This document shows positions 1 to 64,000 of a stretch of DNA of 64,000 nucleotides, one piece after another. Numbering within the stretch: the stretch's first letter is position 1; every line of letters begins with the position of its first letter. Source of the stretch: a virus; IMG/VR virus record IMGVR_UViG_3300035517_000183, positions 1 through 64,000 of that record; one strand, written 5' to 3'. The position numbers and the translations under genes were made by a program. The notes under the pieces are model-generated. The model had not been told where the DNA came from. It did no database searches and was given only the letters and a program-made list of their open reading frames with translations.

Positions 1-163
1 TATCTCAAAAAAGCAACATCAAAGCTGATGCGGTGATTGACTTTTACGATATTCGCCGATGTAACATACAGGGGGTGATTGATAAAATCTTTGAGTCGGT
101 TAAATAGCCGACTCACTCCCCCCCCCAATTAATCAAAAAAAACAACTCTAAATCAATACAACT

Positions 164-568
164 ATGTTATCAAAAAACTATGTTTTGCAGACAGCAAAAA
201 CCATACTTCAACAAATAGTCGCGGGTGTTGACAATATCAGTATCTTTTACTCGTGGGGTCCCTATAATTTCCGGCCGGTCGTGCAACATTGCATAATCGA
301 CGATAGTAATATTGACTTTGCCGGACTACGTTTTACGGTTAACGCTCGTGTATTCGTCGGCGATGTGGCAGTGATTTTAGATGACTGCAAAGACACGTAT
401 ATAGTCTATTTATACGGCCCCGACAACAGTAGCATTATACACAAAGTCGATGACGTCTACTGTGACGAGTTAGGCCGACTTATAGATGAGTTAGTGGAGT
501 ACCCGGCCGGGACTGACGCGGGCGAGTATCACCGGCAAGCTATTAACGACCTTATTACATCAATATGA
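164..568 (+). CDS. hypothetical protein
   Basis: 134-aa ORF preceded by a non-coding stretch; no recognisable motifs. Confidence 0.4.
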   Translation: MLSKNYVLQTAKTILQQIVAGVDNISIFYSWGPYNFRPVVQHCIIDDSNIDFAGLRFTVNARVFVGDVAVILDDCKDTYIVYLYGPDNSSIIHKVDDVYCDELGRLIDELVEYPAGTDAGEYHRQAINDLITSI

Positions 569-792
569 TTGGCAAAATTACATGGCTATTACATCTCGGT
601 GATGCGCTGACTAATTACGCTTATAGGGCGTTATTGGCCGGTGCAACCATTGACACAATACGCGATGTTATACGCGAGTCGTGGCGTGAGATAGCCTCAA
701 ATATGCACGATGACACAATACGCGATGTCATTATAGACGATGCGATTTTGGCCGCGAAAAAACGGTTTAAAAACGACGCGAAAAACAACTAA
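565..792 (+). CDS. hypothetical protein with internal duplication
   Basis: 75-aa ORF overlapping the previous stop. Contains a 17-bp direct repeat (gacacaatacgcgatgt at ~650 and ~710) encoding DTIRDVI twice. Confidence 0.35.
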   Translation: MIGKITWLLHLGDALTNYAYRALLAGATIDTIRDVIRESWREIASNMHDDTIRDVIIDDAILAAKKRFKNDAKNN

Positions 793-1023
793 AAACATTA
801 TATTTAACCCTCAAAAATCAAACAACTATGGCTATTATTATTGCAGCTTTTTTACTCGTTCCGTGGCTTATAGCGGCCGGACGCGACGGCGGACGTATGC
901 GATAGCGTATAACGCCCCTTAGGTAGGCTTAACCGATTTAATTAACCTTGACTCCTTAGGCAGTGGCGGTCTATATGGCTCCACTGCCGGGAGTCGTAAA
1001 GTCGTAAATTAGCAAAGAATAAA

Positions 1024-1914
1024 ATGAATAATCAAGGATATGTAATTGTGCCAAAATTCAACGACCTTTCGCCGGCGGCACGGTTGATAGTGTCTAAATT
1101 ACCGTCAGACTACACCATGTATAACGACTATCAAAAACTCGTGGAACAACTTGCGAGCGGTGGCAGTCCGGATGATGATTCGTTGTTACTGTTGCCGATG
1201 GAGATAGTGACACGATTAGTTAACGAACTCAACCGGCGCGACCCCGGAAAATACAGCGATGTGACTTTTACGGATATGTTTCAAGCGTCGTTATATTTGC
1301 GAGGGCAAATCATTGCGAAAATCGAAGAGCGCAAGAGTAAAACAAGGGACGAGGAAACGGCTCAAAAACGGCTTGAAATTTACAAGCAAATACAATCCGA
1401 ATACCCGCGATTGCGCGTTGTGAAAACATATAAGCGCGACGGCAAGCATTTAACCGACTTAAAATTAGCCTTGGTAGGCCTTGTCGATATGGCAGAGGCT
1501 AACGAAATATGCGAAAAATACGGCGTGTCACTCGTGGAATTGTGCAAGCGCAATAGTCATAAGTGTTACGAGCGACTACGCGATTGCACATTGTCAGGCA
1601 TTGATGTTGCAAGCATATTAGGTGACGGCTATATAGCGTATACCACTGAAAGTAGTGACGGTTACAGTTATTTTGATAAAATTTTCAAGCCGCGAATTGC
1701 AAGCATTGATAACATATACGACTTGACTAAAGCGGCGACGTATTGTGTTGATATAATATCCCACTTACAGTTATTGGATGATGACACGGTGTTTATAACT
1801 CAAATGTGTAATGGCAAATACGAGTTGGTAGTTGGGGAATACCCAAAACAAGCAGTCGAATTTAGCCATGGTGGCTATGACTACGCCGTAGGGATTATCG
1901 TAGACTTGTATTAG
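1024..1914 (+). CDS. hypothetical protein
   Basis: 296-aa ORF, no recognised motifs. Confidence 0.5.
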   Translation: MNNQGYVIVPKFNDLSPAARLIVSKLPSDYTMYNDYQKLVEQLASGGSPDDDSLLLLPMEIVTRLVNELNRRDPGKYSDVTFTDMFQASLYLRGQIIAKIEERKSKTRDEETAQKRLEIYKQIQSEYPRLRVVKTYKRDGKHLTDLKLALVGLVDMAEANEICEKYGVSLVELCKRNSHKCYERLRDCTLSGIDVASILGDGYIAYTTESSDGYSYFDKIFKPRIASIDNIYDLTKAATYCVDIISHLQLLDDDTVFITQMCNGKYELVVGEYPKQAVEFSHGGYDYAVGIIVDLY

Positions 1915-1943
1915 GTATTAATGGCTTATATAATTGATTAATC

Positions 1944-2699
1944 ATGACAACAGATAATAACAGCACTCGCCCTTACGTACTATGGCGCCGCGTATCTACC
2001 CGCGAACAGGGCGACAGTAAACTCGGACTTAAAGCGCAGTTGGCGATAGCACAACACTTCATGCGACGCGAACCGGCGAAGATATATACAGAGGTTTACT
2101 CGGGCACTAAACTCAGCGAATGTAAGCAACTATGGTTAGCGATAGAACATTGTAAGCGAACCGGCGACTTACTTGTAATTGCCAAAACAGACCGATTCAG
2201 AAACGTCCGCGAGGCACTTGACGTACTTGAAACTGTGGGCGAGGGTAATCTATCATTTTGTGACATCCCGACTACAGACAAATTCGTGCTGACGGTGATA
2301 TTCGCCATGTGGGAGCGTCAAGCGACTATGGGGCGTATAAATACCCGATTAGCACTGGCAGAGCGCGAAAAGGAACGTAAGAAAAACGGATTTTGGATAA
2401 GCAACGCCGGGAATGTATGTACACACTTCGGCAATGAGAAAGGATGTGACGTGACTCCAATGGTTAAGGCGGCGGCGAAAGCGAAAGCAGAACAGTCGGC
2501 GGAGTGGCGTGTAAACAGCAAAGCATATAACCGTGCCGTGCGTAAAAAGCGCGAGGGGTGGACCCTAATGCGTATAGTGGCCGACTTGTCAGAGTTGTAC
2601 GACGAAAACCCCGAAGATTACAGCACACGTAGTGGCGCGAGGCCATCGCCGGGAGTCGTGTCCCGTTGGATTCGCGAGGCGAATACGCTTGTAATTTAA
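1944..2699 (+). CDS. serine recombinase (resolvase/invertase family)
   Basis: N-terminal YVLWRRVSTREQ (catalytic Ser motif YxRVSTxxQ), LLVIAKTDRFRN (LVVxKLDRLxR-like) and a C-terminal HTH-like tail. Confidence 0.75.
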   Translation: MTTDNNSTRPYVLWRRVSTREQGDSKLGLKAQLAIAQHFMRREPAKIYTEVYSGTKLSECKQLWLAIEHCKRTGDLLVIAKTDRFRNVREALDVLETVGEGNLSFCDIPTTDKFVLTVIFAMWERQATMGRINTRLALAEREKERKKNGFWISNAGNVCTHFGNEKGCDVTPMVKAAAKAKAEQSAEWRVNSKAYNRAVRKKREGWTLMRIVADLSELYDENPEDYSTRSGARPSPGVVSRWIREANTLVI

Positions 2700-2775
2700 G
2701 CGATAATTTACTATCTTTGTGAGTAAGTTTTCAGCGCATGAAATATTGCGCATGAGTTTTTTAAGTTAGTTTTTA

Positions 2776-2806
2776 ACCGTTTCGACGAGAGTCGCGACGG
2801 TTTTTT
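2776..2806 (+). terminator. rho-independent terminator candidate
   Basis: Hairpin aaccgtttcgacgagagtcgcgacgg followed by T6, just downstream of the recombinase stop. Confidence 0.45.
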
Positions 2807-2944
2807 GTTGTCGTCAGATTTAATCGTTAACATTTATTTGCTATCCGCTTAACACTTATTAACCGATAAAATTATGTAATAGATTACATATTTCGTAACT
2901 TTACATCAACAAAAAACTAACAACAACCATAAAAACCACAGACT

Positions 2945-3394
2945 ATGGACTTTAAAAATCTAACCGCAGAAGAATTTAATGAGCAAACTAAAGGTTTGAA
3001 AACTCTAACTCTAACTCTCTATCAAGTGTGTATCGACTACCTTAACCGCGACTATGATTCAGTAATCATTTACTATGGCGACAGTTTAGAGGATGCGACG
3101 ACTGTCTTTAAAGAGGCTGTCAAGAACGCCGAAGAAAACGAAAAGGTTGAACATGAACGCCATGCAGTAGATGTGGAACATTTAGATATAAATGATGATT
3201 GTTTCGTTAATGACCCTTGGAACGGGAACTTTCCGTGTTGGGCGATTAGTTTAAACAAAGAACTATTGGAACGCGACGACGATAGCGAAGAATTTGACGC
3301 AGTGGACTTCGTTGGTATTGACGCGTCAAGGGGATTCTACAGTTGGGACGACGAAGATGAACCGTACTTTTTAAGAAACTACTACGATGTTTGA
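2945..3394 (+). CDS. hypothetical acidic protein
   Basis: 149-aa ORF rich in D/E; no motifs. Confidence 0.45.
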   Translation: MDFKNLTAEEFNEQTKGLKTLTLTLYQVCIDYLNRDYDSVIIYYGDSLEDATTVFKEAVKNAEENEKVEHERHAVDVEHLDINDDCFVNDPWNGNFPCWAISLNKELLERDDDSEEFDAVDFVGIDASRGFYSWDDEDEPYFLRNYYDV

Positions 3395-3602
3395 TAAGAA
3401 CCGCAACGACAAAGCACGCCGAATTGGCTCTCGCATTGCAGAACTACGCAAGATACAAGGACTCACACAAGCTCAATTGGCTGACAAGTCAGGGCTGTTG
3501 CAGAGTCAAATATCGCGAATTGAGCATGGCAAATACAACATCACGTATGAAACATTGACAACGCTTGCAAAGGCACTCAATTGCAGCGTCGAATTGATTT
3601 AA
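3387..3602 (+). CDS. XRE-family HTH transcriptional regulator
   Basis: LRKIQGLTQAQLADKSGLLQSQISRIEHG is a classic Cro/CI-type HTH. Confidence 0.6.
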   Translation: MFDKNRNDKARRIGSRIAELRKIQGLTQAQLADKSGLLQSQISRIEHGKYNITYETLTTLAKALNCSVELI

Positions 3603-3623
3603 GCGTGAATACTTACACAGAGA

Positions 3624-4883
3624 TTATTCCACAGTGGGGCGAACGAAAAAACTCGCTCCACTTTGTTTTTGCATATCATCGCCGTCCGACAGTGAGTAGT
3701 CGATAATAGTTCGTATCGCTACATCGGCGTGACTTCGCATGACACGGATATAATTAAATATAGGCCGGTGTGCTGCATCTTTGATTGTTTGGCCGATAGC
3801 ATATTCAAGTACAAAAAGGGGCACACCCAATTCAAAACCGAATTGACAGAATGTTTTACGAGCCGCGTAAAATGTAAGTTGCTTTTCAAAATTCAAGGCC
3901 TTGCCGATGCGGTTAAGCGAGTGCGTCACAGAACTACGGAAATACTCGTAATTGCTGAAATTATAGCCAAAATCCAACTTGCCATCCTTGCCTATGTAGT
4001 TCGCTATTATGCTACGTGCCTCCGGCTGTATGGTTATAGCGACTCGCTTTTCGCCTTGTTTTTTGTCGGCTGTCTTTTTGCGGATAAATAGCAGGCTGTC
4101 GCCGTCTAATCTTGCATCAACAATATCAGTAAGGTTAATCCCAGCGCAATAGAATGACAACATGAACAAATCACGCGCTACTACATATCTGCGCGGTTGG
4201 TCGAATTGTTGAAAATCCAACTCGCGTAACGCTTTTAATTCGGCCTTGGTAAGTGCTATATCTCTAACTGCCTTGCTTGGCATTTTATAAGCCGCGAATG
4301 GCGGTATATCGTATTTGACCGTGCCATCATTTGACGCCGCGTTGATTATTGCTTTTAAGTGGCTCATGCGTATATTTACAGTAGTCGACGAGTCGCCGCG
4401 CTTAAATAGATACTTTTCCCATGCTTTTATCACTGTTAGATTAATCTGACTTAACAGTAAGTTTTCGCCGAAACACTCCGTAAAGTATTTCAACGTGTAT
4501 TCAAGGTTACGCGCGTATGTTTTTTGGCCGTTCTCAACACACTGGGCGATATAGCGCAAAGCGTAAACGGAGAACACGCTTGAATCTTGGTTTGCGCGAA
4601 ATTTCATATACTCCTTGACTTCCGTTGCAGATAGTGGGGCTTGGCGCAAATCGTTGTAGTATTTTTCAAGGTAGCTGTTAAGCAAATTCGCCAGTTGTAA
4701 GTTCATCCATGCGGCGGACGGATTTTTGACAACTTTGCCGTTTTTCCACTCGCTTGTGGAGTTTACCTTAAACGGCGTATTAATATACGTCGTCTTACCA
4801 TTAGCCGCAATTGATATGCGGATAGTGTGTGTGCCATCTTTGTTTTGACGTGACGGCACGATGCAAAGAGAGATTACTGCCAT
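3624..4883 (-). CDS. tyrosine integrase/recombinase (Bacteroidota-type with N-terminal arm-binding domain)
   Basis: N-terminal arm-type DNA-binding-like region (NKDGTHTIRISIAANGK...). Box I ARDLFMLSFYCAGINLTDIVDAR. TFYAARKTF matches the HxxR-region pattern of IntDOT-like integrases. A tRNA 3' fragment lies adjacent. Confidence 0.75.
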   Translation of the reverse strand: MAVISLCIVPSRQNKDGTHTIRISIAANGKTTYINTPFKVNSTSEWKNGKVVKNPSAAWMNLQLANLLNSYLEKYYNDLRQAPLSATEVKEYMKFRANQDSSVFSVYALRYIAQCVENGQKTYARNLEYTLKYFTECFGENLLLSQINLTVIKAWEKYLFKRGDSSTTVNIRMSHLKAIINAASNDGTVKYDIPPFAAYKMPSKAVRDIALTKAELKALRELDFQQFDQPRRYVVARDLFMLSFYCAGINLTDIVDARLDGDSLLFIRKKTADKKQGEKRVAITIQPEARSIIANYIGKDGKLDFGYNFSNYEYFRSSVTHSLNRIGKALNFEKQLTFYAARKTFCQFGFELGVPLFVLEYAIGQTIKDAAHRPIFNYIRVMRSHADVAIRTIIDYSLSDGDDMQKQSGASFFVRPTVE

Positions 4884-5066
4884 TTTGGGTTAATGTTATG
4901 TTTGGTGTTACAAATGTGTTTCAAATTTAGGGTCAAATTTTTTAGACGCAATTTAGACGCAATTGATATGGTCCAAATTTGGACAAAAAAATAAAACTGC
5001 GCCAAATATTTAACACAGTTTAACTTTTGTGATTTCCGTAACTTGTTGAAAATCAGCCTATTTAAG

Positions 5067-5097
5067 TGGAGCCACAACGGGGACTCGAACCCCGGAC
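5067..5097 (-). other. partial tRNA 3' end (T-arm + acceptor 3' strand + CCA) - candidate attP core
   Basis: Minus strand reads CGGGGTTCGAGTCCCCGTTGTGGCTCCA (canonical T-loop GTTCGAGTC, acceptor 3' strand, encoded CCA). No complementary 5' acceptor (GCCACAA) within 100 nt, so it is a fragment typical of phage att cores next to integrases. Confidence 0.5.
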
Positions 5098-5285
5098 TTT
5101 TTCGTTACGAATGAAAATATTTGCAAAAATAATGTGTTGAAAATCAGCTAATTACAAAGGAGCGAAAAATCAAGACGCAATTAAGGCGCAAGCAAGCTTT
5201 TGCGGAGCCAAATATTTTAGTTGCGTGTTTGAAAACTTATGTATATTTTTGCCGTAGATTCTTTGACAGTGTTGTTTGAAATACG

Positions 5286-6251
5286 ATGTTAGACAGCTAT
5301 CGAATTAGCGCATCGACAAAGGCCTCGGACTCGCGGAGTGATTTCTTCCAGTCAATTCTTTTCTTCATCGTTTCTCTTGCGAGTCCGGGTCTTTTTTTTC
5401 AAGCAGGGTTATTAAAGACAGTCGCAAATTTACAAACAATAATGACACTCCAGTCTAACAACAGTTTATATCTTTCAGCAGTAAAAGCGAGCGCAGCAGT
5501 TCAGAGCAAATCCGAATTGGACTGCCTCGCTTTTGCTATTATGGGTAAACTGTTATTCGGTTGTTCTGTCATGGTAAAATCAACGGCGCGACAATACAAG
5601 TATATGTTTCGGATGGGCACCGCGAGATTTAATCGCATTTTCCGCGACTGCCTCAACCGTGGATATATAACCGATTGCGGAAATCATTACATCTTTGTTC
5701 CCATAAAAGCGCAAAAAGCCCAAAATATGGTCGTTGAACTGCCAAACGCATGGGGGCGAAACAAAGATAAGCGTTCCGCAATTACTCTAAATCAAGCAAA
5801 AGACTACATTCGCAAAGTTGCACAGTACGACAAGTTTGCGAAAAAAGCAGTAGTAGAGAATGTAAGTACAACTATGGCAAATCCTAAGTCCCGCAAGGCT
5901 TATCGACGCGCTCAAAAAATCTCCAAACGTATCTCACACAACGCTTTTTTCGACGGTCTACGACGTGGAACTTCTATGTCGCGTGTAGCACGGAATATGA
6001 ACACCTACAAAGCGAAAGCACGTAAACTCGTCCGCGAGATGGTGAGTGACGGTTGGATAACAAACAAGCCTGTCACAATCAAAACGGACTTCGCGGAATC
6101 GCAGTTTACACCACAAGCACTCATCATGCTTAACCGCGAATATGGTTGGTGCGGGTCGTACTTTCATTTGGGGCACGATATATTCTGTCGAGTGGCAAAT
6201 ATTTATGAACTTAACGACGTGAGCAAACTTCGTTTTTTGAACACAAAATAA
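5286..6251 (+). CDS. hypothetical basic protein (start uncertain)
   Basis: 321-aa ORF; the N-terminal ~90 aa are low complexity and contain a T8 tract at 5392-5399, so the true start may be downstream. A TAttTTTG -7 element lies at 5244-5251. Confidence 0.4.
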   Translation: MLDSYRISASTKASDSRSDFFQSILFFIVSLASPGLFFQAGLLKTVANLQTIMTLQSNNSLYLSAVKASAAVQSKSELDCLAFAIMGKLLFGCSVMVKSTARQYKYMFRMGTARFNRIFRDCLNRGYITDCGNHYIFVPIKAQKAQNMVVELPNAWGRNKDKRSAITLNQAKDYIRKVAQYDKFAKKAVVENVSTTMANPKSRKAYRRAQKISKRISHNAFFDGLRRGTSMSRVARNMNTYKAKARKLVREMVSDGWITNKPVTIKTDFAESQFTPQALIMLNREYGWCGSYFHLGHDIFCRVANIYELNDVSKLRFLNTK

Positions 6252-6310
6252 TTTTTTTTAAGCCGTTATGTTCTCGTTTTCTCACACATATAGTAAACTA
6301 TGTAAGTAGT

Positions 6311-6817
6311 ATGGATAGTATTACATTAGGGGTTATAGGGGGAGGGCGATACCCACAGCATCAACCCGGCAGAGTAGCAAGAAAGAGAAAACCTACTAAA
6401 AGAGAGTTATTCTTTGATAATTTTGCCGACGAAATTGATATTTTCGACTCGCCGACATCTTACCCGGATTGGATTTTGCGCATTCGCGAAGAACAACTTG
6501 CCAAAATAACGCCATGTTTGCAAAATTTTTCCGCTCGGCTCAAGTCCTACGGCCTCAACTTCAAAATCAAACAGCCGTTATGTGTCGACGGCAAATACAA
6601 ATTTGCTGATATTTATCTTCCGGACATAAACACCGTACTGATGCAGACTTCCATGTACACAAATTTTCGGCCGGTCGGACTACTAAGCGAGCGAGCCGAG
6701 TCCTTCCGTCGTGATTTCACCGTCTACGAGTTTGACCCCATCGACACGGAAACCGTTACGGAGCGACTTATCGAACGACTTTTGCAGATGGCCGAACAAA
6801 AACCATGTAACAGTTAA
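6311..6817 (+). CDS. hypothetical protein
   Basis: 168-aa ORF. Confidence 0.45.
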   Translation: MDSITLGVIGGGRYPQHQPGRVARKRKPTKRELFFDNFADEIDIFDSPTSYPDWILRIREEQLAKITPCLQNFSARLKSYGLNFKIKQPLCVDGKYKFADIYLPDINTVLMQTSMYTNFRPVGLLSERAESFRRDFTVYEFDPIDTETVTERLIERLLQMAEQKPCNS

Positions 6818-7157
6818 TCAACGACACGACAAGCAGTACAGCCACTACGATACGCACTGCGCTTGTATCTACAATCGGATGTAATGCACGGCAAATTGGG
6901 AGCATAATCGGCAGCGTCATGACCAAGCATTGCGCCCTATGCCAATGGCACAGAGATACGAGTCGCGACAGTCGCCAACAAAGCCATGTTGTCGGCGCCG
7001 ACGTAAAAGCGAGCAAGCCTATAATCTCCGCGATTTCTATCGGCAAAACAGCCTCAACGGGCAGAACGGCAAGCGCAAAAGCCGAATACATGAACGGGAA
7101 CAATTTTACAGTGCGCGTAACCGCACGAAGAACGCCTACAAGTCTATTTTCCGTCAT
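6768..7157 (-). CDS. possible small membrane protein
   Basis: 129-aa strongly hydrophobic ORF filling an otherwise empty 326-bp gap between convergent genes. No other support. Confidence 0.25.
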   Translation of the reverse strand: MTENRLVGVLRAVTRTVKLFPFMYSAFALAVLPVEAVLPIEIAEIIGLLAFTSAPTTWLCWRLSRLVSLCHWHRAQCLVMTLPIMLPICRALHPIVDTSAVRIVVAVLLVVSLINCYMVFVRPSAKVVR

Positions 7158-7536
7158 TTATACACTGCAAGTAAGCAATTACGCTGTCAAGTCTATTTAT
7201 CAGCCAATCATCGTTAGAAGCGAGTTTAATTGACTCTAAAATCGACACAGCCTTATCCGGCGAATTACAAGCAAGCAAGCGGCGCGGTGGCTGACGGCGG
7301 TAAGTTTTATTTAAAATATCATTTGCAGCCTTGATTTTATAACCCTTGACTTTAGTTAGGTCTTTGATGGTATGTAGCAAGGCGACTTCATCCGCAGAGT
7401 AGTTACGCCAACAGCCACAACACACTTTCCGACCCTCTTTAAGCAGGTCGAATCTTTTCTCCCATGTGTAGAGCGTAGATTTAGGCACGTCAAGTAATTC
7501 AAGCACTTCAGCGGTGCGATAGTAAAGTTTACTCAT
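7144..7536 (-). CDS. MerR/excisionase-like HTH DNA-binding protein
   Basis: TAEVLELLDVPKSTLYTWEKR is an HTH_17/MerR-type helix. Confidence 0.55.
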   Translation of the reverse strand: MSKLYYRTAEVLELLDVPKSTLYTWEKRFDLLKEGRKVCCGCWRNYSADEVALLHTIKDLTKVKGYKIKAANDILNKTYRRQPPRRLLACNSPDKAVSILESIKLASNDDWLINRLDSVIAYLQCINDGK

Positions 7537-7906
7537 GGCCGAGTTTTGTGGCGGTCAGTTTTTCTACCATAGTAAGTAACCGGTTTACTTGTTCGGAGTA
7601 GGACTTATTTTGCGCTTCCAGCCGTGTAACAGAGTTTGCCAACTCGTCAGTGTAAGCGATAATGCCATCTGACTTTTGGCTTTCGTTGCTATTACTGTTA
7701 TTGTTACTCTCTTTGATTTCCTCACCATAGAAAAAGCCGATAGGTACGTTATACAACTTCGCGACTCGCTCAATCATTCCGCTTTTAACGTCGGCTGATT
7801 TGAACACTTGATTTAACGTCTGAGGCAACATTTCTAATTTCCTTGCAAGGTTTGCCGTAGTATGCTCTAATTCAGCTACTTTGGCTTTAAAATCCGGTCC
7901 AGTCAT
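7529..7906 (-). CDS. HTH protein, candidate repressor
   Basis: LARKLEMLPQTLNQVFKS... is HTH-like, with a C-terminal coiled-coil. Sits divergent from the + strand genes across a 254-bp region carrying operator-like palindromes. Confidence 0.5.
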   Translation of the reverse strand: MTGPDFKAKVAELEHTTANLARKLEMLPQTLNQVFKSADVKSGMIERVAKLYNVPIGFFYGEEIKESNNNSNSNESQKSDGIIAYTDELANSVTRLEAQNKSYSEQVNRLLTMVEKLTATKLGHE

Positions 7907-7993
7907 ATTGGTTATAAGTGTAAACTAAATTAAAGATAAGTTAAATTTGTGTTAATGCTAAGTGATAATGCTTGTTATGTGAGTACAACTACT

Positions 7994-8022
7994 TATATTT
8001 GCAGTGTCATTCAATGAACGAC
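7994..8022 (+). promoter_or_regulatory. Bacteroidota-type -7 promoter element (TAtaTTTG) followed by an operator-like palindrome
   Basis: tatatttg at 7994-8001, then tcaTTCAaTGAAcga at 8008-8022. A second copy TTCAgTGAAcga lies at 8131-8143. Confidence 0.3.
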
Positions 8023-8160
8023 ACCAAAACAGTAAGCGACGAGGAGTAGTAAAACGATTTTTACCACACTCATTTTCAAGACAAAGTTAACTATTCCTCT
8101 CGCTTTTTGCAAATTTTCAAACTGACAAATTCAGTGAACGAGAACAAATAAAAAGATTAT

Positions 8161-8385
8161 ATGCCATTAATGATTAAACAGATTGAAATGTTAACGCCGG
8201 GTCAAACCTTGACAACCTTTTGCCCTACACCGGGTAAATGGGAGTCAACCAAGCGCACGGCTTACAATGGCCGCAAGCGTCTACTGTCCGCGCAAGAAGA
8301 TAAAACTTGCACCATCAGTCAGGATGTTATAGCACGGACAGTAAGCGTAAGCGTGGAGTTAAACACAGAATCTGAAACAATCTAA
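8161..8385 (+). CDS. hypothetical protein
   Basis: 74-aa ORF, first gene of the rightward early operon. Confidence 0.35.
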   Translation: MPLMIKQIEMLTPGQTLTTFCPTPGKWESTKRTAYNGRKRLLSAQEDKTCTISQDVIARTVSVSVELNTESETI

Positions 8386-8401
8386 ACAAGCAGAAATAAC
8401 C

Positions 8402-8641
8402 ATGTCGAAAGGCAAGAAGCATACCGAGAATAAGGATTACGACTTAACAGCACTGCCCGCGGTACTGGCTAAGCACCAAATCCAATTCAGCAAGACCCAA
8501 TCCGCCAAATTAGTAGGCGGACGGACTCGACTCTACGAGTTGATAAAGCAAGGCAAGATACGGTGTGGGAAGCCAAGCGACTCTAAAAACGGTAAGTGGT
8601 ATTGTGATGCGAGCGATGTAATAGCATACGCAACACTCTAA
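8402..8641 (+). CDS. HTH (excisionase/AlpA-like) DNA-binding protein
   Basis: SKTQSAKLVGGRTRLYELIKQGKI is an HTH_17-like helix. Confidence 0.5.
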   Translation: MSKGKKHTENKDYDLTALPAVLAKHQIQFSKTQSAKLVGGRTRLYELIKQGKIRCGKPSDSKNGKWYCDASDVIAYATL

Positions 8642-9213
8642 GCAACTTGCAAAAAAAGCCAACGCCGAGAGGCTTAAAAATATCGGCGCAAAAGTGATGC
8701 AGCACTATATCTGCAACGTGAGTCACCCCGCGAAGTGAACGCCTGTCGGCAAGGACTAAATGCCGCGTTAAGCTCAACCGCTGATTATATTGGGCGGATT
8801 TACATAGAGCAAGGCGAGAGATACCCAGGCAAGCAGATACGTAGACTTGTCCGTTGAGAGCGCTGGGGTGAAGATGGAATGACTCTCCGAGGCCAAAAAC
8901 GAGTCATATTCCGCGAAATAGACTGCAAGGGTGAGGTACTGCCACGGCGGAAACAATATAAGCAAACCAACAAAAGCAACTCAATATGGTAGTTCACGTA
9001 GTGTAACATGGATAAGCACGATTTAGGTCAAAGTGTGTTAACGTATAAAAGTAGTGAATGAAAAAGGATACCGATTAGCCAAACGCTTAAATTAATGCCG
9101 GTTCAATTCCGGCCGTGAACACAACCCCATCGCACTGTCATTGCGTTTCGATTATTATGTTATTTAGTTTAGGGTTTCAATGTTATGTGATATATAGCGA
9201 TGTGCGATGGGAT

Positions 9214-9289
9214 AGGTGGTTAATTTAATGGTAGAATGTCGGTGATTAGCAAGCTGATAGTGTCAGTTCGAGTCTGATACCACCAACCA
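9214..9289 (+). tRNA. tRNA-like element (canonical T-arm, acceptor stem, encoded CCA; atypical D/anticodon arms)
   Basis: T-stem GTCAG/CTGAT around T-loop TTCGAGT. Acceptor AGGTGGT/ACCACCA (6 bp), discriminator A, then CCA encoded. D-arm ATTT/GAAT. The anticodon arm only folds with a 9-nt loop (GATTAGCAA), so function is uncertain. Confidence 0.4.
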
Positions 9290-9319
9290 ATAATTTTTCA
9301 ACTAAATACTTAAATCAAA

Positions 9320-9622
9320 ATGGAAAAAGACAACAACATTGGCAAAAAAGTAATTGTCCGCGGTACCAACTCGGGCGTGTTCTTTGGGACTCTCTCCGAG
9401 CATGACGGTCAAGCGGTGACTCTTACAAACTGTCGCCGCCTATGGTATTGGGATGGCGCCGCTTCGGATTTTCAACTGGCTGTTGATGGCGTAAAAGCAC
9501 CGGCAAACTGCAAGTTTACAGTCACAGTAGCGCATATTGAAATCCTCGACGCAATAGAAATTATCCCCTGTACGGATAAAGCAGTTGAATCAATTGAATC
9601 GGTAGCCAAATGGGCAAGATAG
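9320..9622 (+). CDS. hypothetical protein
   Basis: 100-aa ORF, translationally coupled to the next gene. Confidence 0.45.
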   Translation: MEKDNNIGKKVIVRGTNSGVFFGTLSEHDGQAVTLTNCRRLWYWDGAASDFQLAVDGVKAPANCKFTVTVAHIEILDAIEIIPCTDKAVESIESVAKWAR

Positions 9623-10416
9623 AAGATTTTCTAAACATTAGCTCTGGCTCCGGCTCTGGCTATGGCTCTGGCTCCGGCTCTGGCTCTGGCGATGGCTCTG
9701 GCTCTGACTATGGCTCTGGCTCCGGCTCTGGCTATGGCTCTGGCTCCGGCTCTGGCTCTGGCGATGGCTCTGGCTCTGACTATGGCTCTGGCTCTGGCTC
9801 TGGCTCTGGCTCTGACTATGGCTATGGCGATGGCTCTGGCGATGGCTATGGCTCTGACTATGGCTATGGCTCCGGCTCTGGCTCTGGCGATGGCTCTGGC
9901 TCTGACTATGGCTATGGCTCCGGCTCTGGCTCTGGCTATGGCTTAAAATCTATAAATCACAAGCGCATATATAGGATAGACGGATGTCAAACTATTGTCG
10001 AGTCGGTTCATGGAAATCTCGCCAAAGGATATATTGTGCGGGATAATTTAACGCTCAAAGAGTGCTATATTGCTAAAGGCGAGAACTACTTTGCTCACGG
10101 ATATACAGCACACGAGGCGTTAAGTGCGCTTCGAGATAAGATTTTCAATCAACTGCCGATTGAAACTCGCATTGAAAAATTTAAGGCCGAATACCCCGAT
10201 TTTAACGCCAAAATCCCTGCCAAAGAGTTATTTGATTGGCACCACAGATTAACAGGCAGCTGTAAGGCCGGACGCATGGAATTTGTTCGACGGCATGACA
10301 TTGACCTCGACAAAGATAAGTTCACGGTCAACGAGTTTATCTCGCTTACATGTAACGACTATGGTGGTGATATCATCCAACAACTAAGTCAGAGTGATTA
10401 TGAAAACATTACTTAA
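9610..10416 (+). CDS. Gly/Ser/Tyr/Asp-repeat protein (disordered GSGSGY/GSGSGD array + C-terminal globular domain)
   Basis: N-terminal ~110 aa are tandem GSGSG(Y/D) units; C-terminal ~150 aa are non-repetitive. Confidence 0.55.
   Translation: MGKIEDFLNISSGSGSGYGSGSGSGSGDGSGSDYGSGSGSGYGSGSGSGSGDGSGSDYGSGSGSGSGSDYGYGDGSGDGYGSDYGYGSGSGSGDGSGSDYGYGSGSGSGYGLKSINHKRIYRIDGCQTIVESVHGNLAKGYIVRDNLTLKECYIAKGENYFAHGYTAHEALSALRDKIFNQLPIETRIEKFKAEYPDFNAKIPAKELFDWHHRLTGSCKAGRMEFVRRHDIDLDKDKFTVNEFISLTCNDYGGDIIQQLSQSDYENIT
9640..9940 (+). repeat. tandem hexanucleotide array (ggctct/ggctcc/ggctat/ggcgat), ~50 units
   Basis: Directly visible in the sequence. The mirror-frame ORF MALAPALALA is an artefact of this repeat. 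Confidence 0.85.
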
Positions 10417-10612
10417 TTACAGATATTATGTACTCGCAATTTTGTTGGGTGCAGCAATATTTTTTATATGTTGTGACAGCGACAGCGAGCTTTCATTTTG
10501 GTTGTCAAAGGTAGTTGGCATTATCGTAGCTTCCGCCTTTGTTTCGCTGTTTAAGTTTTGGTCGTCGAAAGACCAAATCCCCGCCCTCACAGATTTAGAC
10601 GATAATATTTGA
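10394..10612 (+). CDS. small membrane protein
   Basis: 72-aa ORF with two hydrophobic helices. Confidence 0.4.
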   Translation: MIMKTLLNYRYYVLAILLGAAIFFICCDSDSELSFWLSKVVGIIVASAFVSLFKFWSSKDQIPALTDLDDNI

Positions 10613-10613
10613 C

Positions 10614-11579
10614 ATGATTAAAGATACCATTTTAGACCTGTCCAACGAAGATTACCACAACGCGGCACCATACAACGAGTATTTAAGCTCCACGCAACTT
10701 AAATACTACGCTAAATCGCCGAAAGTGGCAAAATATATGCTGGATAACCCGCAACAAGAAAAGAGTGACGCAATGCAAGTTGGGTCACTCTTCCATTTAG
10801 CAATGGAGTTATATAAAAAGCATGGCTCGATTGATGCGTTCTACGACTCGGTGGCGATATTTATGCCACCGAAGAATCCAAAAACGGCGCAGCCTTACGG
10901 GACAACAACAAAAGCATACCAAGATGCACTGTGCAGTTTCAAAGAGTTAAACCCAAGTAAAAGCGTTGTCACCTACGAACTTGCAACCATGATTGACGAT
11001 ATGGTTGGAGTTTTAGTTAATAATGCAAGCGACACTTCCAAGCAGGTTAACAAGCTACTCCAGTGGGGTACTTCCGAAGTCAGCCACTTTGTTGAATACA
11101 AGGACTGTAAATTTAAGTATCGACCCGACCTTGAAACCAAGCAGAAGATTATCGACTGGAAAACCGTTAACACCGACGATTTAAGCGAGAAATCAATCAA
11201 TAGCATTATTTCCAAGTATGGCTACGACATAAGTGCAGCGTTCTATTTATTCATGGAACATCTCCGCACGGGAATATGGAAAACTTTCTACTGGTGTTTC
11301 GTTAGCAAGGCAATGCCTTACGACGCTGTTTTAGTCGACGCTTCGCGATGGACTTACGAGCATGACGGCGCAGATGTTGTAATGCCGCAGGTTGGGGCGA
11401 TAAAAATGAAGTCCTTGCTTGATTTACACGTCAAGTGTAGCAATGAACGTCAGTGGCCGGGTGCGGAAATCTATATACCGCAAGACCAGCATGGCCGACG
11501 CATCATGACGCCTACACCCCCACAATGGGAAATCTCGCAAGCGTCTGCAATAATTGACTTATTAGATATAGAACAATAA
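10614..11579 (+). CDS. PD-(D/E)XK family exonuclease (YqaJ/RecB-like)
   Basis: IIDWKTV matches the hhhDYKT nuclease motif. It sits immediately upstream of RecT, the classic exo + annealase pair. Confidence 0.6.
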   Translation: MIKDTILDLSNEDYHNAAPYNEYLSSTQLKYYAKSPKVAKYMLDNPQQEKSDAMQVGSLFHLAMELYKKHGSIDAFYDSVAIFMPPKNPKTAQPYGTTTKAYQDALCSFKELNPSKSVVTYELATMIDDMVGVLVNNASDTSKQVNKLLQWGTSEVSHFVEYKDCKFKYRPDLETKQKIIDWKTVNTDDLSEKSINSIISKYGYDISAAFYLFMEHLRTGIWKTFYWCFVSKAMPYDAVLVDASRWTYEHDGADVVMPQVGAIKMKSLLDLHVKCSNERQWPGAEIYIPQDQHGRRIMTPTPPQWEISQASAIIDLLDIEQ

Positions 11580-11582
11580 ACG

Positions 11583-12482
11583 ATGGAAACTGAAAATCAG
11601 CAAACAACAGAACAGCAGCCGACGCAAGCGCAAACGACTGTCATAGAGAAGAAAGAAACTTATACGCCCGAGCGAACAGCCGAAGCGATTAAAAAACTCC
11701 CGACGATTTTGCAGCCGATAAAAGGCTTGTTTGCTCAACCGTGGGAGTCATTCCGCAGTGCGTTTAAAGACCCCGCCGAAGCAGACCGCATAATGCAGCG
11801 CGAAGTGACGTATGCAGCACAAGCAATGACGAGTAACGGTTATTTAATAACTTGCGCTCAAAAATCGCCGCAACATTTCGTCGAAGCACTCAAAAACGTA
11901 GCACTGTCGGGGCTGTCACTTTCGCCGGTTTTAAAACAAGGCTACCTCGTACCGTTTAACGGCCTTGTATCATTCATACCCTCTTACATGGGTTTGATTG
12001 ACATACTCGTTAACGCCGGAATTGTCGCCAAAATAGAAGCACATTGTGTTTATAAGGGCGAGAATTACGAAATCTGTCACGGCACGGAAGAATATTTGCG
12101 ACACAATCCTAATTGGGAGAATCGCACGAAAGAAAATCTCGTAGGGTGCTACTGGATAGCTACGTTGTTAGATGGCACGAAAGTATTCGGCGACCTCTCG
12201 ATTGATGAAATCGAAGTCATTAGAAAACGTGCGCCGTCAGCAAAAAACAAATCTCCGTGGGATAGCGATTACACCGAAATGGCGCGTAAAACAGCCGTCC
12301 GACGTGGATTTAAAATGCTACCGAAGAAAGGAATCTCCGAGGATAAACTTAAATCGGTAGAAGCCGTTTTTGACTACGACGAGAAAGTTGTACAGTCATG
12401 GATTAAAAACCAAAAACAAGGTACTACCAAAAATGACTCGTTTGACGAAGATGAAACAGCAGATTATGAAGTAGTAGAATGA
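11583..12482 (+). CDS. recT: RecT-family single-strand annealing protein
   Basis: MARKTAVRRGFKMLP matches the RecT signature K-A-RR-K-LP. Size 299 aa and the position after the exonuclease fit. Confidence 0.7.
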   Translation: METENQQTTEQQPTQAQTTVIEKKETYTPERTAEAIKKLPTILQPIKGLFAQPWESFRSAFKDPAEADRIMQREVTYAAQAMTSNGYLITCAQKSPQHFVEALKNVALSGLSLSPVLKQGYLVPFNGLVSFIPSYMGLIDILVNAGIVAKIEAHCVYKGENYEICHGTEEYLRHNPNWENRTKENLVGCYWIATLLDGTKVFGDLSIDEIEVIRKRAPSAKNKSPWDSDYTEMARKTAVRRGFKMLPKKGISEDKLKSVEAVFDYDEKVVQSWIKNQKQGTTKNDSFDEDETADYEVVE

Positions 12483-12581
12483 GTTTTTCATAGTTTTCAT
12501 GTAACAGGTTTACAATAGATTTTTCATTTATAACACTTAGTTAGTTTCTCCCCGGCAGTTCGTGAGAATAGTCGGTCTTTC

Positions 12582-12767
12582 TTGTTTAATATGATTACCG
12601 AAAACGACAAACAACTAATACATAAAGCGTGGGCGATGCACCACTCCCAATGGGATGTTGTGTTGACCCTTGCAACGCAAACAGATACCGCCGAGGCTAA
12701 ACAACAAATAGTCGACATAGCCAGAATTAAGTATCATACTGACCAAGTGTACAACGACGAAACATAA
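12582..12767 (+). CDS. hypothetical protein
   Basis: 61-aa ORF on the operon strand; the opposite-strand alternative is less plausible. Confidence 0.3.
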   Translation: MFNMITENDKQLIHKAWAMHHSQWDVVLTLATQTDTAEAKQQIVDIARIKYHTDQVYNDET

Positions 12768-12912
12768 GCAATGGAAATCTCAAAAACCGACCTTCAAAAA
12801 GTCATTGCGTATCTTGATGATGCAGCAAGACTTTACGCAGCACTGCCGATGCAGAAATGCAAGTGCCGTGCCCACATGATAACTATGTTAATAGTCAAAC
12901 TTAAAAAGAGCC

Positions 12913-13557
12913 ATGACACCGGTAAATAGTATGTTCCAAATGCGAAAGCAGACGCATACACTCGCAGATGTACCACAAATGGAACTATATAAGATGGCGG
13001 TTAAGCAATATTTTTTAGGCGCGTTAGCGTGGGATTATGCCGATACGGTCAACGACTTAGCGGCCTCAATGAGGCTCGACGGCACTAAAAAAATATCGCG
13101 AGCGGTTAATAACTTACGCCGTGAATATAACAGCGTCCGAAGTTTAGACCTTGACGCCAAACACCGCGATAAAGAGTGGGAACTCGCACAGTTATTTGAG
13201 TCTATAAACAAGCAACATTTAAGCCGACTATATACGAGCCTCTGTAACGAGATACGGCGCGACCACACGAAACTCACCGACGAATATGTAACGCTCGTCG
13301 CCTCTACTTACGTTGCCTTGACGGTATTAGACACTGTAATGTTGTTTGCCCGTCAGTGTGACAGATATATCGAAATATACTACCCCGAAGCACCTCACAG
13401 CATATTGCCAGACCACTTTGTGCAGCTCGCCAAACTACTACCATTGTTTGCGGGTGATATATATAATCCAAATATGCAAGCGAGGACGCTGACGGCTAAA
13501 ATCCTACTTAACGAAGTAAACAGAATAGAACTATTTGACGAAGATGGAAAACAGTAA
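12913..13557 (+). CDS. hypothetical protein
   Basis: 214-aa ORF. Confidence 0.45.
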   Translation: MTPVNSMFQMRKQTHTLADVPQMELYKMAVKQYFLGALAWDYADTVNDLAASMRLDGTKKISRAVNNLRREYNSVRSLDLDAKHRDKEWELAQLFESINKQHLSRLYTSLCNEIRRDHTKLTDEYVTLVASTYVALTVLDTVMLFARQCDRYIEIYYPEAPHSILPDHFVQLAKLLPLFAGDIYNPNMQARTLTAKILLNEVNRIELFDEDGKQ

Positions 13558-13771
13558 TCCGATAATCCCTGAATCTTCAATCATTGAAATGATTAAAGAA
13601 ATCCAAGATGCGAAGCGAGCGAGTAAACAAGCTCCCGACTACGCTTCGATAATAGAGATTGAGAACTCGCTCAAAGTCGAGTTGAAAGAAACACTTAACA
13701 AACTTGTCAGCAAAGGCGCGGTTAAGTGGTTCAAGACACTCAACGGAACTCCAATGTTTAGTGCGACATGA
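13535..13771 (+). CDS. hypothetical protein
   Basis: 78-aa ORF overlapping neighbours. Confidence 0.4.
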   Translation: MTKMENSNPIIPESSIIEMIKEIQDAKRASKQAPDYASIIEIENSLKVELKETLNKLVSKGAVKWFKTLNGTPMFSAT

Positions 13772-14478
13772 AAAGTATAACACTGCCGATTGAAACTGTG
13801 AATGCCGGGCTTTTCCGCAAGCCTGAATACTTAGGACTTTGGATTAAACTCATAGCAACAGCAGACGACAACGGCGAAATCACCCGGCCAATTAGACGGC
13901 TTGCGGACGATTTAGATACGACTTATCAGAAGCTCCGCGACCTGCTTAACTACCTTGCCTCAACGCAACAAATAACGCAAGTGTATAACGCAAAAGCAAC
14001 GCAAATAACTATCTGTAACTATGAAAGTTACGAGGGGTCGCGCCGCAAAGATAACGCAACAAATAACGCAAGTCAAAAACGCAAAACTACCGACAAAAGT
14101 TCAAGTAATACTTTAAGTTTAGAACTACCACAAAAAACAACGCGCTTCATTCCTCCTACCCTTGATGAACTCCGCTCGTATATCCAACTGAAAGGCTACA
14201 ACGTAGACCCCGAAAAATTCTTAGCCTACTACGAGAGTAACGGCTGGATGGTCGGACGCAACAAGATGAAAAACTGGCGGAGTGCGCTTGTCACGTGGAA
14301 CAGAAGCCAATATGGAAAACCTTACAACTCACCAAGACCGCCACAAGGCCATTATTCGCGAATTAGAGATGCAGCCGCAGCATTGCTTCAATGTAATGGA
14401 AGTGTCAACACCTCAAATTATGATACGAGCGCACACGCCGACTTTGTGGGAACTGAAAGTGAAGATTGGCGACGTTAA
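13768..14478 (+). CDS. hypothetical protein (possible replication/DNA-binding role)
   Basis: 236-aa ORF in the replication/recombination module; N-terminal region is HTH-like. The functional call is only an inference. Confidence 0.3.
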   Translation: MKSITLPIETVNAGLFRKPEYLGLWIKLIATADDNGEITRPIRRLADDLDTTYQKLRDLLNYLASTQQITQVYNAKATQITICNYESYEGSRRKDNATNNASQKRKTTDKSSSNTLSLELPQKTTRFIPPTLDELRSYIQLKGYNVDPEKFLAYYESNGWMVGRNKMKNWRSALVTWNRSQYGKPYNSPRPPQGHYSRIRDAAAALLQCNGSVNTSNYDTSAHADFVGTESEDWRR

Positions 14479-14998
14479 AACCAAGGCAATAATAATTTAC
14501 GCGATTGCATGGATGGCTGAATTAGTCAACGTCGACAGAAACCTGACAGAGCCTCAAATACTCGAATTATCCAGCGACATTTTACGCGACTACGGTTATA
14601 TCAAAGTCGAAGAACTAAAGTACATACTCAAACGCGGAGTCAAGTCAAAAATATACGCACGACTCGACTACAACGTAGTGATGAATTGGTTTAAAGACTA
14701 CGATAACGAGCGCACCGAGATTGCGATGGATATTTCAGACCAAGAATCCTCACAACAAGAAAACGATATAACAGTTGCGCCCGACAGCATAACATGGGGT
14801 CAGTATTTAGAGCGACTTCAACGGCTCTCACAACAGGGCGATGCAACAGCCACAGCGCGACTCGATGAAATCAACAATCCACCACAACAAAAACTAACAC
14901 TTATCACAAACGAACAGCGACACCAACGCGATGTCGCTTTCAAAACATGGTATTACAGAGAATACCTAAGACGCAAAAATGGAACAGACCAAGAGTAG
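14420..14998 (+). CDS. hypothetical protein (start ambiguous: 14282/14396/14420/14513)
   Basis: The track ORF begins at 14282, overlapping the upstream gene by ~200 nt in another frame. 14420 limits the overlap to <60 nt. Confidence 0.35.
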   Translation: MIRAHTPTLWELKVKIGDVKTKAIIIYAIAWMAELVNVDRNLTEPQILELSSDILRDYGYIKVEELKYILKRGVKSKIYARLDYNVVMNWFKDYDNERTEIAMDISDQESSQQENDITVAPDSITWGQYLERLQRLSQQGDATATARLDEINNPPQQKLTLITNEQRHQRDVAFKTWYYREYLRRKNGTDQE

Positions 14999-15185
14999 AG
15001 TCAGAAAGAAATCGGTAAAGCCTTGTTTGGGCTTTCAATTTTCTAAAGCAGATGAAATAAAAATCAAACTCGCTTGCATTTCCGCTCGCAATTTCATGCG
15101 CAACTACGGCAAAGGCAAACGAATGCAAATGGTAGATTTAAGACATTACTGTAACACAATTAACGAATTAGATTATGCAAATTAA
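14979..15185 (+). CDS. hypothetical protein
   Basis: 68-aa basic ORF. Confidence 0.3.
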   Translation: MEQTKSRVRKKSVKPCLGFQFSKADEIKIKLACISARNFMRNYGKGKRMQMVDLRHYCNTINELDYAN

Positions 15186-15597
15186 GGTAAAGAGGCTCTC
15201 GCCTTATGCAGTATTGCCGTATAAGGCTCACGACTCGGATGCGGGATTTGACCTCACTGCGATTTCGCGCAAGACAGACAAAAACGAGAATATTGTTTAC
15301 GGCACCGGTCTTGCATTTGAAATCCCGGAGAATCACGTTGGCTTGATTTTTCCTCGTAGTTCAAACGCCACGACCGACTTACGGCTCACAAATTGCGTAG
15401 GCGTACTTGATAGTGGTTATCGTGGCGAAGTGCTGTTTAAATTCCGACCGACAGCGTTACCGACAAAGATATATGCCGTTGGCGATAGAATAGGGCAGTT
15501 AATTGTAATCCCCTATCCTAAAGTCGAATTTATTGAATCTAACGAATTAACCGACAGCGACCGCGGTGCCGGTGGTTATGGCAGCAGCGGGCGATAG
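15175..15597 (+). CDS. dut: dUTP diphosphatase (dUTPase)
   Basis: Motifs AGFDL, PRSS, LDSGYRGE and RGAGGYGSSG are the canonical dUTPase motifs I-V. Confidence 0.9.
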   Translation: MQIKVKRLSPYAVLPYKAHDSDAGFDLTAISRKTDKNENIVYGTGLAFEIPENHVGLIFPRSSNATTDLRLTNCVGVLDSGYRGEVLFKFRPTALPTKIYAVGDRIGQLIVIPYPKVEFIESNELTDSDRGAGGYGSSGR

Positions 15598-15802
15598 CGA
15601 TATGGATAAGATTACTCGACTTTTATTGTGGGCGGCAAGTTTCTGTGTCGCCATAACAGTTGCGGGTGGCTTGCTTTCACAAGCCAACACAATTTCTAAC
15701 ATAGCGGGAGTATTACTTACAATCTTCTGGCTGTGGTTTTCAATCAAAACAAGATGTTTTACTCAATTCTCCAATCTCCTAAAAAGAAAGAATAACAAAT
15801 GA
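15566..15802 (+). CDS. small membrane protein
   Basis: 78-aa ORF, two TM helices. Confidence 0.4.
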   Translation: MPVVMAAAGDSDMDKITRLLLWAASFCVAITVAGGLLSQANTISNIAGVLLTIFWLWFSIKTRCFTQFSNLLKRKNNK

Positions 15803-16584
15803 AAAAGTTTTTATTTCTCGCATTGGCCGCTTCGGCGATGTTAATTAATTCATCGTGCGCCGAACGCATTGACGCCGGGCATGAGGGTATTAAAGTCAAC
15901 CTTTATGGCGACGACAAAGGCATAGGCCAAGTATCAATGTGTACTGGTATGGTGTGGTACAATCCGATAACCACAGCCATTTACGAGTACCCTACATTTG
16001 TGCAAACGGTAGATTACGAGCCATTCACGATTAACGCAAAGGATGGTTCAGAGTTTACCGTAGACCCGACAATCTCACTCAAAATTATTGACGGAAAATC
16101 CCCCGAGGTTTTTAGGAAATACCGCAAAGAACTTAAAGATGTAGTCAATACGACTCTTTATAATTACGTTAAGAACGCTTTTCGTATTCAGTTGAATAAT
16201 TTTACAACCGATTATATTGTAAGCAACCGCGACAGTATTGAGTCGGCGATTGAGCGATATTTGACCGCAGACCTACTAAAAGAAAATTTTCAATTAGAGC
16301 AGTTGACATCAGGGCTCAAATATCCCGAAACAATCGTTAAGGCCGTCAACGAAAAGAATCGCAAAATCCAAGAAGCGCAAGCGGCTGAAAACGAAGTGCG
16401 AGTGGCCGAAGCAAAAGCCAAGTCAATACTCGTAGCAGCGCAAGCCGAGGCCGAAGCAAACCGAATTAAACAGCAAGCCTTGACGCCTCAAATTCTCGAA
16501 AAGATGTGGATAGACAAATGGGATGGTAAACTCCCCGTCTACGGTCAAACGCCGAACCTATTTAAGGATATAACGCGAAAATAA
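15799..16584 (+). CDS. SPFH/band-7 (stomatin/prohibitin-like) lipoprotein
   Basis: Signal peptide with lipobox (LINSSC). SPFH-like core followed by an Ala/Glu-rich coiled coil (AEAKAKSILVAAQAEAEANRIKQQ). Confidence 0.65.
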   Translation: MKKFLFLALAASAMLINSSCAERIDAGHEGIKVNLYGDDKGIGQVSMCTGMVWYNPITTAIYEYPTFVQTVDYEPFTINAKDGSEFTVDPTISLKIIDGKSPEVFRKYRKELKDVVNTTLYNYVKNAFRIQLNNFTTDYIVSNRDSIESAIERYLTADLLKENFQLEQLTSGLKYPETIVKAVNEKNRKIQEAQAAENEVRVAEAKAKSILVAAQAEAEANRIKQQALTPQILEKMWIDKWDGKLPVYGQTPNLFKDITRK

Positions 16585-16862
16585 TGGCAGGCACATATTT
16601 ACTCTCCGCGCTTTTAGTTGCCACTCTTTATTATGTGATTAAGAACTCCGAAAGAAGTTACGGAAAGAATAAAGAACTTGTAATTGAGCGGAAGTACGCC
16701 ATTGTAGTTCTTATAGTATTTGCACTTCCGGTCGTCAATGTCGTTTTCCCGCTTGTGGCTCTTGTCGCATTGTTTCTTGTAGCGCATGAGGGCGACATTA
16801 AGTTAAAAGACAACGGCTCAAAATTAAAGCAAATATCCGATTGGCTTTCCAAACCTTTATAA
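16584..16862 (+). CDS. small membrane protein (possible NfeD-like partner of SPFH)
   Basis: 92-aa ORF with two TM helices, start-stop coupled to the SPFH gene. Confidence 0.4.
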   Translation: MAGTYLLSALLVATLYYVIKNSERSYGKNKELVIERKYAIVVLIVFALPVVNVVFPLVALVALFLVAHEGDIKLKDNGSKLKQISDWLSKPL

Positions 16863-16941
16863 ACCATATTTTCAGAGGGTGGGGGTAATTTCGCTCCCGC
16901 CCTTTTCTCGCTAAACAATCAATCAACCAATATAAACAGAC

Positions 16942-19134
16942 ATGACATACCAAGACGTACTCGAAAAGAAGAAAGTTCACCGAGTAGACTTAGGATTTGA
17001 GCCTACAAACATGAATCCCGCCCTTTTCGATTTTCAGCAGTTTTGCGTTACCAAGATGTGCAAGATGGGCAAGGGCGCGGTCTTTGCAGGATGCGGTAAC
17101 GGCAAAACAAACATACAATTGGAGTGGGCGACGCAAGTTGCAAACCACGAAAACAAGCCGGTACTCATATTGGTGCCGCTATCCGTCAGTCGTCAGACGA
17201 TTGCCGAGGGTAAGAAATTCGGCTACACTGTCACGCCATATAAAGATATGGACGCCCACACCAAGATAGCGATAACGAATTACGAGCAAATTGAAAACAT
17301 AGACGTAAGTCAGTTTGTCGGCATTGTCCTTGATGAATCGGGAATCTTAAAAGCATTCACAGGGCATTATAAACGGCTACTGATAGAACGCTTCAAAGAT
17401 ACAAAATACAAACTTTGTTGCACCGCGACGCCCGCCCCGAATGACCTTAACGAATTGGGCAACCACTCCGAGTTTCTTGACGTTTTGGATGCACAAGATA
17501 TGCGCTCTAAATGGTTTGTTCGAGAAGAAGGCATGAACAACTATCGACTCAAACATCATGCCAAACAAGATTTCTACGGATGGATAGCTTCATGGGCGAT
17601 AATGTTTGAGAATCCCGCCGACATCGGATTTAAGGAAACCGGAGCAAAGTTTAAACTTCCGAAACTAAATTATTACCAGCACGAAATAACAACACAGCCG
17701 AAAGACGGGCAACTGTTTGCAAGCGGAATTGTCAACGCAACGAACTTCAACGCCGAACTCCGCAATACGATGGAGCAGCGACTACAATGTGTTAAGGAAA
17801 TAGCCGAGCAACACCCCGACGAGCAAATATTGATATGGGTTAAACAGAACGTCGAGGGCGAACGGTTACGCGAATTAATCCCCGAAGCAATTGAAGTCAA
17901 AGGCAGCGACAACGACGCAATTAAAGGACAACGCTTGCTTGATTTTGCAAGCGGTAAAATCAGAATACTAATATCCAAGGCGAAAATATGCGGCTACGGC
18001 ATGAACTTTCAGAGTTGTGGCTTGCAGATATTTTGCGCTCCCGACTTCTCCTTTGAGGACTTTTACCAACAAGTGCGTCGCAGTTACCGATTTGGGCGAC
18101 ATGGCGACGTGAATATTCATCTAATTGTGACAGATACAATGGCAAACGCTAAAGCGGTAATTGAAAAGAAACAAGCCGTATTTGATGAAATGTTGCGCGA
18201 GATTAACCGCAATGTTAACGAGAAACACTACGGATTACTTAATGACTACGAGTATAAAGAATACAGGGATGATAATGTATTCTTAATGAAAGGCGATACG
18301 ACGATTGAAATTAAGCGAATCCCCGACAATTCAGTGGACTTGATTATATTCTCGCCACCTTTCAGTTCATTGTTTACATACTCGAACTATATCCATGATA
18401 TGGGCAACAATGAATCTCACGAACAATTCTTTGAACAATACGCTTTCTTGCTGAAAGAACTCTACCGCGTATTAAAGCCGGGTCGCCTCATGTGCTGTCA
18501 TACAAAAGATTTGGGCGTTTACAAAAACTCGTCAGGTTATACGGGTATGTTTGATTTTACCGGCGAACACACACGAGCCGTTTTGGCGGAGAACTTTAAA
18601 CTGCACTCCAAGGTAACGATATGGACAGACCCCGTACTTGAAATGCAACGCACCAAAACGCAACGTCTATTATACAAGCAAGTAACGACGGATAGTTCAA
18701 AGACTGGAATTGGGATGGCGGAATATATAACAATATTCAAAAAGTGGGATGGCGACGAAGAAGATTACGAGCCTATCACCAACCTCAATAAATCCAACTT
18801 TCCGCTTGACGTATGGCAAAAGTGGGCGTCGCCCGTATGGATGGATATAAAACGTACTGACGTACTAAATGGTGCAGAGGGTACGGCGCAAGGCGACGAG
18901 AAACACATCTGCCCATTACAGTTAGGTGTAATAGAAAGGCTTGTTCAACTGTGGTCTAACGAGGGTGAAGTAATATTTACGCCGTTTTTAGGCATTGGCA
19001 GCGAAGTTTACGAGGCTGTCAGACTGGGGCGTAAAGGCATTGGCTGTGAACTCAAAGACAGCTACTTTGACGTCGCAGTCAAGAATATCAAGAAAGCGGA
19101 AGCGTTGCGATGTGAAAAATCATTATTCGACTAA
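16942..19134 (+). CDS. SNF2/DEAD-like helicase :: DNA methyltransferase (N4-C/N6-A beta class) fusion
   Basis: N-terminal helicase motifs GCGNGKT, LDESG, TATP and QQVRRSYRFG. C-terminal methyltransferase motif IV SPPF (IFSPPFS), then motif I FTPFLGIGSE...GRKGIGCE, the circularly permuted order typical of beta-class amino-methyltransferases. Confidence 0.75.
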   Translation: MTYQDVLEKKKVHRVDLGFEPTNMNPALFDFQQFCVTKMCKMGKGAVFAGCGNGKTNIQLEWATQVANHENKPVLILVPLSVSRQTIAEGKKFGYTVTPYKDMDAHTKIAITNYEQIENIDVSQFVGIVLDESGILKAFTGHYKRLLIERFKDTKYKLCCTATPAPNDLNELGNHSEFLDVLDAQDMRSKWFVREEGMNNYRLKHHAKQDFYGWIASWAIMFENPADIGFKETGAKFKLPKLNYYQHEITTQPKDGQLFASGIVNATNFNAELRNTMEQRLQCVKEIAEQHPDEQILIWVKQNVEGERLRELIPEAIEVKGSDNDAIKGQRLLDFASGKIRILISKAKICGYGMNFQSCGLQIFCAPDFSFEDFYQQVRRSYRFGRHGDVNIHLIVTDTMANAKAVIEKKQAVFDEMLREINRNVNEKHYGLLNDYEYKEYRDDNVFLMKGDTTIEIKRIPDNSVDLIIFSPPFSSLFTYSNYIHDMGNNESHEQFFEQYAFLLKELYRVLKPGRLMCCHTKDLGVYKNSSGYTGMFDFTGEHTRAVLAENFKLHSKVTIWTDPVLEMQRTKTQRLLYKQVTTDSSKTGIGMAEYITIFKKWDGDEEDYEPITNLNKSNFPLDVWQKWASPVWMDIKRTDVLNGAEGTAQGDEKHICPLQLGVIERLVQLWSNEGEVIFTPFLGIGSEVYEAVRLGRKGIGCELKDSYFDVAVKNIKKAEALRCEKSLFD

Positions 19135-19158
19135 CATAAATCAAACAACAGATTACTC

Positions 19159-19992
19159 ATGGAAACATCCAAACTAACAACACGAGTCGAGGTTATTACT
19201 CCCGAACAAGCGCGAGAATACCTCAAAATGAACACCACCAACCGACCACTCAGTAAGGGCTTAGTGGAACGATACGCCGCAGAAATGCGAGGGGGGGGGT
19301 GGAAAACCAACGGCGAGGCGATATGCTTTGCGGAGAACGGCGCACTCTTTGATGGGCAGCACCGACTCAGCGCGATAATAAAAGCGGGAGTGCCCGTTGA
19401 AATGCTTGTTGTCCGAGGCTGCGACAACGACAGTTTCATGACCTACGACTCAGGCAAGACAAGAACAGCCGCCGACGTGATGGGAGCGCTGGGCGTAGTA
19501 AGTTCCACGTGTGTGGCCGGAATTGTACGCCGCTATATCCTCATGCGCGACGGCCTTGCTTTAGCAACGATTGATGGGCGAAAAAAACAAAGTAAAAACC
19601 ATTGTAATGTTGCCGATTTGTATAAATTCTATCAGCGACATACTCAACTGGTAGAGTCAACATTAAGACTCGTCCAAAGGCTGAATAAAAAGGCACGTTT
19701 CTACCAAATACTCGAATTGGGCGGAATGGTGTTATATCTTGTCTTAGAAAAGAGTTACGACTTTGATTTTATCGCCGAATTTCTTGAACAGTTGCACACG
19801 GGTTATAATATCACCAACAATACAATCCTTGTCTTGCGCAACAGATTAATTCAAGACGGTTTCGCTACTAACAAGATGGATAAAGTCGCAAAATCGGCGT
19901 TGTTAGTCAAGACGTGGAACGCCTATGTTTCAAAGAAAGAGTATCAAAGATTGGCATATAACCCCGCAGATGAATTGCCTAAATTTATTTAA
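19159..19992 (+). CDS. ParB-like nuclease domain (DGQHR) protein; contains G9 tract
   Basis: GALFDGQHRLSAII is the ParB/Srx DGQHR motif. A G9 homopolymer at 19291-19299 encodes GGG in frame. Confidence 0.65.
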   Translation: METSKLTTRVEVITPEQAREYLKMNTTNRPLSKGLVERYAAEMRGGGWKTNGEAICFAENGALFDGQHRLSAIIKAGVPVEMLVVRGCDNDSFMTYDSGKTRTAADVMGALGVVSSTCVAGIVRRYILMRDGLALATIDGRKKQSKNHCNVADLYKFYQRHTQLVESTLRLVQRLNKKARFYQILELGGMVLYLVLEKSYDFDFIAEFLEQLHTGYNITNNTILVLRNRLIQDGFATNKMDKVAKSALLVKTWNAYVSKKEYQRLAYNPADELPKFI

Positions 19993-20001
19993 TATCAAAA
20001 T

Positions 20002-20277
20002 ATGGAAGAATCCACCGAGTATGGGCGCGAAGTAGCATATATTGCTGTTCCGCCGTATAAATCGGCACTTGAAACAGAGATTGGCGGTAATCATTATCGC
20101 CAATTCTCTATTCAGCCGATAGAGTTTATTCAGAAAAATAAACTTGACTTTCTGCAAGGGTGTATAATCAAATACATTTGCCGTTTCCGCCAAAAGAACG
20201 GTCAAGAAGATTTGTTGAAAGCCAAGCATTATATTGACTTATTGCTTGAATTAGAGTATGGCTGTCAACCATTGTAG
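20002..20277 (+). CDS. hypothetical protein
   Basis: 91-aa ORF between the ParB-like gene and the methyltransferase. Confidence 0.35.
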   Translation: MEESTEYGREVAYIAVPPYKSALETEIGGNHYRQFSIQPIEFIQKNKLDFLQGCIIKYICRFRQKNGQEDLLKAKHYIDLLLELEYGCQPL

Positions 20278-21016
20278 GCTCGTAACCTTGTTTTCGGGCT
20301 ACGACTCGCAAGCACTTGCAATGCAACGGCTTAAAAATAATTTCCCCGACGACTTTGATTTTGAACTCGTTGCGTGGTGCGAAGTCGATGCAGCGGCGAT
20401 TAAGGCTCATGATGCGCTGTTTCCTCAATGGAAAGACCGAAACTTAGGCGACATAACAAAGGTTAATCCCGCCGACGTCCCAGACTGCGACTGTATTACA
20501 TGGTCGTTCCCTTGCCAAGCAATTTCAACGGCGGGACAGCAGAAAGGCATGAAATCGGGCAGCGGTACAACATCATCGCTCGCATGGGAGTGCATCAAGA
20601 TTTTTAAGGCGAAGCGACCGAAATATCTACTCATGGAAAACGTCGCAGCGATAACGCACAGGCAATTCAAGTCTGACTTTGCCGAACTCCGCGAAACAAT
20701 AGCACAATTAGGCTATCGAAACTATTATCAGTTACTCAACGCAAAGGACTACGGAGTGCCACAAAATAGGCTACGTTGTTTCATGGTATCAGTCCGCGAC
20801 GATGGCGACAACCCAAGTTACACGTTCCCCGAGCCGATTAACAGTACGGTCGACTCGAAAGATGTAAGGGCGTTGTTAGAACCTGCGGAAGATGTTGACG
20901 AAAGCCAGTACATAGCCACTTTGCGAGTCACCGAAGATTCGTTGCTTGAAATCTTAGAGCAACCGGGCGTTTACGAGCAATTATTACAAGTGTACTACAT
21001 GGAAAACAACCGATAA
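20258..21016 (+). CDS. DNA cytosine-5 methyltransferase, N-terminal part (motifs I-VIII + start of the target recognition domain, TRD)
   Basis: LFSGYDS (motif I), FPCQAIS (PCQ, motif IV), ENV (VI), QNRLRCFMV (VIII). Ends with tandem stops TAA TGA. Confidence 0.8.
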   Translation: MAVNHCRLVTLFSGYDSQALAMQRLKNNFPDDFDFELVAWCEVDAAAIKAHDALFPQWKDRNLGDITKVNPADVPDCDCITWSFPCQAISTAGQQKGMKSGSGTTSSLAWECIKIFKAKRPKYLLMENVAAITHRQFKSDFAELRETIAQLGYRNYYQLLNAKDYGVPQNRLRCFMVSVRDDGDNPSYTFPEPINSTVDSKDVRALLEPAEDVDESQYIATLRVTEDSLLEILEQPGVYEQLLQVYYMENNR

Positions 21017-21052
21017 TGACAACACAGATACCTATAAACCTAACGAAAGGTA

Positions 21053-21280
21053 ATGATAAAACAGATACCAATAAATCTTTGTCGCGGAGTCAGTTGCATC
21101 GTAAGGGCAAATCCGGGTGTACAATCCGCTTACAACTTACTGACTGCCCCCCCCCAGATTCCGACAAACAGCCGTTCTGTGTGTAGATGTATCACGGCGC
21201 ATTATGCCAAATTCGGTTACAGCGAAATATTCGGGCGATACCTACCCCCCCCCGCAGTCCTAACTATTAAGAGTAGATAA
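21053..21280 (+). CDS. spacer ORF between the methyltransferase halves; both C9 tracts encode PPP
   Basis: 75-aa ORF in the same frame as the upstream methyltransferase ORF. Its stop overlaps the ATG of the downstream ORF (TAATG). Coding status uncertain. Confidence 0.25.
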   Translation: MIKQIPINLCRGVSCIVRANPGVQSAYNLLTAPPQIPTNSRSVCRCITAHYAKFGYSEIFGRYLPPPAVLTIKSR

Positions 21281-21828
21281 TGGCAAACGACATTTTTCCT
21301 ACGCCGATACATAAACTACGCTCGCAGCAATTAAAAGAACTCCGTAAGATGGGCGTTGAGAAATTCGGCAGAAGATTATTAGTACCGCGGTTTGACGGTG
21401 TATGCGGCACCATTACGGCAACTCAAACAGACAGTTTAATCATGGAACTCAAAGAACGAACAGACTCAAATAACTATGCCGGACAGCCGACCAAACAAGA
21501 GTTAATAGCCTACTTCGGCGACCGATTGCGAGTGCGCAAATTCACTCCCACGGAAGCCTTTAGGCTGATGGACTTAACTGATGCGGATATTGAGAAAATA
21601 CAAGCCTACCCATTTGCTACTATGGCGGAGCGCAAAGCGGTACTCTCGCAACTTTCTGAAAACTCTCCCGAGCGGCGCAAAATTACACGCGACAGTATTT
21701 GCAAGACGCAGCAATACCACCTTGCGGGCAATTCAATCGTTGTCAGTTGCTTGTATTACATCTTTAAGAGTATGTATATAGCGCAATCGGGTCAAGAGTC
21801 ACACCAACAGTTAACTCTTAGCCTATGA
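21280..21828 (+). CDS. DNA cytosine-5 methyltransferase, C-terminal part (TRD remainder + motifs IX-X)
   Basis: RKFTPTEAFRLMDLTD (motif IX) and HLAGNSIVVSCLYYIF (motif X). Confidence 0.7.
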   Translation: MANDIFPTPIHKLRSQQLKELRKMGVEKFGRRLLVPRFDGVCGTITATQTDSLIMELKERTDSNNYAGQPTKQELIAYFGDRLRVRKFTPTEAFRLMDLTDADIEKIQAYPFATMAERKAVLSQLSENSPERRKITRDSICKTQQYHLAGNSIVVSCLYYIFKSMYIAQSGQESHQQLTLSL

Positions 21829-22142
21829 CGGAAGAATCGACAGAAAGAACCCGGCACCGCCTTGCTTGTAAGCACTACTCGCTATCGTCGGGCGGTTGTT
21901 TCAAGCGTAGCCATAGCGGTAGCGGGTGGAGCGTAGAAATATGCTGTACCCCCGAAAGTCATTGCGAACGGCTACGGCGATACGATAAACGACAAAAACA
22001 TAAACAATAATTAAAACCTCTCTCCAAATGACAGACTACCAAATTTTAGCAATGCTTTTCATTGCGTACATCGCAGGATTGATAACGGCGATTATATGGA
22101 TAAGCGTAGACCAAAGAAACCTAAAACAGTAAAATTACAAGC

Positions 22143-22502
22143 ATGGCAAAAGAACTTGAAGTTAAAATAGGCGGAGTGTGGCTTATAGCGGACTACACTC
22201 ACTTGTTTGAGTTAACAAACCAAATCGAGGCTGTGAAAATTAACGGTCGCAGGTATGAACTCAACATCGCCAAATCACAAATGACCGCCTTTGTGGCACG
22301 AGATAAAAATCAAGATATATATCTATATCGAGCCAAGCCGCGAGAATGTAAGTCGGACTTTGTACCGAGCGTATTCAATGACGGCTTAAAATTATGTAGA
22401 GATGCATTCCCGACAGTATGCCCGATGGAGCAACGCACGGTTATAATTTCGTTGGGTGAAGAAACAAATATTGAAAAATTTAAATGGTTAAGCGATGAAT
22501 GA
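22143..22502 (+). CDS. hypothetical protein
   Basis: 119-aa ORF. Confidence 0.4.
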   Translation: MAKELEVKIGGVWLIADYTHLFELTNQIEAVKINGRRYELNIAKSQMTAFVARDKNQDIYLYRAKPRECKSDFVPSVFNDGLKLCRDAFPTVCPMEQRTVIISLGEETNIEKFKWLSDE

Positions 22503-22815
22503 AGATGATAATTTGTGGATTGCAAGAGATGGCGACGGCTGTCTGTTTATTTATTCAGTGAAGCCAACCCGCACGACATATTGCTTTCAGGCGGATAAAG
22601 CCGACCCACTCCGTTGTAGAATACCCGACAACCGCTACCGCGAAGTAACGTGGGAGAACTCTCCGCAAAGGCTGGTTTCGGCTGAACTTGTAACTGATGT
22701 AATGATGCGAAACGCCTATTTACGAGTGTCGCTGACTTCGGCAGTTGAACGTATAAATAAAATTGTAGACGACTTTAAGAAGAAAATCAACAAGTCGGAA
22801 ATTCCAATAAGTTAA
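22495..22815 (+). CDS. hypothetical protein
   Basis: 106-aa ORF. Confidence 0.4.
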   Translation: MNEDDNLWIARDGDGCLFIYSVKPTRTTYCFQADKADPLRCRIPDNRYREVTWENSPQRLVSAELVTDVMMRNAYLRVSLTSAVERINKIVDDFKKKINKSEIPIS

Positions 22816-22823
22816 ATGAGATT

Positions 22824-23096
22824 ATGAAACCGAACTATACCGTTAAAATCGTTCCCAATTACGCCAAGTTATCTTGTATGCTTAGTTATGCGCAAGCACT
22901 CGATAAACTTGTAAGTGAAATCTACGACGTGTATGACACTAACGACACCGACTACCGTGACGTCGTACAAAGCATAGTAAATAGAGTCAACGTCAACGCT
23001 CGTATGCTCGGACTCCCCGACATTGAGATTGAGTATAATTTCATCGACGACGTAGTAGAACAAAACCGTAAACAGCAAGACAATGAGAGAAATTAG
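22824..23096 (+). CDS. hypothetical protein
   Basis: 90-aa ORF. Confidence 0.4.
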   Translation: MKPNYTVKIVPNYAKLSCMLSYAQALDKLVSEIYDVYDTNDTDYRDVVQSIVNRVNVNARMLGLPDIEIEYNFIDDVVEQNRKQQDNERN

Positions 23097-23460
23097 ATTC
23101 CGAGGCAAAGAAAAAGGAACCGAAGAATGGGTCTACGGTTGCGCGGTGCAAGACTATAAACTCAGGTGGGGTATTATGAGTGACTGCTTTTATTTCGCCG
23201 AAGTCAACCCCGAATCCATAGGCCAATGCACGGGACTAACAGACGCCAATGGCATAGAAATATATGAGGGCGATATTCTTGAAAGCAAAAACAATACTAA
23301 GCACCAAGTTATCTACAACAGCAGTCTTGCTGCGTTTATGGCCAGAGGTGTTGGTAATTGGGCGTATTGTAGTCTTGATAAGGACTGGATTTTAAAGTTT
23401 GAAAGAAAGATTATCGGCAACACCTATGACAACCCCGAACTATTAAGCAAAACTTTATAG
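23083..23460 (+). CDS. YopX-family protein
   Basis: C-terminal IIGNTYDNPELL matches the YopX signature IGNIYENPELL. Confidence 0.6.
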   Translation: MREIRFRGKEKGTEEWVYGCAVQDYKLRWGIMSDCFYFAEVNPESIGQCTGLTDANGIEIYEGDILESKNNTKHQVIYNSSLAAFMARGVGNWAYCSLDKDWILKFERKIIGNTYDNPELLSKTL

Positions 23461-23468
23461 TTGAAAAC

Positions 23469-23918
23469 ATGACACAGATAACAACAACAATTCGACAAAG
23501 TAAAAGGCTACTCAATTATGGCGTAAAGCCTGAGTCTGCCGATTATTGCTGGCTTATATACAAGCCGGTTAACCCTAAATTGACTGACGAGTTTCCACCG
23601 CGGTTATTCGCGAAAAAAAACTTGCCATCAACCTACGCCAATAACGTCGACTTTTACACGCTTATCCCGGCATGGAGTTTGTCAAAGTTATTTAAACTAA
23701 TCCCCAAAAGCATTTGGCATCATCCCGAAGATTCTGACGACTACGACACTTATTGTTTGCGTCTGGCGTTTGACGAAGACGAAGAAGTGAGTTACTGTTA
23801 CGAGTCTGAATCGAATGGCGGTGTATATTATGACGACGCAGCAGACTTATTCGACGCGGGAACTTACATTATAGGTTGGCTGCTCCGCAATTTCCAAGCC
23901 CTTGATTATTTAGAATAA
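23469..23918 (+). CDS. hypothetical protein
   Basis: 149-aa ORF. Confidence 0.4.
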   Translation: MTQITTTIRQSKRLLNYGVKPESADYCWLIYKPVNPKLTDEFPPRLFAKKNLPSTYANNVDFYTLIPAWSLSKLFKLIPKSIWHHPEDSDDYDTYCLRLAFDEDEEVSYCYESESNGGVYYDDAADLFDAGTYIIGWLLRNFQALDYLE

Positions 23919-24547
23919 TGATAATCGTAGATAACTTTAAGCGGTTGTTAAATCCATTTATTGAGAATTTAGGCCGTCTAAATCGGCGCACAACCCCTAC
24001 GCATTTTATGCAGGTGCAGATTTTAAGGCGACACAAAGATGGCAACAGCACTAAATCTCACAAGTCCGAATTAGTGAAAGCGTATTACATTCGCGATGAA
24101 GCCGAGTATGAAGCCATTAACGATGAAGTGGTTAAAATCTGCCAAGTCCTAAACGCTCGCGCCTACATAAATCTAAATATCAAAGATTTCGACCAAGTTG
24201 CAAAACTCTGCGCGTTGGAAATGACAACAGCGATTTTCGACCACGAGAACCGCTCGCATAAAATGAGCGACTTGTATAACTCTTGCGCCAGCCGCGGGGG
24301 CATATATGGGTGGCCTGTATGGGTGATTGATGTAGACGATTTGAGCGAGAAAGACGACATTGTTGCCGCCGTTCAAACCATCTCCAAAGAAACAACAGCG
24401 ATACGCGGAATCATTCCCACGGTTAACGGCATTCACATTCTTACCTCGCCGTTCGACCGTCAGAAGTTTGCCGAGTATGGATTTATTTCCACGGTCGAAG
24501 CAAACAGAAACACACTGCTTTATGCAAGCATTGATGATGAACCGTAA
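23918..24547 (+). CDS. hypothetical protein
   Basis: 209-aa ORF. Confidence 0.4.
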   Translation: MIIVDNFKRLLNPFIENLGRLNRRTTPTHFMQVQILRRHKDGNSTKSHKSELVKAYYIRDEAEYEAINDEVVKICQVLNARAYINLNIKDFDQVAKLCALEMTTAIFDHENRSHKMSDLYNSCASRGGIYGWPVWVIDVDDLSEKDDIVAAVQTISKETTAIRGIIPTVNGIHILTSPFDRQKFAEYGFISTVEANRNTLLYASIDDEP

Positions 24548-24630
24548 AAATAAGCACGTCAAATAGGCTTGTTTTTACAATTTGAGATAATAATCTGTAA
24601 AAACAACAAATTAAAACAGCAAAACTGATT

Positions 24631-24822
24631 ATGACAAGTAGCCCACTACTCGCATTGGCTTGCCTCGTGATATTCACTACAGCCTACGGCGTGATATTCT
24701 TTCATCGACGTTTGCCACGTAAATACGAGGACTCATTAGTTGACATGGCGTTAGTCACGCTGGCAATGTTCTCCGTAGCCGGATTAACATTCCTACTCCA
24801 ACTATTTACAGACACCCTATAA
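24631..24822 (+). CDS. small membrane protein
   Basis: 63-aa hydrophobic ORF, last gene of the + strand module. Confidence 0.35.
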   Translation: MTSSPLLALACLVIFTTAYGVIFFHRRLPRKYEDSLVDMALVTLAMFSVAGLTFLLQLFTDTL

Positions 24823-24874
24823 CATGACACTCATGTATTATGATTGATTGATATTTTATAATTGGTATTGCATA

Positions 24875-24905
24875 GGGGTGACTGTGAAGTTACCCCTTTG
24901 CTTTA
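24875..24905 (+). terminator. terminator candidate at the convergent junction
   Basis: Hairpin ggggtgactgtgaagttacccc followed by tttgcttt. Confidence 0.35.
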
Positions 24906-25378
24906 TTAACCATGCTCATGTATTTGAAAATCTTATCAGACCCTTTGTAATCCTCATCCGCAAAGTAGAACATCCATCCGATTTCAAGCACCTTTGCATC
25001 CTCGAATTTAGCACCCCAATCATGCTTAGCCGCATTCATGGCTACCCACAAATCAAACTTAGTTACGTCAGAGGGGATTGACACACCCATAGATTTAACT
25101 GCCTCATAGGCTTGTTCGCACGACCAATATTCGCCGTCCAAGCCCTTAGAGTGCATCTGCTCAATTTCCCACTGTGCAAACTCTTTAGTCGCATAATGGT
25201 TAGAGTACAAACTGGCGTAGGTGCTTCGCAAAAAACCATAATACGCGCTTTCGTCAGTTTTCTTAACCATACATAAAAGGCTTTCAATAGCATCTATATT
25301 TTGCCACATAGCCTTTTCGCTTGTCACGCCCTTTTCTTTGGCGCGTGTCAGCATTTCTTTATAACTATAACTATTCAT
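24890..25378 (-). CDS. hypothetical protein
   Basis: 162-aa ORF, last gene of the leftward late operon. Confidence 0.45.
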   Translation of the reverse strand: MNSYSYKEMLTRAKEKGVTSEKAMWQNIDAIESLLCMVKKTDESAYYGFLRSTYASLYSNHYATKEFAQWEIEQMHSKGLDGEYWSCEQAYEAVKSMGVSIPSDVTKFDLWVAMNAAKHDWGAKFEDAKVLEIGWMFYFADEDYKGSDKIFKYMSMVNKAKG

Positions 25379-25444
25379 ATTTTGACTCTTTTTTCATGTG
25401 ATATTGGTTGTATAATAGTGTATTTAATGATGTTTCTCGGCCTA

Positions 25445-25678
25445 TTATAGGCCAAAACAATTCACGAATGTTCGTAGTGATACGCGCACCGTGTAATTAT
25501 CTATCGAAGTGACGGGGTAGTCGTAGTGATACGATTGCTCCGCTTTTCTTGTTTTCAGCAGTGTGGGCATTTCTTCGGAAAGACCGGAATCGGCTTGTAA
25601 TCTCCGAGTTGACCTATTTTCAAAGTCGGCAGCACGACCGCAGACTTCACTTGTTGCTTTTTTGCCATAGTTGCTCAT
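25445..25678 (-). CDS. hypothetical protein
   Basis: 77-aa ORF. Confidence 0.3.
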   Translation of the reverse strand: MSNYGKKATSEVCGRAADFENRSTRRLQADSGLSEEMPTLLKTRKAEQSYHYDYPVTSIDNYTVRVSLRTFVNCFGL

Positions 25679-25931
25679 AGATTTTATTTAAAAGTAAAAT
25701 GATGATACCGACAAAATTAGATAGATAAGCAGCAAATGCAGACAGCAACACGGCGATAACGACATCTGTTTTAAGATACAGCAGAGTCAGCAAGACACTC
25801 CAGAAAGCCAAACACATAGGGCATTGAAGAATCTTACTTGTGACTTCTGCAATCGCCTTGCCGAGTCCAAGGTTGACAACAATAACAGCTGCCACCATCA
25901 CACATATCGCCGTCTGCAAAAGCACCCACAT
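25647..25931 (-). CDS. small membrane protein (holin-like, ~3 TMD)
   Basis: 94 aa, three hydrophobic helices, charged C-terminus. Confidence 0.4.
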   Translation of the reverse strand: MWVLLQTAICVMVAAVIVVNLGLGKAIAEVTSKILQCPMCLAFWSVLLTLLYLKTDVVIAVLLSAFAAYLSNFVGIIILLLNKIYEQLWQKSNK

Positions 25932-25932
25932 A

Positions 25933-26508
25933 TCACGCTACTGTCAACGTACAAAAACTGTCGCTCACAAACCGACGGCTACAAATTTGGCAATTGGTAG
26001 TGTGAATCGCGTTCACAGTATTGCCCTTTGTTATGGTTACGCTTGTAGGCTGTGTAGCCGACGTGAACGGGATTGAGAATACCGCATTAATCGGCTCTGA
26101 CTTAGTTCCCGCGCATCCGCATCCACATTTGACGTAATCAACTGCGCCTTGTACCTGCACTTGCGCCATGTACTGCAAGTTGCCGACATTAGTAACGCTC
26201 AATACGCTGAACTGCGGAATAAACACCGGGGTATTCTCCTTGCATACCTTTGAGCATAGGCGCTGGCTGATACTCACTTGTAATTTGTAAGGCGTTGCCG
26301 TGCTACCCAGTGACGGTGTAACATTAATAATCGGCGTTGCGATGTTGGTTGAATCACAATTACAACTCATAGTTTCTAATTGGTTGCTTATATTACTACT
26401 CTCTACTGTCTTATCACTCATCTGTTTTCGCGCCGAGAGTATTAGGCTCGTTATTTTTCGGGAAAAGAATCTCGTGTATTTCGTGAATCTCCTTGAATAT
26501 AACCGCAA
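25933..26508 (-). CDS. Cys-rich hypothetical protein (CxC, CxxxC, CGCGC, CxxC)
   Basis: 191-aa ORF containing an internal YVKCGCGCAG motif. Confidence 0.4.
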   Translation of the reverse strand: MRLYSRRFTKYTRFFSRKITSLILSARKQMSDKTVESSNISNQLETMSCNCDSTNIATPIINVTPSLGSTATPYKLQVSISQRLCSKVCKENTPVFIPQFSVLSVTNVGNLQYMAQVQVQGAVDYVKCGCGCAGTKSEPINAVFSIPFTSATQPTSVTITKGNTVNAIHTTNCQICSRRFVSDSFCTLTVA

Positions 26509-26573
26509 TATCCTTTGAAATGTCGATGATATTGAGGTTAATAACCTCGAAGATATTACGTGGCTGTGGTTGC

Positions 26574-26777
26574 TTATTTTCTGCCATAGCGTTTTAGATA
26601 GTTGTTAACAAAGAAGTTATCTTTATATTTGCATAATAACTGCGTCAGCATATCGGCTGTAACGGCAATGCCTTGACTGCGTTTGCTTTCAACGAAATCG
26701 CGTAATGACTGCGATAACGCCGTTGCTTCGTCCGCCGAGTCTGCGTAAACATAAAACTCAATCTTAATCGGTTGCAT
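26574..26777 (-). CDS. hypothetical protein
   Basis: 67-aa ORF. Confidence 0.35.
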   Translation of the reverse strand: MQPIKIEFYVYADSADEATALSQSLRDFVESKRSQGIAVTADMLTQLLCKYKDNFFVNNYLKRYGRK

Positions 26778-26781
26778 CTAA

Positions 26782-27120
26782 CTAATTTGCGGGTAGTGGT
26801 GGAATATCCGTGACGGCTTGCATTTGTGTTGCGCCACCGCCATTTCTAAACATCTGCACCATGTTGTAGGCTTTCATAAACTTATCCTCATTTTGGTCTA
26901 TAAAGCCGAAAATGTTATTTACCGCATCACTAAATTGCTGCACGGCTGTCGGGCGTGGAACGTCGTAATCGGGGATATTTTCAATGCCGTCTGATAGAAA
27001 CTTGTAGAGTTTAGAGGCTCTGTCAATATCTCCGCGACATGACGCTAAACACGACATTTTAAGCGAGATTTTAGAACTTGGATTAATCATACGAATATCA
27101 ATTTTGCGAGTCCACCACAT
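26782..27120 (-). CDS. hypothetical protein
   Basis: 112-aa ORF. Confidence 0.4.
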   Translation of the reverse strand: MWWTRKIDIRMINPSSKISLKMSCLASCRGDIDRASKLYKFLSDGIENIPDYDVPRPTAVQQFSDAVNNIFGFIDQNEDKFMKAYNMVQMFRNGGGATQMQAVTDIPPLPAN

Positions 27121-27191
27121 TAATTATTTTTGAGTTGGTTTGAAATACTGAAAGGGGTAGGGGTAGCGCATATTTGCTACCCCTTTGGCGT

Positions 27192-27779
27192 TTAACCGCC
27201 GCAACCGCATCCGCAATCTTGTGTTGCAACGCGCTGAACGCGAAGCGCACAGTTTTGCTGAATGACCGAGCTTAGCGGATTGGTGCCGCCATTGCTGTTG
27301 TTGAGCAATGCCAATGCTTCGGCAGTTGCCAGTGCGTTTGCCCCTGCGGAAGCTGCACCGCCTGCGCCATAGGCCGCCGAAAGGCTGCGCTGTGTTTGGT
27401 TGACATCAATGTTAATGCCATCCTGTCGGACTGCCTCGCGGTTCATTGTGGCTGCAATAAGCTCAATAGTCTTGCCTTGTGCTGCAATGGCGTTTTCGTT
27501 GCCGCGAGCGCGTGACTTAGAGGCTTGATTTATGCCCCAAATTCCGGCAATAGCGAGCAGTAGCGCACCGCCGCCGAGTCCTGCGCCGAGTCCGATGGCG
27601 GTAGTTGCCGCACCATCGCGACGGTGGCAGTAGCCGTAACCGTAGCCATCATAGCCACAGCCGTAACCGCGTTGACCGCGAGCCGACTCCCACATCGCCA
27701 AATCCCCCGAAGTAAGATAGTTTGTTTCCATGTGATATAATAAAAAAGCGTTGCGACTCAATGTTGAATCGTAACGCAA
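27192..27779 (-). CDS. Gly/Tyr/Cys-rich membrane-anchored protein ending in CGCGCGG
   Basis: 195 aa with GYGCGYDGYGYGYC near the N-terminus, one TM helix (ALLLAIAGIWGI), Gly/Ala-rich regions, and a C-terminal DCGCGCGG. Confidence 0.45.
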   Translation of the reverse strand: MRYDSTLSRNAFLLYHMETNYLTSGDLAMWESARGQRGYGCGYDGYGYGYCHRRDGAATTAIGLGAGLGGGALLLAIAGIWGINQASKSRARGNENAIAAQGKTIELIAATMNREAVRQDGINIDVNQTQRSLSAAYGAGGAASAGANALATAEALALLNNSNGGTNPLSSVIQQNCALRVQRVATQDCGCGCGG

Positions 27780-27860
27780 ATTTGGTATTAAAAGTAAGGT
27801 AAAGAAAATTTATATCATCATAAACACATCTGCTTGTATTGTAGACAATTACATGATTGA

Positions 27861-30800
27861 CTATAACGCCACATATCCATTGCCGTCACCGCGATTAATA
27901 AACACTCCCGCCGCACCGACTCTTATGCCACAGCTGCCAACGTGAAGCATTATAGAGCCGTCACCGACATAACATACAGTCTTGTTCCAAATAGAACTGA
28001 AACCGTTCTTTGCGATTGTCGTGACGTTTGCAAAATCGGTTTTAACTTTGCCCGTGAGATTGACCCACCAAAATACGGGGATATTTGCGAGCCTTGCGCC
28101 ATCGGCACTTGTCGTTTCGTTGACGTTAAGTTTTATTTGATACGTTCCACTTGTATTTACACGGAAACTTAGCGTAAATGCCACGGTCGCAAAGAAACCA
28201 CCTATCGCTTCCGCTGCATTATCGGGATTAACAATAGAACCGTAATCCTCAAACTTACAGCGTTGCGACTCGGAAGTAACTACTGTGCTGTCTTTGAGTA
28301 ATTGCACGGTAAAATTAGGATAGTTAGTCGGCCATGGCTCCGGCGCAAAGTCAGTGATATTCGCCGATTCGTTGGGGATTAGTACCTTGAAACTTGCATT
28401 TAGAGTTACCGTCGTATTTGTCGGAAGTCCGCCAAGTAAGATTGTCTTGGCAATTTGATTACTGGCTTCATCTAACATACTGCCATCGTAGGTTGCAGAC
28501 AGTGTAAAATAGCCTCTCTGCGTGTCAAGTACATGGCTAACATCGAAGTCAACAACATCTAAGTAGGCGTTACCATCTTCAAGCGAGTCGGCTGCAATGC
28601 GCAATCTTTCTTCGCCGCCGGGACCAAGCATGAACAATCCATCTTCCGACACTTGTATTTTATCGCCGATTTCAAGTGAATTTTGCTTAATCCTTACCGT
28701 GTTGTTGGCTGCGTAGACAGAGCCATCCATCCTCACGCCGAAAGTAGACGGAGTTTTATCTGTGACAGTATCATCTTCGGGGTCGACCCTATCGCCACCC
28801 GCAAAGAACGCCAGTCCACCACCGACTTCATCTTCGCTGTAAGTACCGCTTGACCCGGCGCGAGTAGTAAACTCGCCGAGGCTGTTTTTATCGCCGAATC
28901 TAATGGCCGTAGTCTGAATTAGACCGCCGCTTATATCCGTGTCGTTTTCAAGTGCTTTGCGTAGATAATCATCGCCGATAACATCCGAGATATTTTCACC
29001 GTTGATTGTTGACTGAATAGAAATATCACCTTTGATTGTCAGTTTGCCATCCTGCCACTCCATGAAGTCATTTAATCTATCGCCTATAAACAACCGTGGA
29101 TTGGTGCCGCTCTGACGACCCACAAAGTAATACTCATCCCCGGTGGAAGTTACGCTGTTAAGGTTGGAGATATAAGCCTCATATCCACCGCCGATAACGT
29201 CACGTACTTTTACATACTGACGTTCAGAGTTGCTGTAATTACCATAATGGCAGATAACATCACCAACCTGCGGAATACCCGAGCCGTTAACGTCCGTGGT
29301 GCTTAACAAGATATAATCAACGCCAACGCCAATTACACGCCGCTTATAAAATTTGAGTTGCAAGTTTTCTGCATCAAACCGTTGCGACATAGCCACATCA
29401 TCAATCATAAATAGATTAACGACCGAGCCTTGTTTTTGGTCGAAGTAACAATAATAGCCATCGTCGGTTAACAGCACGTTAGTGACTGTCATTTGCGCTG
29501 CCGATGATATTTCTTTGCCACCCATGACGGATATTTGATTGACAACTAGATTATTGACCGAAAACTCTTGACGTGCTACGTATTTATCAGCTTCAATAAC
29601 GGTATTGCCATCGCCATCACGATAGACACCCCAACCAACGCCCGCGACGCTACCTTGTCGAAAATCGCTGCTTGTAATCTTCCCCGCGAACTGCGTAGGT
29701 GACAGTGATAATTCTTCAATGCCATCTTTGCGCAAATAAAGTTTGTCGCACACGATTTTGACTATCTGTTCTATGTTGGATATGCTTCCGAGTCGGCTGT
29801 AAATCGTGGAAATATCGCTCTGAATTGTGGTAACTGCATTTGTCGACGACTCCACCTCGTCAGACAGAGTGACTTCAACATCAGGCAATAATGCTGCACT
29901 TTCTGACGACGGTTCATTATAGGTGTATGTAATCGCTTGTAAATACAGCGTTTCAGTGGGCGTGTCGGTAATAAATCGCGAGTCTGCAATTCGGACGGAC
30001 GCGCCGACGGTCAGCGAGTCAATTAACTTGCTTGTGCCATCTTCGCCAACTTGATTAACGCGGTTTTTGTCAAGACTAACAACATACGTCGGCTTAATGT
30101 CCTTAACCTCGTCGAGTTCTGAATACTTGTCGTCGTCAAGATAGGACTCCGCCCACAATACATATTGGTGTGGTAGGTCTATGCCGATAAAATAGAAGTG
30201 GTCGCCCGCCTTGCCTTGCGTTTTCGTTGACGGCAAATACAAGCCCGTCGCGTCGTAATCTGCGTCAGACTTTTCGAGCGTGATACGCCAGTGTGACATA
30301 TAACTATGCTTGACTAATTTGCCATTCTCTGCGGTTTCCCACTCGCATAGTTGTTCTTCGTGAACCGGTATCTTTGTCAGTAAGAAGTCATAATCCTCTG
30401 ACGTTGATAATAATCCCGACGAAAAGGCAATTGCTGCCTCGCTGCCTAAGTGGTCGCCAAGTATAGGCTCCCATACGCGCCTTGCATAATCTTCCTCGGT
30501 TTCATTTGCGCGTTTCTCTGTCTGCCATATATTCTTGATAAGAATATCGAAAGTACGGCCAAATAAATCATCGTCGCCCGATACGCTTGCCATCGTAACA
30601 CGAGCCGAAGATACAGTAACCATAACTCGCGAGTAATCTTTGTCGGGGTAGTTGTTTTGCACCGTGCATTCCAACTTGTAATAATACGTACCCTCGGGGA
30701 AATTAGTTGCCGTGTATTCTTCTCCGCTATATTTGTTTACTATCGTGAATTTTTGGCTTTCAATGACAAAATAACCGCTGCTTATATCTTCGAGTTCGTC

Positions 30801-32207
30801 CGTGCGGCCACTGACGGAAACGACAGCTGAGAAGTTCGCTTTCTTATCCGGCGCAACAACAAACTCGGGGCCTATGATTTCAAAGTCTTGCGACTCGTTT
30901 TTCTTGACTCTGATAACTTTGGCGGTGTCGTCCATAGTTGACTCAACTGCGTCTGACGTCACACGCGAAGTAACATCATCGGATGTAACCTGCTCAACAT
31001 ATATCGCTTCATCGGCACGGCCTATGCCGTCAAGTTCAACGCCTTGTATTGTCGGGTAAATATCGTCGTTGTCGTCAAGTCCACCCATCAAAATACCGTA
31101 CAAGGCAATGCTACTACCCGCGGTAATCACAACTTCGCCGTTGTCGTTGACTTCGTATTTGTCGGCAACATATTCGACCGGATTAAAGCGTTCATCGGTA
31201 TGGCCTAAAACGTAAGCCCAACTCGTTTTCGCGTATTCCTCGTCGTAAGGCTCTACCGCGATAGGCTCTACTGTGTCGTCGTGTGGATATGGCGTAATTG
31301 CCGTGCCATCCGTTTCTGTGAGTTGTCGGTTGGGGTTGGTTTTCCATCCTTTGACGTAATCGCGGAATGTCTTGCCTCGCAGTTTGTCAAAGTAGATATT
31401 GCGTAGCTCGGGAATCCAATCCGGGTCGGCTGCAAATGTCGGGTTGTCGGGGTCGACGTCCTTAAAATATCTATAAGGCAAATTCTGGTCGCCCCCACGT
31501 CCGATAAGCATATTGCGAATATCGTCGCTCTGTACTTGACGCTCAAATTTAAGCAGACCGCCATCAAAACCATATTGAAAAATATGCGACACTTCCGTAG
31601 TGGGGTAGCCGACTCGTATAACATACTTTTCTCCGCCTTGTTTTGTGTTATCGTTATCCGTGTGAGGCTCAATCTGCCAACGTACCGACCATAACTCGTA
31701 GTATTTTTGCAAAACACCCCACAGCGTGGAGTGGCTTATCTCTACTGTCGTAGTTTCTACGTCCGACTGCCACTCCGGGTTTAAGTCAAGTGTAATGCTG
31801 TCGCCGTAGTAATAATACAATACGCGGTTAAACAGTTCGCAAAAATCGACCAAATTTAGGCTCACATCGGCTATATATTTGTCGGGTACTGCGGTACCTG
31901 CGTCAAGGGCTTGTATTGTAAAGAAAAACCAGCGCTTTAATTGATAGATTGCCCAATGCTGAAACGTCAACTCAACGGTTGATTTGCGGGATGAATACTC
32001 CTTTGACGCTTGTGGCTTGCGTAGTGGCATGATGTATTTCTCGCCCTTAAATGCAATTTCCCAGTCAAACGAGAAGTCAGGCGCGATTGTACCGTCAATT
32101 TTAATCTTCGCCGTGATATTTTTGTCGTCCATATCCTGCAATGTGCAAGTCGCTTGACTCAGCGTAGCATATTGAGGTAGGTTAAGTTCTGTTATTTCTC
32201 TAATCAT
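27861..32207 (-). CDS. host-specificity / central tail fibre protein (gpJ-like), 1448 aa
   Basis: Very large ORF in the tail module, rich in beta-strand-like content with Gly-rich C-terminal segments. Confidence 0.65.
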   Translation of the reverse strand: MIREITELNLPQYATLSQATCTLQDMDDKNITAKIKIDGTIAPDFSFDWEIAFKGEKYIMPLRKPQASKEYSSRKSTVELTFQHWAIYQLKRWFFFTIQALDAGTAVPDKYIADVSLNLVDFCELFNRVLYYYYGDSITLDLNPEWQSDVETTTVEISHSTLWGVLQKYYELWSVRWQIEPHTDNDNTKQGGEKYVIRVGYPTTEVSHIFQYGFDGGLLKFERQVQSDDIRNMLIGRGGDQNLPYRYFKDVDPDNPTFAADPDWIPELRNIYFDKLRGKTFRDYVKGWKTNPNRQLTETDGTAITPYPHDDTVEPIAVEPYDEEYAKTSWAYVLGHTDERFNPVEYVADKYEVNDNGEVVITAGSSIALYGILMGGLDDNDDIYPTIQGVELDGIGRADEAIYVEQVTSDDVTSRVTSDAVESTMDDTAKVIRVKKNESQDFEIIGPEFVVAPDKKANFSAVVSVSGRTDELEDISSGYFVIESQKFTIVNKYSGEEYTATNFPEGTYYYKLECTVQNNYPDKDYSRVMVTVSSARVTMASVSGDDDLFGRTFDILIKNIWQTEKRANETEEDYARRVWEPILGDHLGSEAAIAFSSGLLSTSEDYDFLLTKIPVHEEQLCEWETAENGKLVKHSYMSHWRITLEKSDADYDATGLYLPSTKTQGKAGDHFYFIGIDLPHQYVLWAESYLDDDKYSELDEVKDIKPTYVVSLDKNRVNQVGEDGTSKLIDSLTVGASVRIADSRFITDTPTETLYLQAITYTYNEPSSESAALLPDVEVTLSDEVESSTNAVTTIQSDISTIYSRLGSISNIEQIVKIVCDKLYLRKDGIEELSLSPTQFAGKITSSDFRQGSVAGVGWGVYRDGDGNTVIEADKYVARQEFSVNNLVVNQISVMGGKEISSAAQMTVTNVLLTDDGYYCYFDQKQGSVVNLFMIDDVAMSQRFDAENLQLKFYKRRVIGVGVDYILLSTTDVNGSGIPQVGDVICHYGNYSNSERQYVKVRDVIGGGYEAYISNLNSVTSTGDEYYFVGRQSGTNPRLFIGDRLNDFMEWQDGKLTIKGDISIQSTINGENISDVIGDDYLRKALENDTDISGGLIQTTAIRFGDKNSLGEFTTRAGSSGTYSEDEVGGGLAFFAGGDRVDPEDDTVTDKTPSTFGVRMDGSVYAANNTVRIKQNSLEIGDKIQVSEDGLFMLGPGGEERLRIAADSLEDGNAYLDVVDFDVSHVLDTQRGYFTLSATYDGSMLDEASNQIAKTILLGGLPTNTTVTLNASFKVLIPNESANITDFAPEPWPTNYPNFTVQLLKDSTVVTSESQRCKFEDYGSIVNPDNAAEAIGGFFATVAFTLSFRVNTSGTYQIKLNVNETTSADGARLANIPVFWWVNLTGKVKTDFANVTTIAKNGFSSIWNKTVCYVGDGSIMLHVGSCGIRVGAAGVFINRGDGNGYVAL

Positions 32208-32782
32208 ACAACACCGCCGTTAATAAATTCTTGTTCTGCGAGTATTAGTTTGCCATCCTCGGTTGCGAGTAGCTTACCATCTTCGGTAGTCAGAGTCAGA
32301 TATTGCTCTAAATCAAAGTCGCATTCCTGCGGTTTATTGACTCGCAATTTTAATTCAACCTGCACACAGTCAAGCACAGTGCCATCGCTGCGCCTGTAAA
32401 ACTCAGGTGGCTCGGCAATCGGCTCGGGTAGTCCGACAATTTTAACGCGGTTGTGGTCGTTATAAAATACCACATCCTTGTATTGTCGAATGTCGCTGCC
32501 GTTGGCTTGCGTGTATAGTGCTTTATTAAACGCTGCAATTTTGGCGTTGGCGTTAACTCTGTTTTTGTTGGGGCATTGAATCAAGAATTTAGCCGTGTAA
32601 TCAAATGCATCCTGCACGGTATTAGAGTCTATATGCTCCCCCGCTTCTTCTGCGTAAGAAGTAACGTCGCGTGTTTTTATCGGTGCTTCCGTGCGCTCGT
32701 CTGCGTCAAGATAGATAAACCCCCATTTGTCGTAAGTATCTTCAATGGCACCATCCCCGATTTTAATTCTTGCTCTAATCAT
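32204..32782 (-). CDS. tail-associated protein
   Basis: 192 aa, start-stop coupled to the host-specificity gene; C-terminal TEDGKLLATEDGKLILAE repeat. Confidence 0.4.
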   Translation of the reverse strand: MIRARIKIGDGAIEDTYDKWGFIYLDADERTEAPIKTRDVTSYAEEAGEHIDSNTVQDAFDYTAKFLIQCPNKNRVNANAKIAAFNKALYTQANGSDIRQYKDVVFYNDHNRVKIVGLPEPIAEPPEFYRRSDGTVLDCVQVELKLRVNKPQECDFDLEQYLTLTTEDGKLLATEDGKLILAEQEFINGGVV

Positions 32783-33315
32783 TCACTTGTAACTTCTTCG
32801 ATAGGTTCATATTTCAAAGGTGGATTTTGTGCGGGCTTACGCCGATTACACTTTTCGCCGCCGCGCCCGACTTCCCGAAAGCATTTCCAGCTACGGTAGT
32901 AAAGCAACTCCTTTTCGAGGGTTCCGATTTTGCGGGCGTCCGTCACTCGCGCCTCGTTCAACTCGCGTATTTTAGTTGTCTTATCCTCAATGGTGTCATT
33001 TAGTTGTGCTTGTATTTTTATTAACTCGGTATTAAATCTGTTCGCTTCTGACAGTGAGCTATGCAAGTCGTTAATTCGCGTAGTAAACTCCTTGCGCATA
33101 TCCCCGAGCGTTTCTTCATACATATCTCTGATAGACTTTTCCGCTGACACAGAACTTTCAATTGCCTCACTTTCGGCCTTATCCGCTTCTGCTGTCTTGA
33201 TACGCGAATTTGCCTTGCGGTGAATCCACGTGTTAATCGCCCACTTAACGCTCTCAAAGCCGCCTAATGCCACAACCATGGCTCCCGCGGCTTCCGCAAT
33301 TGTAGTTATATTCAT
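32779..33315 (-). CDS. membrane-anchored coiled-coil protein (holin/i-spanin-like candidate)
   Basis: N-terminal TM helix, long coiled coil, basic C-terminus. Confidence 0.35.
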   Translation of the reverse strand: MNITTIAEAAGAMVVALGGFESVKWAINTWIHRKANSRIKTAEADKAESEAIESSVSAEKSIRDMYEETLGDMRKEFTTRINDLHSSLSEANRFNTELIKIQAQLNDTIEDKTTKIRELNEARVTDARKIGTLEKELLYYRSWKCFREVGRGGEKCNRRKPAQNPPLKYEPIEEVTSE

Positions 33316-33806
33316 AGTATTGTTTCTGATTTGTATTTTAAGAATTTAGCATATCTGTTATCTCTTGCCGAAATGTCGTTTTTGCCGAAGATGTAAATTG
33401 GGAAACGTACTTGATTGTATTGATTTTCCGTTTGTCGGCAAACTACACGCATACGACAATTGTTTGCAAAATATAGCATGGGGATAGTGCATTTTTCATA
33501 GTCCATAGCCACACTAACAACACCCTTGCAATTATGGAATATATAAGTCTGCAATCCCGAAATTAACTCGCCGTTAAACTCGCGATTAATATACACTCCC
33601 TTGTCTTGAAAATCCCCAAATTCCCGACTTAGGATGTCGTAACTCGGAAAATTGCGCTCCAAACACCAGTCGGGATTTGCAACGTAATAATCCACGAGCG
33701 ACTTAATTTCGCGTTTTTGCATCTGCCGATTCCCTTGCAGGCAAATGCCTTTGTTTAATGCTTCTGCTATAAGCAAATCTTTCAGTTGCTTAGAATCCAT
33801 CCCCAT
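33312..33806 (-). CDS. hypothetical protein
   Basis: 164-aa ORF. Confidence 0.4.
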   Translation of the reverse strand: MGMDSKQLKDLLIAEALNKGICLQGNRQMQKREIKSLVDYYVANPDWCLERNFPSYDILSREFGDFQDKGVYINREFNGELISGLQTYIFHNCKGVVSVAMDYEKCTIPMLYFANNCRMRVVCRQTENQYNQVRFPIYIFGKNDISARDNRYAKFLKYKSETIL

Positions 33807-33815
33807 GCTATATTT

Positions 33816-34256
33816 TTATTTCCGATATTTTTTAATCAACCAAATAATCGCCACGATTACGAGCAAAACTGTAAGTGTGATACATACCTCACCGAAATTC
33901 ATTTTGGCTTTCTGCCACGATGTTAACTCTCGCTCTACGGGATATGGCACGGCCACAGAGTCCGTGCGTATTACCGTTGTCGTATCATGTACCGCCACGT
34001 ATTTAATCCTTACTCTGTCGCGGTAGACAATCACGGAGTCGCCTTTGATGTAGACGAAGTTATTGTCATGCACTGTGTCAGTCACTACGCGCTCAACTTC
34101 ATGGTCTTGATACTGCGTTTTTACCGTTTCGACCGGCACATAGGTAGTGCGCGAACACGAACACATAAAACACGCCGTAACGATAAACACCAGAGCCAGC
34201 AGGTACAGCAGGATAACCCCACCGCATCCGATTCGCCTTGTCGTTTTGTAATTCAT
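33816..34256 (-). CDS. u-spanin-like protein (N-terminal lipobox + C-terminal TMD)
   Basis: Lipobox VTAC after a signal helix, and a C-terminal TM helix VCITLTVLLVIVAIIWLIKKYRK. Lies immediately downstream of the endolysin. Confidence 0.45.
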   Translation of the reverse strand: MNYKTTRRIGCGGVILLYLLALVFIVTACFMCSCSRTTYVPVETVKTQYQDHEVERVVTDTVHDNNFVYIKGDSVIVYRDRVRIKYVAVHDTTTVIRTDSVAVPYPVERELTSWQKAKMNFGEVCITLTVLLVIVAIIWLIKKYRK

Positions 34257-34273
34257 AGGCTTATATTTGAAGG

Positions 34274-34669
34274 TTAAAACACTTGTCGACGGTTGCGCTT
34301 CGGGTCATAACTGACGTGTACCCAGCCGTACTTGTATTTCGCGCTGATAAGTTGGTCGTAAGGCAGTTTCAGTCGCTGTATTAACTCGTACAGAGCTTTG
34401 TTTTGTGCTGCCGTACCAACTGTAATGTCGGCCGCTTGTCCGCTCATGTGCTGTGAGCCGACAGCACCACCGACAGCCGTGTTGAGTCGGTTGCTGCGGT
34501 ACCCCGAAGTAACTGTTATCGGTCTGCCGTAGGCACTGCGCAGCGGGTCAAGGATATTTTCGACCAACGCTTTAAGGTTTGCCACGGCGATAGCGTCGGG
34601 AGTGTTGTCTATCCCCTTTCGCTGTGCCGTGTCGCTCACCGTGAGTTCGTCCAATGTAAAGTATTTCAT
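34274..34669 (-). CDS. endolysin, peptidase M15 (L-Ala-D-Glu / D-Ala-D-Ala peptidase family)
   Basis: SGYRS...SQHMSGQAADI...GWVHVSY carries the Zn ligands H, D, H of the M15/VanY fold; 131 aa. Confidence 0.75.
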   Translation of the reverse strand: MKYFTLDELTVSDTAQRKGIDNTPDAIAVANLKALVENILDPLRSAYGRPITVTSGYRSNRLNTAVGGAVGSQHMSGQAADITVGTAAQNKALYELIQRLKLPYDQLISAKYKYGWVHVSYDPKRNRRQVF

Positions 34670-34710
34670 AGGCTTATATTTGGGTAGTAATTACCTTTTT
34701 GTGACTCGCG

Positions 34711-35103
34711 TTATTGCGCAACGCTGTCCGATTGCGGCACTTGCGGCATTTCATATCCGCCGGCCGTGCCATCAATGAGATTCTGTTTAGCAGTAACTTT
34801 ACATTCATCAATATAAGCAAGATACTCCTTGTATTTCTCACCCGCTGAATCTTGCTCTCTCGCGAATTGAATCTCTTGTCCCGTGGAATATTTCAAGGCT
34901 ATAAGCCTCTCCACTTCTTTGTCGTACTGTGCTTTATTATAAGCAGGTTTTTCAGATGCATCGACTTCCGCCCAGTTGTCAACTTCTTCTGCCTTAATTG
35001 CAATTTCAGTCACCCAACTGTCGTTAATGCTGTTATACAGCACTTTACCATCATCGGCCTTAATGCTTAAAAACTTGCCATTATTAAATTCTCTTTGTTT
35101 CAT
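34711..35103 (-). CDS. hypothetical protein
   Basis: 130-aa ORF. Confidence 0.4.
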   Translation of the reverse strand: MKQREFNNGKFLSIKADDGKVLYNSINDSWVTEIAIKAEEVDNWAEVDASEKPAYNKAQYDKEVERLIALKYSTGQEIQFAREQDSAGEKYKEYLAYIDECKVTAKQNLIDGTAGGYEMPQVPQSDSVAQ

Positions 35104-35107
35104 TCTG

Positions 35108-35896
35108 TTATTCTTTACTAAATGTTATATTCTTCTCTGCCGCCGATTCCACCAATGCGAGCCATTGCGTCCTTTCATCTTCCGTTAGTGCTGCTGCTGC
35201 TGTGTTGTCATAGTCGCCCGTCAGTTTCGCGTAGACGTCGGCATGAACTACTACCTCACCCGTCGTAACGGTCTTGCTTTGCGCGATAAGTCTATATAAG
35301 CTGCCATACGATAATTCATCCGCAGACTTTAAATTAATTCCCGTATTTGCGTCCCATAAATTAAGCCCATACAATTCTTTAAGTCCACGTGCATACATTA
35401 AACCGCCAAAGTCCTTTTTTAGGTTTTTAAAACCGTTTAAAGCGTTTATGAAACATATTGTATGGCATTTATTGAAGCAAAACGACCACAAACCATAATT
35501 ACCTTCACCTGGTATTATCGCAGTTTCAAGATTTGCTCCATTAAAAGGAGCATACAATTCCATATTAGTTACCCAGCCCCCCACACCTGCGAGCATATTT
35601 GTTCTAATGTTGTCGTTGCCATAATAGCCGCAATATGACACATTGGCTGTCCCAAACCATAAAATAGATAGCATATCTTGCTCTGTCAGGTCTGTCAAGC
35701 CGTTCAGTTCAAAATACCCGGTCGCAGGATTATAATATGGATTGTTTCCACGATAATACCACCATGAGGGCAAATACTGGCTATTATAACCTAAAAAATA
35801 AGGTCGTTTCGGTAAACGGTCCATCAATAGCTTAGGTTCAACCCACGCAGCGTCATGCGCTTCCAGTTTCTCTCGTTCTTCGGCGGTCACTTCCAT
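35108..35896 (-). CDS. tail-fibre tip-like protein, paralogue of the 36049-37590 C-terminal domain
   Basis: Shares TGYFELNGLTD, VVHADVYAKLT and a C-terminal NITF motif with the adjacent fibre gene. Confidence 0.5.
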   Translation of the reverse strand: MEVTAEEREKLEAHDAAWVEPKLLMDRLPKRPYFLGYNSQYLPSWWYYRGNNPYYNPATGYFELNGLTDLTEQDMLSILWFGTANVSYCGYYGNDNIRTNMLAGVGGWVTNMELYAPFNGANLETAIIPGEGNYGLWSFCFNKCHTICFINALNGFKNLKKDFGGLMYARGLKELYGLNLWDANTGINLKSADELSYGSLYRLIAQSKTVTTGEVVVHADVYAKLTGDYDNTAAAALTEDERTQWLALVESAAEKNITFSKE

Positions 35897-36048
35897 AAAG
35901 TCAGACTCAGACTCCGTTTTGGTTAAAACTTTGCGCGTGTAAAATTGGTGGAAATTTGTGGGGTAGGATTGCGTGAGATACCCCCCCCATCGGTGTAAAG
36001 CTCTGTGTATGAGCCTATTGTGCGTGATAATATTGCCATGATAATAAT

Positions 36049-37590
36049 TTATGAGATTGTTGCAAATGCGATTTTTCTATTCAGTGCTTGGTCAAACAGG
36101 GCGTACCATGTTGTGTTGCTTTCATCTGTCAGTTTGGCATACACATCTGCGTGTACATACACTGTAATATCAGTCGAATTGACCGCTTTATCAATGAGCC
36201 ATTTCAAAGAGTCATACGAAAGTTTCGGACTGTAGCCGAAACCCGCGCTTTGATTCAGCCCCGACATTCTTACTTCTTCAAGGCTTTTACAACCGTAGAA
36301 TCCATCGTTAATTATAGCGTTGCGGACATTAAACACACCGCGCACCTCGCGTAACTTACTGTCCGAGTGGAATGTTCTGTCAAAATTACTAAGAGATAAG
36401 ATGTCAGCATACGAAGTAAACTGTATCACTTCAAGATTAGGCCAGCCTGAAAAGGAAGATGAAAAATTCATGTCCACTCCTATTGTCACATAAATAGGCA
36501 ACATAGTCCTACAAGTGTTGTTTTCCGAGCCGAAGTGATAGTAAGATGTTTCGCAGTTGTTGGCTCGAGCATACGAGCGTTTATTCAAAGCCATAATCTC
36601 AACAGCTTCGGAGTAGGGAATATCTGTTATGCCATTCAGTTCAAAGTACCCCGTTTTCGAATTATACGTTCCGAGCTGACCTGCACGATATTTACATACG
36701 GCGTTCCACTCGTCAATGAAACACTGTGGAATGTTGCTGCCATCAGCACCGACTTGTATTAGGCCTATATTATTAGACGCTATTTGCTGCTGTGAACTTG
36801 TAAACGTCTGTTTCTTTGTGCTAACATAATTGTCTATAACACTGCTCAACTCCCCCGCCACATATTTCAGTTCTGAGTCGTCCGCTTTGGTTTCAGCATA
36901 ACTTTGCAACTCCTGCAACGCCGTGACGTCGGCTTTCAGTTCAAGTTGATTTTTAAGCCCCTCGGTTTCAGAGTCGCTGAATCCTTGCAGAAAGTTTTCG
37001 ACATCCTTGAACGTGTCAATCACACCCTCTACGCCCGTGCCGCTTACAAGCGCGTCAAGCGAATTTGAAGTGCTTTCTGCTGCTTCCTCAACTTCTTTGA
37101 CTCGCTTTTTAAGTTCCTTGAAATCCGAGTAGTCGGTCTTGGTGTCTACGGTTTCTGTCAGTGCATCAAGTTTGGTCTGCACGTTGTCCTCGACATCCTG
37201 CTGCAAGGCCTCTAAGTCTGTTTTGTCGGCTTTTAAGTCTAACTGCGATTTTAAGCCCTCGGCTTCACTGTCTGAAAAACCGCTCAAAAATGTTTCGACA
37301 TCCTTAAACGTGTCAATCACGCCCGCTGTACCCTCGCTGTTAAGTAGCGTGTCGAGTCGTCCGTTAACGTCGTTGACTGCGCTGTCTACGTCTGTTTTGT
37401 TGGCTTTCAAGCCGATAGCCTCGTAAGTCGTAGTCTTGTCTGCTTTTGCGTCAAGCTGCAAGTTGACCTTGCTAAACTGCTTTGTATAGTCGGCGTAAAT
37501 CGTCATCCACATCTGGTTAACTACGGTGTTAATGTAAGTCCCCAGTTGCTCCAATGTTCGCTTTAAGCCGTCTGAATTAAGAAATTTCAT
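36049..37590 (-). CDS. tail fibre protein (coiled-coil shaft with ~75-aa tandem repeat + conserved C-terminal domain)
   Basis: Internal duplication GVIDTFKDVE(T/N)FL(S/Q)GFSDSE(A/T)EGLK(S/N)QL. C-terminal domain shared with the 35108-35896 gene. Confidence 0.6.
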   Translation of the reverse strand: MKFLNSDGLKRTLEQLGTYINTVVNQMWMTIYADYTKQFSKVNLQLDAKADKTTTYEAIGLKANKTDVDSAVNDVNGRLDTLLNSEGTAGVIDTFKDVETFLSGFSDSEAEGLKSQLDLKADKTDLEALQQDVEDNVQTKLDALTETVDTKTDYSDFKELKKRVKEVEEAAESTSNSLDALVSGTGVEGVIDTFKDVENFLQGFSDSETEGLKNQLELKADVTALQELQSYAETKADDSELKYVAGELSSVIDNYVSTKKQTFTSSQQQIASNNIGLIQVGADGSNIPQCFIDEWNAVCKYRAGQLGTYNSKTGYFELNGITDIPYSEAVEIMALNKRSYARANNCETSYYHFGSENNTCRTMLPIYVTIGVDMNFSSSFSGWPNLEVIQFTSYADILSLSNFDRTFHSDSKLREVRGVFNVRNAIINDGFYGCKSLEEVRMSGLNQSAGFGYSPKLSYDSLKWLIDKAVNSTDITVYVHADVYAKLTDESNTTWYALFDQALNRKIAFATIS

Positions 37591-37606
37591 GCGCTTCTAT
37601 TTTTTA

Positions 37607-38167
37607 TTAGAGTTCATCTTCATCATCCATCCCCAACGAAACGGCCATTGCTGTCATCGCGGCCTCGGCTGCTGTCGAAGTCATGCCGACATCTTGAAAT
37701 ACCGAGTCCACATCGTCGTCACTCATCGGTAGCGGTCTGTCCTCGTAGTCAAGCAATAATCGCATTTCGTCGCCCGTCCACTGCCATAGTGCGCTGCCAC
37801 ATAGATACAGCACATCTTGGCGTATCTTGCCGCTGTCGTCGTAGTACCACCAACGAGTCGCCCATTTTTGCCAATACTTACCGTCGGAAGTTTTCAGCAT
37901 GAAACCGCAAGTCGCGTAATACTCAACCGCGCCACCCTCGTCGGTTTCGCCCATCTCCGTAGCCACTGCAACGTCCTCGCTCAACTCTACGGCATTTACT
38001 TGCCGTATGCTTTTATACGTAGTATCTTCCTGCTGAATTTGGTCGATAATGTCGAGCGGAATTTTCACGGTTTTGTTGTCGGGGCTTATTCCGAGTGCGA
38101 AAGCTCCCGTGTATTCCTGCGAGAGTGGTAACTGCGAGCCATAAATTACATTTGAATCATCTGCCAT
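37607..38167 (-). CDS. hypothetical acidic protein (tail module)
   Basis: 186-aa ORF. Confidence 0.4.
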   Translation of the reverse strand: MADDSNVIYGSQLPLSQEYTGAFALGISPDNKTVKIPLDIIDQIQQEDTTYKSIRQVNAVELSEDVAVATEMGETDEGGAVEYYATCGFMLKTSDGKYWQKWATRWWYYDDSGKIRQDVLYLCGSALWQWTGDEMRLLLDYEDRPLPMSDDDVDSVFQDVGMTSTAAEAAMTAMAVSLGMDDEDEL

Positions 38168-38173
38168 CTATAT

Positions 38174-38470
38174 CTAAACTTTAATACTGTTTACAAATTT
38201 AGTTTTCCATGATTTGGGGATTATATTTGCAACTTTGCAGAAATCATAGTAAACTCTGCGCCGTGGTTTCCCTACGAAATTACGCGATAGTACGTTGCGC
38301 ATATTAGCCTCGTTTTGTCCGTAGAAATCAGCCATATCCGTAGCGGTGGCGTCGATTTTCAACTGCTGTGTCAGAACGTCAGCCACCGACCGTAATTCTT
38401 CCATTGTACAGCGGTCATTTTCCACTTGATAACGTAAGTAATCTAATATGTTAAGCACCAATCTTTTCAT
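38174..38470 (-). CDS. hypothetical protein (tail module)
   Basis: 98-aa ORF. Confidence 0.4.
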   Translation of the reverse strand: MKRLVLNILDYLRYQVENDRCTMEELRSVADVLTQQLKIDATATDMADFYGQNEANMRNVLSRNFVGKPRRRVYYDFCKVANIIPKSWKTKFVNSIKV

Positions 38471-38521
38471 ATCGCAAAGTTAATGTTTTACTGCAAAATT
38501 GCAAATATATTTTGTTGTATA

Positions 38522-41500
38522 TTAGACGAGTTGGACGTTGACAACCTTTGACGCCTTTGAGTTTCGCGCGGATATAACCTTGCTTACATCGTCTGCAATA
38601 TTCTCGCAATGTTGGGCGATAAGTTTGCACTGTGTCAACGACTCCGCTGTGTGTCGCTCAATCATCTGTAATTGAGTGACTGACTGTTGTTGCAAGGCGA
38701 TAGCGTCTGCAAAATCAACATCAGACTTGCTGCTGATGCTGCTTTCAAGCAAGGCACGTATCGTAGCGACGTTCGCAGCAATACCCGGCACAAAACTTAC
38801 GTAGTAATTGTTCGTGTTCGTCATTGCTGCAAGGCCGTTAACGCTTTCTTCTGACGCTTCGGCAAAGTTGCGTGTAATACCGCTCGTATCACTGTCGCTT
38901 GAAAGTGAACTTACGTCAACGCCCGCCGCCTTGAGGCTTGCAATTGTTGTGCGGAGTCCGCTGTCTATGTTGTCAATCGCATCGGGTATTCCCGCTGTTA
39001 CGGCTTGTATTTCCGCTGCCGTGAGTTCTCCATCTTTGGCGAGTTCGTCAATTTGGTCGAAAAACGGCTGCAACTGTGCTTCAACAACTTTAGCCATGAG
39101 TGATTTAACGACCATGCTTTGAATCATGTCGTTGAATTGTTCTTTAATGGCGTCCGTTGTGCTTGAAAATGACAAATACGCATCGAGCCACGCTTCGGCG
39201 AAGTCTTGTGCTGCCGAGGCTAAATCCGAGTCGGTAAAATACTCCGATAACTCGCTTGCCATGTCTTTTATCTCATCGGCTGCGTCACGCGCACTTTCGA
39301 GATAGTCTTGGATTTTATCATCATCGGCTTTCTTGCCCTTACTGCGCTCTGCTTCGGCTTGTGCCAAATACGCCTTTTGCTGCGCTTGTAGGCTCGCAAG
39401 GCGTTGCTTGTAATTGCGTATATAGTCCGAGCCAAATGCTTTGTCTTGTGCGTTTTCAAGCCTATCATAAGCGTAAGACAATTGGTCGATTAAGTCTTGC
39501 TGCCGTTCAATTTCTTCATTGGCTTTCTTGACTTTTCGGCTTGAAATTACGGATACAATGGCCGTTAATGCACCTACTGCGGCACCAATTGCAGTGACCC
39601 ACCACATAGTCGAGCTGATGGCGACCGCGATAGCCAAAATCGCAGACATGACAGCCGACATTGTTTGTAGTCCCGTGACAGCTCCGTTAATCAATATTCC
39701 TATTTCGCTGTCGGAAGCTACATCCAATGCGTCAGAAACTTTCTGTATTGCGTCAGCCATAGAATTACAAGCACTCGAAGCGTCCGTAAGGCTCTGCTGG
39801 AACTCCGACATATATTTACGCGCTTCATCTTCTGCATTAGTGATGTTTTGGCTTGACTTTTCTTCTTTTTTCTTGGCCTTGCTGACTTTCTGCTCCGCTT
39901 TCAGTGTATTTGCAACCGCCGTATTAAGTGCCAATTGCGCTTGTAGTCCTTCTTCGGTGTCGATTAAGCCTTGCTCGCGAAGTTGGTTGACTTTGCTTTG
40001 CGCCGCTTCTTGCTGCTGCATCGCAGTGCTGTATTCGAGTTCGGCTGTTAGCGTTTCTTCCGAGTCGACCGAAAATGACTTACGTGCGTCACTCGCTTTT
40101 TTGAGTGCATCGCGATAGCCTTTGACGCTCGCAATGACGTGTTTTATCGGGTTGCGCGATAATTGTTCTTCGTTGATTTTGTCAAGGGCAGATACAAGCG
40201 TTTTTAAGTTTGTTGCATCCTCCAAATCTTTCTTGGAGTCAATTAACTCTTTGAGCTTTGTCTTGATACGAGCCAGTGTTGCGGATGAAACTTTATCTAA
40301 GTCTTGGAAGATTTTCACATAATCGTCCGAGGCTTTAAATTCCGCTTCGTCCACCCCTGCAAGTTGCTGTTGCTCGCGCTGTCGCGATAATGCAAGCCAT
40401 CTCTGCTTTTCTTCGTCCGCGAGATTGGACTTGATAATATCGGCACGTTGCTTCTCCGCTGCTTCTATAATCTCTGTGCGCTGCTGTTCAAAGTCTTTCG
40501 CCTTTGCGAGTTCTTTCTGCCATGTAGATATTCTGTTGGCGTACTCCGACATACCGCTCTGGATAATCGACTCTGCTGTTGGTTGATTGTCCTTTGTGAT
40601 AAAATCTTTGTAGGTTTCGTAGATTTTTTGCAGTTTGGCATAGTCTACCGTTCCGAGTCTGCGGTTGATAGCCTCGCTTACATCTACACCCTTAAAGACT
40701 TCCTTGATTTGGTCTATTATCGACTGCTTTAAATCTTCGCCGTTAGTGCCGTAAACGGCAACTGTGAGTTTTGCCGAGAGTTCTCTATTACCTGTCGACT
40801 CAAAGATTTTCTCAAAAAACTCATTGGCTGTTTTAAGCCGTGAAACTCGCGACTGCAATGCTTTAAGTCGTTTTTCCGCTGCCTTGGTCACTTCATCAAT
40901 GCTTATATTTTCGAGTTGAAAAACAGCCTCGTCAATATCTTTGCCCAATGACGGAAATAAATTCTTGCCCTTTGCGCCTTTCAGGCCTTGCAGTTTGCGC
41001 ATTTGAGCGATGAAATTCTGTAAGTTCTGTTGTAGCGTAGCCGAATCAAACGGAGTCTTAAACTCGAAGCCGTATTTACGCGCTTTCGCTTGTAACTCTT
41101 TGATGGTATTACCAAACGCCGACTGTATCTGACTTTTGGCTGCTACTTCACCGATTTTATCTTTGAGTTTGTCGTACTCGTTATAGAGTTTTGTCGTAAG
41201 GCTTATTTCCTCTTTGAGATTTTGTAAGCGTGGGTCTTGCGTGTTACCGCCGCTTTTTGAGCCTTTGGCGAAGCCTTTAATCAAGTCAAATAGAGCCGAA
41301 AGCATTTTGACTTCATTAGACGCATTTTCAAGTTCTTCGTCCGACACGGGCTTTAATATGCCTACGCCAATACCGCTATTCATTTGCGCCTTGTCGAGTT
41401 GCAGTTCTTTGACCTTGCTTTTAGCCTCATCCAGCGAGGTCTTTATGCGGTCTGCGTATGCGTCAATTTCCTCTGTCGCTTCCATTAGATACTGCTTCAT

Positions 41501-44107
41501 TTGGTCGGGCAGTATGCTGTATTGTGCTGCAAGCAACGATACTCTCTCGCGTAAAATGTTCACGGTTCTGTCGGTCGGCACTAAGTTTTCGTACTCTTTG
41601 ATAACCTGACGCACCGCGTTTTTCTGTGCGATAGATAGTTTACTCCACACTTTCTCGTCCTTGATTTTGTCGAAGAAAATTGCGGATATACGCGAAGTTG
41701 CATCTTTAACGTCCGACTCTGTGCTCGCAAATGCGTCGCTCCATGCCGTACCGAGGACTTCTTTAAGGAAATTGGTGTATTCGTTGATGGTGGCGTTTGT
41801 TGTCTTGCGAGAAAAAAGCAAGCTACCCGGTTGTGCGCCCGTGATAGTCAGATTTTCGACTTTCTTTCCGACATCTTCCCATGCTTTTGAATACTCCTGC
41901 AACTCACCCGTCTGACGTGCCATGCTTTGCGTTGTGTTGCGGATTTCTGCGTCCATGTTGCGCTGCATTTCAACAATTTGGGCGAGGTTTTTACCATCTG
42001 CAAGTTTTACAGCTTGTAATACACCTAATTGTCGCTCGCTTAGATAGCCGAATGTTTCATCAATAGACTGACGAACGACTTGAAATGCAGATTTAGTTGT
42101 CGTAGATGAAAGTGTTTTTATCCGCGAGAATAAGTCGCTGATTTGGTCGTCCGTGATTTGCATCTCTTTTATTTCGTTGCGATACTCCATTGGCCACCCC
42201 GGCGATTTGAGGTTGGATCTTGCCTTGCGCTCAAACGTCGTTATTTCTCCGCTTCGTTCTTCAATAATCGCATCAACTTGCTGCTGCATGGTACGCTTGG
42301 CAATGTACTGCTCTATCGCTGCTGTGAGTTCTGCGTAGCCATCTTTTTGTTTGCGTAGATTTTCGATAGTCAGTTCTTCGACGGGGATTATATTCTGATA
42401 CGTGCGTTGCAATTCTTCAAGCGCATCTCGTTGCTGCTTGCTGCCATCGGCTGCGTTTACTGCCTCATCCGCGAGCCGCTTGAAATTGTAGACCGACTGC
42501 GCCGACTCTGCTGCACCGCTCTTTTGAATGTTTTCGAGGTTTTCCCTGAATCGTTTGGCCTTGTCGTCAGCAAACACGAGATATGTAACGATTTCGCTCA
42601 ATGCCAAAATTACCCACATCCACGGATGGGCTAAAAACGCAGCTTTAAGGCTGTACATCGCTTTTGAGAATATATTAGTCGCGCTCGCCGCTTGTATCTG
42701 CGCTTTTATATACATTGCGTCCAGCATAATATTTGTTCGCTTCCATGCTGCGGCGTTTTTTGTTGCGATAATCTCTCGATTAGCGGCGACAAGTTTCGCG
42801 TTTAGTGTGGCGATATGTGCTTTGTTGGCTGCGCTTGCGGCGTTTGTTGCGATATTAGCGTTAAGCACGGCGAGTTTGTAAACGCCAAAAGTTACAGCCG
42901 CCTGCCCAATCACAAGGCCGACATTACGCCAGTTTTTCATTAAGTCTGTCGCCCACTGTATGGCGATTTTCATACCGCTGTTGACTACGCCTGTATTACC
43001 GATAGAGTCGTACATCACCGAAGCTGCATCACCGAGTTTCGCCCATAAACCGTAAAGTGTATTGCCTTGCTTTTCCTGCATATTATAGAATATGCCGCCT
43101 TTTTCGGTCATGTCGTTAAACACGTCGGCCACAACATCGAAGTGTACCATGCGCTTTTTAATCATCTCAAAGGTTTCGCCCGTGCTGATGGTTTTACCTT
43201 TGATTTCCGATAGTTTCTCCGACAGTAATTCAAGCATAGGAATACCCATCATGGCAAACTGACGTAACTCTTTGGCGTTCATTACGTTTGACGCCTTAGT
43301 TTCACCGTATGCCAAAATAAGCCTATCCATGTCAACACCCAGACCGACCGAAACATCTGCGAGTCGCTTGGTGGTTTCAAATAGCTTGTCGGTTTCAACG
43401 CGGTATGCTGCCAATCGCTTGGTGTATGTCGTTAAGTCGAGAATCTTAACCGGGGATTTAAGCGCGAATGACTTAATTTCGCCGAAGATAGAGTTGGCCT
43501 TTGATTGGTCTTGAATGATAGCCCCCAACGACACTTTTTGCAGTTCAAACTGTGCTGTAACCTCGCGCACTTGCGTTAGGAAATTACCCAGTGTAGCCAC
43601 CGACGCATAAACGCCCATACGCTGGATTAATCGCGAAATATAAGTTGATTGGTTGGCGTATGCTCGGTTAACCTTACTTGCTGCATCCGCTTGTTTTTTT
43701 GCGGCTGCCTCAGCCTTTTGCGCTGCCTTGATTTCCGCGTCGACTGCTCGCTGTGAGGCTTTTTCGATATTCGACAACTCTTTATGTGTCGACTGTAAGG
43801 CTCCGCGAAGTCGTACATACTCACTTAGAATTTGCCTTGCACGCCCCGTATATCTTCCCTCGGCGTCGACCGCCGTAAGTTCTGCTTTTGATAGCGAGTT
43901 CCACTCCTTGGTGAGTTCCTTGACGCGCTTTTTAATATCCTTGATATTATCATCCGTATTTTTGATATTCAAGATTAACGGATTGGCGTTGATTTCCGCT
44001 TGCCACGTTTTTAGCAATTTGCGCGAATCTCCGCTTGCTCGTTTGATAGCATTATCAAGGTCAAAGTTAACAGGGAAAACAAGACTATCGGTACTTGTTG
44101 TTGCCAT
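38522..44107 (-). CDS. tail tape measure protein (1861 aa)
   Basis: Huge A/K/E/Q-rich coiled-coil ORF with hydrophobic segments, preceded by overlapping chaperone ORFs. Confidence 0.8.
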   Translation of the reverse strand: MATTSTDSLVFPVNFDLDNAIKRASGDSRKLLKTWQAEINANPLILNIKNTDDNIKDIKKRVKELTKEWNSLSKAELTAVDAEGRYTGRARQILSEYVRLRGALQSTHKELSNIEKASQRAVDAEIKAAQKAEAAAKKQADAASKVNRAYANQSTYISRLIQRMGVYASVATLGNFLTQVREVTAQFELQKVSLGAIIQDQSKANSIFGEIKSFALKSPVKILDLTTYTKRLAAYRVETDKLFETTKRLADVSVGLGVDMDRLILAYGETKASNVMNAKELRQFAMMGIPMLELLSEKLSEIKGKTISTGETFEMIKKRMVHFDVVADVFNDMTEKGGIFYNMQEKQGNTLYGLWAKLGDAASVMYDSIGNTGVVNSGMKIAIQWATDLMKNWRNVGLVIGQAAVTFGVYKLAVLNANIATNAASAANKAHIATLNAKLVAANREIIATKNAAAWKRTNIMLDAMYIKAQIQAASATNIFSKAMYSLKAAFLAHPWMWVILALSEIVTYLVFADDKAKRFRENLENIQKSGAAESAQSVYNFKRLADEAVNAADGSKQQRDALEELQRTYQNIIPVEELTIENLRKQKDGYAELTAAIEQYIAKRTMQQQVDAIIEERSGEITTFERKARSNLKSPGWPMEYRNEIKEMQITDDQISDLFSRIKTLSSTTTKSAFQVVRQSIDETFGYLSERQLGVLQAVKLADGKNLAQIVEMQRNMDAEIRNTTQSMARQTGELQEYSKAWEDVGKKVENLTITGAQPGSLLFSRKTTNATINEYTNFLKEVLGTAWSDAFASTESDVKDATSRISAIFFDKIKDEKVWSKLSIAQKNAVRQVIKEYENLVPTDRTVNILRERVSLLAAQYSILPDQMKQYLMEATEEIDAYADRIKTSLDEAKSKVKELQLDKAQMNSGIGVGILKPVSDEELENASNEVKMLSALFDLIKGFAKGSKSGGNTQDPRLQNLKEEISLTTKLYNEYDKLKDKIGEVAAKSQIQSAFGNTIKELQAKARKYGFEFKTPFDSATLQQNLQNFIAQMRKLQGLKGAKGKNLFPSLGKDIDEAVFQLENISIDEVTKAAEKRLKALQSRVSRLKTANEFFEKIFESTGNRELSAKLTVAVYGTNGEDLKQSIIDQIKEVFKGVDVSEAINRRLGTVDYAKLQKIYETYKDFITKDNQPTAESIIQSGMSEYANRISTWQKELAKAKDFEQQRTEIIEAAEKQRADIIKSNLADEEKQRWLALSRQREQQQLAGVDEAEFKASDDYVKIFQDLDKVSSATLARIKTKLKELIDSKKDLEDATNLKTLVSALDKINEEQLSRNPIKHVIASVKGYRDALKKASDARKSFSVDSEETLTAELEYSTAMQQQEAAQSKVNQLREQGLIDTEEGLQAQLALNTAVANTLKAEQKVSKAKKKEEKSSQNITNAEDEARKYMSEFQQSLTDASSACNSMADAIQKVSDALDVASDSEIGILINGAVTGLQTMSAVMSAILAIAVAISSTMWWVTAIGAAVGALTAIVSVISSRKVKKANEEIERQQDLIDQLSYAYDRLENAQDKAFGSDYIRNYKQRLASLQAQQKAYLAQAEAERSKGKKADDDKIQDYLESARDAADEIKDMASELSEYFTDSDLASAAQDFAEAWLDAYLSFSSTTDAIKEQFNDMIQSMVVKSLMAKVVEAQLQPFFDQIDELAKDGELTAAEIQAVTAGIPDAIDNIDSGLRTTIASLKAAGVDVSSLSSDSDTSGITRNFAEASEESVNGLAAMTNTNNYYVSFVPGIAANVATIRALLESSISSKSDVDFADAIALQQQSVTQLQMIERHTAESLTQCKLIAQHCENIADDVSKVISARNSKASKVVNVQLV

Positions 44108-44538
44108 TATTTATTACTCTTGTTGTTAGTTGTTCCACTTCGTTTTGCTTGTATATCACCCATAACTACGCGCTGTAAATCCTCTGCGCTGTCAGTCGGC
44201 TTGCTTTCAGACTTGTGTATGTCCTTGACTTTACCGAATCCCATGCGGGTGAACAGTGATTGTGTCTGCTCTTTCGTGCGCTTGCGTTTGACGGTCTTTC
44301 GCTTCGGTTTTGGTGGCTCGTAGTCATAGTCGTAATAACTCTTGTCGGCCAACATCATTACGGTGTAATTTGCGGTATCTAACAGCCAATAACGTAGCCA
44401 CGACCATAAACCGTAGTTGCCGTAAATTGCTTTTATCCGCTCGTTGTCGGTCGCTTCTTCAAACAGTGAAGCTACTTGTTGTCCGCCTCGCTTTTCTTCG
44501 TAGCGTCCTCTTCCGCTTGCTGCTCCGCTATCGCCCAT
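44107..44538 (-). CDS. tail assembly chaperone, T-like extension frame
   Basis: Overlaps the upstream chaperone ORF by 67 nt in the -1 frame, and overlaps the tape measure start (ATGA). Confidence 0.4.
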   Translation of the reverse strand: MGDSGAASGRGRYEEKRGGQQVASLFEEATDNERIKAIYGNYGLWSWLRYWLLDTANYTVMMLADKSYYDYDYEPPKPKRKTVKRKRTKEQTQSLFTRMGFGKVKDIHKSESKPTDSAEDLQRVVMGDIQAKRSGTTNNKSNK

Positions 44539-45095
44539 CGCTTTAGCGTCTGCCTTACGCCGTCGCCAACTGGTTTCATAGAATATGCGAGTCGACTTTT
44601 TGAGATTTCCCAGTTGGCCAAAGAAAAATTTATCTCTTTATTCCACCCCCCTGCCTCGTTGATTCGGTAACAATCTTCTTCGTCTTGTAGCATGAGCCTA
44701 CGCCACGTCAGCCAAAACAAGCCCGGGATAAACAACGCCTTATTGTTTAGCAGATAATAAGCCGCAGTCTTAGCGTGTAGCGTGTCGAGTTTATGCGCTA
44801 TCGCTTGCGCTTGTTTGAGTTTCATAGGCTCTTTCTGCTTACCCGAAAGCGAGTATGCTTCGAGTTCAAGGCTGTGTATGCGCGTGGCTATCCACTTGCT
44901 TACTTGCTTTACTTTGTAGGTGCGCTTGCCTACGCTTATTACTGTCGGTAGACGTTGAATTATCTGCTGCTTGGTTGACAGTAGTGCGTCAAGTTCTTCG
45001 TCAGTGAGTTCTTGGGGGTCTTTTTCTTCTTCTGCCATGAGATTTGCGGTAGTTGGGTTAATAAACAAGGGGTGACGGTCAATACCTACCACCAC
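44472..45095 (-). CDS. tail assembly chaperone, G-like
   Basis: 207-aa ORF between the major tail and tape measure genes. The A-rich overlap gaagaaaag lies just before its stop. Confidence 0.45.
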   Translation of the reverse strand: MVVGIDRHPLFINPTTANLMAEEEKDPQELTDEELDALLSTKQQIIQRLPTVISVGKRTYKVKQVSKWIATRIHSLELEAYSLSGKQKEPMKLKQAQAIAHKLDTLHAKTAAYYLLNNKALFIPGLFWLTWRRLMLQDEEDCYRINEAGGWNKEINFSLANWEISKSRLAYSMKPVGDGVRQTLKRWAIAEQQAEEDATKKSEADNK

Positions 45096-45120
45096 CCCTC
45101 GTTATCTGTTTATACTCGTA

Positions 45121-45717
45121 TTATTCTGCTTCGGTTGCAGCAACGGGAGTACCCTTGCCCCACATACAAGTACCGAGAGTATCGGTGTCGATGTATTCGG
45201 CAGTAGCACTCAGGTGAATACGCCACAGTTTGCTATCAAGAGTCAAGTTGCCGACGATTTTGGCTTTCGGCAGGAAAATCCATTTGTTGGCCTCGTCGTT
45301 GAGAATAGCAATAGGAGCGGTAGTCACGGGGAGTTCCACGAACTTAACTACGTTGCTGATGTTAGTAAACGAGTTAGAAGTAATTTCGGCGGTCACTTTG
45401 GTGGCTTTCATAATAGCCATCGCCATCTCGTCAGAGAGGTCGGCGACTTCACACTCGAAAGCGTAAGTACCTGCGGTTACTGACGATGCAATGGGGTCGC
45501 CTTGCTCATCTTTAATGGTGTCAATGGATGGCTCATCGCCCGTCCATCCGGTTGAATCTTCTACAACCTGACCCAGCGACATACCGAGAGTAGTCACATC
45601 TGCAAATGAAGTCTTTGCGGTGTAACCGTCGGTGGGCGCATCGAAAAGCACGATGTCACTCTGACCGTTAAATACTTCTGATACCTTTTTGGGAACAATA
45701 CCTTTTTTAGTTGCCAT
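45121..45717 (-). CDS. major tail protein
   Basis: 198 aa, sits immediately upstream of the chaperone pair. Confidence 0.5.
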   Translation of the reverse strand: MATKKGIVPKKVSEVFNGQSDIVLFDAPTDGYTAKTSFADVTTLGMSLGQVVEDSTGWTGDEPSIDTIKDEQGDPIASSVTAGTYAFECEVADLSDEMAMAIMKATKVTAEITSNSFTNISNVVKFVELPVTTAPIAILNDEANKWIFLPKAKIVGNLTLDSKLWRIHLSATAEYIDTDTLGTCMWGKGTPVAATEAE

Positions 45718-45766
45718 GGTTTATAAGGTTTTAATCACAATTCCACATTAAATTTCAAATCTCTTA

Positions 45767-46198
45767 TTATGTATGCCATGCGACATTTAAAACTGTCGTT
45801 GCATATCCAATACTTAAATTGACTGTCGGGGGTGTAATAACATTGGTGGGGTCAAACTCAAAGAAATAATCGCCGTAACGCTTACCGTCTATCAAGGCCT
45901 CACACTGTCGGGTAATCTCTTTTAAGCGCGTAGTTTTCGCCGTGTCGTTGGCATTATTCACGCAGTAGATTGTAAGCGCGATGTTTCCCGAATACAAGCC
46001 ACGTGGTTTTGTAATCGAAGCAACTACGCCGTTAATCTGCGTCGTGATAAACTCGTCAGGGAGTTTTGACGACGGCTTTTTGGCTACCGAGTAGGCTTTG
46101 ACGGAGTGCGACTCGTTGCCGATTTGCACTGCCGTCTGACCGTCAAGTGCTTGCGCCAATACTTCTTCGGGGTTGAGGTCTGATATATTTAAAACCAT
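45767..46198 (-). CDS. tail completion / terminator-like protein
   Basis: 143 aa; position only. Confidence 0.35.
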   Translation of the reverse strand: MVLNISDLNPEEVLAQALDGQTAVQIGNESHSVKAYSVAKKPSSKLPDEFITTQINGVVASITKPRGLYSGNIALTIYCVNNANDTAKTTRLKEITRQCEALIDGKRYGDYFFEFDPTNVITPPTVNLSIGYATTVLNVAWHT

Positions 46199-46704
46199 AT
46201 GTCGTCAGTTTTTACTACTTGGAGTTTTGAGAGTATCTTTGTTGTGAGTTCATCTTTTGTGTATTCAAAGAAATATTGCCCACGGTGGCGCGGTGAGCCG
46301 ACTTCGTTGACGCGATATGCGTAAGGAACAGCGGAGAAAACTACAATCCAAATCCCGGACGAAAACATTGAAGCGGCTTCGCTGATAGCGTTTGTTAAAA
46401 ACAGAGTGCCATCAATGTTTGTCCAATTAAAGCCTTGGGTACCGTACCTTTGATTCGTCGTGGCTCGCTTTGTTGGAATATAACTTGCAATTCGCCCATC
46501 GGTATATACGGCTACGCCCGTTGCGTCGTGCAAGTTGGCCGTCCATTCCGGGATAACGCCCGAGTCGATGTATTGCACCATTTCATTGGCTACTTCAGTA
46601 AGTTTGCTGATAATCGCCGGCTTTACATTCTGTCGCAAGAACATTTGCATACCACGTTCAACAACATCTTGATTAAAGCCTATCCACCCGCTTACGTCTG
46701 CCAT
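46189..46704 (-). CDS. head-tail joining (neck) protein
   Basis: 171 aa; position only. Confidence 0.35.
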   Translation of the reverse strand: MADVSGWIGFNQDVVERGMQMFLRQNVKPAIISKLTEVANEMVQYIDSGVIPEWTANLHDATGVAVYTDGRIASYIPTKRATTNQRYGTQGFNWTNIDGTLFLTNAISEAASMFSSGIWIVVFSAVPYAYRVNEVGSPRHRGQYFFEYTKDELTTKILSKLQVVKTDDIWF

Positions 46705-46705
46705 G

Positions 46706-47038
46706 CTAATCTTCCGTTACGTCAGTATCGTACTTCAACTCAATCCTCGTAAAAGCGTTGTTCGACAGCGGCAATTGAACATTTCTCACGGTGTTTACTT
46801 TGCCCTCTTTTGCAACTCCGCAAACTGCGACTACTCTTACCGTGTCATTCTCTTTTATCCTTACAAAACCGGGGATGAATACCACGCTGTTACGCTGTGA
46901 TATGCCTTGATACGTCTGTACGCCTTGTTGATAAGCGCAGGCGCCTGAATACACATCGGTAGTGTACTCCGTGTCGTGTGCGTCAATCTCCGTCACGCGG
47001 CTTACAATACAAGTATCCTCAAATTTAAGTAAGTCCAT
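46706..47038 (-). CDS. head-tail adaptor / head closure protein
   Basis: 110 aa; position only. Confidence 0.35.
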   Translation of the reverse strand: MDLLKFEDTCIVSRVTEIDAHDTEYTTDVYSGACAYQQGVQTYQGISQRNSVVFIPGFVRIKENDTVRVVAVCGVAKEGKVNTVRNVQLPLSNNAFTRIELKYDTDVTED

Positions 47039-47048
47039 AGATTACTGA

Positions 47049-47471
47049 CTAATAAGTTTTTCTACACAGTCGCATTTCGCTTGCATCAAACATTCCGCCC
47101 TGCTCTGTCACGGATTCTTCGACTTCTGCGCCGATTTCTTCGCGGAGTTTATCAGCCATAGCGCGATAGTTTTCGCGGTCGCTCTGTGTAATGACAAATC
47201 CCGAAACTGACGCAGAAATGTCGCCAATCTGCTCGCTTCTACTTCCGCCTGAAAACACACCCGAAGCAGAATAGAATAATGTAGATGTCGCGTACTTTAG
47301 AGCTGCCAAAAAATCCGCGTCAGTAGCCCTGTCCTCGATGTTATCTTGGAGATTTAAGGCTTGAAACGCCGTCGGTTTGGCAAAAATCGGAGAAAGTGCG
47401 GCGTTTGCTACGACGTTGGAATCAAACGGATAGCCGGGTACTTGCGCTCTCAAATAGGCTTCAACTGTCAT
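47049..47471 (-). CDS. head-tail connector protein
   Basis: 140 aa; position only. Confidence 0.35.
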   Translation of the reverse strand: MTVEAYLRAQVPGYPFDSNVVANAALSPIFAKPTAFQALNLQDNIEDRATDADFLAALKYATSTLFYSASGVFSGGSRSEQIGDISASVSGFVITQSDRENYRAMADKLREEIGAEVEESVTEQGGMFDASEMRLCRKTY

Positions 47472-47498
47472 ATTCTATTCTGTTTTTATTCTTGTTGT

Positions 47499-48755
47499 TT
47501 AGTTGTATTGGCCGGAACTTACCGTCTGACCCGTTTTGTCAATCTGCACAGTATTATAGTAGTACATATCTTTAGGACGAGTAAGCACGGGCAGCACAGT
47601 GAGTTCGGAAATCCACTCCTGAGTGCGTGTCTTAGCGTCGTAACGATATTCTACAATGCCGTGACCGCCGAAAATATCAGCAGTAATAGCAGAACTGTCG
47701 GGTCGGAGCGGTGCCACGTTTTTAAGGCTTATAATTGTGCCGAGCGGTGAAACGGAAATAACGCCGAAGTCGAACGCTTTAAGTCGTTCAGTCTTATAAA
47801 CCTTGTTGACGGTATCAAGAATATCTACGCCGCACACTGTGTTGTAGTATTCAATTTCGTCAGCACCAACTGCGATACGGAACGCCTCTTTGAGTGCCTC
47901 AAATGTTGCACCACCTGCAACGGCAGCGGCTTGACTGTCGATTTTTGAGCCACCGTTAAGACGGAGTGCGGGATTGATGATGTAACCCAATTCGGTGAGT
48001 ACATTGGGGTGATGTACAAGATGGTAGGCGTATTCATCGTCCATGCGGAGCTTAAATCCCGAGTAATACTTCCATTTAAGTTCAAGCAGTTTTTGAGCGA
48101 TTACCTTGATGGGGTAAACGTCAGTATTGGCTGTGAGTTCGCCGTTAACCGAGTCTTGATAGAAGAATGTTACGTCGATAAAGTTATCTTCGGGGACGTG
48201 CAAGTCAAAGGTTACACCTTTCAGACCGCGAGGATTATTCTTGTCGTTGAGTGTGACTTTGCCCTTACATTTGGCTTGACCGACAGCGTAATTCAGTGAG
48301 TTGCGGTGTCCGTCTGCGATGGGGGCTTGGGTGTCAAATAGATAGCCTTCAAGATAACTGCGAACGGCAACAGTCGAGTTGATGTTGCGCAAGTCGGCAA
48401 CACTCATGACGTCGTTGAGGTCGTTGAGTTGGTTGCGGTAATCTTCTTCGGTACGACGTACAAGTACGCGCTGACGAGGAATCGAGCCTGTAAGTTTTTC
48501 AAGCGGTGCTTGTGCGCCTACGGCCAATGGCTCTGAACTGATGGAAACGTAAGTTGCCATTGCGGTAACTTTTTCCTGCAATTCAAGCATTTCATAAGTG
48601 AACTTTGTTTGCGGACGCGCCCACTCTGCGTCGGTGATATTCAAACCTTGGTTTTCAACCAAAGTCATGATGCGATTCCAATATGCGTCGTAGCTGGTGG
48701 CGTTGTTATAACCCAGCGTAGACATAATGGAGTCTATTCCAAATAGTCTATCCAT
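47499..48755 (-). CDS. major capsid protein (HK97-fold candidate)
   Basis: 418 aa, between the scaffold/decoration genes and the connector genes. Confidence 0.6.
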   Translation of the reverse strand: MDRLFGIDSIMSTLGYNNATSYDAYWNRIMTLVENQGLNITDAEWARPQTKFTYEMLELQEKVTAMATYVSISSEPLAVGAQAPLEKLTGSIPRQRVLVRRTEEDYRNQLNDLNDVMSVADLRNINSTVAVRSYLEGYLFDTQAPIADGHRNSLNYAVGQAKCKGKVTLNDKNNPRGLKGVTFDLHVPEDNFIDVTFFYQDSVNGELTANTDVYPIKVIAQKLLELKWKYYSGFKLRMDDEYAYHLVHHPNVLTELGYIINPALRLNGGSKIDSQAAAVAGGATFEALKEAFRIAVGADEIEYYNTVCGVDILDTVNKVYKTERLKAFDFGVISVSPLGTIISLKNVAPLRPDSSAITADIFGGHGIVEYRYDAKTRTQEWISELTVLPVLTRPKDMYYYNTVQIDKTGQTVSSGQYN

Positions 48756-48758
48756 GCG

Positions 48759-49124
48759 TTAAGCCTCTTTAATGAAAGTGATACGTGTAAGCTTGTTTTC
48801 TTGGGCTGTGGTGACGGTAGCCTTAGAAAGCGACGCATAAAATTCTCCGGCCACAACGATGTCGACGGTTGCGCCATTCTCGCCGATAACCACGTCTTGG
48901 TACAGCAGACCAATAGGGGAAGTGGCGTTAAAGGTTACAGTACCGCCCACTTTGTCAATAGATACGGGCGTTCCTGCGGGGTATTCCTTGCCGACTGTAT
49001 TTGTCGAGTCGACGGGAACATACGCGCCAGCCGGGTAAAGTTGGATGTTACCGCCAAAGACCGGCATACGACCCAACGTAGCTTCGGAGCGCGAATTACT
49101 TAGTGAATTTCCATGTACTGCCAT
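48759..49124 (-). CDS. head decoration-like protein
   Basis: 121 aa, beta-rich, directly upstream of the capsid gene. Confidence 0.4.
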   Translation of the reverse strand: MAVHGNSLSNSRSEATLGRMPVFGGNIQLYPAGAYVPVDSTNTVGKEYPAGTPVSIDKVGGTVTFNATSPIGLLYQDVVIGENGATVDIVVAGEFYASLSKATVTTAQENKLTRITFIKEA

Positions 49125-49153
49125 AGTTCTTCAAAAATGTATTAGACTTATAT

Positions 49154-49867
49154 TCAACTCTCTTTGGGTAAACGGCCGGATTCGCGCAAGGCTTTAATTG
49201 TTGCGTCTAAATCCACGCTGTTTTGACCCCCGCCGTCACTCGCAATCGGCTTACCAACTTCGCCGCCTTTATCCAACACTGCGCGTTCAAAGAAATAGTC
49301 AAATTCCTTACGGAGTTCATCTTTTGACAACTTTCTTCCGCCTTGATCGAAGTTCCTCATAGCGAAATCCCACGAGTTTTTTTTCTCTTTCGAGTAGGAG
49401 TTAATCCACGCTTCTTTGTTGATGTCTGCAAGTACAGAGTCGATAACCGACTGAGAATTTCTCTCGGACTCGTATTTATCGAGTCTTTCTGTTATTGAAC
49501 TTACAGCCTTAGAAACCGACTCGGCAATCATTGCTGCCATGTTAGGGTATTCCGGCTCTTTCGACTGCGGTGTGACTTGTTCTTGCTGCGGATTAGTTTT
49601 GATAGTTTCAACCGGAGTTGACTGCGGTTTTAGCGTGTCAATTTGAGTTTCCAAATCTTTAATGCGTTGAGAATACTCGCCGCGTAATTTGTCTGTTTCG
49701 CCTTGAAACGCCTTTAGCATAGGTTCAGCCCCTTTTACAAAGTTCTCAATCTGTGCTTCGTCTGTTATGAAAGTTGTTGCGAAAGTAGCTACCCCTTCAA
49801 AAGCCTTTTCACTAATCCCCAAGTTTTTATACCCTTGTTGCAGTGCTTCCTTGATTTTCTGTTTCAT
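49154..49867 (-). CDS. scaffolding protein
   Basis: 237 aa, coiled-coil and charged, first gene of the head module. Confidence 0.5.
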   Translation of the reverse strand: MKQKIKEALQQGYKNLGISEKAFEGVATFATTFITDEAQIENFVKGAEPMLKAFQGETDKLRGEYSQRIKDLETQIDTLKPQSTPVETIKTNPQQEQVTPQSKEPEYPNMAAMIAESVSKAVSSITERLDKYESERNSQSVIDSVLADINKEAWINSYSKEKKNSWDFAMRNFDQGGRKLSKDELRKEFDYFFERAVLDKGGEVGKPIASDGGGQNSVDLDATIKALRESGRLPKES

Positions 49868-50035
49868 TATACAACTATATTAATATTCACAAATCCCTTG
49901 AAAATCCCGAATGTTCGGAGTCATGGTATTTTTTAAGTTTTTCACTTGCCGCAAATATATGATACTTAATTGAATTATGCAACAAATTTAAATAAAAACT
50001 TTAATAAAATTATTGTATATTTGTCGCGTAAATAA

Positions 50036-52822
50036 TTGGGAATGGCGTTTAAATTTGTTAACAACAGTATTTCATTACCGAATCTATACCCGACAGTCAC
50101 TCGAAAACTCCCCACGGTTAAAGATAAAAACGGCTGGGCGCAGGTCGGTGACTTCAAGTTGCGCAACTCGGTAGACCTAATTCCGCAGCCGGGATTACAA
50201 GAGAATCTTTGTGCTTGCGAAGCAAACCTTGTATTCATTTGTGGTGCAGCCACATCAGGCAAGGCACAGCCATACGATGCAAAAGTGCTTACACCGCGCG
50301 GTTTCGTAGAGATGGGGTCGCTTCGGGTTGGCGACACAATAACCGGCTCAAACGGGAAGCCTCAAACGATATTGCGCATATTTGAGCAAGGCGAGCGGGA
50401 TGTCTGTGAGTTGAAATTCGCGGATGGCAGCGTTGTTGAGTGTGACTACGAACACTTGTGGAATGTCACAGCGACAAGGGCTAAATGTTCACACATTAAT
50501 ACAATTCTAACTACAAATCAAATAATAGAAGAGCTTAAAGGTCGTGGCGTAGATTATGGCAGTATTAGAAATATATACGTACCACTGCCCAATCCAATAG
50601 AGTTTGACTGCAACGAAAACTTGCCGCTTAGCCCATATTTGCTGGGCGCGATACTCGGTGATGGTTGCACCCGTATAAAAGATTGTAAGCCTCGAATATA
50701 CACGCCAGATACAGAGATATTAGACCGAATTAGGGCTGATGGGTACGATGTCAAACGCATCCCGTCCTCTGATTGCGGCTGGACTTTTGAAAATCACAGT
50801 GTGAAAGACTCGCTTGTAACTTTAGGACTTTGGAATTGCCTGTCTTACGACAAGTTTGTCCCGGACGCGTATTTAAAAGCGAGCGTTTACGATAGGCTTG
50901 CACTATTGCAGGGTTTATTAGATACAGACGGGAGTGTTTCATACAAGAGTTTGGCGGAGTATTCCACTTCAAGTTGCAAACTGGCAACGCAAGTCAGGGA
51001 TTTGGTGTTTTCCTTGGGTGGGTATTGTTATATGTCAGCACGAATACCCAAATATACCTACAATGGCAATAAAAAAGATGGGCATAAATCATACAGGTTG
51101 TTTATTTCATTCGCCAATCAGCAGCAAGCGTTCTCTATTAGCCGCAAAAAAGACAAATGCACGACACAGAGAAACACTCGATATTGCAACGGCAGAAGAA
51201 TAGTCGATTACAAGTATATCGGCAAAAAGCAGTGCAGGTGCTTGCTTGTGTCTAACCCCGACCACTTATACATCACTAACGATTATATTGTCACGCATAA
51301 TACTTTTGGAATGTATATGACAGCACTCTACGGCGTTGACAAAAACGGATTTACGTCTATTCTATTCTCGTTCCGCGAAAAAGATAGCAAAAAAGGCTCA
51401 TCAATCTTCCGTGACGGCGTTGAGGTGCTGGGGAAAATGAAAGGCTGTGAGTATGCCTCATCAGACAATATTAGTTTCCGTTTCCCAAAATCAAACTCGC
51501 AGTTGCAACTTGCGAATTTCAATTATAATGTTGCGAATCCCACCGAGTGGAGCGACTTCAAAGAGGATATGAAGAAAAAGCAGGCGAGCCTTATCATGGT
51601 CGACGAAGCAACGAAGATGCAAGAAAAGGCCTTGCTTTATATCTTCTCGCGTAACCGTGACGGCTCGGGAATGCAACCGCAAATGATTTGTTCTTTTAAT
51701 CCCGAAAACGAGCATTTTACTACTGACGTAATAAAAGCGGCGGGCTTTCTTGATAGCGGATGGCACGTGCGTAAAGAAATGGAGGGTAGGCTTATATATT
51801 TCTTTATGAAAGGTAAGTCGTTCAAAGATGCAGTCTGGGGATTAACACCCGAAGATGTCGCGGCTCGAGCGGGTATTGAAATCTCGCAAAAAGACCGCGA
51901 AGCAGGACTGACAGAAGCCGACATGGTTAAGTCATTCACGGTGTTTACGGGCGAGGCGTCTGAAAACAGAATCCTTGTAGCCATTACCGGCGGTCAGTCG
52001 GTTGCGAATCTATATGCTGTCGGCAAAGAGCAGAGCGACATTTTGAAACGCGCATATTTCGGCCCCATCCAAAAAGAGGATATAAACGTCAGCAAACAGA
52101 TGATTTTACAGTTATGGGAGAATCCTATTGACGACGATGAAAATATGTACGCCACATTGGACGTTTCAGGCGGTTCGCTTGAAAGTGATAATACTCCGAT
52201 GGTGATATGGCGAGGCTCGCAAGTCATTGATATTAAATTCTTCCGAGGCGACTCGAAGCAATTAGTCGATTGGATAGACGCAATGTTAAACACTTACAAT
52301 ATTCCCGTTGAGAATTTTGCATACGACGCAACGGGCATAGGTTACTATCTACGCGCTTACACTTCGGGGCGACCGATAACAGCCAATAAACGGTGCTTGC
52401 AAGAGTATGACAGCAATGGCAATCCGGTGCAAATTGACGAGTATTTTAATCTTCGCTCGCAATTACTCGGCAAAACAGAGGTCATGCTTAAAAAGGGTGA
52501 AATCTCGTTTGCTATCGACCAAAATAGCGTAATCCCCTACGGCAAAAACGGTCAGTCGCGTAGGCTTATAGATGTGCTTTCGGATGAAATAGCCGTGTTC
52601 TCTACGTCTACGCGCAACAAGAAAATATACTACCGTTCAAAGGATGAATACAAGGCAAAATACGGCTCGTCGCCCGACTTGATAGACGCCATTTCATACA
52701 AGGCCGTATTCATGCTTGACACGCGAGGCAGAAAACAGCCCGCAACAGTCAACTCTGACGAAGCTTATAACGCCCTTTGGAGTGGATATGCTCCGCGCTC
52801 GGTTGGTCGTGGATGGTGGTAG
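50036..52822 (+). CDS. terL: terminase large subunit interrupted by an intein
   Basis: Removing residues 77-422 reconstitutes the Walker A motif GAATSGK|T. A TAtaTTTG promoter element lies at 50008-50015. Confidence 0.85.
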   Translation: MGMAFKFVNNSISLPNLYPTVTRKLPTVKDKNGWAQVGDFKLRNSVDLIPQPGLQENLCACEANLVFICGAATSGKAQPYDAKVLTPRGFVEMGSLRVGDTITGSNGKPQTILRIFEQGERDVCELKFADGSVVECDYEHLWNVTATRAKCSHINTILTTNQIIEELKGRGVDYGSIRNIYVPLPNPIEFDCNENLPLSPYLLGAILGDGCTRIKDCKPRIYTPDTEILDRIRADGYDVKRIPSSDCGWTFENHSVKDSLVTLGLWNCLSYDKFVPDAYLKASVYDRLALLQGLLDTDGSVSYKSLAEYSTSSCKLATQVRDLVFSLGGYCYMSARIPKYTYNGNKKDGHKSYRLFISFANQQQAFSISRKKDKCTTQRNTRYCNGRRIVDYKYIGKKQCRCLLVSNPDHLYITNDYIVTHNTFGMYMTALYGVDKNGFTSILFSFREKDSKKGSSIFRDGVEVLGKMKGCEYASSDNISFRFPKSNSQLQLANFNYNVANPTEWSDFKEDMKKKQASLIMVDEATKMQEKALLYIFSRNRDGSGMQPQMICSFNPENEHFTTDVIKAAGFLDSGWHVRKEMEGRLIYFFMKGKSFKDAVWGLTPEDVAARAGIEISQKDREAGLTEADMVKSFTVFTGEASENRILVAITGGQSVANLYAVGKEQSDILKRAYFGPIQKEDINVSKQMILQLWENPIDDDENMYATLDVSGGSLESDNTPMVIWRGSQVIDIKFFRGDSKQLVDWIDAMLNTYNIPVENFAYDATGIGYYLRAYTSGRPITANKRCLQEYDSNGNPVQIDEYFNLRSQLLGKTEVMLKKGEISFAIDQNSVIPYGKNGQSRRLIDVLSDEIAVFSTSTRNKKIYYRSKDEYKAKYGSSPDLIDAISYKAVFMLDTRGRKQPATVNSDEAYNALWSGYAPRSVGRGWW
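50264..51301 (+). mobile_element. intein with LAGLIDADG homing-endonuclease domain (346 aa) in the terminase P-loop
   Basis: Hint N-block AQPYDAKVLTPRG...VGDTI. Two LAGLIDADG motifs (LLGAILGDG, LQGLLDTDG). C-terminal IVTHN followed by extein Thr. Unusual Ala at intein position 1. Confidence 0.8.
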
Positions 52823-52829
52823 CTAAACA

Positions 52830-54512
52830 GTGAGTTTTATAAAACAGAGAGTGAATATGTACATATCAGAACTATTAGTAAAAGATTTTTGGTATCGGCG
52901 CGTAAATGCCGACGCCGTTACAATTCCAAATCCGACAAATCCAAATGGCTATCGTCACGTGAATTTTACGGATGGAATCCGCAGACGCGCCCTTACTAAC
53001 GATGATTTTATCAACGAGTTAGAACTTACGGCGCACGAAATCAACTCGCGCTATTGGTCGACTCGTCCTATTCGCGAAATACGAGAGCGTGATGTCGTGC
53101 TTGAAGATGGCGCAAAAAAGAAAGTCAAAGAGTGGGCGGTTACAGGCTATGACGACATGGAAACAGTCCGACTCGGTTTTCAAAAGCGTTTTTCAATGGC
53201 GAAAGCGTCCTTTTTTGCGGCCAACGGCTTTAATATAAGCAACGAAACCACCGACAGCAAGAGTTATGATACTTTGATGTCATGGAAAGATATCGCAGGG
53301 CTTGACGTGGGCTTTTTCGAGTTGGTTCAGTCGTGCTTCCAAAGCGGCGACGCAGCAATCTATCTTTACCAGACCGGCAACACGATAGAATACAAGGTTT
53401 TTTCGTCACTCTATGGTGATAAACTGTATTTTCACTATGACGAGAATTTTAACCCGGTCGGCGTAAGGGAATATACGTTGCGAGGCCAACGCGCAGTCGA
53501 TATTTACCGCGTATCTTCCGTTGAAACATGGGTGCAAATCAACCCCGAGGACGAAAAGACAAAATCATGGGTAAACAAAGTCGGCGGATGGTTTGCGCGT
53601 GGTATAGACTGGCATACTTCCGCTGTTAGCGAGGATGGATGGCGCAGAATTGCTAACCGAGAGAATCAGATAGGAGACAAACTCAATCCGTTTATCTATT
53701 TCAGAATTAACGATGTTGTGTGGGGGTCGGCGCAAGAAGATATAAGCGGACTTGAACGAGCAATGAGTTATGTTGCAGAGGAAAGCAAAAACATCGCATT
53801 TCCAGATATGTTCGTCAAGGCTACTAAAATTGACAATATGCCCGCTATCGGAGCGCACGGACGCACATGGGCAGCTCGCGGAACGGCAGATGAAATAAAA
53901 GCGGCTGACGTTAAGGCGATTGAAAAACCAAACATGAGCGACATTGCCACCGTAGACCTCAAAAACCGTCTTGACAGTATTCTACGCACCACCATGAGCG
54001 TATTTATTGACCCCGAGATAGTCAAATCAAGCGATATAAGCGGCGTGGGAATTAAAGTCTTGTACGGTCCCGAAATTCAGTTTGCACAAAATATGTGGCC
54101 GCAATTCTATTCGCAACTCAAATATATGGTCGAAGTGTTTAAGGCTTTAGTTGCCAAGATAGAGAAAAACGGCGCAATCGCAACGCTGCGGACTTCTATT
54201 TGGCAAGAGATTTATCTACCCGAAGATGAAGCAGCCAAAGTAAAACTCGAACTCGACCAATTATACGCAAGAGCAAAATCGCGTAAGGCTGTCATGGCCG
54301 ACTTGAATAACCAGCATTTGGGCGACGCAGAGCAAATCATCAAAGAATGGATTGAAGAACTTGACATTAAGGCTCGCATTCCAGCCATTGCTTCCGCGGA
54401 AGTACAAGCGGAGTACGGTGAGGGCGACCAATCGGCTCAGGTTAATGATGAAATCGACCCCAATAGGCCTAATATAACAAATCAAGCCGCAGGAATCTCC
54501 GTATTGGAGTGA
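52830..54512 (+). CDS. portal protein
   Basis: 560 aa immediately downstream of terL. Confidence 0.6.
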   Translation: MSFIKQRVNMYISELLVKDFWYRRVNADAVTIPNPTNPNGYRHVNFTDGIRRRALTNDDFINELELTAHEINSRYWSTRPIREIRERDVVLEDGAKKKVKEWAVTGYDDMETVRLGFQKRFSMAKASFFAANGFNISNETTDSKSYDTLMSWKDIAGLDVGFFELVQSCFQSGDAAIYLYQTGNTIEYKVFSSLYGDKLYFHYDENFNPVGVREYTLRGQRAVDIYRVSSVETWVQINPEDEKTKSWVNKVGGWFARGIDWHTSAVSEDGWRRIANRENQIGDKLNPFIYFRINDVVWGSAQEDISGLERAMSYVAEESKNIAFPDMFVKATKIDNMPAIGAHGRTWAARGTADEIKAADVKAIEKPNMSDIATVDLKNRLDSILRTTMSVFIDPEIVKSSDISGVGIKVLYGPEIQFAQNMWPQFYSQLKYMVEVFKALVAKIEKNGAIATLRTSIWQEIYLPEDEAAKVKLELDQLYARAKSRKAVMADLNNQHLGDAEQIIKEWIEELDIKARIPAIASAEVQAEYGEGDQSAQVNDEIDPNRPNITNQAAGISVLE

Positions 54513-54533
54513 CTTGTATTACCTTGAAGGTTC

Positions 54534-54562
54534 GACTCCGTGCGTTGTGTACGGAGTTTTTT
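54534..54562 (+). terminator. rho-independent terminator (+ strand)
   Basis: gactccgt-gcgttgtgt-acggag followed by TTTTTT. Confidence 0.6.
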
Positions 54563-54568
54563 GCGCAC

Positions 54569-54606
54569 AAAAAAAAGTAAGCAGCGTTTCCCAACGCCAC
54601 TTACTT
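54569..54606 (-). terminator. rho-independent terminator (- strand)
   Basis: On the minus strand: symmetric hairpin aagtaag tg gcgtt ggga aacgc tg cttactt followed by T8. Confidence 0.6.
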
Positions 54607-54858
54607 GCCTGAATCGTTGTTGTCGCTAAACCAATTCATTCAGATATAACACACAAACTTTATAAACAAATAATGCGATTATGATTCAAATATAACACTT
54701 TATTCTTAATTACAAAAATTTAAGTTAACTAATTTTGAACACCAAATTGACTTGCTGTTCATAAATCGCCATTTTGTGAACACAAAAAAGCCCAAGTATG
54801 AAACTCGGGCACAACCACTACTAATCTGCCAATTGTTAATACTTTTTCTCTGTGTTCT

Positions 54859-55143
54859 CTAAAAATTTATATTTGCCTGATAACTAAATTCATTGTAATC
54901 TTCTTGCATACCAATCCAAAAACCGCGAGGGATATTCAAGTGTTTTTCAAGTTTGACAGCCAAATTATTATCAACGTCATAATTGCCCCTTAAAAAGGCC
55001 TTGAATTGCCCTATCGGCATTTCAATCGCTTTTGCGAAGTGTTTTTGCTTGATACCGCGTTGCATTAACTCCAAGCGCACAATTTCGCCCGGATGCACAT
55101 TGCTTGCAGGTTTTCTTCGCTGTCTACTATTGCTGTCTGTCAT
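54859..55143 (-). CDS. HigA-like HTH (XRE) protein
   Basis: HPGEIVRLELM...FW...Q..Y pattern characteristic of HigA antitoxin-type HTH proteins. No recognisable HigB/RelE partner adjacent. Confidence 0.55.
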   Translation of the reverse strand: MTDSNSRQRRKPASNVHPGEIVRLELMQRGIKQKHFAKAIEMPIGQFKAFLRGNYDVDNNLAVKLEKHLNIPRGFWIGMQEDYNEFSYQANINF

Positions 55144-55170
55144 GGTCTATATAAGATTACGAGTTAATAA

Positions 55171-55542
55171 CTAAAATGGTAAGCCGTCGTCGCTTGTAGC
55201 CTGAGTTTGAGGTTGAGGCGTTGGCGTGATGGGTGCCGGCGTCTGTAAGGACTGTACTCCGGGCTGCACCGTTTCGCGCCGTGTGGCTCGCCATGCAATA
55301 ATAGAGTTATACCACTTTCCCTTGTACTCGGATGCGTCAAAGTCGACTGAAATTTCATACTCCGCACCCTCTTGAATGTTGAGTTTTTCAATGTTGTCGC
55401 CCATGACTTGAAATGCACACCGACGCGGATATTGGCCGGGCATTTCGAGTACATACTCTCTTTTGCGCCACTGTTTACCCGACTTAGCGGATGTTCCACT
55501 CTGCTCGGGTAGCGCATGGATAATTTTGCCTATAATTTCCAT
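55171..55542 (-). CDS. hypothetical protein (possibly DUF3127/OB-fold-like)
   Basis: 123 aa; N-terminal MEIIGKIIHALPEQSG...KREYVLE pattern and a Pro/Thr/Gln-rich tail. The family assignment is a weak recollection. Confidence 0.35.
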   Translation of the reverse strand: MEIIGKIIHALPEQSGTSAKSGKQWRKREYVLEMPGQYPRRCAFQVMGDNIEKLNIQEGAEYEISVDFDASEYKGKWYNSIIAWRATRRETVQPGVQSLQTPAPITPTPQPQTQATSDDGLPF

Positions 55543-55570
55543 TTATCTGTAAATAATAAAATTAATACTA

Positions 55571-55807
55571 TCAATCTTTTATCTCGTCTATGTCGATATA
55601 GAAATGCTCTGTTTGATTTTGAGCAAATGCGAAGTTGCTGAAAATATTATGAATGTCGCCGTCGTAGTTTTTAAGCGCGTAATGACCGCATATTTCTATC
55701 AGTCTACCGCAATAAAAGTACGCGATTTTGTTGAACATTACTTTTACAAGCAACTTTTTACCGACCATATTCGGCTGTGGTTCAAGTTTTCTCCAATTTG
55801 TTGTCAT
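55571..55807 (-). CDS. hypothetical protein
   Basis: 78-aa ORF. Confidence 0.3.
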   Translation of the reverse strand: MTTNWRKLEPQPNMVGKKLLVKVMFNKIAYFYCGRLIEICGHYALKNYDGDIHNIFSNFAFAQNQTEHFYIDIDEIKD

Positions 55808-55809
55808 TA

Positions 55810-56037
55810 TTATTCTGTTTTGCTTTTGCGTTCTAATTTTCCAAAGATATGTGAACGTGGCACTACGTCAACTCGCTCGGCGGATGTCGTCTTGATATAG
55901 AACTTATCACCGCATATGGCTTTGATATAGCCATGTAAATACATACGGCTGCGCTTGATTATTAAGCCGTGCCATTTGAATCCCGCATAAGCGTAGTAGT
56001 CCACCTTGTCGTTAATTTGATAATCTTCTGCTTTCAT
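55810..56037 (-). CDS. hypothetical protein
   Basis: 75-aa ORF. Confidence 0.3.
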   Translation of the reverse strand: MKAEDYQINDKVDYYAYAGFKWHGLIIKRSRMYLHGYIKAICGDKFYIKTTSAERVDVVPRSHIFGKLERKSKTE

Positions 56038-56048
56038 TGCTTAGATTT

Positions 56049-56726
56049 TTAAGGATTTATAATTTGCTGTTGCTCGGGCGCAACCTCGGGCGGCAAGTCG
56101 AGGTTTTTGCAAGCGTCGTATAACCAGCCGTTTTGTTCTGCAAATTTACGAGTACGACAGTAGTCACACTCGTTAATCGCTTCGCCCTGCTTGATGGCTT
56201 GCTCTACACAGAGTCGATAACTACACTCCGAGTAACATCTTGCGGGGAGATAGCGGCGCGGCGCCTCGGTTTCTTCGACTTCATCTTTGAGAATGCCGAG
56301 TCGCTTAAAAATTTCAGCCACAGTTTTAAGCGTGTCCGGGTCTAATTCCGAGCCATTTTCGACTAATTGCATGGCTTGATTTAACAGGCTATTCAAGGCC
56401 TTGTCTTTGCGCTCGTCCTCTGTCAAAACATTAGGCTCGTCCGTAGGCTGTTTTTTGGTGCGTTTTCGCTGCGCAAACTCGGCCAGAGTAGAAATATAAG
56501 CGTCGCGGTACTCGCGGTTCTTAGCGTAAGCGAAAAAGGCCTTGCACTGTGTTTCGCCCATGCGGCTTAACTTTCCCTGCGTAGTTAGATATTCGGGATG
56601 AAAGCGAGCAAACGCCGTAGCGTTGTCGCAGCCAAACAGCACGGCAAACGCTATAATATCTTTATCTTCTTTGGGGATAACAAAATTATCCTCGGTAGGT
56701 CTTAACGGGATGTATCTATCTGCCAT
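56049..56726 (-). CDS. hypothetical protein with C-terminal Cys cluster (putative zinc ribbon)
   Basis: CYSECSYRLC...CDYCRTRKF. Confidence 0.4.
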   Translation of the reverse strand: MADRYIPLRPTEDNFVIPKEDKDIIAFAVLFGCDNATAFARFHPEYLTTQGKLSRMGETQCKAFFAYAKNREYRDAYISTLAEFAQRKRTKKQPTDEPNVLTEDERKDKALNSLLNQAMQLVENGSELDPDTLKTVAEIFKRLGILKDEVEETEAPRRYLPARCYSECSYRLCVEQAIKQGEAINECDYCRTRKFAEQNGWLYDACKNLDLPPEVAPEQQQIINP

Positions 56727-56728
56727 TA

Positions 56729-57142
56729 TTAAATTTCCTCACTCGCTTTATATACGCATCTGACGGCGATAGCGTGAAAATAGCGCATAAGTTTGACTTT
56801 AAGCCTAAACTCTTTGGGAAGCATTTTTTGTGAGATTTTCACATCTTCAACCACATACTCATCGCCCTTGTAATAACTAAAATCAGCCGTGTAAGTAATC
56901 GGCAACTGCACGGTTTTTAATACAATCTTATCTCTGGTTTTAAGGTGTTTAATTTCTTGACGCTTAATAGCCGGCACCAGCTCAAATTTAGGCTGTAATT
57001 TCAGTTCCGTGATTTTACCCTCGTCGGCAGCTTTTTTAAGCATCAAGTATCTGTCACGCTCCCGTGCGGAGTCAAACTTAAATCCATCGTACTCGACTTT
57101 CTTGTTGCCGTACTTGTTTTTACTGCGAAGTTTAAACAGCAT
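56729..57142 (-). CDS. hypothetical basic protein
   Basis: 137-aa ORF. Confidence 0.4.
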   Translation of the reverse strand: MLFKLRSKNKYGNKKVEYDGFKFDSARERDRYLMLKKAADEGKITELKLQPKFELVPAIKRQEIKHLKTRDKIVLKTVQLPITYTADFSYYKGDEYVVEDVKISQKMLPKEFRLKVKLMRYFHAIAVRCVYKASEEI

Positions 57143-57160
57143 AGTATTATAATTTTAGGT

Positions 57161-57586
57161 TTATATTTTTGTTTTATGCTCACGTGCAATACGCTCATTA
57201 CGCGCTTTCAGCATTTTCAATTCTTCTAAATACTGCGTTTTATCATACTCTTTAACCTCTATCATCAGGCACTCGTCAGGCGAAAACGCCTTACGCCCAT
57301 AGCCCTCAATTACCGCTTTCATCTCCCAACTGTTTCTAATATCTTCCCACCGCGTTCTTTCGCCGTAGATAGATTTAAGCATGAAGTCAAATGCCGAGGT
57401 GTTCACGCTTATACGACAAGTGCGCACAAGGACTTTATCGTCTTTACGCCAGCCGTTAAGAAATCTGATAATATCATACGGCTTCGCTTTTAGTAGTGCG
57501 GCGTTCATATATAAGCCGAACGGCACAATGGCATATCGGCATGGCTCTTTAGGTGCGTCAGCGAGTATCTTGATGGTCTTAGGCAT
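57161..57586 (-). CDS. hypothetical protein
   Basis: 141-aa ORF. Confidence 0.4.
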   Translation of the reverse strand: MPKTIKILADAPKEPCRYAIVPFGLYMNAALLKAKPYDIIRFLNGWRKDDKVLVRTCRISVNTSAFDFMLKSIYGERTRWEDIRNSWEMKAVIEGYGRKAFSPDECLMIEVKEYDKTQYLEELKMLKARNERIAREHKTKI

Positions 57587-57593
57587 AGAAAAT

Positions 57594-58214
57594 TCAAGTC
57601 ATTGAGTCAAACCTAACTACGGACGCAATGCCGATAGCCTTAATAAACGCCTCGTAATGGCGTGGAAGTAGAGTCACGTGCGAAACTCCCGCATCGGTAT
57701 CTCTACGGCGTAACTTAAAGCAATAATCCTGCGCCATACAGACAACATCAAGTTTACGCCATTGATGGTATGGCCGTTTCGCCCAGCGTAAATGTAAGTC
57801 GGAGTTGAATACCTGCATATCCAGTAATCCCGGCTCGTCGTTGTATTCGACAAGGCCGAGATTATAGAATGACTGGCACACAGGCCACAGTACGCTTAAA
57901 TAATTGCGTCCGTATTTGCCCGCTCTGCGTATATATGCAAGGAAGCGGTTATAACAGTTCATGGCTATAATTTCACGCTGTAAAACCAACTGCCAGTAAA
58001 CAACATCATGCGAAGTGTCGTCGGTGATACGTCCGAACACTCCGGGCTGTGAGCAGTAGTCTATCCACTGACGTACTCGGCCACTGTCGTCAACCTCGTA
58101 AGCGTCGTTGACTCCAAGTTGATATACGCGCATAAACAGCCGTACAAGCATAGTCGCATCGGCGGAAGATATGCCCAACTGCCTTTCGGTGTTGTTTTTT
58201 ATACGCATAGCCAT
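57594..58214 (-). CDS. hypothetical protein
   Basis: 206-aa ORF. Confidence 0.4.
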   Translation of the reverse strand: MAMRIKNNTERQLGISSADATMLVRLFMRVYQLGVNDAYEVDDSGRVRQWIDYCSQPGVFGRITDDTSHDVVYWQLVLQREIIAMNCYNRFLAYIRRAGKYGRNYLSVLWPVCQSFYNLGLVEYNDEPGLLDMQVFNSDLHLRWAKRPYHQWRKLDVVCMAQDYCFKLRRRDTDAGVSHVTLLPRHYEAFIKAIGIASVVRFDSMT

Positions 58215-58224
58215 AAGTCAAGAA

Positions 58225-58677
58225 TTATTTGTTGTCGTTGTTATTATTATCTTCTATAATGCTGTCAAACAGAACTTCATCGGTTTTAATCTGCTCCGGC
58301 GTAGTGTTTTCGGCTTCGGATTCGGCTTTTTCAAGTAATTTCTCCGTGTATTTATTCACAGCGGCGATAATATCACCACAGAAAGACTCATCTCGGTAAA
58401 TGCCGGAAATAATTACCCAAAGCATGGAGCAGAAAGCCTTAATTTCAGATTCTCTGTCCTGCGTAACAGCAGCCAGTAAATAGCCGTAAGTAAAGCAACG
58501 CCCGTCGAGTTTCAGCCTGAAAACATCATGCTTTGGCTTGCGTTTCTCGTCGGGTAGATACTTACCGCGTAAGTCTAAGTAAGTGCCGTCGATTCGCTTC
58601 TCGTCGTAGTAAAATTCAGCCTGATAGATTCCGGTGTCAACCGAGCAAATCGGCTTGTTTTTCTTAAATTTACTCAT
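58225..58677 (-). CDS. hypothetical protein
   Basis: 150-aa ORF. Confidence 0.4.
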   Translation of the reverse strand: MSKFKKNKPICSVDTGIYQAEFYYDEKRIDGTYLDLRGKYLPDEKRKPKHDVFRLKLDGRCFTYGYLLAAVTQDRESEIKAFCSMLWVIISGIYRDESFCGDIIAAVNKYTEKLLEKAESEAENTTPEQIKTDEVLFDSIIEDNNNNDNK

Positions 58678-58697
58678 AGTGATTTAATTTTTAGAGA

Positions 58698-58988
58698 TTA
58701 ATAATTAGAAATGCGAGCGAGAACGCCCTGATAACGCTGATTTATAGCACGGTCGGTTTCAATCAAGCCCGTTATGCGTTTGATGGCAGCACTAATAGTA
58801 GAAACACTCTTACGACATAGTAACTTGGAAATTTCAGCCTGAGTCAAGCCCAGTTCGCGCGAAAGAATAAGCATAAGCACGTGCCGAGCTATCGTAATAC
58901 AACGTAGCCGAGAGTCACCGCATAAGGCCGTAAACGTCACGTTATACTCACTACAAATAATCTCAATGATTTGTTCTTTGGTTATCAT
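58698..58988 (-). CDS. small HTH protein resembling DnaA C-terminal domain IV
   Basis: DSRLRCITIARHVLMLILSRELGLTQAEISKLLCRKSVSTISAAIKRI matches the R-x-ARQ-AMYL-R-LT-S-IG-RDHSTV-KI pattern of the DnaA DNA-binding domain. Confidence 0.5.
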   Translation of the reverse strand: MITKEQIIEIICSEYNVTFTALCGDSRLRCITIARHVLMLILSRELGLTQAEISKLLCRKSVSTISAAIKRITGLIETDRAINQRYQGVLARISNY

Positions 58989-58993
58989 AATAT

Positions 58994-60544
58994 TTAAGCA
59001 TTTTCAATTAAATTACCCAAGTCGTCAGTGTCTATGCCGAGCCGACCGACACAGTATTCATAGCCGGCTGACATTCGGCGTATATTGCCGAGTTTAACGT
59101 CAAAGCCCTTACTTTTAAGCATATCGGCAATCTCCCGTCGGCGTTTAATCACCGTGTAGCCACACTCGTCGGCATAAGCGCGATACTCCTCATAAAGCGA
59201 GCCTAAAGAACGCCATCGAGGGTCTTTCTCACGCGGAGTTTCAACGCGCGTATAATTATACTCGCTCCACCAACAACGGCCACTGTTACTATGGTCTTGA
59301 AGTGCCCTTTGAGCGGCCAAAACATCCTCGCCGAGAATTATATTACCGCCGTTTCTAATCAACTTGCGATACCCCTCGTAAATCCACGTAAAAATATACT
59401 GACGCGCATCGTCAGTGGTTAACTTAAAAGCCAAATACGGGTCTTTATCTTTTTCGCCCCATTGATAGCTCGTAGTATAAATCCCCAACTGCCTACGGTG
59501 ATGACCCCAGCTATCATCCGACGACTCGGGAATCTCATTGGCGCAGCATAGAATAGGCGGAAAATCAACCGAAATAGGGTCGCCATAGTTTCTACGCCCT
59601 TGAAATTTCTCACCCGAAATAGCGCGTTTAAAATCACCGCCACTAATATCTTTGGCGTCTAAATCTCCAACAAGATTTATAAGCTTGCCCTGAAGTGCAG
59701 CGATATTAACCCTCGCATCAGAGTCTTTAAATAACTGTTTAAGCGAAAAATGGCTTATATATTCCTCACCGAAAACACCCGTAATGGCACTGGCTAAAAC
59801 CGACTTGCCGTTACTGCCGGGGCCGACAAGATAAGCAATATACTCAAACTTAACCTCGTTTCTATCCGCTAACAAAATGCCACAAAACATCTGAAACGCA
59901 TCGCGCATATCTTTATTGGGCAAAATCTCAGTGATTTTACGCTCCCAAAGACGAGCCGGATTATTATCATTCAAGCCATACTTGCTCGCATAGTCTTTGA
60001 CTAATACAGCCGAATCTTTACAGTCTATGTTAAGTGCAATATGCGGCTTATAATTAATGCTGAAATCCCTGACACGACCATCTTTTAAGTCAAAAACGCC
60101 GTTCTTAAAAGCAATATAGCGTTTATTAGGCCTATAAGCAAACTCATCAGAACTGGTAAGCGTATAACAACATATCTTTGCGATTTTTTCAGAAGCATTA
60201 TACTGATAATTAGACCCGACTTCAAGCAGCCTGAACGCACGGCGTATTAACTCTTGAAGAAATCTAATAGGATTTAAATTAATCTTCTCAAAATATGCGC
60301 CGTTATAAGCGTATATCGTCTGATTGTCATCGCCGACTAAAATCCTGCGCTCGGTGTCGTAGCATATAAAATTCTCAATTAACTCGGTTAATAATAATTC
60401 GCGCCACGGCTGATAAACTTTATCATACATTCCGAATCTACGCAACTCGGGATATTTGCCTTTGCTATGCGTGGCTTTATATTTGGCGGTCATGCTGTCG
60501 GCTAACCACCGCGATAAATACTCGTATGTCTTTGCAGATGTCAT
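58994..60544 (-). CDS. SF3 helicase (D5 / P4-primase C-terminal family NTPase)
   Basis: LVGPGSNGKS Walker A in the context typical of P4/D5-family replicative NTPases; 516 aa. Confidence 0.7.
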   Translation of the reverse strand: MTSAKTYEYLSRWLADSMTAKYKATHSKGKYPELRRFGMYDKVYQPWRELLLTELIENFICYDTERRILVGDDNQTIYAYNGAYFEKINLNPIRFLQELIRRAFRLLEVGSNYQYNASEKIAKICCYTLTSSDEFAYRPNKRYIAFKNGVFDLKDGRVRDFSINYKPHIALNIDCKDSAVLVKDYASKYGLNDNNPARLWERKITEILPNKDMRDAFQMFCGILLADRNEVKFEYIAYLVGPGSNGKSVLASAITGVFGEEYISHFSLKQLFKDSDARVNIAALQGKLINLVGDLDAKDISGGDFKRAISGEKFQGRRNYGDPISVDFPPILCCANEIPESSDDSWGHHRRQLGIYTTSYQWGEKDKDPYLAFKLTTDDARQYIFTWIYEGYRKLIRNGGNIILGEDVLAAQRALQDHSNSGRCWWSEYNYTRVETPREKDPRWRSLGSLYEEYRAYADECGYTVIKRRREIADMLKSKGFDVKLGNIRRMSAGYEYCVGRLGIDTDDLGNLIENA

Positions 60545-61735
60545 ATTGCAAATATACTGAAATTATTGTAATTATCAATAGAAAAAGCAAACAATAGTCT
60601 ACGTTTTTACGCGCCGTGTAACTTTAAGCCCAAAACAACCCAAAAACACACTGAAAACAACTGAAAATAGCCCGAAAACAAGCCGAAAATGTGCAAAATG
60701 TCGGATTTTTGCGGCGCGTTTCTGCACTAAACAAGCAAAATGCACTGTTATAACTTGCTGTTATTTAGTTGATTATATTATTTAGTGTAGTAGTTATATA
60801 AATTTATAATTTTATTTTCAACCCCGTCAAAGACTTATCATATATTGGTTCTATCGCGTATTTTTATCCAAAAATAATTACACTTGTACACAAAGTTAAT
60901 TAACTTGCTGTAAATTAATAAAATATAAGTGGTGTAGATTTAGTGTAGTATGCTTTAAAATACTCGTATTCTACACTAAAACAGCTATTTTGTAACAGAA
61001 ATGTAACGCGATTTTTTGAGTTGAAAAATTTTCAAAAAAAATTAAAAAAAAATTGTTGAGGGTGTAACCTACCACGTTTCGCGCGTATTTTTTTTATCCC
61101 TGCCACCCTTCGGCGCGTATCCGCCCCGCTTTTAACCGGGCGTGCCACTGTTAGATATTGAATATCACCTATTTACATATCGGTGACGGTCATCACTGAC
61201 GCGAAAATCGCTATTTTTTGGCCGTTTTTGGTTAACTCGCTGACGGTCAATATTTTAGACCCCTAAAATAAGTAATTTTCGGCGCCACCTTTTCACCCTT
61301 TTTCCCTTAAAATCTCCCGTCCTTTCTCCCTTGAAAATCACCCCGCCGGTCGTGCTGTCAGACTACCGGCCTTGAAAAATCCGGGCGCGAATACTTACCC
61401 GGGCGTTCATCGGCGGCGCCGTTGTTTTTCAGTCGTTCCGGCCGGCGGTCGCTTACAATATCGACGGCTTGCAATTTTCCGGCCGTTGGATTTTTCGTCC
61501 GGCGGTTGCATCGCGTTCCCGGCCGGGTCGGCCCCGGTTGGCCGTGTTTTTAGTCGACGGCGCCGGCGGTTTTTGGCTCAACTTTGACCGGTGAAACGGC
61601 GTATTTGTGTTAACACTTTTTAAGGCAAATGACTGTAAAATAATTGCTTAAAAATTTGCATGGATTTTGAAAAATCCGTAACTTAGTAGTGTTGAAAGAA
61701 ACATTAATAACTAACTAATAAAAACTCAAAGAAAA
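60545..61735. promoter_or_regulatory. 1.2-kb non-coding region: candidate origin/regulatory hub
   Basis: Seven A-tracts phased at ~10.5 bp (60631-60699). TTTAGTGTAG three times (60781, 60939, inverted at 60971). Palindrome TTGAAAAaTTTTCAA (61021-61035). TGACGGTCA twice. TCCCTT(A/G)AAAATC twice. Three GC-rich repeats TTTTTnGTC...CCGGCGGT (61426-61575). Confidence 0.45.
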
Positions 61736-62008
61736 ATGGAAACTAACAAATTAATCTACACAACTCCCTGTAACGTAACTTTCGCGCTTGAGGCTCAAAC
61801 TGTTTCGCTTAAGGCGTCCGGGTTTACATTGATTTACGACAACGACCGGAATATCCTTAACGCCATTATCGAAAGTAGCGACACAACTATTTGGGTATTA
61901 AATCAAATAGACGGAATACTCGGTGCATCGGTCAATCACGCCACTGGAAAATCTCACATCGTAACACTACGTGGTAACATTGAGCTTATCGGAATTGAAA
62001 ATTGCTAA
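61736..62008 (+). CDS. hypothetical protein
   Basis: 90-aa ORF. Confidence 0.35.
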   Translation: METNKLIYTTPCNVTFALEAQTVSLKASGFTLIYDNDRNILNAIIESSDTTIWVLNQIDGILGASVNHATGKSHIVTLRGNIELIGIENC

Positions 62009-62041
62009 TCAAAAATACTCACAACTTAAAAACTCGCAACA

Positions 62042-62377
62042 ATGAAAACTAACAAAGACTACAGTCACAAACATTTTGAAGAACTCAGTCACGCTGCATG
62101 GAATATCGTGTTAACCGCGCAAAATGACTACGACGTATATAAAAATTTAGGATGGCTACACGACTGTATTGTTAAGCGTGTACGCGCCAATAAGTCAATA
62201 AACTTTCGACAGTTAGTTGACTGTTCAACGCTTAAATCAGTTGTCGGCGTCGCTGCCTATAAAATGAGGGTTAACGGTTTTGATGACGCGGTTACGAGTC
62301 AAGATAGATTCGATGCACGTGTATATTTGGCCTACGCCGTCATTGATGGCGCCGTATATGATGCAATTAAGGATTAA
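62042..62377 (+). CDS. hypothetical protein
   Basis: 111-aa ORF. Confidence 0.4.
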   Translation: MKTNKDYSHKHFEELSHAAWNIVLTAQNDYDVYKNLGWLHDCIVKRVRANKSINFRQLVDCSTLKSVVGVAAYKMRVNGFDDAVTSQDRFDARVYLAYAVIDGAVYDAIKD

Positions 62378-62391
62378 TAAAATCAAACATC

Positions 62392-62580
62392 ATGAAACAT
62401 CTAACAACTGAAACAAGATTCGCGATTGCATTTTGCGTAACTGTCAGTGCCTTTGCACTCGCTTTAGACATCGCCACCGGGTGGCGGTTTACCAATAGCG
62501 ATGTTATAAGTGCCGGGTCAATAATCGTCGGAATATACGCCGCCGAATATACTTGGAAATGCTTAAAAAGCATAATCTAA
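62392..62580 (+). CDS. small membrane protein
   Basis: 62-aa ORF with two hydrophobic helices. Confidence 0.3.
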   Translation: MKHLTTETRFAIAFCVTVSAFALALDIATGWRFTNSDVISAGSIIVGIYAAEYTWKCLKSII

Positions 62581-62678
62581 TTAAATAGCCGCTGCCATGT
62601 GACGTTAAGTGATAGCAATAATCACGGCGGCACTAACAACTAACATAATTACTAACAACTCAAAAAAAACTTACTCAA

Positions 62679-64000
62679 ATGAAACTTACAAAACTTTACA
62701 TCAGTGGTGTTAAACCTAATGGCGGCGTCTACAACAACAAAATATCGGCGTATTACGTTGATGGAAACGACCAAACATGGCTACTACACAACATCAAAGA
62801 CTTTAACGCCGGCACGGCGCCGCTTAATAAGCGCGGGTATTTGTTTAGCACTTACGTCGGTGAAACGAAATCACCGGCCGACGTCGAACGCTTTTTTGAG
62901 CAATACTACGGCGCCATGGAATTTAATTGGGAAGGCTCCCAAAAATACGCCGAAATCGACGCGGCCAAAAGTGCATACCGTAAAACCGCTACTGCTCCCG
63001 TGGCTACTGTTTTGGCGGCGCCGACTACTACGACTGTAACGAGTTCCGCCCCCGCTTCGACCCCGGCGGCCGTTACATCTGCAATTGATACGGCCGTAGT
63101 CGATGAACCTCAACCGACTATCAGCACGACGGCACCGGCGGCGCCGGTCAAATCTACTGACCCCAATCTCAATCAACTTATAAATCTACTTTTCGGCGGA
63201 ATGAAAAGCGAGATGATAGACGAGTGTGTTAACCGTGTACTACCGACAGTCAAGGAAATAGCGGCGGCGAATGTTATCAAAAAAGAATACACTATCAAGA
63301 CTGACGAGGGTACCCGAGTGCTTCCGGCTGATACGTACCACAACGATTTTGATTTTGTACTTAACGTTGTACGGGCGGGCGTTAACGTGTACCTATACGG
63401 CCCCGCCGGCACCGGCAAAACTCACATGGCACGTCAGATTGCTAACATTTTGTGCGAAGATTTCTATTACGTAGGATGCGTATATAACCCCTACGAGTTG
63501 TTAGGGACTCAGGACATTCACGGAAACTACGTACCTACTGAATTTTACAGGGCTTTCGCTTTCGGCGGTCGTTGCTTTTTTGACGAAATAGACACTTACG
63601 CCGCCGAGTGTATGAAATGTCTAAGTGCTGCACTTTCCAACGGCTACTGTGTTTTCCCGGTTATCGGCCGCGTCGAAATGCATCCTAATTTCAAGCCTAT
63701 GGCGGCGGCTAATACTTTAGGTTTGGGGCGCGACCGTGACTATGTGGCGGCGCAACGACTTGACGCCTCAACGCTTGACCGATTCCCGGCGCGCATCTAC
63801 ATCGACTACGACGAGGAGTTAGAGTCGGCCATGGCAGACAGTCAGATTACTAACTTTATTCACGATTTACGTAAATCGGCCGCGACTCGTGAAATTAAGA
63901 TTAGGCTTTCGATGCGAGTCATCAAGGCGATGCAGGCGTATCGTAGTGCGGGTATTGCTGACGAAAAAGCCGTTGAACAAATACTATTCGCCGGTATTAG
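62679..64000 (+). CDS. AAA+ ATPase, AAA_5 (MoxR/McrB-like) family, 5'-partial (runs off the window)
   Basis: Manual translation from ATG 62679 is open to the window end. Walker A YLYGPAGTGKTHMARQIA, Walker B CFFDEIDTY, an N-terminal ~100-aa domain and a Thr/Pro/Ala-rich linker. Not in the ORF track because no stop falls inside the window. Confidence 0.7.
   Translation, partial: MKLTKLYISGVKPNGGVYNNKISAYYVDGNDQTWLLHNIKDFNAGTAPLNKRGYLFSTYVGETKSPADVERFFEQYYGAMEFNWEGSQKYAEIDAAKSAYRKTATAPVATVLAAPTTTTVTSSAPASTPAAVTSAIDTAVVDEPQPTISTTAPAAPVKSTDPNLNQLINLLFGGMKSEMIDECVNRVLPTVKEIAAANVIKKEYTIKTDEGTRVLPADTYHNDFDFVLNVVRAGVNVYLYGPAGTGKTHMARQIANILCEDFYYVGCVYNPYELLGTQDIHGNYVPTEFYRAFAFGGRCFFDEIDTYAAECMKCLSAALSNGYCVFPVIGRVEMHPNFKPMAAANTLGLGRDRDYVAAQRLDASTLDRFPARIYIDYDEELESAMADSQITNFIHDLRKSAATREIKIRLSMRVIKAMQAYRSAGIADEKAVEQILFAGI

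What the first reader, a model, noticed from the sequence alone, without database searches (positions are those of the whole stretch)
50264..51301. LAGLIDADG intein inserted in the terminase large-subunit Walker A, with a non-canonical Ala at position 1
Excising residues 77-422 joins GAATSGK to T and restores a perfect P-loop. The insert has Hint blocks, two LAGLIDADG motifs and a terminal HN followed by Thr+1. The first intein residue is Ala (gca) rather than Cys or Ser, which implies a class-2/3-type splicing mechanism or a recent mutation at the splice junction.
Basis: partly seen in the sequence, partly recalled or inferred. Interest (0 to 1): 0.55.

Follow-up and report, generated by a model that had tools for sequence, protein, structure and literature searches.

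The report
Class 3 intein in phage terminase
The phage's DNA-packaging enzyme gene is interrupted, exactly inside its ATP-binding loop, by a self-splicing mobile protein element (a class 3 intein with a homing endonuclease) whose odd first residue, alanine, is normal for that well-known class, so the finding is real but ordinary.

Summary
Window 50264..51301 (+) encodes a 346-aa insert between Lys and Thr of the Walker A motif (GAATSGK|T) of a 926-aa large terminase (TerL, 50042..52822). Of the 120 closest TerL homologs, 105 have an uninterrupted GxxxxGK[T/S]. The other 15 carry an insert at exactly this site.

The insert is a bifunctional intein. Its AlphaFold2 model (pLDDT 94.7) best matches PI-SceI, TliVMA and PI-PfuI, and also the class 3 mini-inteins MchDnaB-1 and Msm DnaBi1. 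Pfam LAGLIDADG_3 scores above its cut-off, and both LAGLIDADG aspartates are present.

Ala1 is not a recent mutation and does not indicate class 2. The intein has the complete class 3 signature:
- DxxHxW in block B (Trp66)
- the block F Cys326, which aligns with the catalytic Cys118 of Msm DnaBi1
- Thr344-His345-Asn346
- Thr+1

Among 82 database relatives, 66 begin with Ala, 81 have the Trp, 77 the Cys, 76 the Thr, and 77 have Thr or Ser at +1.

Class 3 inteins in the P-loops of terminases and helicases have been described since 2010. This is therefore a new member of a known kind, here in a Bacteroidota-type phage. Splicing and homing are inferred, not shown.

The parts
50042..50263 (+). N-extein of the large terminase (TerL residues 1-74 from the ATG). 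It ends with Walker A residues GAATSGK, encoded at 50243-50263.
   Evidence: ORF. The 926-aa gene call P0001 is identical. The alignment with intein-free homologs is colinear up to the Lys.
50264..50599 (+). N-terminal splicing (HINT) half of the intein, residues 1-112. It contains Ala1 (50264-50266), block A (AQPYDAKVLTPRG) and block B DYEHLW (50444-50461), which includes His64 and the WCT Trp66 (tgg, 50459-50461).
   Evidence: Aligns with class 3 DnaB inteins 6RIX and 6BS8 over residues 4-70. Trp is invariant in 15/15 alleles and 56/56 rows of alignment A1. The AF2 model is all beta strand here, pLDDT about 98.
50600..51187 (+). LAGLIDADG homing endonuclease domain, intein residues about 113-308. 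Motif 1 is LLGAILGDG (50639-50665, Asp133). Motif 2 is LLQGLLDTDG (50903-50932, Asp222).
   Evidence: Pfam LAGLIDADG_3 scores 30.4 bits against a cut-off of 22.5. Asp133 and Asp222 are conserved in 54 and 55 of 56 relatives. Foldseek matches PI-SceI, TliVMA, PI-PfuI and I-DmoI. This is the segment missing from the three mini-intein alleles.
51188..51301 (+). C-terminal splicing part of the intein, residues 309-346. Block F is CRCLLVSNPDHLY (51233-51271) with the WCT Cys326 (tgc, 51239-51241). Block G is YIVTHN (51284-51301) with the WCT Thr344, His345 and Asn346.
   Evidence: Aligns with VRCVEVDNPEHLY...THN of Msm DnaBi1, placing Cys326 on Cys118. Invariant in all 15 alleles. In alignment A1, Cys is 55/56, Thr 55/56, His 56/56 and Asn 55/56.
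51302..52822 (+). C-extein of TerL, including the stop codon. Thr+1 (act, 51302-51304) is both the last Walker A residue and the +1 splicing nucleophile. Walker B LIMVDEAT lies at 51590-51613. The nuclease domain follows.
   Evidence: The spliced 582-aa sequence aligns end to end (97-100% coverage, 55-68% identity) with about 580-aa intein-free homologs. It hits phrog_979 terminase large subunit at 1e-26. The AF2 model (pLDDT 84.7) matches Sf6 gp2, D6E and T4 gp17 large terminases, best E = 4e-16.

Best explanation
The element is a class 3 intein carrying a LAGLIDADG homing endonuclease. It sits in the 'classic' P-loop site of a phage large terminase, between the Walker A Lys and Thr.

**Proposed splicing pathway** (inferred by homology with the MP-Be DnaB and Msm DnaBi1 inteins):
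1. TerL is translated as a 926-aa precursor. Its ATP-binding loop is split, so the precursor cannot package DNA.
2. The block F Cys326 attacks the Lys(-1)-Ala1 peptide bond, not residue 1, and forms a thioester branched intermediate. Block B His64 and Trp66 help activate this step.
3. The N-extein is passed to the hydroxyl of Thr+1.
4. Asn346 cyclises and releases the intein.
5. An O-to-N acyl shift recreates GAATSGK-T. The product is an active 580-aa TerL (from the ATG) and a free 346-aa intein.

**Proposed mobility.** The freed intein's LAGLIDADG domain cuts intein-free terL alleles of co-infecting related phages at the conserved Walker A coding sequence. Repair then copies the intein in (homing). 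This would explain its scattered distribution in the TerL family.

**Shown here:** the exact insertion site, the HINT plus LAGLIDADG architecture, the full class 3 residue signature, an intact reading frame, and the sporadic distribution.

**Inferred:** actual splicing, the role of Cys326 as nucleophile, and endonuclease activity.
For: **Site.** 105 of 120 homologs have an uninterrupted GxxxxGK[T/S]. The other 15 have an insert with identical boundaries.

**Fold.**
- The AF2 intein model has pLDDT 94.7 and pTM 0.92.
- The top Foldseek PDB matches are PI-SceI (6e-17), TliVMA and PI-PfuI, then the class 3 inteins MchDnaB-1 and Msm DnaBi1.

**Class 3 signature.**
- The best PDB sequence matches are the class 3 inteins 6RIX, 6RIY and 6BS8.
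- The alignment places D61/H64/W66 on D62/H65/W67 of Msm DnaBi1, C326 on C118, and T344-H345-N346 on T137-H138-N139. The roles of those residues are given in PMC6195587.
- The class definition is a non-nucleophilic residue 1, the WCT triplet and Thr/Ser+1, with most members in ATPase P-loops, including phage terminase large subunits (PMC2807308).

**Conservation.**
- WCT, His-Asn and Thr+1 are invariant in the 15 alleles, while position 1 varies (A, M or E).
- In 82 wider relatives, found in PhoH, DnaB, terminases and other proteins: Ala1 66, Trp 81, Cys 77, Thr 76, Thr/Ser+1 77.

**Endonuclease.** LAGLIDADG_3 scores above its cut-off, and both catalytic Asp residues are conserved.

**Host gene.**
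- The spliced product has a TerL fold.
- A portal gene lies immediately downstream.

**Gene is maintained.**
- The ORF is intact, and the 8.8-kb locus is 100% identical in an independent sample.
- Intein GC content is 0.442, against 0.458 for the C-extein and 0.444 for the window.

**Mobility.**
- Intein-bearing TerLs sit at seven or more places in the extein tree, with near-identical empty alleles (distance 0.03-0.04).
- Inteins only 51% identical occupy exteins that are 99% identical.

**Precedent.** The TerL1-a intein lies between the invariant Lys and Thr of the P-loop. Representative inteins at five other TerL sites were shown to splice, and two of them to cleave intein-free alleles (PMC5050341).
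Against: - No biochemical evidence exists for this protein. Splicing, the branched intermediate and DNA cleavage are all inferred.
- Pfam Hint models barely register: Hint_2 has E = 0.04, below its cut-off. Recognition of the HINT part therefore rests on PDB and PHROG sequence matches and on the predicted fold.
- At the block F position four residues after the Cys, this clade has Ser330. MP-Be and Msm DnaBi1 have Asp there, and mutating that Asp to Ala in MP-Be significantly reduced splicing. In the relatives this position is Asp 21, Ser 17 and Ala 14 of 56, so the difference is probably tolerated.
- The nearest empty allele found (P0002) shares only 41 of 60 nucleotides around the site. No natural homing target of this particular endonuclease has been identified.
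Confidence: 0.9

Rival explanations
1. The insert is a decayed class 1 intein. A recent Cys/Ser1-to-Ala mutation killed splicing, so terL is an unspliced pseudogene and the phage is defective.
For: Ala cannot perform the N-S/N-O acyl shift that starts class 1 splicing. Pfam Hint models score below their cut-offs.
Against: - Position 1 is Ala, Met or Glu in all 15 alleles and Ala in 66 of 82 relatives. None of the 15 has Cys, Ser or Thr there.
- The co-varying WCT triplet is complete.
- The 2781-nt ORF has no frameshift or stop, and the exteins align end to end with functional-length homologs.
- The intein has diverged from P0008 about as much as the extein has (64% against 65% identity), which fits purifying selection on both.
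- An identical locus occurs in a second sample.
Confidence: 0.03
2. The insert is a class 2 (KlbA-like) intein. The +1 residue attacks the N-terminal junction directly, with no block F intermediate.
For: It has Ala1, as the KlbA inteins do.
Against: - In the class 2 mechanism Cys+1 makes the attack, and the KlbA orthologs lack the WCT triplet (PMC2807308).
- This intein has Thr+1 and a complete WCT.
- Its closest sequence and structure relatives are established class 3 inteins, not KlbA.
Confidence: 0.03
3. The intein is functional, but its splicing is conditional. In this reading it acts as a post-translational switch, for example redox- or zinc-sensitive, that times terminase activation, and is not simply a selfish element.
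For: - Extra cysteines lie next to the catalytic Cys326. Cys324 (a CxC motif) is present in all 15 TerL alleles and in Parabacteroides phage PF672P2. Cys60 in block B is present in 42 of 56 relatives.
- Msm DnaBi1, a homolog, is reversibly inhibited by a Cys48-Cys118 disulfide under oxidative stress (PMC6195587).
Against: - The Msm partner Cys48 aligns with Val47 here, not with a Cys.
- No coordinates were available, so Cys-Cys distances in the model could not be measured.
- 105 of 120 close homologs do without any intein, so no regulatory role is required.
- The host is probably an anaerobe-associated Bacteroidota bacterium, where oxidative control is less obvious.
Confidence: 0.1

Closest known systems
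Class 3 inteins with the WCT triplet. The prototype is the mycobacteriophage Bethlehem DnaB intein; a structural reference is the Mycobacterium smegmatis DnaBi1 intein (PDB 6BS8).
   Same: - A non-nucleophilic first residue. It is Ala here and in Msm DnaBi1, Pro in MP-Be.
- Block B His and Trp, block F Cys, block G Thr-His-Asn, and Thr/Ser+1.
- Insertion in an ATPase P-loop.
- Msm DnaBi1 gives a direct sequence match (E = 3e-7), with the catalytic residues aligned.
   Different: - The host protein is TerL of a Bacteroidota-type phage, not a DnaB helicase.
- It retains a full LAGLIDADG domain, whereas Msm DnaBi1 is a mini-intein.
- Ser330 replaces the block F Asp, and there is an extra Cys324.
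- Over the splicing blocks the Foldseek alignments with MchDnaB-1 and Msm DnaBi1 show only 20-29% identity.
Mycobacteriophage TerL1-a P-loop inteins, and actinobacteriophage class 3 terminase inteins in general (Kelley et al. 2016; Actinobacteriophage intein survey, bioRxiv 2025).
   Same: - The same logic and the same site: between the invariant Walker A Lys and the nucleophilic Thr of TerL.
- A LAGLIDADG endonuclease is present.
- Sporadic distribution, with intein-free alleles in close relatives.
- Terminase inteins of Mycobacterium phages Phrappuccino and Settecandela match the full length at 35% identity.
   Different: - A different TerL family: phrog_979, with only a weak Terminase_6N match.
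- A different phage and host lineage.
- Identity to any actinophage intein is about 35-38% or less.
The intein in the 'hypothetical protein' PF672P2_00026 of Parabacteroides phage PF672P2, and the homologous ORF of PF672P1 (OP172820, OP172819).
   Same: - The closest cultured-phage counterpart.
- An orthologous TerL (36% identity across the spliced protein).
- An Ala1 intein at the same GK|T site, with EDHLW, ECRC and VVTHN|T.
   Different: - Intein identity is only 37%.
- The GenBank record names neither the terminase nor the intein.
PI-SceI (VMA1) and other class 1 bifunctional LAGLIDADG inteins.
   Same: The overall two-domain architecture, a HINT domain with a LAGLIDADG endonuclease inserted. 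These are the best full-length structural matches (E = 6e-17, TM 0.67).
   Different: - Class 1 chemistry (Cys1), with Asp rather than Cys at the block F position.
- About 15% sequence identity.
- Different host proteins.

Membership tests
Class 3 intein | The first intein residue is not Cys, Ser or Thr. | tested here: met
   gca (Ala) at 50264-50266. The 15 alleles have A, M or E at this position.
Class 3 intein | WCT triplet: Trp at block B position 12, Cys at block F position 4, Thr at block G position 5. | tested here: met
   Trp66, Cys326 and Thr344 align with Trp67, Cys118 and Thr137 of Msm DnaBi1. They are invariant in 15/15 alleles and present in 56, 55 and 55 of the 56 rows of alignment A1.
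Class 3 intein | [quoted passage not shown] | tested here: met
   act (Thr) at 51302-51304. 77 of 82 relatives have Thr or Ser.
Class 3 intein | Block B His (position 10) and a C-terminal His-Asn. | tested here: met
   His64, His345 and Asn346.
Class 3 intein | HINT fold of the splicing domain. | tested here: met
   AF2 model with pLDDT 94.7. Foldseek matches to intein splicing domains, including the class 3 inteins 6RIX, 6RIY and 6BS8 and hedgehog 1AT0. Pfam Hint_2 alone is below its cut-off.
Class 3 intein | Splicing that strictly requires the block F Cys and proceeds through a block F branched thioester intermediate. | not testable with these tools
   This needs expression of wild type and C326A/S, T+1A and N346A mutants, as was done for MP-Be DnaB.
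Class 2 (KlbA-type) intein | Cys+1 as the direct attacking nucleophile, and no WCT triplet. | tested here: not met
   Thr+1 and a complete WCT triplet. Definition from PMC2807308.
Class 1 (standard) intein | Cys, Ser or Thr at position 1 to start the N-S/N-O acyl shift. | tested here: not met
   Ala1. No allele has a nucleophile there.
LAGLIDADG homing endonuclease (intein-borne, double-motif) | Two LAGLIDADG motifs, each with a catalytic acidic residue, in an alpha-beta-beta-alpha-beta-beta-alpha repeat fold. | tested here: met
   LLGAILGDG (Asp133) and LLQGLLDTDG (Asp222). Pfam LAGLIDADG_3 scores 30.4 bits against a cut-off of 22.5. Fold matches to PI-SceI, PI-PfuI and I-DmoI.
LAGLIDADG homing endonuclease (intein-borne, double-motif) | Site-specific cleavage of the intein-free allele. 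| not testable with these tools
   There is only indirect support: the sporadic distribution and allele turnover.
Phage large terminase subunit (TerL) | An N-terminal ASCE ATPase with Walker A and Walker B motifs, plus a C-terminal RNase H-like nuclease. | tested here: met
   Walker A is restored on excision, and Walker B is LIMVDEAT. phrog_979 hits at 1e-26. The AF2 model matches Sf6 gp2, D6E, T4 gp17 and TerL nuclease domains. Pfam Terminase_6N is only a sub-threshold hit. PDB searches by sequence, both single-sequence and profile, found no terminase.
Phage large terminase subunit (TerL) | Location in a head-morphogenesis gene neighbourhood. | tested here: met
   A portal gene (phrog_64) starts 8 nt downstream. 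An ORF matching the major-head-protein family phrog_909 lies upstream on the opposite strand.

The most novel reading that the evidence does not exclude
In this clade of Bacteroidota phages the TerL P-loop site may be a hotspot of ongoing intein turnover. Inteins only 51% identical occupy terL genes that are 99% identical, alongside empty alleles and mini-inteins. In addition, the cysteines conserved in this clade next to the catalytic Cys326 (the Cys324-x-Cys326 motif and Cys60) might form a redox- or metal-sensitive trap. That would make genome packaging conditional on intracellular state, turning the intein into a regulatory switch and not a purely selfish element.
Probability: 0.08. Interest if true: 0.55.

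Novelty: new member of a known kind. Interest (0 to 1): 0.2.

Why it matters
- **Annotation.** The 926-aa ORF should be annotated as TerL plus an intein. Without that, the gene can end up unnamed, as in the closest cultured relatives: the TerL genes of Parabacteroides phages PF672P1 and PF672P2 are deposited as 'hypothetical protein'.
- **Host range of the class.** It extends the documented range of class 3 P-loop inteins from actinophages and mycobacteria to Bacteroidota-type phages.
- **Material for engineering or comparison.** The finding supplies a family of 15 allelic class 3 inteins, 12 full-length and 3 natural mini-inteins of 138-143 aa. These could be used for protein engineering or for studying homing dynamics.
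- **Mechanism.** Nothing here challenges current understanding of intein chemistry.

Tried and rejected
1. A megablast of 49000-54500 against the phage collection found nothing.
2. NCBIfam gave only sub-threshold matches to intein-containing DnaB, GyrA and RecA models. These add nothing beyond saying 'intein-like'.
3. PDB sequence searches with the spliced TerL, both as a single sequence and as a 37-sequence profile, found no terminase. TerL identity was established by PHROGs, tblastn to annotated terminases and fold search.
4. A second intein in the window was looked for with tblastn, using this intein as query. There was no hit below E = 0.9.
5. Recent horizontal acquisition was checked through composition. 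Intein GC is 0.442, against 0.458 for the C-extein and 0.444 for the window, so there is no signal.
6. The 'recent mutation' and class 2 readings were considered and rejected (see the rival explanations).
7. I considered measuring Cys-Cys and Cys-junction distances in the AF2 model, but coordinates are not exposed by the tools.
Full report
**1. What is in the sequence**

A single open reading frame runs from 50036 (TTG) or 50042 (ATG) to 52822 on the + strand. The database gene call for the identical protein (P0001, 926 aa) uses the ATG. Homolog N-termini agree with that start.

At 50243-50263 the frame encodes GAATSGK. Codon 50264-50266 is gca (Ala). At 51293-51301 it encodes Thr-His-Asn, followed by act (Thr) at 51302. 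Removing 50264..51301 (346 codons) gives GAATSGK-T, a complete Walker A motif. Its residue numbers (77-422) count from the TTG; from the ATG they are 75-420.

**2. The boundaries are confirmed by empty sites**

A search with the conceptually spliced 582-aa protein returned 857 homologs. Of the 120 best, 105 are about 580 aa and align over 97-100% of the query at 55-68% identity. Each has an uninterrupted GxxxxGK[T/S] at this position.

The other 15 carry an insert with exactly the same two boundaries. Twelve are full-length inteins of 337-347 aa, and three are mini-inteins of 138-143 aa that lack the central domain.

**3. The host gene is a large terminase**

- The spliced protein hits PHROG 979, 'terminase large subunit', at E = 1e-26.
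- It matches annotated terminases of Bacteroides and Phocaeicola phages at E = 4e-18.
- Pfam Terminase_6N is only a sub-threshold hit, and PDB sequence searches found nothing.
- An AlphaFold2 model of the spliced protein (pLDDT 84.7) matches large terminases across both the ATPase and nuclease domains. The matches include Sf6 gp2 (4e-16), D6E, T4 gp17, HK97 and P74-26.
- Walker B (LIMVDEAT) lies at 51590-51613.
- A portal gene (phrog_64) starts 8 nt downstream.

**4. The insert is a bifunctional intein**

- The 346-aa insert matches intein-bearing terminase PHROGs at 7e-28 and 9e-21.
- It has 675 phage records with tblastn matches, mostly full-length at about 35% identity. These lie inside helicases, terminases, PhoH, gyrase and other genes.
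- Pfam LAGLIDADG_3 scores above its cut-off, 30.4 against 22.5 bits.
- The AlphaFold2 model is confident (pLDDT 94.7, pTM 0.92).
- Its best PDB matches are the two-domain inteins PI-SceI (6e-17), TliVMA/PhoVMA and PI-PfuI. Next come the class 3 mini-inteins MchDnaB-1 and Msm DnaBi1, then I-DmoI and hedgehog HINT.
- Both LAGLIDADG motifs are present: LLGAILGDG at 50639-50665 and LLQGLLDTDG at 50903-50932. Their acidic residues Asp133 and Asp222 are conserved in 54 and 55 of 56 relatives.

**5. Ala1 is explained: this is a class 3 intein**

Tori et al. (PMC2807308) define class 3 by four features. They are a non-nucleophilic first residue, a co-varying Trp (block B) / Cys (block F) / Thr (block G) triplet, Thr or Ser at +1, and usual insertion in ATPase P-loops. 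They explicitly include phage terminase large subunits among the hosts.

The best PDB sequence matches of the insert are class 3 inteins: 6RIX and 6RIY (MchDnaB-1) and 6BS8 (Msm DnaBi1), at E = 9e-9 to 3e-7. The alignments place the residues as follows (residue roles from PMC6195587):

| This intein | Msm DnaBi1 |
|---|---|
| D61, H64, W66 | D62, H65, W67 |
| C326 | catalytic C118 |
| T344, H345, N346 | T137, H138, N139 |

Across the 15 allelic TerL inteins the Trp, the Cys, Thr-His-Asn and Thr+1 are invariant. Position 1 varies: Ala in 11, Met in 3 and Glu in 1. That pattern is what a non-catalytic first residue predicts.

In 82 more distant relatives with both ends aligned, the hosts include PhoH, DnaB and terminases. 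Position 1 is Ala in 66, Trp is present in 81, Cys in 77, Thr in 76, and Thr or Ser at +1 in 77. Ala is therefore the normal first residue of this family.

- The 'recent mutation' reading is rejected.
- So is class 2, whose members lack WCT and whose mechanism uses Cys+1.
- The basic residue before the Cys (Arg325), the His at +8 from the Cys and the aromatic residue at +10 (Tyr336) also match MP-Be and Msm.
- The one departure is Ser330, where those two have Asp. In the relatives this position is Asp 21, Ser 17 and Ala 14 of 56.

**6. Mechanism (inferred)**

1. The precursor TerL has a split P-loop and should be inactive.
2. Cys326 attacks the Lys-Ala1 bond and forms a thioester branch.
3. 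The N-extein is transferred to Thr+1.
4. Asn346 cyclises.
5. An O-to-N shift restores the Walker A motif.

Kelley et al. describe the TerL1-a intein as sitting between the invariant P-loop Lys and Thr, which they call a 'classic' P-loop insertion. They showed that representative inteins at five other TerL sites splice, and that two of them cleave intein-free alleles (PMC5050341). A 2025 survey counts 293 terminase inteins and 287 class 3 inteins among actinobacteriophages.

**7. Evidence that the element is maintained and mobile**

- The ORF is intact.
- The whole 8.8-kb locus is 100% identical in an independent sequencing run.
- The intein's GC content matches its host gene.
- Intein and extein are about equally diverged from P0008, at 64% and 65% identity.
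- Intein-bearing TerLs occur at seven or more separate places in the extein tree, next to near-identical empty alleles. Examples are P0112 with P0058 (distance 0.026) and P0032 with P0014 (distance 0.039).
- P0021 and P0022 have exteins 99% identical but inteins only 51% identical. That indicates allele replacement or independent invasion.
- The nearest empty allele to the window (P0002, locus L003) shares 41 of 60 nt around the site.

**8. Context**

- The closest cultured relatives are Parabacteroides phages PF672P1 and PF672P2. Their TerL carries a homologous Ala1/WCT intein at the same site, but it is deposited as 'hypothetical protein'.
- The window also carries a Bacteroidota-style integrase, an SNF2-methylase fusion and a D5-like primase-helicase. 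It looks like most of a phage genome of about 65 kb.
- A review notes that TerL of one crAss-like phage group (the Delta group) contains an intein (PMC10136315).

**9. Verdict**

This is a new member of a well-described kind. Interest is low for a specialist.

The modest points of interest are the host lineage, the natural series of full-length, mini and empty alleles, and the extra cysteines next to the catalytic Cys (Cys324 and Cys60). Those cysteines could be tested for redox or metal control, by analogy with Msm DnaBi1.

Splicing, the nucleophile role of Cys326 and endonuclease activity remain inferences.

Noticed in passing
Homologs P0021, P0022, P0032 and P0014 (not in the window): The TerL exteins of P0021 and P0022 are 99% identical, but their inteins at the same P-loop site are only 51% identical. 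P0032 has an extein 93% identical to both and an intein 49-52% identical. P0014 is a near-identical empty allele. This suggests intein allele replacement or repeated invasion.
   Followed up: partly
Homologs P0010, P0012 and P0073 (not in the window): Three natural class 3 mini-inteins of 138-143 aa sit at the same TerL site. They lack the LAGLIDADG domain but keep the WCT triplet and THN|T.
   Followed up: partly
Window 50441-50443 (Cys60) and 51233-51235 (Cys324): There are extra cysteines near the catalytic Cys326. The Cys324-x-Cys326 motif is present in all 15 TerL alleles and in phage PF672P2. Cys60 in block B is present in 42 of 56 relatives, many of which have a Cys-Cys pair there. These may form a redox or zinc trap, but this was not tested.
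   Followed up: partly
Window 9214-9286 (+): Rfam reports a tRNA here (39.3 bits, gathering score 29). ARAGORN found no tRNA anywhere in the window.
   Followed up: no
Window 16942-19134 (+): A 730-aa ORF fuses an SNF2-type helicase (SNF2-rel_dom plus Helicase_C) to an N6/N4 DNA methylase domain.
   Followed up: no
Window 27861-32207 (-) and 38522-44107 (-): Two very large ORFs, 1448 and 1861 aa, have no Pfam match at E <= 0.001. They are possibly tail or tape-measure proteins or injected proteins.
   Followed up: no
Window 3624-4883 (-): An integrase-like ORF has Arm-DNA-bind_5 and Phage_int_SAM_5 domains. No catalytic-domain family appeared at E <= 0.001. It suggests a temperate lifestyle.
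   Followed up: no
L001 1504-4344 (OP172820.1 24864-27704): PF672P2_00026 of the cultured Parabacteroides phage PF672P2 is a 946-aa TerL with a class 3 intein, but it is annotated 'hypothetical protein' in GenBank. The homologous ORF of PF672P1 is annotated the same way.
   Followed up: yes

Follow-up and report, generated by a model that had tools for sequence, protein, structure and literature searches.

A gene-free control region between the divergently oriented early operons of a temperate Bacteroidales phage, with a conserved, previously uncatalogued non-coding core and candidate origin features

The 64,000-nt stretch of DNA analyzed here (the window) comes from a temperate Bacteroidales phage of ~64.8 kb, and the gene-free gap at 60545-61735 is the control region separating two divergent early operons of this phage. 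The gap carries a conserved core that is a previously uncatalogued non-coding element, with no literature on it found in full-text searching. Our preferred account of the whole, held tentatively and at somewhat less than an even chance, is that of an early control region in which AT-rich repeats serve as a replication origin, the core as an accessory module and a GC island as a shield. To our knowledge, there is essentially no characterisation of where replication starts or how early genes are controlled in temperate gut Bacteroidales phages, including those of Muribaculaceae and Alistipes.

A preliminary description of this DNA had presented the gap as gene-free and rich in repeats, and both statements were borne out. 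No credible ORF was found in the ORF lists or in the Logan gene calls for contig L001, which has identical DNA and leaves 60545-61735 empty, and the repeats and compositional extremes of the gap are well above chance. The one ORF inside it, earlier dismissed as an artefact, starts with TTG, is Arg-rich, has no Pfam match and is absent from the L001 calls. Searches of the gap yielded no DNA match among GenBank phages and PLSDB plasmids, no tRNA, and chance matches only (E ≥ 0.07) to the Rfam 15 covariance models. The gap, its ORF and the genes at its two sides are:

60545-61735, no strand: gene-free divergent intergenic region, the feature studied (ORF lists; L001 gene calls)
61372-61587, + strand: 71-aa ORF, judged non-coding (Pfam search, L001 calls)
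58994-60544, - strand: SF3/P4-family helicase (D5_N + DUF5906), gene 1 of the leftward replication operon (Pfam, PHROG)
58698-58988, - strand: small DnaA domain-IV (Bac_DnaA_C) protein, putatively DNA-binding (Pfam E = 1.3e-12)
61736-62008, + strand: gene 1 of the rightward operon, 90 aa, no family (ORF list, family searches, L001 calls)

The gap directly abuts the helicase ATG at 60544, a start that was kept because the N-terminus is conserved in homologues, of which 161 were found. The helicase matches TIGR01613 with E = 2e-17, below the curated cutoff, and its profile retrieved no PDB relatives by sequence; no recognisable primase is present in this phage, though the helicase is encoded. 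For the DnaA domain-IV protein the match to the DnaA model TIGR00362 covers the C-terminal part alone, and no homologue was present in the relatives searched. To the right, three small ORFs are followed by an AAA_5 ATPase starting at 62679, which is of the MoxR/CobS type and no recognised replication gene, so that the gap is flanked by replication genes, as had been claimed, on its left side and not on its right. The integrase and HTH genes of the window lie ~8 kb from the gap. An immunity switch was considered and rejected, given this distance and given that the first leftward gene in relatives encodes a small two-helix membrane protein and no repressor.

Two compositional extremes, an AT-rich one (60760-61059) and a GC island of ~63% GC, occur within this one gap. 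The former, at 23% GC, is unmatched in AT content by any other 300 bp of the window and overlaps the weakest 100-bp duplex there (60746-60845). The features in and around it, together with the other repeats of the gap, are:

60760-61059, no strand: AT-rich 300 bp, candidate unwinding and promoter zone (composition, duplex stability)
60632-60698, + strand: seven phased A4-5 tracts, predicted intrinsic bend (phase score)
60781-60790, + strand: TTTAGTGTAG copy 1, holding TACTACAC on the - strand
60722-60731: CTGCACTAAA, a variant of TTTAGTGTAG
60939-60948, + strand: TTTAGTGTAG copy 2
60971-60980, - strand: TTTAGTGTAG copy 3, inverted, pairing with copy 2 as a palindrome with 13-nt arms
60703-10 (-), 61375-82 (+), 61488-95 (-) and 61670-77 (+): four AAAAATCC sites
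61661-61678, no strand: palindrome GGATTTTGAAAAATCC, overlapping one AAAAATCC site
61184-61192 and 61241-61249, no strand: two TGACGGTCA palindromes, corresponding to the GACCGT block that is conserved before the core in relatives
61297-61343, + strand: 24-nt C/T-rich tandem repeat, 1.9 copies

The A-tracts are spaced by 9-12 nt (mean 10.5) and their phase score of 6.61 is the maximum of the window, as compared with a peak of 4.71 in 30 locally shuffled windows, which agrees with the bent DNA predicted earlier; TRF gave periods of 10-11 and 21 for this array. The palindromes reported before were also recovered, at 60939-60951/60968-60980 (13 nt, 92% complementary), at 60887-60899/60900-60912 (13-nt arms, 85% complementary, spacer 0) and at 61661-61678, where the comparison with Rfam returned a chance Histone3 hairpin match only. 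All three copies of TTTAGTGTAG in the 64 kb fall inside the gap, as do four of the six window copies of AAAAATCC. At the equivalent site in relatives, repeats of the TACTACAC/TGTAG type occur in both orientations (44 observed vs 8.3 expected), and the 330 nt that follow the core show a ~five-fold excess of TGTAG/CTACA (18 loci, P = 2.5e-18).

Promoter signals were identified on the helicase strand, and those that need separate description are:

60549-60556, - strand: TATATTTG, a perfect -7 promoter box, 4 nt before the helicase ATG
60887-60912, no strand: 26-bp palindrome TACACAAAGTTAA/TTAACTTGCTGTA over the -7 box TAACTTTG (60898-60891, -)
61263-61270, - strand: TATTTTAG, a weak candidate -7 box with 7/8 agreement, 162 nt before the core (read from the sequence)

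Three perfect Bacteroidetes -7 boxes (TAnnTTTG) point toward the helicase (60898-60891; 60876-60869, TATTTTTG; 60556-60549) and none exists on the + strand of 60545-61735; the earlier proposal of a divergent region with promoters is supported by these signals and by the two divergent operons that the gap separates. The box at 60549-60556 is just 4 nt before the ATG, and the leader would therefore be very short or absent. The palindrome at 60887-60912, lying over a -7 box, is a candidate operator as far as can be judged from its sequence, and TAACTTGCTGT is found again at 60751. In 11 of 17 relatives a perfect -7 box is located 177-348 nt upstream of the core (expected ~0.1 per locus), including L051 with a box at -178 (compare the 7/8 box of the window at 61263-61270), and in the mapped loci of relatives the first gene begins 360-850 nt downstream of the core. 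The equivalent region of the relatives is probably a long 5' leader, and the whole segment may be nothing else, because a perfect box precedes the core in these 11 relatives. The outcome that the preliminary description had named as speaking against an origin, transcription of the region into a single long 5'-UTR, is nearly matched there by the boxes and the distances to the first gene.

At the rightward end of the gap the composition changes to a GC island:

61345-61600, + strand: GC island, ~63% GC (composition, motif and terminator scans)

It contains three copies of TTCCGGCCG spaced by 41 and 40 nt, and four CCGGCGGTTG-like 10-mers (61442, 61479, 61499, 61563), a number equalled in none of 300 dinucleotide shuffles. 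Terminator-like sites, with a hairpin followed by T5, were located on the + strand at 61402-61429 and 61519-61551, and two more were seen by eye. The terminator scanner gave six matches in the region (2.2 ± 1.7 expected), five of them on the + strand within 61402-61551, with overlapping predictions at two hairpin regions. The GC-rich triple repeat, described earlier as iteron-like, is real; its iteron character is not upheld, as it is terminator-like and was absent from the relatives in BLAST, alignment and exact-pattern comparisons, and from its sequence it would be better read as a set of terminator-like structures made of hairpins and T-runs. The island was also considered as a structured RNA and rejected (folding z of -1.4 and -0.4, not significant).

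The most conserved part of the gap lies on the helicase strand:

61036-61151, - strand: conserved core element (profile search, family alignments, strict spacing)
Parts of the core, - strand: box A GGGTGGCAGGGATA, 61108 to 61095; box B GGTTACACCCT, ending at 61059; T9 run, 61052 to 61044

Read on the - strand (~61151-61036), the core consists of GGGGTG-N-C-N-GGGGTA, a variable spacer, GGGTGCGACCCT and then A5T7, followed in most members by YTCAA-N4-TY. A profile built without the window has a single match in it (61130-61041, -, E = 7e-6). The distance from the first G-run to ACCC is 46 ± 1 nt in 22 sequences in which the spacer sequence itself is variable, and GGGGT-type half-sites at ~0, +10 and +42 are on the same face of the helix. 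The core was found in ~20 distinct phage contigs among the matches listed, in each case preceding a helicase homologue by 0.4-11.7 kb and pointing in the same direction: in the window, L007 and L012 no other gene intervenes between core and helicase, and in L013, L015 and L072 the two are within ~2 kb of each other. In relatives the conserved parts keep their place where the early operon begins, and not beside the helicase gene. Since the core is near-invariant (~70-115 nt) and the accompanying helicases are 40-60% identical, a host partner or an RNA fits better than a binding site for the helicase. The sole helicase-less context among the matches listed is L087, a plasmid-like element with ParA, a resolvase and AAA_25 and no SF3 helicase, which has two core copies in direct orientation. 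One copy is 225 nt upstream of the resolvase gene, and one occupies the 122 nt that separate two convergent genes, an unlikely place for an origin.

Searches against known elements were negative: against Rfam, neither 10 relatives at the gathering threshold nor three at E ≤ 1 gave a match at the core, and the cores of relatives had one chance match only (E = 0.5) among GenBank phages and PLSDB plasmids. Several other explanations of the core were rejected, namely a hidden protein gene (no frame is open across the core in relatives), a G-quadruplex (four G-runs are missing in the window, L012 and L013) and a sigma-54 promoter, UP-element or core promoter (no -12 or -33/-7 elements at the needed distance, by eye).

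An origin in the AT-rich, iteron-bearing part of the gap is plausible on the basis of its sequence. The gap has an adjacent candidate initiator gene (the helicase), at least three clustered short sites and an AT-rich, easily unwound segment, and an origin is reasonable because the TACTACAC/TGTAG-type repeats recur at the equivalent place in relatives. These features (adjacent helicase, clustered repeats and weak AT-rich DNA) favor the origin proposed earlier, to which DnaA boxes and GC skew lend no support. DnaA boxes, an optional feature of such origins, matter here in view of the encoded DnaA domain-IV protein; a single 8/9 match occurs in the gap (60864), without a cluster, and the window has 17 as compared with 14.8 expected. 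The cumulative GC-skew minimum is ~1.3-2.5 kb from the gap and carries no origin signal, since the skew tracks the gene strand, the + strand terminase/portal block having positive skew within a minus-strand region. The palindromes over the -7 boxes have equally the look of operators, which counts against an origin.

In the mechanism that we propose, the AT-rich repeat segment beside the SF3 helicase gene would be the replication origin, with the TACTACAC-type repeats as binding sites of the helicase or of a partner protein, which would open the adjoining weak DNA. The core, with its G-box, 46-nt spacing, GGGTGCGACCCT, A5T7 and YTCAA-N4-TY, would act as an accessory module dependent on a host factor. 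It may be transcribed from an upstream promoter, in which case it could contribute to initiation by activating or priming it, or keep the two early units insulated from each other, and the GC island would shield the rightward operon by its set of terminator-like hairpins.

The strongest competitor is possible and on balance unlikely. It holds that the gap is purely transcriptional, that the core acts as RNA and that the origin lies elsewhere; the core, transcribed from a promoter 170-350 nt upstream, would serve in the long early leader as an attenuator, insulator or antitermination element acting in cis, or else would form the 3' domain of a ~220-300-nt ncRNA, and an early regulator would have the TACTACAC repeats and palindromes as its operators. 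The forward -7 boxes and gene distances of the relatives argue for it, as does the orientation of the core to the helicase operon, fixed at every phage locus found; in the window, however, it is the 7/8 box alone that precedes the core, and the perfect boxes follow it. The first G-run can pair with an upstream arm by differing sequences (ACCCC/GGGGT; GCCAC/GTGGC in L067; GGCAC/GTGCC in L007; GCACC/GGTGC in L065; with G-U pairs in L056 and L062), and most spacers are hairpin-capable from unrelated sequences (by eye), but the register of the upstream hairpin shifts among members and the hairpin is missing in L010, L013 and L015. The folding energies are similarly divided: the mean z of the core is -1.04 and negative in 81% of sequences, whereas the spacer alone has a mean z of -0.44, single-sequence folds are not above shuffles (z of -1.7 to +1.0), and the RNAalifold consensus has nine pairs at -5.3 kcal/mol, the covariation term being 0.03. 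Gene ends converge on one L087 copy, a setting in which transcription would be expected to stop, but the T-run of the core is separated from the nearest hairpin by a 7-nt spacer (UGAAAAA), unlike in the canonical terminators of this phage, and the core is thus no intrinsic terminator, in which the hairpin is directly followed by the T-run. Small RNAs do occur in these regions, as L067 has a Pistol ribozyme 1.5 kb away; the core itself matched no Rfam family.

It is decidedly unlikely, in our estimate, that the core belongs to a novel class of nucleic-acid elements acting in cis in Bacteroidales mobile elements, working as a leader RNA or as an RNA-DNA-hybrid primer. One possibility of this kind would be a structured leader RNA, e.g., for processive antitermination or as a self-processing element; another possibility would be a persistent RNA-DNA hybrid of a G-rich transcript, from which replication would be primed into the adjacent AT-rich DNA, for which the ColE1, T4 and mitochondrial CSBII origins are precedents.

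We regard as improbable that the core is a DNA site for a conserved host factor, common to different Bacteroidales mobile elements and not specific to the helicase, such as a priming or primosome-assembly signal, an IHF/HU-like bent module, or a recombination or resolution site. The near-invariant boxes A and B, the strict 46 ± 1 nt across a variable spacer and the GGGGT half-sites phased at ~10 and 42 nt are consistent with such a site, and A5T7 with YTCAA-N4-TY, present in most members, resembles the IHF consensus WATCAANNNNTTR; against this, no candidate binding protein was identified. The two direct copies in the helicase-less L087, one of them close to the resolvase, and the serine recombinase that the window phage encodes at 1944-2699 also favor this reading, but L087 is the only non-helicase context among the matches listed, 5 kb separate resolvase and core in the window, and the loci of relatives that were examined show no resolvase close to the core. 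An attP site was rejected because the core is intact inside contigs of >100 kb, with both flanking operons in L005 (201-kb scaffold) and L062 (161-kb contig), and also in L057 (107 kb) and L061 (110 kb); the integrase of the window is, moreover, ~8 kb away.

The pac/cos site raised earlier as an option, at which terminase would cut the GC-rich box and assemble on DNA bent by the A-tracts, is very improbable: bent DNA together with a conserved GC-rich box, four contigs ending within about 500 nt of the core, and a loose likeness of GGGCGGGTGCGACCCT, alignable only with gaps, to the lambda cohesive end GGGCGGCGACCT, are outweighed by the large terminase (50036-52822) and portal (52830-54512) being 6-11 kb away with early genes between, by contig ends that disagree (27 nt after the core and 9, 146 and 502 nt before it) and so fit assembly-graph breaks at a shared repeat, by the core leading the early operons of every relative, and by the two copies in the helicase-less L087.

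The core is a defined element of ~70-115 nt with fixed internal spacing and a reproducible genomic position. If it is an origin or a control point for a host factor, it would aid the annotation of this phage group, offer a handle for Bacteroidales replicons or controllable expression, and provide a simple sequence tag for spotting these prophages; if the gap is a mere promoter-leader region, the finding is ordinary.

Comparison with known systems places different parts of the gap beside different models. The hairpins of the GC island, directly followed by T5 on the + strand, are like intrinsic terminators, and the core shares with terminators and insulators its final T7-9 and, for one L087 copy, a place between convergent genes; unlike intrinsic terminators, it has UGAAAAA between hairpin and T-run, where the real terminators of this phage have the T-run immediately after the stem. 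Leader RNAs control phage early operons in lambda (nut, with boxA/boxB), HK022 (put) and P4 (immunity leader and CI RNA). As in these systems, the core would lie in a putative long leader after an early promoter, heading an early operon with a P4-family helicase, and many members have a 15-nt hairpin, ACCCC-GCAAA-GGGGT, whose purine-rich pentaloop recalls boxB. Unlike in these systems, the core is present once per phage and not once per early operon, no gene for an N-like protein comes after it, its hairpin register is unconserved and its covariation is not significant; it also matches no Rfam model at E ≤ 1, those of phage regulatory RNAs included.

Iteron-type origins beside an initiator gene are known from lambda (ori), P4 (ori/crr with the alpha primase-helicase), SaPIs (ori with Rep) and IncQ plasmids (oriV). 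Unlike these, the gap has no DnaA-box cluster, its G-box/A5T7 core is better conserved than the helicase and is also present in a helicase-less element, and the region is up to 11.7 kb from the helicase gene in relatives. As in such origins, repeat-dense non-coding DNA is located beside the gene of a P4-family SF3 helicase, with repeats in both orientations in and around the weakest AT-rich DNA and with predicted bends; as in IncQ oriV, a GC-rich block adjoins an AT-rich one, and as in autoregulated rep genes, the promoters of the gap overlap palindromes.

No credible gene was found between positions 60545 and 61735 of the window (the gap), which separates a leftward operon containing a helicase gene from a rightward operon containing an AAA_5 ATPase gene. 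The following features in and around the gap were considered:

50036-54512: large terminase and portal
58994-60544, minus strand: SF3/P4-family helicase (D5_N + DUF5906), left of the gap
minus strand, left of the gap: DnaA domain-IV protein, 96 aa
minus strand, left of the gap, farther downstream: DUF1064 nuclease-like protein
60556-60549, minus strand: perfect -7 box TATATTTG, 4 nt before the helicase ATG
60632-60698: seven A4-5 tracts, mean spacing 10.5 nt
60876-60869, minus strand: perfect -7 box
60898-60891, minus strand: perfect -7 box within a 26-bp palindrome
plus strand, right of the gap: three small ORFs, then an AAA_5 (MoxR/CobS-type) ATPase and DUF7192

The window represents a rotated, nearly complete circular genome, i.e., most of a ~64.8-kb phage genome that closes on itself. 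The Logan contig SRR11794475 (L001, the same DNA) leaves the window at its end and re-enters it at its start, and the 810 nt in between (L001:4966-5775), absent from the window, are where the AAA_5 gene ends and DUF7192 begins; a 64,959-bp JGI contig encodes the same helicase. The phage is temperate, with an integrase, an HTH regulator and a serine recombinase at the window start, and relatives of its helicase are carried by Bacteroidales, Muribaculaceae and Alistipes assemblies. L001 stops at window position 4965, just past the integrase, possibly at attP or at a strain-variable boundary. The large terminase (50036-52822, plus strand) is unusually long (928 aa) and has a faint LAGLIDADG_3 match in the precomputed annotation, so an intein or homing endonuclease may lie within it. 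Among the related contigs, a Bacteroidales MAG (L003) and a MAG labelled Candidatus Bathyarchaeota (L004) apparently carry one phage locus, identical in length, ORF map and match statistics, probably as a binning contaminant.

The preliminary description of the gap as gene-free and rich in phased A-tracts and repeats was confirmed, as its A-tract phasing, repeats and composition exceed chance. The phasing score (6.61) was the best in the window, compared to a maximum of 4.71 among 30 locally shuffled windows. The most AT-rich 300 bp of the window (60760-61059, 23% GC) overlap its least stable 100-bp duplex (60746-60845), and 61345-61544 (63% GC) is among its most GC-rich stretches. All three copies of TTTAGTGTAG in the 64 kb (two direct, one inverted) fall within the gap, together with a cluster of four of the six AAAAATCC copies, and one of the two copies of TAACTTGCTGT forms half of the 26-bp palindrome. 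The GC-rich repeat is real, although it had been counted as triple and is more accurately a motif present in four copies, a CCGGCGGTTG-like 10-mer in the GC island (61345-61600, ~63% GC) that was matched in none of 300 shuffles. Contrary to the description of both flanks as replication genes, the rightward AAA+ gene, which is of the AAA_5 type, is not one.

Bacteroidetes promoters carry a -7 box with the consensus TAnnTTTG, and scanning both strands of the gap recovered the three minus-strand boxes and no perfect match on the plus strand. The position of TATATTTG, 4 nt from the helicase start codon, suggests that the helicase mRNA produced from this promoter is leaderless or near-leaderless. 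Terminator-like hairpins followed by T5 were over-represented (6 observed vs. 2.2±1.7 expected). All but one of them map to the plus strand of the GC island, which is best read as a set of such hairpins. The real terminators of the phage are canonical intrinsic ones, at 54530-54560 (plus strand) after the portal gene and at 24866-24900 (plus strand), where genes converge near 24.87 kb; the latter (AGGGGTGAC…GTTACCCCTTTGC) has a GGGGTG / ACCCCTTTGC flavour in common with box A, the G-box of the conserved element described below. The comparisons made with relatives did not recover the GC island, and with an exact direct repeat of 12 nt, TTGAAAAATCCG (61372-61383 and 61667-61678), bracketing it, the island may be a lineage-specific insertion; the repeat pair may be the scar left when GC-rich DNA of foreign origin was inserted, or it may consist of two members of the cluster of four AAAAATCC sites.

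No DNA similarity of the gap to GenBank phages or PLSDB plasmids was detectable, and helicase homologues at 40–60% identity were common. Examination of their loci, followed by pattern scans and a profile search, revealed on the helicase strand a conserved non-coding element (the core, ~61151-61036 in the window) in ~20 distinct contigs of viral, metagenomic or MAG origin, with the consensus (GTAAC-N4-CTGAA) ... TAAA-CCCC-GCAAA-GGGGTG-S-C-R-GGGGTA - ~26 variable nt - GGGTGCGACCCT-G-AAAAATTTTTTT. When the window was left out of the profile, the search still gave a single match in it (61130-61041, minus strand, E=7e-6), thus the window copy is a divergent but genuine member. In 22 sequences the first G-run lies 46±1 nt (range 44–47) from ACCC and 57±1 nt (range 54–58) from the A/T junction, while the sequence between is freely variable. 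No reading frame is kept across the core. In phage loci mapped in detail the core stands at the head of the helicase-containing operon, in the divergent intergenic region. Where a homologue of the helicase was found, the core always had its orientation and preceded it by 0.4 to 11.7 kb; in the window and two relatives (L007, L012) the gene that follows the core is the helicase, and in three others (L013, L015, L072) the helicase lies within ~2 kb. The 330 nt 3' of the core are AT-rich, with TGTAG/CTACA repeats (TACTACAY / RTGTAGTA) in both orientations (44 observed vs. 8.3 expected, 18 loci). The core is intact in contigs >100 kb, which excludes attP. A conserved 59–62-aa protein with two predicted membrane helices (…LIALILATMAATVSV…FASL…D.YA.VAILK…) is the first leftward gene in four related contigs (L051, L056, L062, L067), ~550–740 nt upstream of the core, and heads the operon divergent from the early operon. 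Among the leftward genes of one of these, the metagenomic contig L067, a Pistol self-cleaving ribozyme (Rfam RF02679; 1739-1809, minus strand; 47.9 bits vs. a gathering score of 34.5) is located ~1.5 kb from the core.

Taken together, the gap constitutes a divergent early control region. It contains promoters, bent DNA and palindromes resembling operators, along with the weakest DNA of the genome, which bears conserved repeats, and the lineage-conserved core. The earlier interpretation as an origin with divergent promoters, or a pac/cos site, is partly supported, an origin being plausible. We would tentatively place this origin in the repeat-bearing AT-rich stretch next to the helicase gene; the core would serve as an accessory module, its partner probably being a host factor or the transcript itself.

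Nearly as likely, though still doubtful, is a purely transcriptional region, in which the repeats are operators and the core is a leader RNA or insulator. In 11 of 17 loci a perfect forward -7 box precedes the core by 177–348 nt, which probably places the core within a long early-operon leader in most relatives; eight loci have a reverse box at about -417 to -447. Evidence for RNA structure in the core was weak: RNAalifold gave nine pairs at -5.3 kcal/mol with no covariation, single-sequence folds were no better than shuffles, and the mean folding z-score of the 68-nt core window was -1.04. The first G-run pairs with different upstream arms in different members and, by eye, a hairpin can form in most spacers from unrelated sequences, hinting at a hairpin-forming strand; however, spacer-only folds were no better than shuffles (mean z -0.44), pairing registers shift between members, and the most divergent members have no such pairings. 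A DNA-protein complex is equally compatible with the strict spacing, with GGGGT half-sites at about 0, 10 and 42 nt, and with an A5T7 tract ahead of YTCAA-N4-TY. Two direct copies of the core (1830-1908 and 11782-11853, both plus strand) in L087, a 16.8-kb plasmid-like IMG/VR contig with ParA, resolvase, AAA_25 and DUF6371 and no SF3 helicase, argue against a helicase-specific site; one copy occupies the 122 nt that separate two convergent genes, and the other is found 225 nt upstream of the resolvase gene.

A general host-factor DNA site appears unlikely as the identity of the core. A cos or pac site is very improbable, given the distance to the packaging genes and the differing positions of contig ends near the core.

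The core is absent from Rfam, GenBank phages and plasmids. As a category the region is ordinary, a phage early control region probably with an origin, and it holds a well-defined, conserved and previously uncatalogued element.
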